Positions 1 through 25,609 of a stretch of DNA of 25,609 nucleotides are shown piece by piece. The notes beneath the pieces were generated by a model that saw nothing but the letters and a program-made list of their open reading frames with translations, was not told the origin of the DNA and made no database searches. A program made the translations under genes and the position numbers. The DNA lies in NCBI GenBank assembly GCA_013813145.1, contig JACCSE010000231.1:1-25609 (forward strand), written 5' to 3'. Source of the DNA: Gemmatimonadales bacterium (GTDB lineage Bacteria > Gemmatimonadota > Gemmatimonadetes > Gemmatimonadales > GWC2-71-9). How positions within the stretch are numbered: the stretch's first letter is position 1; each line of letters starts with the position of its first letter.

Positions 1-768
1 GTGCTGGTACGCGGCGCCGACGGTCCACCCCTTCGGCCCGCGCCGGATCCCGGTGACCGCCGAGTTGAGTCGCACCGCCGGCCCGAGCTGGCGGGCCATT
101 GCCTCGGGCAGCTCCACAAGACCGCCCGCGAAGGAGACCAACGAGGCCGCGTCCCCCCCCACCTCGTCCGACTTCCGGGCTCGCCCCCTCTGGATCATCG
201 CCTTGATCAGGGAGCCGTGAGTCTGCTCCAGGTCATAGAGATGGGGAAGCGCGTGGCGGACCGAGAGCTGCTCGGGGTCACCGGCGAAGATGCCGGCGAC
301 GAACGGGTTCGCGACGTAGTCGAGGATCTCCTGGTTGAAGCGGCGGCGCACGAAAGTGGCCACGCTCTCCTCGACCGGCCTGTCCCCCGTCTCCACCAGG
401 GGCTCTCCGAAGACCGCGAGCTTGGCGCCGTTGGAGAGCAGCCGGGTGGTGAGCAGCTCGGGTGGCGAAGTGGGCAGGGCGATCGGCCTGCCGCGGCGGA
501 CGATGTAGCGGTGCCGCGCCTCCGGGGAAGCCGTGACCAGGCTCGGCTCGAGACCGAGCTCGCCCAGAATGGCACGGACCGCTGGTGACGGAGACGCGAG
601 CGAGTTGGGGCCGAGCTCTGCCAGGTAGCCGTCCCGCTTCTCGGTCTGGATCGCGCCGCCGACCCGGCCGCCGCTCTCGTAGAGCACCACCCGCATCCCC
701 AGTCGCTTGAGCCGGCACGCCGCCGCGAGCCCGGCGACTCCGGCGCCGACGACGGCTACCGCTGCCAT
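1..768 (-). CDS. hemY: HemY-family protoporphyrinogen/coproporphyrinogen oxidase, 3' end beyond the left edge
   Basis: Absent from the ORF track (no stop in window). Manual translation from ATG at 768: [56 protein letters not shown] (GxGxxG FAD motif)...[12 protein letters not shown]...[14 protein letters not shown]...[13 protein letters not shown]. Overlaps the hemL stop by 13 nt. Confidence 0.9.
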
Positions 769-2060
769 GCGGCCGCGAGCGCGGTCTCCAGGAGCTCGAG
801 CTCCGCGTCGCCGTGCACCGAAGAGGTGAACGCGGCCTCGAAGGCGGAAGGTGGCAGGTACACCCCGGCTTCCAGCATCTCGTGGAAGAACCCGTTGTAG
901 GCCGCTCGATCGGTGCGGCGGGCCCCGCTGTAGTCGCGCACCGGATCGGGGGAGAAGAACGGCGTCAGCATCGTGCCCACCCGCTGCACGGTGACCGGCA
1001 CCCCCGCTTCGGCCGCGCGGCGGGAGACCGCCTCGGCGGCCCTGCCGGCCCAGCGCTCCGCCCGGTCCCAGACGCCGTCCCGGTCCAGCACATCCAGCGT
1101 AGCGAGCCCCGCGGCCATGGCCAACGGATTCCCCGAGAGCGTTCCGGCCTGATAAACCGGACCCGCCGGTGCGATCTGCTCCATCAGGTCGCGACGGCCG
1201 CCGTAGGCCGCGGCCGGCAGCCCGCCGCCGACCACCTTTCCCAGGCAGGTCAGGTCAGGCTCGATGCCGTAGAGCACCTGGGCCCCCCGCGGGTGGACCC
1301 GCCAACCGGTCATGACCTCATCGAACACGAGCAGTGCACCGGAGCGCCGGGTCAGCGCCCTCAGCCCCGGAAGGAACCCGGCCACCGGCGGCACGACGCC
1401 CATGTTGCCGGCCACCGGCTCGACCAGCACGGCGGCGATCTCGTCCCCCCGCGCGGCGAACAGCGACTCGACCGCGGCGAGATCGTTGAACGGCAGGACG
1501 AGCGTGTCGGCGACGGTGGCGGGGGTGACTCCGGGCGAGTCGGGCAGGCCCAAGGTCGCGACACCGGAGCCGGCGGAGGCGAGCAGCGGGTCGGCGTGTC
1601 CGTGATAGCAGCCGTCGAATTTGACGATGGCCCGGCGGCCGGTCGCGGCGCGGGCCAGCCGCACCACGCTCATCGCCGCTTCGGTGCCCGAGCTCACGAA
1701 GCGGACCATCTCGATCGAGGGAAAGGTGTCCACCACCCGCTCGGCGAGGCGGACCTCCAGCTCGGTGGGGGCTCCGTAGGTGGTGCCCCGCCCCGCGGCA
1801 GTCACGATGGCGGCGAGCACCTCCGGGTGGGCATGACCCAGAATCAACGGCCCCCATGAGAGCACGAGGTCGAGGTAGCGATTGCCGTCGGCATCCACCA
1901 GGTAGGCCCCCTCACCCCGGCTGATGAAGCGCGGGGTGCCTCCGACGCCGCGAAAGGCCCGCACCGGGCTGTTGACCCCGCCGGGCAGCACCCGCTGCGC
2001 GGCGGCGAAGAGCCGCTCCGAGGCCGCGGTCGTGCGAACGCCGGCCCGCAGATCCGTCAC
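756..2060 (-). CDS. hemL: Glutamate-1-semialdehyde 2,1-aminomutase
   Basis: [45 protein letters not shown] (PLP lysine), [10 protein letters not shown]. Start set at GTG 2060, which overlaps the hemB stop (GTGA). Confidence 0.96.
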
Positions 2061-3085
2061 CGCTCCGCCTCCTCCGCCAGCCACGCCGCGGCCTCTTTCG
2101 CGTGGTAGGTCACGATCGCGTCCGCGCCGGCCCGGCGCATTCCGGTCAGCGCCTCCAGCACCACCCGCCGCTCGTCGATCCATCCCAGCCGGGCCGCCGC
2201 CTTCACCATCGCGTACTCGCCGCTCACGTTGTAGGCCACCAGCGGGAGATCGGTCCGCTCCCGCACCGCGCGGACCACGTCGAGGTAGGCGAGCGCGGGC
2301 TTGACCATCAGGAGGTCGGCTCCTTCCGCCTCGTCCAGTGCCGCCTCGAGCAGTCCCTCGCGGACGTTGGCCGGATCCATCTGGTACTGGCGGCGGTCGC
2401 CGAAGGCGGGGGCGCTGTCCGCGGCCTCGCGGAAGGGACCGTAGAAGGCGCTCGCGTACTTGACGGCGTAGCTCAGAATCGAGCGGTCGCTGAAGCCCGC
2501 GGCATCCAGCGCGGCTCGGATCGCCGCCACCATCCCGTCCATCATTCCGCTCGGCGCGACGATGTCGGCCCCCGCCCGGGCGTGGCTCACCGCCACTCGA
2601 CCGAGAACGGCGAGGGTGGCGTCGTTGTCCACCGTCTCGCCGGCCAGCACGCCGCAGTGCCCGTGGCTGGTATACTCGCAGCAGCAGACGTCGGTGAAGA
2701 GCAGGAGGTCGGGAGACCGCTCGCGGAGCCGCCGGAGCGCCCGTTGCACGATGCCGTCGTCTGCATAACTCTCCGATCCCGCCTCGTCCTTGGAAGCGGG
2801 AATCCCGAACAGGATCACCCCGCCGAGGCCCAGAATGCGGACCCGCTCCACCTCGCGGTCGAGCGCTTCGTCCACCGAGAGATGGAACACGCCGGGCATC
2901 GAACCGATCTCCCGTTCGACCCCGGCGCCGTGGACCACGAAGAGCGGTTGGATCAGATGGCCGGCCGCGAGGGAATGTTCCCTGACGAGACGGCGCATGG
3001 CCTCGGTTCGGCGGCGGCGGCGGGGTCGTATCAGGGGGGAGGAGGGCACGGAGGGAAGACTAGAGAGCGACGCCGGCTGCCGCAA
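2057..3085 (-). CDS. hemB: Porphobilinogen synthase (ALA dehydratase), Zn-binding Cys type
   Basis: RPRR...MRRLVRE N-terminus, [59 protein letters not shown]. Exact start uncertain. Confidence 0.96.
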
Positions 3086-3270
3086 CCACGAACGGGCGCG
3101 ACGGAACCCGGCATACTGGTTGCGGGTTCTTCAACGAAAGAGGCGCCGGTGTCACAGTTGGCAGCGGCTACCGGCTCGTAGTGGGTGGCCGGGGTCACGA
3201 GGCGCTGCGAACACGCATCACGGCTGTCGTGTCATTCTCCCACACATGTTATAGAACCGGCAGGCCGGCC

Positions 3271-4725
3271 ATGGTTTCGGAGTCTCGCTACATGAACGTC
3301 GGTTTCTCATCCTTTCTGACCGCCCTGCTCGCGACCATGGTGTCGGCGTGCGGCGGACCCGCGCTCCGCCTCCCGGAGCGCCCGCCCGTCAGCTCGGCGA
3401 CGGCCATCGTCGGCGCCAACCTGTGGGACGGGACCGGCCGCGCGCCGGTGGCGAACGCGGTCACCCTGGTGCGCGGCGATCGAATCCTCTGCGCCGGCTC
3501 CGCCGGCGAGTGCCCGGTGCCACAGGGGGCCCGGGTGATCGACGCGCGGGGGCGGTACCTGATTCCCGGTCTCATCGACAGCCACGTCCACCTGCTCTTC
3601 ATGGTCAACGGCAGCGCCGGCGAGGAGCTCACCCTCGACCTGCGCGACCTCCTGGCCCAGGGTGTCACCACGGTTCGCGACATGGGCAGCGACCCCGCGG
3701 CGCTGCTCTCGCGCGTGGGGGCTCAGCCGGCCGCTCCCCGGGTGTACACGATGCAGCTCGTGGCCGGGCGGCGGTTCTTCTTCAATGGGCTCCGGGGAGT
3801 GGAGACGGCGCGGGGAACGATTTACCGCCAGCCGCCGGCACTCACCATGCAGCGTCTCGGATGGCGCCCGATCCTGTTCACCGCCGACGAGGACCCCGAC
3901 CAGATCGTCGCCGACGCGCGCGACGCGGGGGCGATGGGGCTCAAGCTCTACGCCCACCTCGACAGCCTGGCCGTCACGCGGCTCACCGAGGCGGCCCACC
4001 GGGCCGGAATGCCGGTCTGGGGCCATGCCTGGGTTCAGCCCACCAGCGTGCTGGAGCAGGCGCGGGCGGGCCAGGATGGCGTGGTGCACGCCGCCGGGCT
4101 GGCGGGCGAGCTCTATTCGGTGGAGGAACGAAGCAAACTGGTCAACGACGGCGACCTGCAGACCGCCACGGCCAAGGTCGCCTCCGCCGGCTCGGCGCAT
4201 GACCCCCGGGTCGTCGCGGCGCTCGACTACATGGCCCGGAACGGAACCTTCCTCGAACCGACGCTCGACGCGGTACGGCACAGCGTGGCCTACTTCGATT
4301 CCAGGCTGCGCCGGGTGCCGTCGGAGCAGGAGGACTACGCCCGGGCCGCTTCCCAGTTCGGGATTGAGGTGGCGCGGGAAGCGATCCGCCGCGGTGTCCG
4401 CATCAGCGCCGGAAGCGACCACGTCGCCTTCGGGCCGGCGCGCGACCGGGCAACGCTCTTCGGCGAGCTGCAACTCCTGGTGGACTCGATTCCACTTTCG
4501 CCCACCGCCGCGCTCCTCGCGGCCACCCGAGATGCGGCGCTCGCGATCGGTGGGGAGCCGGCCCGGCAGGTCGGGACCATCCAGGCGGGCCGGTACGCGG
4601 ACCTCGTGCTGCTGGGCAAGAACCCGCTGGAGCGGATCGAGAATCTCGAGTCGGTGGAGTGGGTCATGCGCGGCGGGAGGCTCTGGCGGCCGGGGCAACT
4701 GCGGAGCGGGATTGCGATGAGGTAG
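3271..4725 (+). CDS. Amidohydrolase-superfamily metal-dependent hydrolase, probable lipoprotein
   Basis: PGLIDSHVH (HxH), GVTTVRDMG, GLKLY lysine, WGHA, VVHA, AGSDH, GTIQAGRYADLVLL. Hydrophobic N-terminus ending in lipobox-like VSAC-GG. Start 3271 or 3292. Confidence 0.82.
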   Translation: MVSESRYMNVGFSSFLTALLATMVSACGGPALRLPERPPVSSATAIVGANLWDGTGRAPVANAVTLVRGDRILCAGSAGECPVPQGARVIDARGRYLIPGLIDSHVHLLFMVNGSAGEELTLDLRDLLAQGVTTVRDMGSDPAALLSRVGAQPAAPRVYTMQLVAGRRFFFNGLRGVETARGTIYRQPPALTMQRLGWRPILFTADEDPDQIVADARDAGAMGLKLYAHLDSLAVTRLTEAAHRAGMPVWGHAWVQPTSVLEQARAGQDGVVHAAGLAGELYSVEERSKLVNDGDLQTATAKVASAGSAHDPRVVAALDYMARNGTFLEPTLDAVRHSVAYFDSRLRRVPSEQEDYARAASQFGIEVAREAIRRGVRISAGSDHVAFGPARDRATLFGELQLLVDSIPLSPTAALLAATRDAALAIGGEPARQVGTIQAGRYADLVLLGKNPLERIENLESVEWVMRGGRLWRPGQLRSGIAMR

Positions 4726-4740
4726 ATCGCCGGTGTGCCG

Positions 4741-5691
4741 TTACTGCCCCGCTGCCCCCCCGCCCCGCTGCCCCCCTGTTGCCACCGGCAACTCCGCCTT
4801 CGCCGCCCACTCGGTCCACGAACCGACATACACCTTCACCCGCGGATACCCCAGCAGGTACCGCAGCGTGAAGTGGACGTGGCTGGCCTCCGTGGCGCTG
4901 TTGCAGTAGGCGATGATCGCCTTGTCCGGAGTGATCCCCTGCGCCGCGTACTCCGCTCGGAGCTGTGCCGCCGGCTTCCACACGTGGCCGAAACCACCCA
5001 ACGTCAGGTCGCTCTGCCAGTAGTGGCTGATCGCGCCCGGAATGTGCCCCCGCCGCACCTGCGCCCCGGCCTCCCCGGCGTACTGATCCGGCGGCCGGGC
5101 GTCCACCAGCAACGCATCTCCGGTGCGCATGGCACGCTCCGCTTGCTCGAGCGAGGCCCGCTCCGGCTGGAAGCGTGCGGGCGGAAACTCGGTGGCTGCC
5201 ACCCGGGGATACCGCTGATCCACCGGACGGTGCTCCAGGAGCCATTTGAAGTAGCCCCCGTCCAGGACGTAGACCTGGGGATGACCGAAACCCGCCAGCA
5301 GCCAGGCGAGAAAGGTCGCGTCGATGTTGTGGGTCTCGCCCGCGCTGTAGATCACCACCGGGCGCTCAAAGGAAAACCCCAGGCGTCCGAACAGCTCGGC
5401 GTAGCTCGACTGGTCGAGCAGTTGCGTCGGCAGGCCGCCCTGGCTGGCGCGCAGGGTCTCGGTGTGCAGGAAGACGGCGCCCGGCAGGTGGTCCTTCAGA
5501 TACGTCGCAACGTCGGTACGGACGTCCACCAGGCTGACGGACCGCTCGCGCAGCCACGCCTCGAGGGTGTCGGTCGAAACGATGCCCGGAAGTGAGGTGG
5601 CCACGTCGGCGCGGGGGCCTTCTTCGGCACGGTGAGTGGCGCATCCGACGAGGAGCGCCGCGAGGAGCAGCGCCACCCATTTCCGTCTCAT
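4741..5691 (-). CDS. Tandem-domain rhodanese/sulfurtransferase, lipoprotein
   Basis: LVDVR...HLPGA, VYVLDGGYFKW, LVDARPPDQYAG...RGHIPGA, catalytic YCNSATEAS, YVGSWTEW. Signal MRRKWVALLLAALLVG-C. ATGA overlap with the upstream gene. Confidence 0.9.
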   Translation of the reverse strand: MRRKWVALLLAALLVGCATHRAEEGPRADVATSLPGIVSTDTLEAWLRERSVSLVDVRTDVATYLKDHLPGAVFLHTETLRASQGGLPTQLLDQSSYAELFGRLGFSFERPVVIYSAGETHNIDATFLAWLLAGFGHPQVYVLDGGYFKWLLEHRPVDQRYPRVAATEFPPARFQPERASLEQAERAMRTGDALLVDARPPDQYAGEAGAQVRRGHIPGAISHYWQSDLTLGGFGHVWKPAAQLRAEYAAQGITPDKAIIAYCNSATEASHVHFTLRYLLGYPRVKVYVGSWTEWAAKAELPVATGGQRGGGAAGQ

Positions 5692-6641
5692 GGCGAGGCG
5701 TCAAGCCCCATGAATCGCCTCTCCTCTTCCAGGTACACGCGAACCGCGTTGCGCCTCCGCCGCGAGTTGAGCGAGACCGGCCGGTCCCCATCGGCGGGAG
5801 GCAGCGAAGCGATGGCGCGCTGCATCGGAACTCCCCGCTCCACCGCGGAGCGCATGTCGCTCTGAAGCTGGGTCAGGTAGCGTCGGGTAGTGGCCACCAA
5901 CGTTGCCGGTTTCTCCGGAATGGCCCCGTGCCCTGGCACGACGACTCGAGGATTTTGTCCGTCCAGTGTCGCGAGCGCGTCCAGCAGCAGCCGTGAGTCT
6001 CCATCCACCACCATAGTGACTCCGTCCTCGACCAACAGGTCGCCCGCGAAGAGCACCCGCTCCTTCGGCAGCCACACGATCAGGTCTCCGGGAGAATGCG
6101 CGGCCCCCGGATGGGAGATGACCAGCGTGCGTCCGCCGAGTCGGAGTGTATCGGTTCCGGTGACCGGGCGGTCGGGAGCATTGGCGTACTGGAACCCCCG
6201 CATGGCCTCGGCGCCGACGACGCCGGTCCAATCCGCGGCCAGCGCGTCGTCGCCGCCCTCCGAGGCGAGCGTGCGCCGGTCGGGATGGGCGATCACCTTG
6301 GCGCCGGCCCGGCGCAGCGCGACCGCCCCGAAATGATGGTCCGGATGGTGGTGGGTGAGAACCAGCCAGCGGACCGGCTGCCGGGTCGCTGCTCGGATCG
6401 TCGCGAGCAGGCGCGCTCCCTGGGCTGGACTCGCCAGGGCGTCGATGACGACGACGCCCTCCGCCGTCACCAAGAAGCCGGCGTTGGGACGTCCCTCCGA
6501 GCCGCGCCCCGTGTCGCCCACGACCGCGAATACGCCGGGCGCCAGCTCGCGTGCCGGATATGGCGCGGCTCCCGCGGAGTCGGCCTCGGCGGGCGCCAGC
6601 GGCAACAGATGGAGGGCGAGGCGGAGAGCGGTGGGGATCAG
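5688..6641 (-). CDS. Metallo-beta-lactamase-fold hydrolase, SoxH-like, probably secreted
   Basis: THHHPDHHFG (HxHxDH), AHSPGD, LFAGDL, VVPGHG. The ORF track starts at TTG 6605; the frame is open to a CTG at 6641 overlapping the soxZ stop, which restores a signal-like peptide (start is inference). Confidence 0.8.
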   Translation of the reverse strand: MIPTALRLALHLLPLAPAEADSAGAAPYPARELAPGVFAVVGDTGRGSEGRPNAGFLVTAEGVVVIDALASPAQGARLLATIRAATRQPVRWLVLTHHHPDHHFGAVALRRAGAKVIAHPDRRTLASEGGDDALAADWTGVVGAEAMRGFQYANAPDRPVTGTDTLRLGGRTLVISHPGAAHSPGDLIVWLPKERVLFAGDLLVEDGVTMVVDGDSRLLLDALATLDGQNPRVVVPGHGAIPEKPATLVATTRRYLTQLQSDMRSAVERGVPMQRAIASLPPADGDRPVSLNSRRRRNAVRVYLEEERRFMGLDASP

Positions 6642-6973
6642 GCCGAGACGAACGCGATGTTGGCGGACTGCTCGAACACATCGCCCTTGTTATCGGTCCA
6701 GACCATGGACAGTGGCGCTTCGCTGTCGGCCCGCAGAGTGAAACTGATCACCGGATCGCGGCTCACGCCGGAAGTCCACTCGAACCGGGCCACTTCCTGG
6801 TCGCCGTACCTCACCACGACATTCTTGATGAAATACGCCGGGATCGGCTGACCCTCCGCGGTGCGGAAGAAGCCGGTGTCCATCGGGTGCGAGATGATGG
6901 CGTTTACCACGATCAGCTCGCCCCGGATGATGCGCTCCGGGACCCGGATGCGGGCTTCGCCGAGGGCGCTCAT
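6638..6973 (-). CDS. soxZ: SoxZ sulfur-carrier partner subunit
   Basis: IISHPMDTGF, IPAYFIKNV, WTSGVSRDPVISF, MVWTDNKGD match the SoxZ pattern. ATG at 6973 overlaps the soxY stop (TGATG). Confidence 0.9.
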   Translation of the reverse strand: MSALGEARIRVPERIIRGELIVVNAIISHPMDTGFFRTAEGQPIPAYFIKNVVVRYGDQEVARFEWTSGVSRDPVISFTLRADSEAPLSMVWTDNKGDVFEQSANIAFVSA

Positions 6974-7485
6974 CAGCCACATCCGTTCAGCAGGACCTGC
7001 ACCCGGGCATAGTCGGCCCAGACCTCGCCGGTGTTGGTCTCCGCGATCGCCCGAACCCAGGTGGAGCGCTTCATCTTGATGCGAGTGGAGAGCGAGACGG
7101 TGCCGACGGCAGGCGTCAGGTGGAAAGCGGCCAGGTGCGCATCGGGGTTGAAGTCCACGATGAGATGCACTGCCTTGACGTGTCGCTCGGGAGTCATCGG
7201 GAGGTCGCTCTCGATGATGACCGGAACCACCCGGCCGTCTTCCGCCGCGGCAGGCATGTCGAGCTGAATGTGTCCTCGGCGGATGGGGCGATCGCCGAAC
7301 AACCCCCTCAGGATCCGGGCGACCTCCTCGTTCGGCACCTCGGGATCGCCGGGATCACCCGCCAGCGTGGTGGCCGCGAGCAGACGCTCCCCCGGAAAAA
7401 GCACGCCGGAGCCGAGCAATCCGGCGGTGGCGAGCGCGGACGCCCGAAGAAAGTGGCGGCGGGAAGTATTGTCGGCAGGCGACAT
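6973..7485 (-). CDS. soxY: SoxY sulfur-carrier protein with Tat signal and variant C-terminal arm
   Basis: SRRHFL Tat motif, IQLDMPAAAEDGRVVPV, VDFNP, STRIKM, C-terminal VQVLLNGCG. AGGAG RBS upstream of ATG 7485. Confidence 0.88.
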   Translation of the reverse strand: MSPADNTSRRHFLRASALATAGLLGSGVLFPGERLLAATTLAGDPGDPEVPNEEVARILRGLFGDRPIRRGHIQLDMPAAAEDGRVVPVIIESDLPMTPERHVKAVHLIVDFNPDAHLAAFHLTPAVGTVSLSTRIKMKRSTWVRAIAETNTGEVWADYARVQVLLNGCG

Positions 7486-7752
7486 CACAGGCTCCTGGTT
7501 ACGCCCACTTAACCCTCGGGAAACCTCGGTGGTTCCCCGGATCAAGTCAAGCGAATCGCGCTGACGATCGGCAACGCCCGGAGTGCCCAAAGGAGGACAT
7601 CAAAGAGCTGTCAGGGATCCGGAGAGCGAACCCGCATCGGAGCGTCAACCTTTTCCTGGCAACCATTTTCATGGTGATCTCACCCGGCGGCTCGGCCCTT
7701 GCAAAGCCCGGCCGGCTTCCCGGTGGCGGGGCCTGGGCGAGCTCGCTGCAAC

Positions 7753-7781
7753 TTGTGTCACCTGGCCCTGATCACTACTTT
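7753..7781 (+). promoter_or_regulatory. Candidate sigma70 promoter for the spt operon
   Basis: TTGTGT-17 nt-TACTTT about 60 nt upstream of the GTG at 7844; sequence match only. Confidence 0.35.
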
Positions 7782-7843
7782 AAGCCATTCAGACATATAG
7801 CGATGTGGGGACCTTCCTCACCTCCTCTCCGCTCCGAGGGCCC

Positions 7844-9049
7844 GTGAACACACAAGAGCTTCAGACTGTCGCCCTCTTCGACAAGTGCCGCCAGTTCACC
7901 AAGGCCCGTGAGCTCCAGGCGGTCGGCCTCTATCCTTACTTCAATCCGATCTCGGAATCCGAGGACACGGTGGTCGTCATCGACGGCCAGAAGCGGATCA
8001 TGCTGGGGTCGAACAACTATCTCGGCCTTACCCACCATCCGAGGGTCCTGGAGACCGCCACCCGCGCCCTGACGCGGTACGGGTCGGGCTGCACCGGCAG
8101 CCGGTTCCTCAACGGCACGCTCGACCTGCACGAGCGGCTGGAGAGCGCCCTCGCCGAGTTCCTGGGCAAGGAATCCTGCCTGGTCTTCTCGACCGGGTAC
8201 TCGGCCAATCTGGGTCTCATCTCGGGGCTGGTGGGCCGGGGCGAGGTCGTCTACCTCGACAAGCTGGACCACGCCTCGATCGTGGACGGCGCCAAGCTCT
8301 CCTACGCCGATACCGAGCGATTCAACCACGGTGACATGGGGAATCTGGAGCGCCGGATGGAGCGGAACGGTACCGGTCGCGGCGCGATGATCGTGGTGGA
8401 CGGGGTGTACTCGATGGAGGGGAACATCGCCGACGTCCCCGGGCTGGTCCGGGTGGCCCGCAAGTACGGCGCCGCCCTGGCCCTGGACGACGCCCACGCG
8501 CTCGGCGTGCTCGGCCCCAACGGGGACGGGACGGCCGCGCACTTCGGGGCGATCGAGGATGTGGACATCATCGCCGGCACCTTCTCCAAGTCGCTCGCTT
8601 CGATCGGCGGGTTCGTCGCCGCTTCGGAGAGCGTCATCCACTACCTCAAGCACCACAGCCGGCCGCTGATCTTCACCGCGTCGCTGCCGCCCGCCAACAC
8701 CGCCGGGGTGCTCGCCGCACTCCAGGTGCTCCAGGACGAGCCCGAACGGCGCGAGCGGCTCTGGTCCAACACCCGCCACCTCCAGGCGGGCTTCCGGAGC
8801 CTCGGCTTCGAGATCGGCCCCACCCAGACGCCGATCGTGCCGGTGCTGGTCGGACCGCTGGAGAAGACCTTCGTCATGTGGCGCCGGCTGTTCGACGCCG
8901 GCGTGTTCACCAACCCGGTCGTGTCTCCGGCGGTGCCGCCGACGCAGTGCCGGTTGCGCACCAGCCTCATGGCGACGCACACCTTCGATCAGATTGATTT
9001 CGCCCTGGAGCAGTTCGCCCGTATCGGCCGGGACCTGGGGGTCATCTGA
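7844..9049 (+). CDS. spt: Serine palmitoyltransferase-like alpha-oxoamine synthase (PLP)
   Basis: MLGSNNYLGLT, GSGCTGSRFLNGTLDLH, FSTGYSANLG, DHASIVDG, DGVYSMEG, DDAH, GTFSKSLASIGG, IFTASLPP. The GSRFLNGT segment resembles bacterial SPTs more than BioF or Kbl. GTG start with GAGGG RBS. Confidence 0.78.
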   Translation: MNTQELQTVALFDKCRQFTKARELQAVGLYPYFNPISESEDTVVVIDGQKRIMLGSNNYLGLTHHPRVLETATRALTRYGSGCTGSRFLNGTLDLHERLESALAEFLGKESCLVFSTGYSANLGLISGLVGRGEVVYLDKLDHASIVDGAKLSYADTERFNHGDMGNLERRMERNGTGRGAMIVVDGVYSMEGNIADVPGLVRVARKYGAALALDDAHALGVLGPNGDGTAAHFGAIEDVDIIAGTFSKSLASIGGFVAASESVIHYLKHHSRPLIFTASLPPANTAGVLAALQVLQDEPERRERLWSNTRHLQAGFRSLGFEIGPTQTPIVPVLVGPLEKTFVMWRRLFDAGVFTNPVVSPAVPPTQCRLRTSLMATHTFDQIDFALEQFARIGRDLGVI

Positions 9050-10182
9050 GCCCACCGCTGCGCCTCCGCGCGGCGCGCAATCGACGAGACCTGAAGCACT
9101 TCATCGATCTGCCCTACCGACTCCACGCGCGGGACCCTCTCTGGGTCCCGCCGTTGCGTCGGGACATGGACGCGCTGCTCTCCCGCGCCCGAAACCCCTT
9201 CTTCGAGCATGCCGAGGCGGAGTATTTCCTGGCCGAGCAGGCGGGCGAGGTGGTAGGCCGCGTCGCCGCCATCAGCAACCGTCTGCACAACGAGACCCAC
9301 GGGGACCGAGTTGGCTTCTTCGGGTTCTTCGAGTGTACCGACGACCAGGCGGTAGCGGACGTGCTGCTCACCGCCGCGGCGGATTGGTGCCGGGAGCGGA
9401 GACACGACCTCCTTCGCGGTCCCGCGTCCTTTTCGGTGAATGACGAGTGCGGCCTGCTGGTTGACGGGTTCGAGACTCCCCCAACCCTCATGATGCCGTA
9501 CAACCCCCGCTACTACGTCCGGTTGCTGGAGACATCCGGGTTCGTGAAGGCCAAGGACCTCTGGGTATACCAGGGCGGGAGCGAACAGGCTTACGTGCCG
9601 GTACCCGAGCGGCTCGCGCGGGGTACGGAGCTGATCCGCCAACGCTTGGGGATTACCATCCGGCCGCTCGACCTGAGGGACTTCGACGGCGAGGTCGAAC
9701 GGATCAAGGCGCTGTACAACGCGGCGTGGGAGAGGAACTGGGGCTTCGTCCCCATGACCGACCGGGAGATCGACCATCTGGCCGAGCAGTTCCGACCGGT
9801 GGTGATCCCGGAGCTGGTGCCGATCGCGGAGAAGGACGGCCGGATGATCGGATTCGGCATCACCCTGCCGGACCTGAACGTGGTGTTTCGCGGCAACCGC
9901 TCCGGCCGCATCTTTCCGGTCATTCTCAAGGTTCTCTGGGCCCTGAAAATGAAGAAGATCCGCCGGGCTCGGATCCTCCTGCTGGGGATCCTGCCGGAGT
10001 ATCGCGGCCGGGGAGTCGATGCGATGCTCTACCATTGGATCTGGACCAAGTCGGGAGAGCGGCAGATCTATTGGGGAGAGGCGGGGTGGATCCTGGAGGA
10101 CAACCCGGCGATGAACGCCGGGCTGGAGAAAATGACCTTCCGGGTCTACAAGACCTACCGGCTCTACGATCGGCCGATATGA
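9046..10182 (+). CDS. GNAT-fold acyltransferase, bacterial ceramide synthase (bCerS)-like
   Basis: FIDLPYRLH..DPLWVPPL, VGFFGFFEC, GPASFSVNDECGLLVDGF, MMPYNPRYY, YNAAWERNWGFVP, WILEDNPAMN. The frame is open from CTG 9046 (overlaps the spt stop); the ORF track starts late at 9154. Confidence 0.75.
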   Translation: MSPPLRLRAARNRRDLKHFIDLPYRLHARDPLWVPPLRRDMDALLSRARNPFFEHAEAEYFLAEQAGEVVGRVAAISNRLHNETHGDRVGFFGFFECTDDQAVADVLLTAAADWCRERRHDLLRGPASFSVNDECGLLVDGFETPPTLMMPYNPRYYVRLLETSGFVKAKDLWVYQGGSEQAYVPVPERLARGTELIRQRLGITIRPLDLRDFDGEVERIKALYNAAWERNWGFVPMTDREIDHLAEQFRPVVIPELVPIAEKDGRMIGFGITLPDLNVVFRGNRSGRIFPVILKVLWALKMKKIRRARILLLGILPEYRGRGVDAMLYHWIWTKSGERQIYWGEAGWILEDNPAMNAGLEKMTFRVYKTYRLYDRPI

Positions 10183-11147
10183 GGGCGCTGGTGACCGGCG
10201 CTACCGGATTCGTCGGCAGTCATCTGGTGGAAGCGCTCCGGCGGGAGGGTAGCGAAGTGACGGTGCTCGCCCGCTCGGCGAGCAAGGCTGAGGCGCTGGC
10301 GTCGCTCGGTATGCGGGTCATCGCGGGCGATCTCCACGACCCCGGCGCTCTGAACCGCGCGGTGGAAGGAAGGGACGTGGTATTTCACGTGGCGGGTGTG
10401 GTGTCGGCACGAAACGAAGCCGAGTTCTTCCGGGCCAACCGGGACGGCACCGCCAATCTGGTGGCGGCGAGCGCGCAGGCCGGCCGGCCCCGCTTCGTCT
10501 TCGTTTCGTCCCTGGCCGCGGCCGGCCCAGCCGATCCCGGGCGGCCGCTGGTCGGGAGCGAGCCTCCCAGGCCGGTCACCGCGTACGGCCGGAGCAAGCT
10601 GGCGGCCGAGCGGGTCGTCGCCGCCGGCGAGTTGTCCTGGACCATCGTGCGTCCTCCCACGGTCTATGGCCCGCGCGACCGCGAGGTCCTGAAGGTGTTC
10701 CGCCTCGCCCGGTTGGGCCTGGCACCGGTGTTCGGCAACGGCAAGCAGGAACTTTCGGCCGTGCACGGAGCCGATCTGGCGGACGCGCTGCTCGCGGCCG
10801 GAGCATCGGAGACCGCCGCAGGCAAGATCTACCACGCTTGCCATCCGGAGATCTTCACCAGCGCCGAGTTCGTCCGGGCCATCGCCGCCGCCATGGGCCG
10901 GCGGGTCGCCGTGATCGGCGTGCCCCGCCCCATCGGACGTGCCCTGCTGGCGCTGACCGAAACCGGCGCGCGCCTGACCGGCCGTCCGACGATCCTCACC
11001 ACCGACAAGGCCAACGAGTTCTTTCAGGCGGCGTGGACGGCGGACCCCGGACCGCTCACTCGAGACACCGGCTGGCAGGCGGCGCACGATCTGCGGGCCG
11101 GTCTCGCCGACACCTACGAGTGGTACCGGAGCGCCGGATGGCTCTAG
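10179..11147 (+). CDS. NAD(P)-dependent epimerase/dehydratase-family SDR, candidate ceramide reductase (CerR)
   Basis: VTGATGFVG, FVSSLAA, YGRSK (YxxxK), RPPTVYGP. ATGA overlap with the GNAT gene. Reductase role inferred from context. Confidence 0.75.
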   Translation: MRALVTGATGFVGSHLVEALRREGSEVTVLARSASKAEALASLGMRVIAGDLHDPGALNRAVEGRDVVFHVAGVVSARNEAEFFRANRDGTANLVAASAQAGRPRFVFVSSLAAAGPADPGRPLVGSEPPRPVTAYGRSKLAAERVVAAGELSWTIVRPPTVYGPRDREVLKVFRLARLGLAPVFGNGKQELSAVHGADLADALLAAGASETAAGKIYHACHPEIFTSAEFVRAIAAAMGRRVAVIGVPRPIGRALLALTETGARLTGRPTILTTDKANEFFQAAWTADPGPLTRDTGWQAAHDLRAGLADTYEWYRSAGWL

Positions 11148-12049
11148 CCCGGCGCGAGGGCCTTCGCGCGGTCGATGTTCTTCTTCTGGGCTACCTCGGA
11201 GTCGTCTCCGCGGTCGCGGTGGCGCGCGCGCCGTCGCAGCCGGGATGCTGGTGGCTGCTAGGCGCGCACGGATTGTTCCTCGTCCTCCTGGTGCTCATCA
11301 CCCGGCCCGGACTCGGTCCGGTCGGCCGCACCCTGCGCGAGATCTACCCCTTGCTGCTCCTGGCCGGTCTCTACGCCGAGCTCGACGTGCTCAATGGGTC
11401 GGCCTCGCGGCCGGTCTACGACGCGATGGTGCAGCGCTGGGAGCTGGCGCTGTTCGGGGTGCAGGCCAGCACGGCCTGGTGGCAGAGCGCGCCGAGCCGG
11501 ATCTGGTCGGCCGTACTCCACGCCGCTTATTTCTCCTACTACTTCATCATCCTGATACCGGCGCTCTACTTCGTCTGGCGACGGGATCTGGACGCGGTCC
11601 GCCACTTCGTTCTCGTCGTGATGACCGTCTTCGTGCTGTGCTACTTCACGTTCATCTTCTTTCCGGTGGCCGGACCGTACTATCTCTTTCCGAGGCCGGC
11701 GGCCTGGTTCACCGATAATTATCCGGCGCGGCTGGTGTACGCCACGCTCGCCGGCGGCAGCTCCTACGGAGCCGCCTTCCCCAGCTCGCACGTCGCGGCA
11801 ACGGTCGCCGCGGCCCTGGCCGCTTACCGCGGATCGCGTTCGCTGGGCCTGCTGCTCGCGCTGCCCACGGCGTTGCTCACCGTGGGAGTCGTGTACTGTC
11901 AAATGCACTATGCGGTGGACGCTCTGGCCGGGCTCGGCGTGGGCGCCGCCGTGGCTTGGGCGCTCGGCGCCCGGCGGAGCCCGGTGCCATCCCGCCTCCC
12001 GCTGCGAAGCCGCCGGTCCGGCTCGCTCGCCGCCCCGCATACGAGCTGA
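11138..12049 (+). CDS. Membrane PAP2-superfamily protein, Aur1/IPC-synthase-like
   Basis: Several hydrophobic segments, AYFSYY, FPVAGP, AAFPSSH and MHYAVD catalytic-type motifs. ATG at 11138 overlaps the preceding gene by 10 nt. Confidence 0.8.
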   Translation: MALARREGLRAVDVLLLGYLGVVSAVAVARAPSQPGCWWLLGAHGLFLVLLVLITRPGLGPVGRTLREIYPLLLLAGLYAELDVLNGSASRPVYDAMVQRWELALFGVQASTAWWQSAPSRIWSAVLHAAYFSYYFIILIPALYFVWRRDLDAVRHFVLVVMTVFVLCYFTFIFFPVAGPYYLFPRPAAWFTDNYPARLVYATLAGGSSYGAAFPSSHVAATVAAALAAYRGSRSLGLLLALPTALLTVGVVYCQMHYAVDALAGLGVGAAVAWALGARRSPVPSRLPLRSRRSGSLAAPHTS

Positions 12050-12063
12050 GCGCGACGGACCGG

Positions 12064-12096
12064 CAGGAGAAAGCCCCCCAGGATTCCGGAGGGCTT
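12064..12096 (-). terminator. Rho-independent terminator for the cupredoxin gene
   Basis: Minus strand reads AAGCCCTCC-GGAATCCT-GGGGGGCTT (9-bp stem with one G-U pair) then TCTCCT; lies between convergent genes. Confidence 0.55.
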
Positions 12097-12123
12097 CATC
12101 ACATTTCGACCGGGTGGGCCAGG

Positions 12124-12603
12124 TTACTGCACCGTGATCCTGCCCTTCATGCCGAGGGCAAGGTGGGGAAGGCAGTAGTACTTGTACTCACCCGTCGGAG
12201 CGTTGGCGAAGGTGACCGCGTACACCGCGCTGGGCTCGGTGAGGAGCTGGCCTTCGAGCGGCGCCATCTGGTCCGGCATGCCGGCCTTGAGCGCATCGGC
12301 GGCGCCGGAGGGGATGCTGTCGCCCCAGAAGGAGACGTTGTGCGGGCCCCCGCTCACGTTGTGGAATCGCACCACGTCGCCGGCCTTGATGGTGAGCTGG
12401 TCGGGCACGTACTTGTAGCTGCTGCCCTCGAGCACCATGTTGACGTCGTGCGTGGCGCCGGCCGCGGCGGGAGCCGCCCCCGCGCCGGATGCCCCCTGCT
12501 CCGGAGCCGCTGTGGTCTGCTGGTCATTTGCCGCCCCCTGCTCGCCGCCGCCACAGGCCGCGAACAGCACCGCCAGCCCCGCCACCAAGGAAGTCACGCG
12601 CAT
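12124..12603 (-). CDS. Plastocyanin/azurin-family type-1 blue-copper lipoprotein
   Basis: Lipobox LFAA-C-GG, Ala/Pro/Gln linker, GPHNV and YYCLPHLALGM (His, Cys, His, Met ligands). Confidence 0.9.
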   Translation of the reverse strand: MRVTSLVAGLAVLFAACGGGEQGAANDQQTTAAPEQGASGAGAAPAAAGATHDVNMVLEGSSYKYVPDQLTIKAGDVVRFHNVSGGPHNVSFWGDSIPSGAADALKAGMPDQMAPLEGQLLTEPSAVYAVTFANAPTGEYKYYCLPHLALGMKGRITVQ

Positions 12604-12637
12604 CGCCGCTCTCTGCCTCCAAAATTGGGATGTCAGA

Positions 12638-12659
12638 CTTTGTGAACCAGTTCACAAAG
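12638..12659. promoter_or_regulatory. Perfect palindromic operator, Rex-type (TTGTGAA-N4-TTCACAA)
   Basis: CTTTGTGAAC-CA-GTTCACAAAG, 10-bp perfect arms, about 35 nt upstream of the cupredoxin ATG. Also fits CRP TGTGA-N6-TCACA. Confidence 0.7.
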
Positions 12660-12686
12660 ATATACGAAAGCTTTTAACTTGCGCAA
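12659..12686 (-). promoter_or_regulatory. Candidate sigma70 promoter for the cupredoxin gene
   Basis: Minus strand TTGCGC-16 nt-TATATC directly abutting the palindrome; GGAGG further downstream before the ATG. Confidence 0.45.
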
Positions 12687-13479
12687 CACGATGATGGATC
12701 CTCCTCCCTGTAAACGGCTTGGGCCTCAGTGCCGCAGCCTGCGGGTGACTCTACGCGTGGGTTCGCTCGAGGACGGCTCGACCTCGCTGGACCACGAGGC
12801 CACCTGGCTCATGGGACACACCCGTGCCATCACCTTCGGCGACCTGTGGGAAGGAGAGGGCGATCTCTACGTGGATGCCGTGCTCCACGTGGGATGCCGA
12901 TTTCTCCGGGTCGAGGACCGGGCGGCGCGCTGCTCGCTGTACGGCTTCCGCGGCCCCCTCCCCCGGGGTGCCCGGCGGATAGAGCAACCCCGGCGAGTCG
13001 GCCGCAACCGCTTCCGGGTGGTGGAGGACAGCCGGCCCGAGGTTCGTACCCTGCCGGCGGAAGCCGCGTCCCCGGAGCCCCGCGGCGCCTTGCCGGTGCT
13101 CGCCTCGCCCAACCCCTGCGCCACCGCCTCCTGCAAGACCGCCGACCACTCGAGGGGGGCCGCCTGCTGCAGAGACCTGCAGGTCGAGATCATGTGCACT
13201 CGCCGGGAGCGGTCGCTGGAGGCCCTGGTTCGCTCCCGCCGGTCGCCGTACTTGTGTAAGATCGACCGGGCGGGGGACTATTCGTTGGAGGTGGAGATGA
13301 TCTCCGCCTGCGCGTATCTCGGGGAAGACGGCATCGCGTGCAGCCTGCATGGCCGGCGCCGCCCCGACGGTCGGCCCGCCAAGCCGGACCTCTGCTCCGA
13401 ATGGCCGCCCAAGAACAAAGGGCTGCATCCGGGCTGCGTCTTCGCCCCCGGCAGACGCCGGGCGCAGGCCCGGGTGTGA
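12679..13479 (+). CDS. Cys-rich protein resembling the YkgJ/CxxCxxCC Zn/Fe-chelating family
   Basis: CATASC...AACC and CAYLGEDGIACSLHG...KPDLCSEWP. True start is probably downstream of 12679 (e.g. GTG near 12746). Confidence 0.6.
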   Translation: MRNTMMDPPPCKRLGPQCRSLRVTLRVGSLEDGSTSLDHEATWLMGHTRAITFGDLWEGEGDLYVDAVLHVGCRFLRVEDRAARCSLYGFRGPLPRGARRIEQPRRVGRNRFRVVEDSRPEVRTLPAEAASPEPRGALPVLASPNPCATASCKTADHSRGAACCRDLQVEIMCTRRERSLEALVRSRRSPYLCKIDRAGDYSLEVEMISACAYLGEDGIACSLHGRRRPDGRPAKPDLCSEWPPKNKGLHPGCVFAPGRRRAQARV

Positions 13480-13595
13480 CCGATCCAAGTGTGCAAGCGA
13501 ACGGAAGTTGGCCGTCCTCAAAGTCGATCCGCCCTGCCCCGACGGTCGTGTAGACCGGGTTCCTGGGATGCGACGGGGACCTCGGGGGAGGAATC

Positions 13596-14114
13596 GTGAG
13601 CGACGAGCTCGAAAAACTGTACCAGAGCACCTACACGGCGGTCGTGCGCTTCCTGTATCGCAAGGTGTGGGACGCGGAACGCGCTGAGGATCTGGCGCAG
13701 GAAGTCTTCGTGCGGGCGCTGGCGCACCGGCCGGAGAAGCCCCGCGCCTGGGTCTTCGCCGTGGCTGCCAACCTGGCGCGTGACGAGGCGAGGGCGGCGG
13801 TACGCCGGAAGCGGCATCTCACGCTGCTGAAAGGCGACCCCATCGCTCAGCCGGCGATGACCCCTGCGGCCGACGATACGGTCGAGCACGACGAACAGAT
13901 GGCCTCCGTGCAGGAGGCGCTCAACACGCTTACCCCTCGGGACCGGGAGATCCTGCTCCTGTGGGACGCCGGGCTCAGCTACCCGGAGATCGCGGCGCAG
14001 ACCGGACTGGCGGTCGGAGCGGTCGGCACGACGTTGGCGCGCGCGCGGCGCCGGCTGGTGGAAGCTCACGATCGACAGCAGAGACAGACGGGGGACCATG
14101 CGGCACATTCCTGA
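13596..14114 (+). CDS. ECF-family RNA polymerase sigma factor
   Basis: AEDLAQEVFVRA, AWVFAVAANLARD, LTPRDREILLL..GLSYPEIA..GTTLARARRRL. GGGGAGGA RBS before GTG. Confidence 0.92.
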   Translation: MSDELEKLYQSTYTAVVRFLYRKVWDAERAEDLAQEVFVRALAHRPEKPRAWVFAVAANLARDEARAAVRRKRHLTLLKGDPIAQPAMTPAADDTVEHDEQMASVQEALNTLTPRDREILLLWDAGLSYPEIAAQTGLAVGAVGTTLARARRRLVEAHDRQQRQTGDHAAHS

Positions 14115-15132
14115 GGACGAGCTTCACGCCTACCTGGACCAGGGATTGAGCCGCACGCAGTGCGTCGAGATCGAAAGCCACCTCGCCGACTGCTCCTCGT
14201 GCCGCGCCTCCCGCGACCGGATCGCGGCGCTCAGGGACCGCACGACTTCGCTTCTGGCCCGGCTGGCACCGCCGCGCCAGATCCCGCCCGCCTTCGAAAG
14301 CCTGCGCCGCCGCGCGGCGGAAGAGGCGTCCCAGCGCCGCCGTCGTGCCCATGTGGCCGCCTGGGCCGCGAGCCTCGTGGCCGCCGTGGGGTTCGGGTGG
14401 ACGGCCAGCTCGGTCATCGGAACCCGGGCTCTCGCCAACCCGGAAGTTGTGCAATCGCCCCCTCCAGTGCCCCGTGCCATAGCGGCGAGTGCGGCCGAGC
14501 CCGGACCGGACTCCGCGCCGGCGCGGGGGGCACCGGCTCCCACCGCTCCTGCCGTTGCCCGCCCGGAACGCGTCCAGCGCGCCCCCGCTCAGGTGGTGTC
14601 GCGCCCGGCTCGTCCGAGCCGCTCCGCTAAGGATTCGCTCCGGGCGGCGATGCTGGCCGTGCTCGACCCCGCCCCGGCGGTGGAGCTCACCCAGCTCGAT
14701 GACTCCCGCTCCCGAAACGCCGGCGAGTTCGACGGCATGTGGCGGACGGTATCGTGGGATGGCGCCCGGGCCGAGGCGGGCGAGCGGCTGCCCCACATCG
14801 ACGGCCTGCGGGTGCTCAAGGTGCAGGTCCAGGCGGGCGAACCGGGCAAGCGCTCGGTCATGGTCGTGGCCCAGCAGCTCTCTTCGGGGCAGGTCATCCA
14901 GACCATCGAGGGACCCGCCTCCGACGTCTCTCAACTCCTGGCCCGGCGCGCGATGAGCGGCGTGGATTCCGTGGTTCTGCGCGGCGACTCCCTGACCCGC
15001 AGCGCCGGGGGCGATCACGCCATGGCCATGCAGCTCGGCGACGACCGTATGCTCGCCATCACCGGCGCGCTGCCGTCGGACAGCCTGCGGGCGATGATCC
15101 GACGGTTGAATGCGGAGATGAGGAGTAAGTAG
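14098..15132 (+). CDS. Zinc-binding (ZAS/zf-HC2) transmembrane anti-sigma factor
   Basis: HIPEDELHAYLD...HLADCSSC (HxxxCxxC), one TM segment AAWAASLVAAVGFGW, Pro/Ala linker, C-terminal extracytoplasmic domain. Overlaps the sigma gene by 17 nt. Confidence 0.85.
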   Translation: MRHIPEDELHAYLDQGLSRTQCVEIESHLADCSSCRASRDRIAALRDRTTSLLARLAPPRQIPPAFESLRRRAAEEASQRRRRAHVAAWAASLVAAVGFGWTASSVIGTRALANPEVVQSPPPVPRAIAASAAEPGPDSAPARGAPAPTAPAVARPERVQRAPAQVVSRPARPSRSAKDSLRAAMLAVLDPAPAVELTQLDDSRSRNAGEFDGMWRTVSWDGARAEAGERLPHIDGLRVLKVQVQAGEPGKRSVMVVAQQLSSGQVIQTIEGPASDVSQLLARRAMSGVDSVVLRGDSLTRSAGGDHAMAMQLGDDRMLAITGALPSDSLRAMIRRLNAEMRSK

Positions 15133-15225
15133 GTCGCAGGTCTCAGGTCGCAGGTCTGTTGCAGAAAAAGACCCTCCCAGTGGCTCACGGGAGGGTTTTT
15201 GCTTGGGACCTGCGACCTGCGACCT
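15131..15225. repeat. Inverted array of AGGTCGC heptamers enclosing a terminator
   Basis: Left AGGTCGCAGGTCTCAGGTCGCAGGTC (15131-15156); right GACCTGCGACCTGCGACCT (15207-15225), whose reverse complement is AGGTCGCAGGTCGCAGGTC. Confidence 0.85.
15165..15200. terminator. Bidirectional rho-independent terminator
   Basis: AAAAAG-ACCCTCCC-AGTGGCTCAC-GGGAGGGT-TTTT between the convergent anti-sigma and actF genes. Confidence 0.85.
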
Positions 15226-16585
15226 ATCTTGGCTTCTCCCTCCGCTCCACCAGCTCCGGCCTCACGTAATCCTGCGCGCCCTCCTCATGCAGGAACTCGG
15301 CTTCCACGATCGCATGGCCGCGCTCGCGGTTGAGGGTGATCTCGGCCAGGCGCGGGGAGACCATGGGAAAGGTGCGGGCGAAGAGGGCGTAGGTCAGGAG
15401 GTAGAGACCCAGAAACGCGAGCGTGGGCCCCGCCTCGGCGACACCAAAGTGCGGGCCGGGCAGGACCGACACCGAGGGCATGACCAGAAGGTAGCGCTCC
15501 AGCCAGAGGGCCACGAGACTCAGCGCGGCGAAGAAACCGAGGGTGAACCGCGTCTTCTTGGGGGCGACCCCGAGGAGCCCGAAGAACGGGATGACGAACA
15601 TTCCCAGGAAGACCGCCCGCCCCACCGGCAACCAGTGACCCCACAGTCGCGCGTAGACGAAGCCGGTTTCCTCCGGCAGGTTGCCGTACCAGATAACCAG
15701 GAACTGGGCCCACATCAGGTAGGCCCAGAACACGGTGAAGCCGAAGCACAGCTTCCCCAGGTCGTGCCGCTGCTTGGGCGAGACCAGGTCGGCGATCCCG
15801 AGGTGCGAAGCGCCGTAGATCGTCATCAGGGCGAGCAACATGTGCGCGCCCAGGAAACTGCCCATGAAGTAGAAGCCGCCCAGCAGGTTGGAGAACCAGT
15901 GCGGCTGGAGCGCCATGATCCCGTCGAACGCCACCATGCTGAACACGATGGCGTACAGCACCGCGTAGGTCGGCGCGAGCCGGTAGATCCGCGCCTCGTG
16001 CGCGGTGGCGGCCTGGGGCGAGTCGTATTTCCGCGTCCACCGGTCGTAGAGCGATCGGCGGCCGGGCCCGGCCGCGGCGCGGACGGCGTACATGTCCGGG
16101 ATGAGATCGGCCCGCACCAGCTTCCACCCGACCAGGTAGAGCGCCACGAGGCCCACCGCCAGACGGATGAACATGAACTCATGGGAGAGCCACACCGCCT
16201 TGCCGTGCTGCAGCTCGTGCAGCGCGTGCTCCATCGGCCCGTAGATCGGCGCGTAGCCCACCGTGAAAATGAGCAGGAACCCCAGGAGTGATATCGGCAG
16301 GAACGCGACCGAGGCCTCCGCGAAGCGGATCACCAGCCCGGACCATTTGGCGTTGGTGATCTTCTGCACCGCCGCGAAGGCGATGCTTCCGCCGGCAAGG
16401 CCGGTGAAGTAGAGCCAGTTGACGTGGAAGAGCTGCCAGGCGCGGGCGCCGCCCTCGCCGAGGAGCGACTGGATGAAGAAAAACAGGCCCAGCACCGTGA
16501 GCCCGCCGCCGATGCCGAGAAACAGCTCGTACCTGCCGGCGAGGGCCCGCTCAACCAGACGGGCGTGGATGGTGCCGGGGCTCAT
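15224..16585 (-). CDS. actF: Alternative complex III subunit ActF (NrfD-like membrane protein)
   Basis: Polytopic; FDGIMALQPHWFSNL, HDLGKLCFGFTVFWAYLMWAQFLVIWYGNLPEE. ATG 16585 overlaps the actE stop (ATGA). Confidence 0.85.
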   Translation of the reverse strand: MSPGTIHARLVERALAGRYELFLGIGGGLTVLGLFFFIQSLLGEGGARAWQLFHVNWLYFTGLAGGSIAFAAVQKITNAKWSGLVIRFAEASVAFLPISLLGFLLIFTVGYAPIYGPMEHALHELQHGKAVWLSHEFMFIRLAVGLVALYLVGWKLVRADLIPDMYAVRAAAGPGRRSLYDRWTRKYDSPQAATAHEARIYRLAPTYAVLYAIVFSMVAFDGIMALQPHWFSNLLGGFYFMGSFLGAHMLLALMTIYGASHLGIADLVSPKQRHDLGKLCFGFTVFWAYLMWAQFLVIWYGNLPEETGFVYARLWGHWLPVGRAVFLGMFVIPFFGLLGVAPKKTRFTLGFFAALSLVALWLERYLLVMPSVSVLPGPHFGVAEAGPTLAFLGLYLLTYALFARTFPMVSPRLAEITLNRERGHAIVEAEFLHEEGAQDYVRPELVERREKPR

Positions 16586-17283
16586 CGCGGCCGTTCTCCG
16601 GTGGAGCCGGTGGCGGAGGGGCCGGGCACGATCGGCGTCGCCGCGCCGGCCGGCTCGGGGGCCGCCGGGGTCTGCGCCTGGAGCTTGCGCACGTGATTGA
16701 CGATGGCCCATCGGTCGCTCGGCGCGTACACCTTGTCGCCGTAGCGGGGCATCACGCCTCGACCGTAACGGACGATACTGTAGATGTAGCCGTCGCTGTA
16801 CGCGCGGGCTCGGCCGGTGAGGAGCGAGGGCGCCGCGATCCGGCTCGATATCGGCCCACGAGCGTCGCCGGCGACGCCGTGGCAGACGGTGCAGAAGTTC
16901 TGGTACAGCGTGTCGCCCGCGGCGTCGAGATCCCGCGAAATGATCGGCACCTCGGGACCGGGGGGCCGGGTCTCGCCCGGCGTCCCCGGCGCGAACGGGT
17001 TCCTGAGGGCGTTGGCCGCCGTCGCCACGCCCTTGGTCCATTCGGCCGACCAGTCCGGCTCCCGGCCGGTCACCGGAACCGTCCCCGGCACCGTGTACCG
17101 CGGCACCGCGGCCGTCTCATAGGGCCTGACGTACCGGGCCGTGATCATGTGGTCGAACCAGGGAATGACGTACCAGAGATCGTCCGGCGAGGGCAGCCGG
17201 TAGTAGTAGAAATCGCAGCCGGCCGACAGCAGGGTCAGCACCGCGATCCAGGCTCCGCGCCACCCGCGCTCACGCCGCTTCAC
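16582..17283 (-). CDS. actE: ACIII subunit ActE, monohaem cytochrome c lipoprotein
   Basis: Lipobox LSAG-C, single CTVCH, GRGVMPRYG, DRWAIVNHVRKLQ. Confidence 0.85.
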   Translation of the reverse strand: MKRRERGWRGAWIAVLTLLSAGCDFYYYRLPSPDDLWYVIPWFDHMITARYVRPYETAAVPRYTVPGTVPVTGREPDWSAEWTKGVATAANALRNPFAPGTPGETRPPGPEVPIISRDLDAAGDTLYQNFCTVCHGVAGDARGPISSRIAAPSLLTGRARAYSDGYIYSIVRYGRGVMPRYGDKVYAPSDRWAIVNHVRKLQAQTPAAPEPAGAATPIVPGPSATGSTGERPR

Positions 17284-17796
17284 GTCGCACCTCCACCGCG
17301 CCTGCCGCGCGCAGCATCTGCTCCAGCGATCCGGTCTGCTCGCCCGCCGCGGGAACGAAGATCCCGATCTGGTCGTCGCTGAACTGCGGATCGTAGGCGA
17401 TCCCGCGTTTTCCCATCAGTACCGCGAACAGCGCTACCGCTGCCACGGTGCTGAGCGCGCCCAGCAGGATGGTGAGCTCGAAGGCGATGACTACGTACGG
17501 CGGGATCGAGCCGATCGGCTTGCCGCCGACGATCAAGGGCCAGTCGTGGGACATCCAGATGGTCATTCCGAAGCCGGCGGCGCACCCGGTCAGCCCACCG
17601 ATCAAAGTGAACAGCCGCACCGGACTCACCCGATGGCTCAGCGCCTCCTCCAGCTCGTGATTGGGGGCGGCGCTGTAGACCACCATGTTGCGGTGGCCCT
17701 TTGCCCGGAGCGCCCGAATGGCGTCGGAGGCGGCGTCCACGTGGGCGAACGACGCCAGCAGCCCGGGAACCGATCTCCCCCGATTCATCAGCCCCA

Positions 17797-17797
<1 letters not shown>
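17270..17797 (-). CDS. actD: ACIII subunit ActD (DUF3341-like)
   Basis: LLASFAHV, FTLIGGLTG, DWPLIVGGKP, VIAFELTILLGA, YDPQFSDD. ATG 17797 overlaps the actC stop (TGATG). Confidence 0.88.
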
Positions 17798-19167
<1,370 letters not shown>

Positions 19168-19170
19168 GGG

Positions 19171-22100
19171 TCAGGCCTCCACCGGATGCAGGACCTTGGC
19201 GAGATAGGCGATCGCGGGCCGCACGTTGAGGTCTTCCAGGATGCGGTAGCCGCGCGGGTTCTGCTGGAGCCCGGCGACCCGGCTGCCGGGATCCCGCACG
19301 TTGCCGAACACGATGCAGTCGGACGGGCAGGCCTGAGCGCAGGCCGTCGTGAACTCGCCGTCCCGGATCGGCCGGTCCTCGAGCCGGGCGTGATTCTGGG
19401 CGCCGCGGATGCGCTGGACGCAGAAGGTACATTTCTCCATGACGCCGCGCGCCCGAACGGTCACGTCGGGGTTGAGCTGGAGATGCAGCGGCTCCGGCCA
19501 CGCCTTCTCGTTGTACTTGTACCAGTTGAAGTACCGCACCTTGTAGGGGCAGTTGTTGGCGCAGTAGCGGGTGCCGACGCAACGGTTGTACACCTGGCCA
19601 TTGAGCCCGTCCGCCGTGTGGTAGGCGGCGTAGACCGGGCAGACCGGCTCGCAGGGTGCGTTGCCGCAGTGCTGGCAGAGCATGGGCACGAAGCGCGCGG
19701 ACACCGGATCGCCCGGCTCCTCCCCTCCCTCCCAGTAGCGCTCGATCCGGAGCCAGGTCATCTCCCGGCCGCGGAGGACCTCCGCTTCGCCCACCGTGGG
19801 GATGTTGTTCTCCGCGTAGCAGGCGGTGACGCAGGCGTTGCAGCCGGTGCATTTGGCAAGATCGATGGCCATGCCCCACTGAGGATCCTCACCCCGGTAG
19901 TCCCCGTACTCCGTGGCTTCCCGCTGCTCCTCCGCCCACCCGTGCACCGCTTCCAGCTCCCGCTCGGTGTTGACCTCGTGCTTGCCGCGACCTGCCTCCA
20001 TGTACGCCTGTTCGACGGTGAGCCCCTGCTGCGCGGCCGCCAGCGGAATCGCCTCGGCGATGCCGCGGCCGAGCTGACGCGGAACGCCCTCGACACTGGC
20101 CAGCTTTCTGTAACCACCGGTCTTCCGGACCCGCACCCTGGTGGAGAGATAGTGGACGAACTCGCCGGTGGGAGCCGCGAGGAGGTCGAGCGGATTGACC
20201 CCCCGGCCCCGCGCGAACTCTCCGTACTGGGTGTGGCCCAAGCCCAGCGGCATCGCGACCACGTCGTCCCTGAGACCCGGGTAGACGTAGACCGGCGCCT
20301 CGACCGTTCCGTGAGGAGAGGTGAGCTCCAGGATCTCGCCGTTGCGCACGTCGAGCGCGCGCGCGGCGCCGGGGCCGACCTCGACCCAGGAATGCCAGGT
20401 GATCTTGGTGACAGGATCGGCATTCTCCAGCAGCCACGGCTTGTTGGCGCCGCGGCCGTCGTAGAGCATGCTGTGGGGATAGGCGATGAACACGAAGTCG
20501 CCCTCGCCCTCGAACGCGGGCGGGGTATAGCGGGCCTCCTGCCCGCCGCTCACCGACAGCGCTATGGCGGGTGATGCCGGCGGGTCGCGGAAGGCGCCGC
20601 CGAGCCGGAGTGCCTCGTGCCAGAAGGTGTCGAAGTCTCCGGCGCCCAGCTCCGTGGCGAGGGCCTGCCAGCGGCTTCTGAGGTGCGCCTCGTAGGTGGG
20701 CGCATCGAAGCGGGCGAGCGCGCCGCCCGCCGCCCGGGCCGTGCGGAGCAGAACGTCGCCCGCGGGCAGGGTGTTGAAGACCGGCTCCATCACCGGCTGC
20801 ATGAGGCTATAGACCCCGGCCCGGGGCCGGAGATCGTCCCACCGCTCGAGCGCGTGGTGCTCCGGGAGCAACAGATCGCAAAGTGCCGCGGTCTCGTCCA
20901 GATGGAGCGAGGTGGAAACCTTGAGGCCTACCTTGCCAAAGGCGGCCGCGAATCCACTCGCGTTCGGGAGGGTGTAGGCGGGATTGGCCTCGTGCACCAG
21001 CGCCACGGCGATCTCGCCGGCGCCCATGGCGCGGGTGAGCTCGGCGAGCGGGGCGAGTCCGCCAGCCGCAGGCAGATCGGCACCGAAGCGCACCGTCTCG
21101 CCGAGGTTGCCGGCGGCGAAATTGAGCACGTTCACCGCCGCGCAGAGCTCGACTGCGCCGGAGTGCTGTCCCGCTACCCCACCGGCCACCGCGAGGCTCG
21201 GGCGGGCCGCGGCGAACTCGCGCGCGATCCGTTCGATCGTCCCGGCCGGCACTCCGGTCTCCCGCTCCGCCATCGCCGGGGTGTAGGAAGCGAGCGCTCC
21301 GGCCAGCCCAGCCGGCTCTCCGCCCCGTTCGGCCAGCAGCACGTTGGCCATTGCCAGCGCGAGCGCCGTCTCGGAGCCGGGCCGGGTGGGCAGCCACTGG
21401 TCGGCGTTGAGGCCGGTCAGGTTCATGCGCGGCGCGGCGAAAACGAGCTTGGCGACGTCCTTGTCCTCGAACCCATGCGAGCGGGCGAAGCCGCGCGAGT
21501 TCTCGATGGACGCGCCCCCGGTGTCGAGGAAGTCGGCGCCGAAGGAGACGATGTAGCGGGCCCGCCCGAAATCGTACGTCGCCAACTGGTCGGTGCCGAA
21601 GACCTCGCGATTGGCCGCGCGCTGCGGCTCGTCGTCGAAGGTCTCGTAGCGCACCAGGCGCCCGCCGAGGGCGGAGGTCCAATCGGCCAGCAGGTCGGAG
21701 AAAGTCCCGCGCCCGGCGCCTGAGATTGCGGCGACCCGGCCCCCTGCTTTGCCGAGCCCGGCCGCCAGCCGCGCGATGGCGTCGTCCCAACCGATCTCCT
21801 GGAAGGTGCCGTCCGCCGAGCGAGCCATCGGCGCCTTGATCCGTCCCGGATTGTAAAGCCCCTGGAGCGCCGCCTGCCCGCGGGAGCAGAGCTTGCCCTG
21901 ATTGATCGGGTGCTCGGGATTGCCCTCAAGCTTCACCGCGCGACCCTCACGGGTACGCGCGTGCACGCCGCACCCGCTGGGGCACTCGGTGCAGGTGCTG
22001 GCGTACCAGGTCGCCAGTCCGGGCACCTGGTCCTCCGACTGGACCAGGTACGGCACCAGCTTCTGCACGTTGTCGGTGGAGCAGCCGCTCAGGGCGAGCG

Positions 22101-22176
22101 CTCCGCCGGCGGTAGTGCCGAGCACGGTGAGGAAGTGGCGGCGGTCGATGGTGGTGGACGGAGTTTCGTCGTCCAT
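19171..22176 (-). CDS. actB: ACIII subunit ActB (molybdopterin-oxidoreductase-like domain fused to a ferredoxin domain)
   Basis: Tat RRHFL plus LSG-C; C-terminal CTGCNACVTAC, CQHCGNAPCEPVCP, CVGTRYCANNCP, EKCTFC...CAQACP; position between actA and actC. Confidence 0.92.
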   Translation of the reverse strand: MDDETPSTTIDRRHFLTVLGTTAGGALALSGCSTDNVQKLVPYLVQSEDQVPGLATWYASTCTECPSGCGVHARTREGRAVKLEGNPEHPINQGKLCSRGQAALQGLYNPGRIKAPMARSADGTFQEIGWDDAIARLAAGLGKAGGRVAAISGAGRGTFSDLLADWTSALGGRLVRYETFDDEPQRAANREVFGTDQLATYDFGRARYIVSFGADFLDTGGASIENSRGFARSHGFEDKDVAKLVFAAPRMNLTGLNADQWLPTRPGSETALALAMANVLLAERGGEPAGLAGALASYTPAMAERETGVPAGTIERIAREFAAARPSLAVAGGVAGQHSGAVELCAAVNVLNFAAGNLGETVRFGADLPAAGGLAPLAELTRAMGAGEIAVALVHEANPAYTLPNASGFAAAFGKVGLKVSTSLHLDETAALCDLLLPEHHALERWDDLRPRAGVYSLMQPVMEPVFNTLPAGDVLLRTARAAGGALARFDAPTYEAHLRSRWQALATELGAGDFDTFWHEALRLGGAFRDPPASPAIALSVSGGQEARYTPPAFEGEGDFVFIAYPHSMLYDGRGANKPWLLENADPVTKITWHSWVEVGPGAARALDVRNGEILELTSPHGTVEAPVYVYPGLRDDVVAMPLGLGHTQYGEFARGRGVNPLDLLAAPTGEFVHYLSTRVRVRKTGGYRKLASVEGVPRQLGRGIAEAIPLAAAQQGLTVEQAYMEAGRGKHEVNTERELEAVHGWAEEQREATEYGDYRGEDPQWGMAIDLAKCTGCNACVTACYAENNIPTVGEAEVLRGREMTWLRIERYWEGGEEPGDPVSARFVPMLCQHCGNAPCEPVCPVYAAYHTADGLNGQVYNRCVGTRYCANNCPYKVRYFNWYKYNEKAWPEPLHLQLNPDVTVRARGVMEKCTFCVQRIRGAQNHARLEDRPIRDGEFTTACAQACPSDCIVFGNVRDPGSRVAGLQQNPRGYRILEDLNVRPAIAYLAKVLHPVEA

Positions 22177-22192
22177 TAAGGCTCCAGATGTA

Positions 22193-22269
22193 GGCTATCA
22201 GCTATCGGCTATCGGTCCGCGGGAGCGGAGGACCGGTGCTGCAGGACCGATAGCCGATAGCGGATAGCC
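22193..22269. repeat. Inverted GCTATCR heptamer array (26-bp stem, 1 mismatch) between actA and actB
   Basis: GGCTATCAGCTATCGGCTATCGGTCC (22193-22218) pairs with GGACCGATAGCCGATAGCGGATAGCC (22244-22269); 25-nt loop. Confidence 0.9.
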
Positions 22270-22270
22270 T

Positions 22271-22858
22271 TCAGTAATGACACACCGAACAGTCCCGCGA
22301 CACGTTCCGCTCCAGATGGCACGTGATGCAGAAGCCCATCTTGTCCACCTGATTCACCTTGAACACCTGGGGCATGCGGGCGACGTCGCCGTGGCAGGTG
22401 GCGCAGGCGTTGGGGCCCATCGCCTTGATGTGGCGCTGGTGGGGGAAATGGGCGTGGCGCGGGATGAAGTGGACGCGGACCCACTCGGTCGGCTTCTTCT
22501 CGGACCAGGCCTGCCGCACCTTGGCGATCTCGGTCCGGCTCGCGCTATCGCTCCCGGAGATCACGAGATGGCAGCCCATGCAGGTCTGAGTCGAGGGGAT
22601 CCCCGGTTCCGGCGACACGGCCACGGAGTAGTGGCAGTACTGGCACTGGATCTTGAATTGTCCGGCGTGGATGTCGTGGCGGAAGAAGATCGGCTGCCGG
22701 GGACCTCGGAGCGCGGCGGTGTCGCTGATGACGGGAGCCGCGATGGAGTCAGCGACGGCGGCCGCCTGCTGGGCCTGCGGGGCCGGATCGGCGAGCGCCA
22801 GCAGCGCCGCTACTCCCCCGGCCCCGACGCCGCCGAGCACGATTGCCAACGTACGCAT
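22271..22858 (-). CDS. actA: ACIII subunit ActA, pentahaem cytochrome c
   Basis: N-terminal hydrophobic anchor; five CxxCH motifs (CQYCH, CMGCH, CATCH, CITCH, CSVCH). Start set at ATG 22858; the ORF track start at 22948 overlaps the putative promoter. Confidence 0.88.
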   Translation of the reverse strand: MRTLAIVLGGVGAGGVAALLALADPAPQAQQAAAVADSIAAPVISDTAALRGPRQPIFFRHDIHAGQFKIQCQYCHYSVAVSPEPGIPSTQTCMGCHLVISGSDSASRTEIAKVRQAWSEKKPTEWVRVHFIPRHAHFPHQRHIKAMGPNACATCHGDVARMPQVFKVNQVDKMGFCITCHLERNVSRDCSVCHY

Positions 22859-22920
22859 CTGAGATCCCACGCTGAAGAGGAGCGCGAGGCGAGTGCCGCC
22901 GCCGGTCCAACGCGCGCCGA

Positions 22921-22948
22921 AGTATAGTGCGCACAGCCAAGTACACAA
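22921..22948 (-). promoter_or_regulatory. Candidate sigma70 promoter of the act operon
   Basis: Minus strand TTGTGT-16 nt-TATACT about 60 nt upstream of the actA ATG. Confidence 0.45.
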
Positions 22949-22987
22949 CCCGACCGCGTGGAGCGTCGAAGCGAATTTCCGACCGGA

Positions 22988-23509
22988 TTATTCCCCTTCC
23001 GATTCCCCTTCAGCGCCGCGGCCGCGGCGAGGCCGGGGCGCGCGGTGGGTGGCAGGCCGCTCGTTCAGCCACTCCGCCTTCCGCGCCGCCAACCGAAGAA
23101 AGCCGTCCACCGCGCGCCGGTCGCCGAGCTCGAGCCAACACCACTTCACCGGTCCGGTGCGTTGCGCCTCGTCCACCGCCCGCGCCAGGTCGGAGGCGAG
23201 GCGGGGCAGCCGCCGCAGCCGCTCCTCCTCGGCGCCGCTGAGGGTGAACGTGGCCGAGATGGCGTTCCCGATGACGTGGAGCCAGCAGAGCTTCCGGCTG
23301 CCGATGCCGTATTCCCAGGCCCAGCGCCAGGTCGCGCCCATGAAGCGCACCGACTCGGCGACGCCCGAGTTCTCGCGGAGGCCGTCGCGCAGCGCGCGGA
23401 ACCTGGCGGCAGCGGCAGGCGGCAGATCCTCCAGAGGAGCGCTCGCCGCGGGCTCGACCGACTCGTCGGGGTACCGGTTGGCGGCCCAATAGGCGGCGGA
23501 TCGCCCCAC
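22988..23509 (-). CDS. DUF3788-like protein of unknown function
   Basis: WRWAWEY...RKLCWLH...ATFTL...KWCWLEL...DGFLRLAARK pattern recalled from DUF3788; starts 2 nt after the trmJ stop. Confidence 0.6.
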   Translation of the reverse strand: MGRSAAYWAANRYPDESVEPAASAPLEDLPPAAAARFRALRDGLRENSGVAESVRFMGATWRWAWEYGIGSRKLCWLHVIGNAISATFTLSGAEEERLRRLPRLASDLARAVDEAQRTGPVKWCWLELGDRRAVDGFLRLAARKAEWLNERPATHRAPRPRRGRGAEGESEGE

Positions 23510-23511
23510 CC

Positions 23512-24276
23512 TCAGTCCCGCTCCCCGGCGGGCGGCTGAGCCGCGACCGGCGCGCCTACCCGCCCCAGGTAACGCACCACCTCGATCCCCATCGCCCGCA
23601 CCAGCGCAGCCTCACGGCCGTCGAGCTCGGCGCGGTGGACGATTTCGCGGAAGGAACGCATGACGCTCTCGGAGCGACGGGTCTTGAAGAAATCGATGGC
23701 CCAGAGTGCGCGGTGCCAGTCGCCGAACAGCGCTTCCAACTGCGCGGCGGTCGCGGGCTCGGCAAGATGCCGGTGGGGCTTGATCGGCAGCGCCTCGCCG
23801 CCGCGGGCGAGCCAGCTCTCGTACGCCATCACGGCGATCGCCTGGGCGAGGTTGAGCGAGGAGTTACGCGGGTCGGTCGGGATGGTGACCAGCAGATGCC
23901 CCAGATCGAGCTCGGCGTTGGTGAGGCCGCGATCCTCGCGCCCGGCCACGATGGCGACGGCACCCCGGCTGGCCTGGGCCACCAGCTCGGCCGCGGCCGC
24001 GCGCGGCCGGAGCGTCCGCCGCTTGGCGGTGCGCCCCCGCGCGGTGAGCACGGCGACCGAGACGCAATCGGCGACCGCCTCCTCCAGCGAAGGCAGGATC
24101 TCGATCCGCGCGACGAACTCGGCCGAGTTGTGCGCGATCCCCTCGATCCGGTAGGGATCGAACGCCTCCGGATTCACCAGCCGCATGCGCTCGATCCCGA
24201 AATTCCGCGCGATGCGGACGGCGGAGGCGATGTTGACGATGTCCTGGGGGGAGACCAGAACGAGAATGGGGGACAT
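23512..24276 (-). CDS. trmJ: SPOUT RNA methyltransferase, TrmJ/LasT family
   Basis: LVSPQDIVNIASAVR, AIVAGREDRGLTNAEL, SSLNLAQAIAVMAYE. Confidence 0.85.
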   Translation of the reverse strand: MSPILVLVSPQDIVNIASAVRIARNFGIERMRLVNPEAFDPYRIEGIAHNSAEFVARIEILPSLEEAVADCVSVAVLTARGRTAKRRTLRPRAAAAELVAQASRGAVAIVAGREDRGLTNAELDLGHLLVTIPTDPRNSSLNLAQAIAVMAYESWLARGGEALPIKPHRHLAEPATAAQLEALFGDWHRALWAIDFFKTRRSESVMRSFREIVHRAELDGREAALVRAMGIEVVRYLGRVGAPVAAQPPAGERD

Positions 24277-24278
24277 GA

Positions 24279-24419
24279 GGCTATTGGCTATGGGCGATCG
24301 AGATCGGGTATCAGCTATCGGCTATCGGTCCGCGGAGAGCGGAGGCTGGGTACTCCAGGGCGGATAGCCGATAGCTGACAGCCGATAGCTGATAGCCGAT
24401 CGCTGATACCCGATCGCCC
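24279..24419. repeat. Inverted GCTATCR heptamer array between pilT and trmJ
   Basis: About seven degenerate heptamers (GGCTATT GGCTATG GGCGATC...GGTATCA GCTATCG GCTATCG), a loop, then eight reverse units (GGATAGC CGATAGC TGACAGC CGATAGC TGATAGC CGATCGC TGATACC CGATCGC). Confidence 0.88.
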
Positions 24420-24423
24420 TCCA

Positions 24424-25608
24424 TCATCCCTCCCCCAGAAACGACGCATCATGCCGCTTGGCCTTCAACGCCGCCGCGAAGCCGGTCTTTTCGACGGCCT
24501 TCATGTACGCTTCCTTGGGCTCGACCTGCCTGGCGTCCACCAGCTCCATGAGGGCGTCGTTCAAGGTGACCATGCCGACCCGGCGGTTGGTCTGCATGAT
24601 GGAGGGGATTTGGAAGGTCTTCCCCTCGCGGATGAGGTTGCTCACCGCGGGAATCGACAGCAGCACCTCCCGCGCCGCGACCCGGCCGCCGCCGATCTTC
24701 TTGCAGAGCGTCTGGGCGATCACCCCGCGCAGCGACTCGGAAAGCATCACCCGAACCTGCGACTGCCGGTCCGCGGGGAACTGATCGATGATGCGATCGA
24801 TGGTCGACGCCGCCGTGGTCGTGTGCAGGGTGCCGAAGACCAAGTGCCCTGTCTCCGCCGTTTCGATGGCGATGGACACCGTCTCCAGGTCGCGCATCTC
24901 GCCCACCAGCACGATGTCGGGATCTTCGCGCAGCGCGGCCCTGAGCGCCTGCTTGAACGACCGGGTATGCAGGCCGACCTGTCGCTGGGTCACCAGACAC
25001 TTCCGGCTCTGGTGTACGAACTCGATCGGATCTTCGATGGTGATGATGTGGTCGGTACGGGTGCGATTGATCAGGTCCACCAGCGCGGCGAGGGTGGTGC
25101 TCTTGCCCGACCCGGTCGGGCCGGTGACGACGACGAGGCCCTTGGTGAGATAGCAGAGGTTCTGCACCTCGCGGCTCAGCCCCATGTCGTCCGCGGTGAG
25201 CACCGTGGTGGGAATCACCCGGAACACCGCCATGGGCCCGCGGCGGTCCCGCCCGGCGTTGCAGCGGAAGCGGGCGAGCCCCTCGATTTCGTAAGCCCAG
25301 TCGGTGTCTGCCGTCTCCTTGAACTCGCCCACCTCACGCGGCGTCATGATGCTGAGCAGCATCATCTCCAGACGTTCCGGCGGCACTGCCGGCAGCTCCT
25401 CGCGAACCAGTTCTCCATCCCGCCGGAGGAGGGGCGGCTCGCCCGAGCGCAGGTGGAGGTCGGAGGCTCCCGAGCTCACCAGCCTGCGGAACAGCTCCTC
25501 CATCGCTTCCCGCGCCTCCGACAGATCGGGGCCCGCCACGGCGGCCGCAGGCACGGCGGGCGCAGGAACGGCGTCCCCGGCCGGCCGCACCACGGCGAGC
25601 GCGGCCGC
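24424..25608 (-). CDS. pilT: Type IV pilus retraction ATPase PilT family, 5' end beyond the right edge
   Basis: ASDLHL, GPTGSGKSTT, ITIEDPIE, ALREDPDIVLVGEMRD, AETGHLVFGTLHT, AVSNLIRE. The frame stays open to the window edge. Confidence 0.9.
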   Translation of the reverse strand, partial: AAALAVVRPAGDAVPAPAVPAAAVAGPDLSEAREAMEELFRRLVSSGASDLHLRSGEPPLLRRDGELVREELPAVPPERLEMMLLSIMTPREVGEFKETADTDWAYEIEGLARFRCNAGRDRRGPMAVFRVIPTTVLTADDMGLSREVQNLCYLTKGLVVVTGPTGSGKSTTLAALVDLINRTRTDHIITIEDPIEFVHQSRKCLVTQRQVGLHTRSFKQALRAALREDPDIVLVGEMRDLETVSIAIETAETGHLVFGTLHTTTAASTIDRIIDQFPADRQSQVRVMLSESLRGVIAQTLCKKIGGGRVAAREVLLSIPAVSNLIREGKTFQIPSIMQTNRRVGMVTLNDALMELVDARQVEPKEAYMKAVEKTGFAAALKAKRHDASFLGEG

Positions 25609-25609
25609 G

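Follow-up and report, generated by a model that had tools for sequence, protein, structure and literature searches.

The window analysed here, a 25,609-nucleotide stretch of soil Gemmatimonadales DNA, contains four minus-strand genes that encode SoxY, SoxZ, a SoxH-like metallo-β-lactamase-fold (MBL) protein and a lipoprotein tandem rhodanese. The features of the locus are as follows.

7805–9049: divergent serine-palmitoyltransferase-like (SPT-like) gene, flanking the operon
6973–7485, minus strand: soxY-like carrier gene, 170 residues (PF13501, 104 bits)
7444–7464, minus strand: Tat signal of SoxY, SRRHFLR
6976–6987, minus strand: carrier arm N-G-C-G of SoxY, the protein ending LLNGCG-stop
6638–6973, minus strand: soxZ, 111 residues from the ATG in TGATG (PF08770, 90 bits)
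5688–6641, minus strand: SoxH-like MBL-fold hydrolase gene (PF00753, 88.6 bits)
6336–6353, minus strand: MBL motif HHHPDH
6084–6113, 6033–6050 and 5925–5939, minus strand: further MBL ligand motifs
5721–5759, minus strand: conserved C-terminal helix of the MBL protein, RRRNAVRVYLEEE
4741–5691, minus strand: lipoprotein tandem rhodanese gene, 316 residues (PF00581 in two stretches, 109.6 bits)
5641–5652, minus strand: rhodanese lipobox LVGC (in LLVGC)
4903–4905, minus strand: catalytic Cys263 of the rhodanese, in the loop YCNSATEA
3181–4725: convergent amidohydrolase gene, flanking the operon

Domain-profile matches, motifs and strand agree with the four genes and the identities assigned to them in the first-pass annotation. 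The overlapping stop/start junctions that it described are present in the sequence (ggcTGATGagc; gccTGAtcc, which with the preceding c gives CTGA; ccATGAgac), and the operon ends where it had been placed, between the convergent amidohydrolase gene on one flank and the divergent SPT-like gene on the other. A second possible soxZ start is the ATG at 6982. A scan of positions 4500–7900 for promoters and terminators found none. A survey of the neighbourhood, suggested with that annotation, gave an identical gene order in all 80 of 80 species-representative Gemmatimonadales loci, indicating that the four-gene arrangement is not due to chance, and the operon is also kept in other genera of the host family. 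Inserts of about 3 kb lie between the SPT-like gene and soxY at some loci; they encode a secreted M6 peptidase, an unrelated content, and were rejected as part of the module. The data sets in which the module sequence occurs are DNA metagenomes from soil and biocrust, none of them recorded as RNA.

The NGCG carrier arm of SoxY does not vary in any of the 80 loci or across alignment A2. The closest PDB match of the protein is the SoxY of 4uwq; against the profile for true SoxY of the GGCGG type (TIGR04488) it scores 94.4 bits, below the cut-off of 125. SoxZ passes the corresponding true-SoxZ profile (TIGR04490; 83.3 bits, cut-off 76). SoxY carries a Tat motif and SoxZ itself no export signal, which suggests that SoxZ travels as a passenger on Tat-exported SoxY. 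Each of five host-genus genomes, G000 among them, has one copy of SoxY and no second.

The signal-like N-terminus previously described for the MBL protein depends on the start codon. It is present if translation begins at CTG 6641, the probable start, which overlaps the soxZ stop, and is lost from TTG 6605, the first ATG, GTG or TTG in the frame. A comparable hydrophobic leader is read from a canonical start in 46 of 72 orthologous loci and from a CTG only in 24 of the 72, the window among them. In the host genus the ligand set of a binuclear zinc enzyme is complete (HHHPDH, the His in HPGAAHSPGD, the Asp in FAGD and the His in PGHG), and LTHHHPDHHFG is read in 78 of 81 loci. Three genera (g16, g26 and g48) have AxHxDM (AHHPDM) in place of HxHxDH, so that a binuclear zinc hydrolase mechanism may fail in some lineages. 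The best curated match of the protein is TIGR04559 (170.8 bits, below the cut-off of 280), with TIGR04558 at 133.7 bits (cut-off 300) and the glyoxalase II profile TIGR03413 at only 34 bits. An AlphaFold2 model (pLDDT 93) finds its fold matches in 8D2Z, 6UXU and SdsA1. An identity as persulfide dioxygenase is not favoured, the best matches being SoxH-like proteins, B1/B2 lactamases, the Chd dehalogenase and an alkylsulfatase. Among the ten nearest outgroup SoxH-like representatives, P0045 alone passes the cut-off for the metallohydrolase of the quinoprotein-associated relay set discussed below; the nearest outgroup proteins are encoded next to a SoxB-sized 5′-nucleotidase-family gene, next to rhodanese, YeeE and DsrE genes, or next to YeeE. 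A search of five host-genus genomes gave no further SoxH-like protein above 105 bits.

The rhodanese aligns with 1uar over residues 37–306 (E = 8 × 10−40) with the active-site cysteine in place, and the catalytic loop is conserved among orthologs as YCNS[AT]TEA. Its two domains, the second carrying the active-site cysteine, are those of a catalytic tandem rhodanese of the TST/MST type. The CXXCW rhodanese-like profile TIGR03865 does not match the operon rhodanese and gave nothing above its cut-off in five host-genus genomes. In another lineage a natural MBL::rhodanese fusion of 630 residues lies beside soxYZ in independent assemblies. The ortholog is absent from the five sister-family genomes searched, which hold only paralogs of 31–35% identity; the rhodanese is thus not a constant member, and sequence comparison places the conserved core in SoxY–SoxZ–MBL.

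The orphan status claimed for the module was borne out by a profile search of 50 genomes of the host genus, of which 46 have a completeness of 90% or more. SoxA (TIGR04484) was found in none of the 50 and was detected in the Thermus control genome. SoxB (TIGR04486) was likewise found in none above the cut-off, the best score being 134.5 bits against 550 and the matches below the cut-off being 5′-nucleotidase-family proteins; SoxC above the cut-off was found in 0 of 50. A canonical Sox set elsewhere in the genome was therefore rejected. Most of the 50 genomes encode a sulfite-oxidase-family enzyme elsewhere (140–230 bits). A YeeE-type sulfur importer was found in none of five host-genus genomes and was rejected as a partner of the module. 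Compared with the canonical system (SoxYZ of Paracoccus pantotrophus and Thermus thermophilus; PDB entries 2ox5 and 4uwq), the module shares the SoxY and SoxZ folds, a carrier cysteine next to the C-terminus of SoxY and a SoxZ that passes TIGR04490, and canonical Sox also has, in its accessory SoxH, an exported protein of the MBL fold whose gene accompanies the sox genes. The module differs in having no SoxAX, SoxB or SoxCD and in a SoxY that falls below the true-SoxY cut-off and ends NGCG rather than GGCGG. In the soxCDYZ–soxH clusters of Campylobacterota (Sulfurimonas sp. CVO and Sulfurovum indicum), SoxH has been proposed to free sulfate from SoxY (PMC11237559, PMC10045233). These clusters have in common with the module a SoxYZ copy and a SoxH-like MBL protein, read as a substitute for SoxB; however, they include SoxCD, which oxidizes the bound sulfur, whereas the host genus has no SoxC above the cut-off, and the link to C1 metabolism described below is absent from them.

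A closer counterpart is the 'quinoprotein dehydrogenase-associated' set, which consists of a fused SoxYZ-like carrier (TIGR04557), SoxH-like zinc metallohydrolases (TIGR04558 and TIGR04559) and a CXXCW rhodanese-like protein (TIGR03865), with PP_2677, PP_2678 and PP_2666 as the P. putida members in the ped cluster (PMC12997753). The literature holds no experiment on the module set or on its proteobacterial counterpart (PMC12997753, PMC11582611). The resemblance to this trio noted earlier holds, since the same three kinds of protein occur, all exported, and TIGR04559 is the best curated match of the MBL protein; the genomes that carry the module also hold PQQ dehydrogenases with vicinal cysteines together with TIGR03871 and pentapeptide partners. 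In contrast to the quinoprotein set, the module has its carrier encoded by separate soxY and soxZ genes, SoxY bearing the Tat signal and ending in NGCG; a lipoprotein of the TST/MST type with two domains takes the place of the CXXCW rhodanese-like protein; and in the host genus the genes do not lie beside a dehydrogenase. The two separate carrier genes score 83.9 and 64.3 bits against TIGR04557 (cut-off 140), and no module gene reaches any cut-off of the set. Another genus of the host family (G096) does have a genuine fused form next to a PQQ dehydrogenase. The preferred interpretation is that the module represents a divergent version of the quinoprotein-associated set of SoxYZ-like carrier, SoxH-like hydrolase and rhodanese-like protein.

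Of 301 Gemmatimonadota genomes, 50 have the module, and 48 of these carry mch, a marker of tetrahydromethanopterin (H4MPT)-linked formaldehyde oxidation; among the other 251, mch occurs in 16. At the level of genera, 14 of the 15 with the module are among the 22 with mch (126 genera in total), although, with related genomes counted as if independent, such co-occurrence statistics overstate the case. Two other lineages have the module embedded in an H4MPT gene cluster: at one locus (L154) it is found between a hydantoinase-like gene and genes for PTPS, a CitG-like protein, an ATP-grasp protein, mch and fhcC, and two further loci (L101 and L102) have the same flanks as far as the ATP-grasp gene, where both end. 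Sister lineages have the module 5–30 kb from mch or a dehydrogenase. In the host genus an island with a XoxF-type methanol dehydrogenase lies away from the module, on another contig or, where the contig is shared, more than 200 kb off; this island encodes a PQQ dehydrogenase with vicinal Cys-Cys and a DYD motif, a TIGR03871 binding protein above the cut-off, a pentapeptide protein and H4MPT cofactor genes. The window itself contains no PQQ dehydrogenase with vicinal cysteines; such an enzyme is encoded elsewhere in the genome. The distribution of the module follows that of the H4MPT formaldehyde pathway and not that of any Sox enzyme, and the description of the relay as 'self-contained' in the first-pass annotation is not supported in view of the mch distribution and the embedding in H4MPT clusters. 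The module is missing from 16 mch genomes and from many genomes with PQQ dehydrogenases and is thus not required for these pathways. A general link to PQQ dehydrogenases was rejected as too unspecific, as TIGR03075 occurs in 227 of 301 genomes, among them those of two families (f6 and f7) that yielded no SoxY.

A model of the complex of SoxY, SoxZ and the MBL protein, built from author-made alignments, scored 0.78 compared with 0.12 for the best control, the score being the model's own confidence; 58 of 80 solved complexes attain the mark for this score, as do two of 110 mismatched pairs. The predicted interface involves residues 98–100, 182 and 242–283 of the modelled MBL chain and residues 39–53, 96, 98 and 128 of SoxY. 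The PDB matches found include no solved SoxH–SoxYZ complex. The model supports the earlier proposal that the MBL protein works on SoxY and predicts that it binds SoxYZ by docking through the conserved C-terminal helix.

These observations make it somewhat probable that the module is an exported three-part cysteine-carrier system that is accessory to periplasmic C1 oxidation (XoxF-type plus H4MPT) and not an energy-yielding Sox system. The Tat pathway would export SoxY with SoxZ as passenger, and the invariant cysteine of the NGCG arm, by analogy with the SoxY family, would hold a covalent adduct. The MBL protein would dock on SoxYZ with its active-site loops and the conserved helices at its C-terminus, as predicted by the complex model, and may then free the adduct by hydrolysis. 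In the host family the membrane-anchored rhodanese could add sulfane sulfur to, or remove it from, the arm cysteine. Sulfane or oxidized sulfur is the likeliest cargo, with about an even chance of being correct; the nearest outgroup SoxH-like proteins lie in sulfur gene contexts, and SoxH has been proposed as a sulfate-releasing enzyme on SoxY (PMC11237559, PMC10045233). A thioester derived from C1 compounds or aldehydes is possible but unlikely, and something else altogether is rated the same. The distance of more than 200 kb to the XoxF island, the missed quinoprotein cut-offs and a rhodanese that is not of the CXXCW type count against the C1-accessory reading.

A further reading, regarded as unlikely, is that the module works on its own in the periplasm as a sulfur relay that handles thiosulfate or polysulfide or serves detoxification or assimilation. 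The rhodanese would load SoxY with a persulfide, the MBL protein would replace SoxB/SoxAX by unloading it, and there would be no C1 link. In favour of this reading, the tandem rhodanese has an intact and conserved catalytic cysteine, SoxZ lies above the true-SoxZ cut-off, the MBL::rhodanese fusion occurs naturally, the outgroup relatives of the MBL protein are in sulfur contexts, SoxA, SoxB and SoxC are missing from the 50 host-genus genomes while most of these have the sulfite-oxidase-family enzyme, and for Sulfurimonas and Sulfurovum SoxH has been proposed as a stand-in for SoxB (PMC11237559, PMC10045233). However, such a relay leaves both the presence of mch in 48 of 50 module genomes and the embedding in H4MPT clusters unexplained, the rhodanese ortholog is absent from the five sister-family genomes, the YeeE-type importer was found in none of the five host-genus genomes, and no enzyme was found that oxidizes carrier-bound sulfur. 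The coupling or fusion of an MBL-fold domain to a rhodanese also recalls the persulfide dioxygenase–rhodanese fusions (CstB and PRF type); these are cytoplasmic iron enzymes of the ETHE1/glyoxalase-II type, whereas the MBL protein of the module is SoxH/B1–B2-like, exported and paired with SoxYZ.

The H4MPT association is accommodated by a scheme of aldehyde capture, in which the SoxY cysteine traps periplasmic formaldehyde made by XoxF as a hemithioacetal, oxidation by a dehydrogenase yields an S-formyl thioester, the MBL protein frees formate as a glyoxalase-II-like thioesterase and the rhodanese just keeps the cysteine serviceable. MBL-fold thioesterases are an established kind, as in glyoxalase II, and a conserved core of carrier and hydrolase without rhodanese, the tight H4MPT co-occurrence with embedding in H4MPT clusters and the vicinal-Cys XoxF of the host genus would all be in keeping with it. 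The scheme as a whole is nevertheless improbable, as the MBL protein is near SoxH and the B1/B2 lactamases and not glyoxalase II (34 bits for TIGR03413), its nearest relatives are in sulfur contexts, a catalytic rhodanese fused to it would have no role and the oxidation step is an assumption of the scheme. Equally doubtful is a reading of the module as the protein-bound equivalent, in the periplasm, of formaldehyde handling by thiols: the SoxY cysteine would trap the XoxF product (formaldehyde or a C1-sulfur species) and the MBL protein would hydrolyse the adduct.

Very improbable is the handling of sulfide after oxidation of methanethiol to formaldehyde and H2S by a periplasmic MtoX-type enzyme, the module taking the sulfur and H4MPT the carbon: full-length SBP56/MtoX-family genes (about 590 bits) occur in two genomes (G065 and G070) and a two-piece gene in two others (G024 and G077), and SBP56 is commoner with the module (27 of 50 genomes versus 26 of 251), but it is missing from close to half of the genomes with the module (none of three in g17, two of ten with it in g16, no match in G000), it is common in genomes without the module and it was never observed adjoining the module. 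With an association this partial, SBP56 was rejected as an obligatory partner.

SoxYZ-like, SoxH-like and rhodanese-like genes beside PQQ- and lanthanide-dependent alcohol dehydrogenases are widespread and known by database names. The Gemmatimonadales form, found in many abundant soil species, offers useful differences in its unfused carrier, its classical catalytic rhodanese (fused to the hydrolase in one lineage) and its invariant NGCG end, and its tracking of H4MPT together with the predicted docking of the hydrolase on SoxYZ makes the question of function more testable. In the annotation of soil metagenomes, soxY and soxZ assignments within this Gemmatimonadales clade should not be used to infer a potential for thiosulfate oxidation. 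If true, the formaldehyde-handling reading would give the long-unexplained SoxYZ-like and SoxH-like helpers of PQQ dehydrogenases a defined chemistry.

The window derives from a soil Gemmatimonadales MAG of 2.98 Mb in 608 contigs (82% complete), and the module and its flanking genes are arranged as follows.

7485–6973, minus strand: soxY-like gene with the twin-arginine motif SRRHFLR (PF13501, 104 bits)
6973–6638, minus strand: soxZ (TIGR04490, 83.3 bits, exceeding the cut-off of 76)
Ending at 5688, minus strand: MBL-fold gene (PF00753, 88.6 bits)
5691–4741, minus strand: two-domain rhodanese gene with the lipobox LLVGC and the active-site loop YCNSATEA
3181–4725, convergent to the operon: amidohydrolase gene, one flank of the four-gene block
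7805–9049, divergent from the operon: serine-palmitoyltransferase (SPT)-like gene, the other flank

Profile matches and motifs confirm the four component identities proposed in the first-pass annotation, and the overlapping junctions that it described (TGATG, CTGA and ATGA) read as stated. A site scan of the four-gene block found no promoter-like or terminator-like sites. Among curated families the MBL protein fits TIGR04559 ('quinoprotein relay system zinc metallohydrolase 2') best, its 170.8 bits falling short of the cut-off of 280. The module neighbours a sphingolipid-type operon (7805–12049; the SPT-like gene, then a GNAT gene), and the window also holds a cupredoxin gene (12124–12603) with an alternative complex III-like set (15224–25593; molybdopterin/FeS subunit, NrfD-like subunit and multihaem cytochrome). 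No functional tie between the module and these sphingolipid-type or complex III-like neighbours was seen.

The module had been described as an orphan lacking soxAX, soxB and soxCD, and a profile search across the genus (50 genomes, at least 90% complete in 46 cases) bears this out. SoxA (TIGR04484) was matched in none of the 50; the best SoxB match (134.5 bits; cut-off 550) corresponds to 5'-nucleotidase-family proteins and the best SoxC match (232 bits; cut-off 420) to a sulfite-oxidase-family protein encoded elsewhere. A published survey reports a complete sox system in no Gemmatimonadota genome (PMC10581226).

The order SoxY–SoxZ–MBL–rhodanese is intact in all 80 species-representative loci retrieved through the MBL protein (66–81% identity) and is likewise kept in other genera of the same family. 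The SoxY C-terminus reads NGCG in 80 of 80 loci, the canonical family model being named for GGCGG, and Asn130, Gly131 and Cys132 (modelled-chain numbering) are invariant in the alignment (A2). The sister family (f2) retains SoxY–SoxZ–MBL alone, followed by different genes, and a search of five of its genomes for a rhodanese ortholog found only paralogs at 31–35% identity. In one lineage, independent assemblies from ENA and JGI show the MBL and rhodanese as a single 630-residue protein adjoining soxY–soxZ. Given this retention in the sister family and the fusion in another lineage, the core of the module is the carrier plus the MBL protein, with the rhodanese as a tightly coupled addition.

The MBL ligand set is complete in the genus (HHHPDH, the His of HPGAAHSPGD, the Asp of FAGD and the His of PGHG). 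In genera g16, g26 and g48 (loci L140, L147, L149 and L150) the first motif is AHHPDM, in which the first His of HxHxDH is replaced by Ala and the last by Met; these proteins, which may be mono-metal or altered-metal variants, remain in an operon with soxYZ and, except in L150, with the rhodanese. In g16 (L144:5491-7100 and L139:8635-9117) arsenic genes lie upstream of soxY and on its strand, namely an ACR3-type arsenite carrier gene of the SBF family, seen in L144, and arsC of the low-molecular-weight phosphatase type; they are directly upstream in L144, and a TetR gene intervenes in L139.

The signal-like N-terminus attributed to the window's MBL protein depends on its start codon. The hydrophobic leader LIPTALRLALHLLPLAPAEA requires a start at the CTG overlapping the soxZ stop (6638–6641, CTGA) and is lost if translation begins at TTG 6605, the first ATG, GTG or TTG in the frame. 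Among 72 orthologous loci a canonical start yields a similar leader in 46, while in 24, the window included, this CTG is the sole codon that does so; the leaders lack a positively charged N-region (soxZ/MBL junctions of the window and L005–L084). The pattern suggests coupled re-initiation at a non-canonical CTG. Since its leader hinges on that start and canonical-start leaders occur in 46 of the 72 loci, export of the window's copy is predicted only as likely.

The MBL model (pLDDT 93.2) is closest to 8D2Z, an uncharacterized MBL from Burkholderia cenocepacia (TM 0.80), with chlorothalonil dehalogenase (6UXU), the MBL-fold alkylsulfatase SdsA1 and B1/B2 lactamases as further near folds. A predicted three-chain complex with SoxY and SoxZ scored 0.78 (best control 0.12), a mark attained by 58 of 80 solved complexes and two of 110 mismatched pairs, although these counts apply only roughly to a three-chain model built from author-supplied alignments. 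Confident contacts involve MBL residues 98–100, 182 and 242–283, SoxY residues 39–53, 96, 98 and 128, and SoxZ residues 2–10, 24–28, 35–37, 73 and 75. Residues 242–283 form a C-terminal helical extension in which Asn268, Ala269, Glu275 and Glu277 are nearly invariant even in relatives of ∼30% identity. SoxY residue 128 is the arm base, and from the model we infer that the arm would extend to the MBL metal site.

Among 301 Gemmatimonadota genomes SoxY is present in 52, with one match in each: 50 carry the module, one (G096) a fused PQQ-type carrier and one (G231) a canonical form. PQQ dehydrogenases of the methanol/ethanol family are uninformative as a link to the module, being too common (227/301). 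G210, a genome flagged as unpublished, enters the analysis solely as one of these 227. The gene for methenyl-H4MPT cyclohydrolase (mch), a marker of H4MPT-linked formaldehyde oxidation, was found in 65 of the 301 genomes (64 above cut-off). It occurs in 48 of the 50 module genomes versus 16 of the 251 others, figures that describe a pattern rather than true probabilities because related genomes are not independent. The association persists within each of two families, and 14 of the 15 module genera fall within the 22 mch genera (126 genera in total). In G145 the module lies in an H4MPT cluster (hydantoinase-like, soxY, soxZ, MBL, PTPS, CitG-like, ATP-grasp, mch, fhcC); the genes flanking the MBL–rhodanese fusion match these as far as the ATP-grasp gene, at which the retrieved locus stops, and module and mch are 10–16 kb apart in G175 and G120.

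In the window's genus the module is relocated, apart from the C1 island. As read in G024, this island encodes a PQQ dehydrogenase that bears a signal peptide, a vicinal Cys-Cys pair and DYD, a motif typical of XoxF enzymes that use lanthanides. Alongside are genes for a pentapeptide protein and for a binding protein that exceeds the cut-off of TIGR03871 ('quinoprotein dehydrogenase-associated'), together with cofactor genes for H4MPT and methanofuran. Five genus genomes were checked and contain neither a CXXCW protein nor a second SoxH-like protein above 105 bits. Elsewhere, a bona fide fused SoxYZ carrier lies between two MBL genes (L132, G096:C1:12000-28000; L159), ∼2 kb from a PQQ dehydrogenase of 740 bits in G096, which belongs to another genus of the same family; as no sampled genome has more than one SoxY match, none holds both this carrier and the unfused module. 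In G231 (Gemmatimonadales; L136, contig C175) a canonical-looking soxYZ adjoins a SoxA/TsdA-type dihaem cytochrome, a sign of a genuine Sox system that is rare in the family.

The nearest outgroup SoxH-like MBL proteins (30–35% identity, most below the TIGR04558/04559 cut-offs) are encoded beside sulfur-related genes in the three contexts read: one overlaps the end of a SoxB-sized, 566-residue 5'-nucleotidase-family gene, a second adjoins a 326-residue rhodanese, split YeeE genes and DsrE, and a third is near YeeE. SoxH has been proposed to free sulfate from SoxY in SoxB-less Campylobacterota (PMC11237559, PMC10045233). The first-pass annotation read the module as an autonomous sulfur relay in which the rhodanese and MBL protein stand in for SoxAX and SoxB; its self-contained character is not borne out by the distribution of mch and by the H4MPT cluster of G145, and we consider this reading unlikely. 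Aldehyde capture by the module appears less probable again. SBP56/MtoX-family genes (selenium-binding protein/methanethiol oxidase), present in many genus genomes and full length at ∼590 bits in G065:C3:61831-63207 (L176) and G070:C1:1365752-1367128 (L177), hint at methanethiol use by soil Gemmatimonadales; they are enriched with the module (27/50 versus 26/251) but far from constant, and a methanethiol link of the module is very improbable.

The module is most simply read as a divergent version of the catalogued set of carrier, hydrolase and rhodanese-like helper, a PQQ-linked trio listed as untested by a ped-cluster review and the SoxT paper (PMC12997753, PMC11582611). It differs from that set in that SoxY and SoxZ are unfused, the carrier has an NGCG arm, the rhodanese is of the classical tandem type, the locus is separate in the window's genus and every curated cut-off for the set is missed. 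On balance, the module probably belongs with the XoxF/H4MPT complement as a divergent form of the quinoprotein relay set, with sulfur as the likeliest cargo.

What the first reader, a model, noticed from the sequence alone, without database searches (positions are those of the whole stretch)
24279..24419. Dispersed repeat family: second GCTATCR inverted array shares a 27-nt identical core with the act-operon copy
Seen: TATCAGCTATCGGCTATCGGTCCGCGG is identical at 22196-22222 and 24309-24335, and both continue (G or AG)AGCGGAGG into the loop, after which they diverge; unit number differs (3+3 versus about 7+8). Both sit between co-oriented genes in the same orientation. Established: heptamer tandem repeats (STRR) are known in cyanobacteria and REP palindromes in Proteobacteria. 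Inference: a possibly undescribed lineage-specific element combining both traits, with a conserved non-repeat loop that might be a protein or transposase (RAYT-like) recognition site.
Basis: partly seen in the sequence, partly recalled or inferred. Interest (0 to 1): 0.62.

Follow-up and report, generated by a model that had tools for sequence, protein, structure and literature searches.

The report
Gene-less heptamer-armed hairpin element family
The two look-alike hairpins belong to a family of at least 43 copies scattered through this soil bacterium's genome. They appear to be gene-less relatives of the small "intervening-sequence" gene cassettes known from ribosomal RNA genes, whose arms are built from the same 7-base repeats.

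Summary
The 27-mer is identical at 22196-22222 and 24309-24335, and both copies are long hairpins with arms of GGCTATC-type heptamers.

It is not a local duplication. The genome is a 2.98-Mb Gemmatimonadales MAG. It holds 43 copies with the same about 24-nt loop, at least 73 heptamer-armed hairpin loci, and several other heptamer and octamer families.

No RAYT, no reverse transcriptase and no Rfam family was found.

All four PF05635 genes in this genome (23S-rRNA intervening-sequence protein, a four-helix bundle) lie next to such arrays; the three fully assembled ones are bracketed by inverted arrays. All 30 genus cassettes examined have arrays upstream and 27 also downstream. In G000, G005, G102, G009 and G097 the arm unit of the gene-less hairpins equals that of a resident cassette. 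A sister species (G005) carries the same loop between different arms (GAAGGTC).

The hairpins sit a median of 3 nt after stop codons. They show no orientation bias and no RNA-type strand asymmetry. Orthologous sites are filled, empty or occupied by another family.

Best reading: these are gene-less members of an IVS-like, heptamer-armed element class. Mobility and RNase III cutting are inferred, not shown.

Inverted heptamer arrays are in print for Xanthomonas and Geobacter. This scan has met the gene-bearing cassette on other DNA before.

The parts
24279..24326 (.). Left arm of copy 2: about 7 heptamers of GGCTATC type. The outer units are degenerate.
24327..24363 (+). Closing pairs plus the loop of copy 2. 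The 24-nt family core is at 24337-24360, 4 mismatches from the family consensus.
24364..24419 (.). Right arm of copy 2: about 8 GATAGCY units. It ends 4 nt from the stop codon (24424-24426, minus strand) of the T2SSE-type ATPase gene.
22193..22213 (.). Left arm of copy 1: 3 heptamers.
22214..22248 (+). Closing GGTCC/GGACC pairs plus the loop of copy 1. The core is at 22223-22246, 2 mismatches from the consensus.
22249..22269 (.). Right arm of copy 1: 3 units. It ends 1 nt from the stop codon (22271-22273, minus strand) of the multihaem cytochrome c gene.
15129..15227 (.). A hairpin of a second heptamer family (AGGTCGC / GACCTGC arms). It encloses a terminator-like GC hairpin with flanking A and T runs, between convergent genes.
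4744..4778 (.). An octamer array (CTGCCCCN) of an abundant third family. No inverted partner was examined here.

Best explanation
The element at 24279-24419 and its twin at 22193-22269 are gene-less members of a class of hairpin elements. The arms of these elements are inverted arrays of a 7-nt (sometimes 8-nt) tandem repeat. The gene-bearing members enclose a PF05635/TIGR02436 four-helix-bundle gene, the 'S23p' protein first found inside 23S rRNA intervening sequences.

Shown:
- The family has multiplied to dozens of unrelated intergenic sites, typically right after a stop codon.
- Its arm unit equals that of a resident PF05635 cassette in the same genome.
- The loop and the arms are separable modules.
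- Sites turn over between species.

Inferred:
- Copies spread by a DNA-level copy process that recognises the heptamer arms. This process does not involve a RAYT and leaves no visible target duplication. The resident four-helix-bundle protein may take part.
- The arms are kept complementary by slippage and template switching within the palindrome.
- When transcribed within an operon, the 26-50-bp duplex is a likely RNase III substrate, as shown for rRNA IVSs. It would cut or stabilise the message between cistrons.
For: - Copy number: 43 copies share the loop core with unrelated flanks. Of 253 period-7 arrays, 186 have an inverted partner within 250 nt, where about 0.003 per array is expected by chance. 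There are 73 strict hairpin loci.
- PF05635 in this genome: 4 hits, all next to arrays. The three fully assembled ones are bracketed by inverted arrays with units GCTATCG, CGCAGGT/GTCGAGG and GACGGCG. The fourth has GGGGNCAG octamers upstream and runs off its contig end. Each unit is also the unit of a gene-less family in this genome.
- Genus and phylum: all 30 best PF05635 loci have heptamer arrays upstream; 27 also have arrays downstream, and one of the other three is cut by its contig end. In a phylum sample, 19 of 23 loci have period-7 arrays and others have octamer arms.
- Arms match a resident cassette in G000, G005 (GAAGGTC), G102 (GGCTATC, predicted before it was checked), G009 and G097.
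- Module separability: the same loop has other arms in G005 (18 copies) and at the finding's own site in G009. The loop is inverted in G102.
- Protein identity tracks arm-unit similarity: Spearman -0.30, 0 of 2000 permutations as extreme, n=43.
- Filled and empty orthologous sites are seen.
- Hairpin edges lie a median of 3 nt from the adjacent stop codon and 32 nt from the adjacent start.
- Precedents: the Coxiella IVS has an S23p ORF, a 28-bp stem, tandem heptamers and an RNase III cut (PMC4990558). An Azospirillum 23S IVS has a PF05635-like ORF and heptamer-like inverted arms.
Against: - No enzyme for mobility is identified, no target-site duplication is seen, and no movement was observed directly.
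- The loop shows no clear homology to the inner ends of the cassettes. There is one 8-nt match only, so derivation by internal deletion is unproven.
- Hairpin numbers do not scale with PF05635 copy number. G092 has 10 genes but about 1 hairpin in 180 kb.
- One gene-less family (AAACGGT) has no cassette in the assembled 82% of the genome.
- The protein-versus-arm correlation could be plain co-inheritance.
- No RNA data could be obtained, so transcription and RNase III cutting are untested here.
Confidence: 0.7

Rival explanations
1. A REP/REPIN-type palindrome mobilised by a RAYT (Y1 HUH transposase).
For: It is a high-copy intergenic palindrome. Single-copy Y1_Tnp genes exist in 50 of 103 genomes of the genus.
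Against: No Y1_Tnp is found in this genome, which is 82% complete. 21 of 46 high-quality genus genomes lack one. Six Y1_Tnp genes have no heptamer arrays within about 1 kb. G064, which has no Y1_Tnp hit, still carries a heptamer hairpin at the act junction. Arms made of variable numbers of tandem heptamers are not REP anatomy.
Confidence: 0.04
2. No mobility. Heptamer arrays arise in place by slippage and template switching at pre-existing intergenic hairpins, and the link to PF05635 genes is that those genes merely land in or survive in such hairpins.
For: - Loops of the other families are site-specific. One encloses a native terminator-like hairpin.
- The G009 arms at the finding's site repeat the loop-closing GGTC motif.
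- Unit numbers differ between arms and between species.
- Heptamers are the commonest long simple repeat in bacteria (cited in PMC4679880).
Against: - The same 24-nt loop occurs at 43 unrelated sites in G000 and at 18 in G005. That needs copying between sites.
- One heptamer unit is shared by about 60 loci of a genome, and the unit differs between sister species.
- Arms match the resident cassettes.
Confidence: 0.1
3. Host-selected cis elements: either binding arrays for a chromosome-organising or regulatory protein, as proposed for Geobacter, or intercistronic RNA hairpins selected to uncouple or stabilise cistrons. Their sequence would drift while the structure is kept.
For: - About two thirds of the genus loci recovered (about 19 of 28) carry a heptamer-array hairpin at the same act junction, although the units differ.
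- Placement is right after stop codons. Divergent promoter regions are under-represented: 8 of 59 hairpins against 26% of intergenic gaps.
- No T-run follows the hairpins, which fits a processing or stabilising site rather than a terminator.
Against: - There is no orientation bias of the loop (12 to 13) and no excess of G:U over A:C on the sense strand (27 to 41).
- Many species have 5-25-nt spacers at the same sites with no hairpin.
- Copy number ranges from 0 to about 30 per Mb between congeners.
- Changes in the loop break pairs rather than compensate.
Confidence: 0.14

Closest known systems
ORF-bearing intervening sequences of 23S rRNA (Coxiella burnetii helix 45, Leptospira; Warrier et al. 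2016, PMC4990558)
   Same: They share a long stem made by terminal inverted repeats. The Coxiella stem region holds tandem heptamers (GACAGAT) whose number varies between strains. They carry an optional PF05635/S23p gene in the loop. They have been proposed to be selfish or once mobile. An Azospirillum 23S IVS checked here has the same layout.
   Different: The window's elements are not in rRNA. They lack the gene, have 25-30-nt loops and are present in dozens of copies in protein-gene spacers. RNase III excision is shown for IVSs and is untested here.
Paired inverted GGGAATC heptamer repeats of Xanthomonas campestris and X. axonopodis (Rehm et al. 2015, PMC4692102)
   Same: Gene-less heptamer arrays occur as about 70 convergent pairs per genome. 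They are mostly intergenic, conserved in position between two species with differing unit numbers, and mostly transcribed.
   Different: They were interpreted as G-quadruplex formers. No conserved loop was reported, and no link was made to the PF05635 protein, whose crystal structure (XCC0516, 2GSC) comes from that same species. The unit here is not G-rich.
Paired 'global regulator binding sites' of Geobacter metallireducens (Aklujkar et al. 2009, PMC2700814)
   Same: They are species-specific dispersed pairs of 3-5 tandem 7-9-nt repeats on opposite strands, for example in the proB-proA spacer. The sister species holds a different repeat at the same site.
   Different: They were proposed to be IHF/HU binding sites. 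Spacing is variable, and no gene cassette or loop family was described.
REP/BIME and REPIN elements of Proteobacteria
   Same: They are high-copy intergenic palindromes just after stop codons within operons, able to stabilise upstream mRNA.
   Different: REPs are single short imperfect palindromes tied to a RAYT gene. Here the arms are tandem heptamers of variable number and no RAYT link exists.
Cyanobacterial STRR heptamer repeats (named from my own knowledge)
   Same: They are tandem heptanucleotide repeats in intergenic DNA. Four-helix-bundle genes on Nostoc and Calothrix plasmids are bracketed by inverted heptamer arrays.
   Different: STRRs are described as direct arrays. Whether they relate to PF05635 cassettes was only spot-checked here, in 6 loci.

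Membership tests
REP/REPIN-RAYT system | A RAYT (Y1_Tnp, PF01797) gene in the same genome, flanked by the repeats. | tested here: not met
   No hit in G000, which is 82% complete. Six genus Y1_Tnp genes have no arrays within about 1 kb.
REP/REPIN-RAYT system | A short (20-40 nt) imperfect palindrome with a conserved head motif. | tested here: not met
   The arms are 3-10 tandem heptamers and the stems span up to about 50 bp, median 40.
MITE | Terminal inverted repeats plus a target-site duplication, and derivation from an IS with a transposase. | tested here: inconclusive
   Inverted arms are present. No duplication is visible at the filled/empty sites compared, but the element ends are fuzzy. 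No transposase with these arms was found. Only an 8-nt match links the loop to a cassette's inner end.
23S rRNA intervening sequence (IVS) class | Insertion in helix 25 or 45 of 23S rRNA. | tested here: not met
   Both copies lie between protein genes.
23S rRNA intervening sequence (IVS) class | A long stem of terminal inverted repeats, with or without a PF05635 ORF in the loop. | tested here: met
   Stems. Gene-bearing siblings with the same arm unit in the same genome.
23S rRNA intervening sequence (IVS) class | Excision by RNase III. | not testable with these tools
Heptamer-armed PF05635 cassette class (seen earlier in this scan) | Inverted arrays of a 7-8-nt unit bracketing the insert. | tested here: met
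Heptamer-armed PF05635 cassette class (seen earlier in this scan) | A PF05635 gene between the arms. | tested here: not met
   The loops are 25-37 nt with no ORF. Hence these are gene-less members or satellites, not cassettes.
Intrinsic terminator | A GC hairpin followed by a T-run. | tested here: not met
   No T-run follows either copy on either strand. The hairpins also occur in divergent gaps.
Rfam RNA families | A match at the gathering score. | tested here: not met
   None at gathering score. There is only a chance-level miRNA hit at E=0.68.

The most novel reading that the evidence does not exclude
The PF05635 four-helix-bundle protein is the trans-acting factor of a previously unrecognised kind of bacterial mobile or self-maintaining element. 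Each protein variant would read, or help write, its own heptamer. Both its own cassette and gene-less satellites would carry arms of that unit, and a satellite loop could be re-armed when the resident protein changes. This would tie together 23S rRNA intervening sequences, the unexplained heptamer repeats of Xanthomonas, Geobacter and cyanobacteria, and the large orphan 'four helix bundle protein' family related to DGR Avd.
Probability: 0.3. Interest if true: 0.88.

Novelty: new variant of a known kind. Interest (0 to 1): 0.66.

Why it matters
Heptamer repeats are the commonest long simple repeats in bacteria, and rRNA intervening sequences have lacked an origin story for over 30 years. PF05635/TIGR02436 is a large family with a solved structure and no known function.

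This genome offers a natural experiment. It has one young family of 43 gene-less copies, and a sister species holds the same loop on different arms. In both, the arms match the resident four-helix-bundle cassette. That turns "is the cassette mobile, and what recognises the arms?" into questions that binding and mobility assays can answer.

For annotation, such hairpins break short-read assemblies. They also sit inside operons such as the alternative complex III genes, where they may cut or stabilise mRNA.

Tried and rejected
- **Rfam:** scans at gathering score and at E up to 10 found nothing.
- **Candidate enzymes:** RAYT was rejected. No RVT_1 reverse transcriptase is present in G000.
- **Exact loop pattern:** it has 0 hits in the 185,579-species genome collection. 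The family is too young or narrow for exact matching, so the genome search with mismatches was used instead.
- **RNA-level selection:** G:T against A:C counts, oriented by the loop (49 to 63) and by the sense strand (27 to 41), show no wobble excess. Fold energies of the two strands split 22 to 21. An RNAfold-based count is biased towards G:U and was discarded.
- **Structure in the loop:** two candidate mini-helices and the closing stem show broken pairs and one lone compensatory change.
- **Loop as a deleted cassette:** the cassette inner ends are not conserved, and there is one 8-nt match only.
- **Same-site arm replacement between G000 and G005:** five orthologous sites hold either nothing or a different family in G000.
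- **Hairpin density against PF05635 number:** the four genome samples are too few to conclude.
- **Orientation of cassette genes relative to neighbours:** 10 same and 10 opposite, so no bias, but the gene caller was crude.
- **Controls that were not usable:** the genome search 'backwards' control is uninformative for a tandem repeat, because the reversed unit is a rotation of itself. Partner tests for periods 5 and 6 are dominated by chance in this GC-rich DNA.

Full report
**1. The observation**

The 27-mer is identical at 22196-22222 and 24309-24335. Each copy is a palindrome. It has a left array of GGCTATC-type heptamers whose first base varies (G or A). Next come a closing GGTCC, a loop of about 25-30 nt, a closing GGACC (GGGCG in copy 2), and then an inverted array of GATAGCY.

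Tandem Repeats Finder gives 3.3+3.3 units for 22193-22269 and 7.3+8.0 units for 24279-24418. Either strand folds into one long hairpin with z-scores from -5.5 to -8.8. In copy 2 the outer units are mutated, but complementarily so in the two arms.

Pfam gives the neighbouring genes. Copy 1 lies between a multihaem cytochrome c gene and a molybdopterin/FeS gene, which is an alternative-complex-III-like pair. Copy 2 lies between a T2SSE-type ATPase gene and a SpoU methylase gene. All four genes are on the minus strand.

**2. A genome-wide family, not a local duplication**

The window is contig C116 of a 2.98-Mb, 608-contig, 69% G+C genome that is 82% complete. Relatives found with the cytochrome gene are soil MAGs labelled Gemmatimonadales.

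A fuzzy search with the 24-nt loop core (window:22223-22246) finds 43 copies flanked by the heptamer arms. Four are exact, 13 differ at one base, and their flanks are unrelated.

A repeat-agnostic scan finds 253 period-7 arrays. Of these, 186 have an inverted partner within 250 nt, where about 0.003 per array would be expected by chance. By a strict definition there are 73 hairpin loci, not counting arms cut by contig ends.

Other families exist. CGCAGGT/CTCAGGT, AAACGGT/AACGGTG, ACCCTCG and GACGGCG are heptamer families. An abundant octamer family, GGGGCAGN, has 90 arrays. The window itself holds a member of the second family at 15129-15227 and an octamer array at 4744-4778.

**3. What it is not**

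- No Rfam family matches.
- No Y1_Tnp/RAYT and no RVT_1 is found in this genome.
- In the genus, 50 of 103 genomes have a Y1_Tnp gene, usually in a single copy. Six such genes have no heptamer arrays within about 1 kb.
- No T-run follows the hairpins.

**4. The link to four-helix-bundle genes**

Three hairpins with unusually long 'loops' each enclose a small ORF. A whole-genome PF05635 search returns exactly four hits: these three and one at a contig end. The best one matches TIGR02436, more weakly DGR Avd, and the solved structure 2GSC, which is XCC0516 of Xanthomonas campestris.

The three fully assembled genes are bracketed by inverted arrays. The units are GCTATCG (C495), GTCGAGG/CGCAGGT (C316, whose PF05635 match covers only the first 69 of 106 profile positions) and GACGGCG (C120). 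The fourth (C383) has GGGGNCAG octamers upstream and runs off its contig. Each unit is also the unit of a gene-less family in this genome.

In the genus, 84 of 103 genomes carry 1-10 such genes. All 30 best loci have arrays 50-190 nt upstream. Of these, 27 also have arrays 20-100 nt downstream, and one of the other three is cut by its contig end. One of the 30 loci (L182) comes from G083.

In a phylum-wide sample, 19 of 23 loci have period-7 arrays next to the gene. Loci from other classes of the phylum have octamer or about 7-nt inverted arms instead.

Outside the phylum I checked six plasmid loci.
- Nostoc punctiforme and Calothrix have inverted GGGTGTR arrays.
- Picosynechococcus has inverted octamers, between cas10 and cmr3.
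- Pseudanabaena has long direct arrays, between cas6 and cas4.
- An unannotated Azospirillum copy lies inside a 23S rRNA gene.

**5. Arms match the resident cassette; loop and arms are separable**

The loop core at up to 3 mismatches occurs 36 times in G000 and 18 times in G005. It occurs once each, by chance-like hits, in two of the 101 other genomes of the genus.

In G005 the same loop lies between GAAGGTC/CTTCGAC arms. A G005 cassette (L196) has GAAGGTC arms. G102 shares the GGCTATC element at the finding's own site. I predicted that its only cassette would have GGCTATC arms, and it does.

G009 and G097 show the same agreement between cassettes and gene-less hairpins.

Across 43 cassettes, protein identity tracks arm-unit similarity (Spearman -0.30; 0 of 2000 permutations as extreme). 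Pairs above 70% identity have units within one change in 61% of cases. Pairs below 55% identity do so in 2-6%. Common descent alone could produce this.

**6. Site turnover**

I recovered the cytochrome/molybdopterin junction in 28 genus loci. About two thirds of them hold a heptamer-array hairpin, but with different units (GGAGTCN, GAGGTCN, GCTCATA, GGTCACG and others). Some hold a TCATCCTGAGCG-type hairpin instead, and some hold nothing. One of these loci (L028) comes from G046. Eighty further species of the order show the same mix, including about 17-nt empty spacers.

Filled and empty versions differ by the whole hairpin, between the stop codon and the ribosome-binding region.

The finding's own site varies across the genus.
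- G000 and G102 share the element, but with the loop inverted.
- G009 has the same loop with other arms.
- Six more genomes hold other arrays or hairpins.
- Nineteen of the 28 relatives recovered have spacers of 5-25 nt. One of these (L253) comes from G083.

Five G005 copies map in G000 to sites that hold either no heptamer or octamer arrays or another family.

**7. Where and how the elements sit**

Hairpin edges lie a median of 3 nt from the adjacent stop codon, and 73% lie within 10 nt. They lie a median of 32 nt from the adjacent start codon. Arrays often begin at or overlap the stop codon.

By context, 43 are in co-directional gaps, 8 in convergent gaps and 8 in divergent gaps. The background for gaps of at least 40 nt is 670, 166 and 293.

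Loop orientation relative to flanking genes is 12 to 13. Stem mismatches show no wobble excess on either strand. Loop variation does not compensate. The palindrome therefore seems to be kept at the DNA level or is simply young. I found no sign of a strand-specific RNA under selection.

**8. Mechanism**

Shown: multiplication to unrelated sites, modular arms and loop, arm identity with resident PF05635 cassettes, turnover, and placement after stop codons.

Inferred: a DNA-level copying process keyed to the heptamer arms. The four-helix-bundle protein is the only constant companion, which makes it the candidate factor. I put that at about 0.3.

Also inferred is arm homogenisation by slippage and template switching, which is established for quasi-palindromes (from my own knowledge). 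RNase III cutting of the transcribed stem is inferred by analogy with IVSs (PMC4990558).

**9. Prior knowledge**

- Gene-less inverted heptamer pairs are published for Xanthomonas, with about 70 pairs per genome read as G-quadruplex formers (PMC4692102).
- They are also published for Geobacter metallireducens, read as regulator binding sites (PMC2700814).
- The Coxiella IVS paper reports tandem heptamers in the stem region of an S23p-bearing IVS.
- PF05635 genes inside cas operons were noted in PMC3936711.
- Searches for the family names returned nothing that links the protein family to heptamer arms in general.
- This scan has reported the gene-bearing cassette repeatedly on other genomes.

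New here are three things. The first is the large gene-less satellite family with a shared loop. The second is the matching of its arms to resident cassettes. The third is the same loop on different arms in sister species.

**10. Unpublished genomes**

G003, G046, G082, G083 and G270 are flagged as unpublished. They enter only the genus and phylum tallies and the three loci named above (L182, L253 and L028). No conclusion depends on them.

Noticed in passing
window 15129-15227: A hairpin of a second heptamer family (AGGTCGC/AGGTCTC against GACCTGC). Its 'loop' is itself a terminator-like GC hairpin with flanking A and T runs. It lies between convergent genes, a zf-HC2 protein gene and a 605-aa ORF with no Pfam hit.
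   Followed up: partly
window 4744-4778: An octamer array (CTGCCCCN) next to a GGTGTGCCGTT motif. This family has 90 arrays in the genome, several of them inverted pairs with a shared AACAGCACACCGG-like inner motif. Its unit matches the arrays beside the fourth PF05635 gene (G000 C383).
   Followed up: partly
L014, L027, L028, L035, L092, L093, L113, L120 (act junction in other species); G000 genome-wide: A different dispersed hairpin built on TCATCCTGAGCG...CGCTCAGGATGA occupies the same junction in other species. The motif occurs 55 times in this genome. It could be the true REP-like partner of the genus's RAYT genes.
   Followed up: no
L247 (G102) versus window 24327-24363: At the orthologous site the loop is inverted relative to the flanking genes, while the arms are the same. 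This suggests flip-flop inversion between the arms, or a second insertion in the other orientation.
   Followed up: partly
L222 (Pseudanabaena plasmid), L224 (Picosynechococcus plasmid): Four-helix-bundle genes are wedged between cas6 and cas4 and between cas10 and cmr3. In Pseudanabaena the flanking heptamer arrays (about 15 and 12 units) are direct, not inverted.
   Followed up: no
L223 (Azospirillum lipoferum 4B AZO_p2, record 13689-15301): An unannotated PF05635-like ORF with heptamer-like inverted arms lies inside a 23S rRNA gene (RF02541, 980 bits). This is a genuine ORF-bearing IVS.
   Followed up: partly
L005 (G009) 1350-1520: The act junction of G009 holds a 198-nt spacer of about 15 GCTAACG/GCTCACA units followed by GCTGATA units. 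The arms are only partly complementary, with one mismatch per unit. It looks like a unit switch caught in progress.
   Followed up: no
G000 C316:1529-1735: This PF05635 copy matches only the first 69 of 106 profile positions and looks decayed, while its heptamer arms persist.
   Followed up: no
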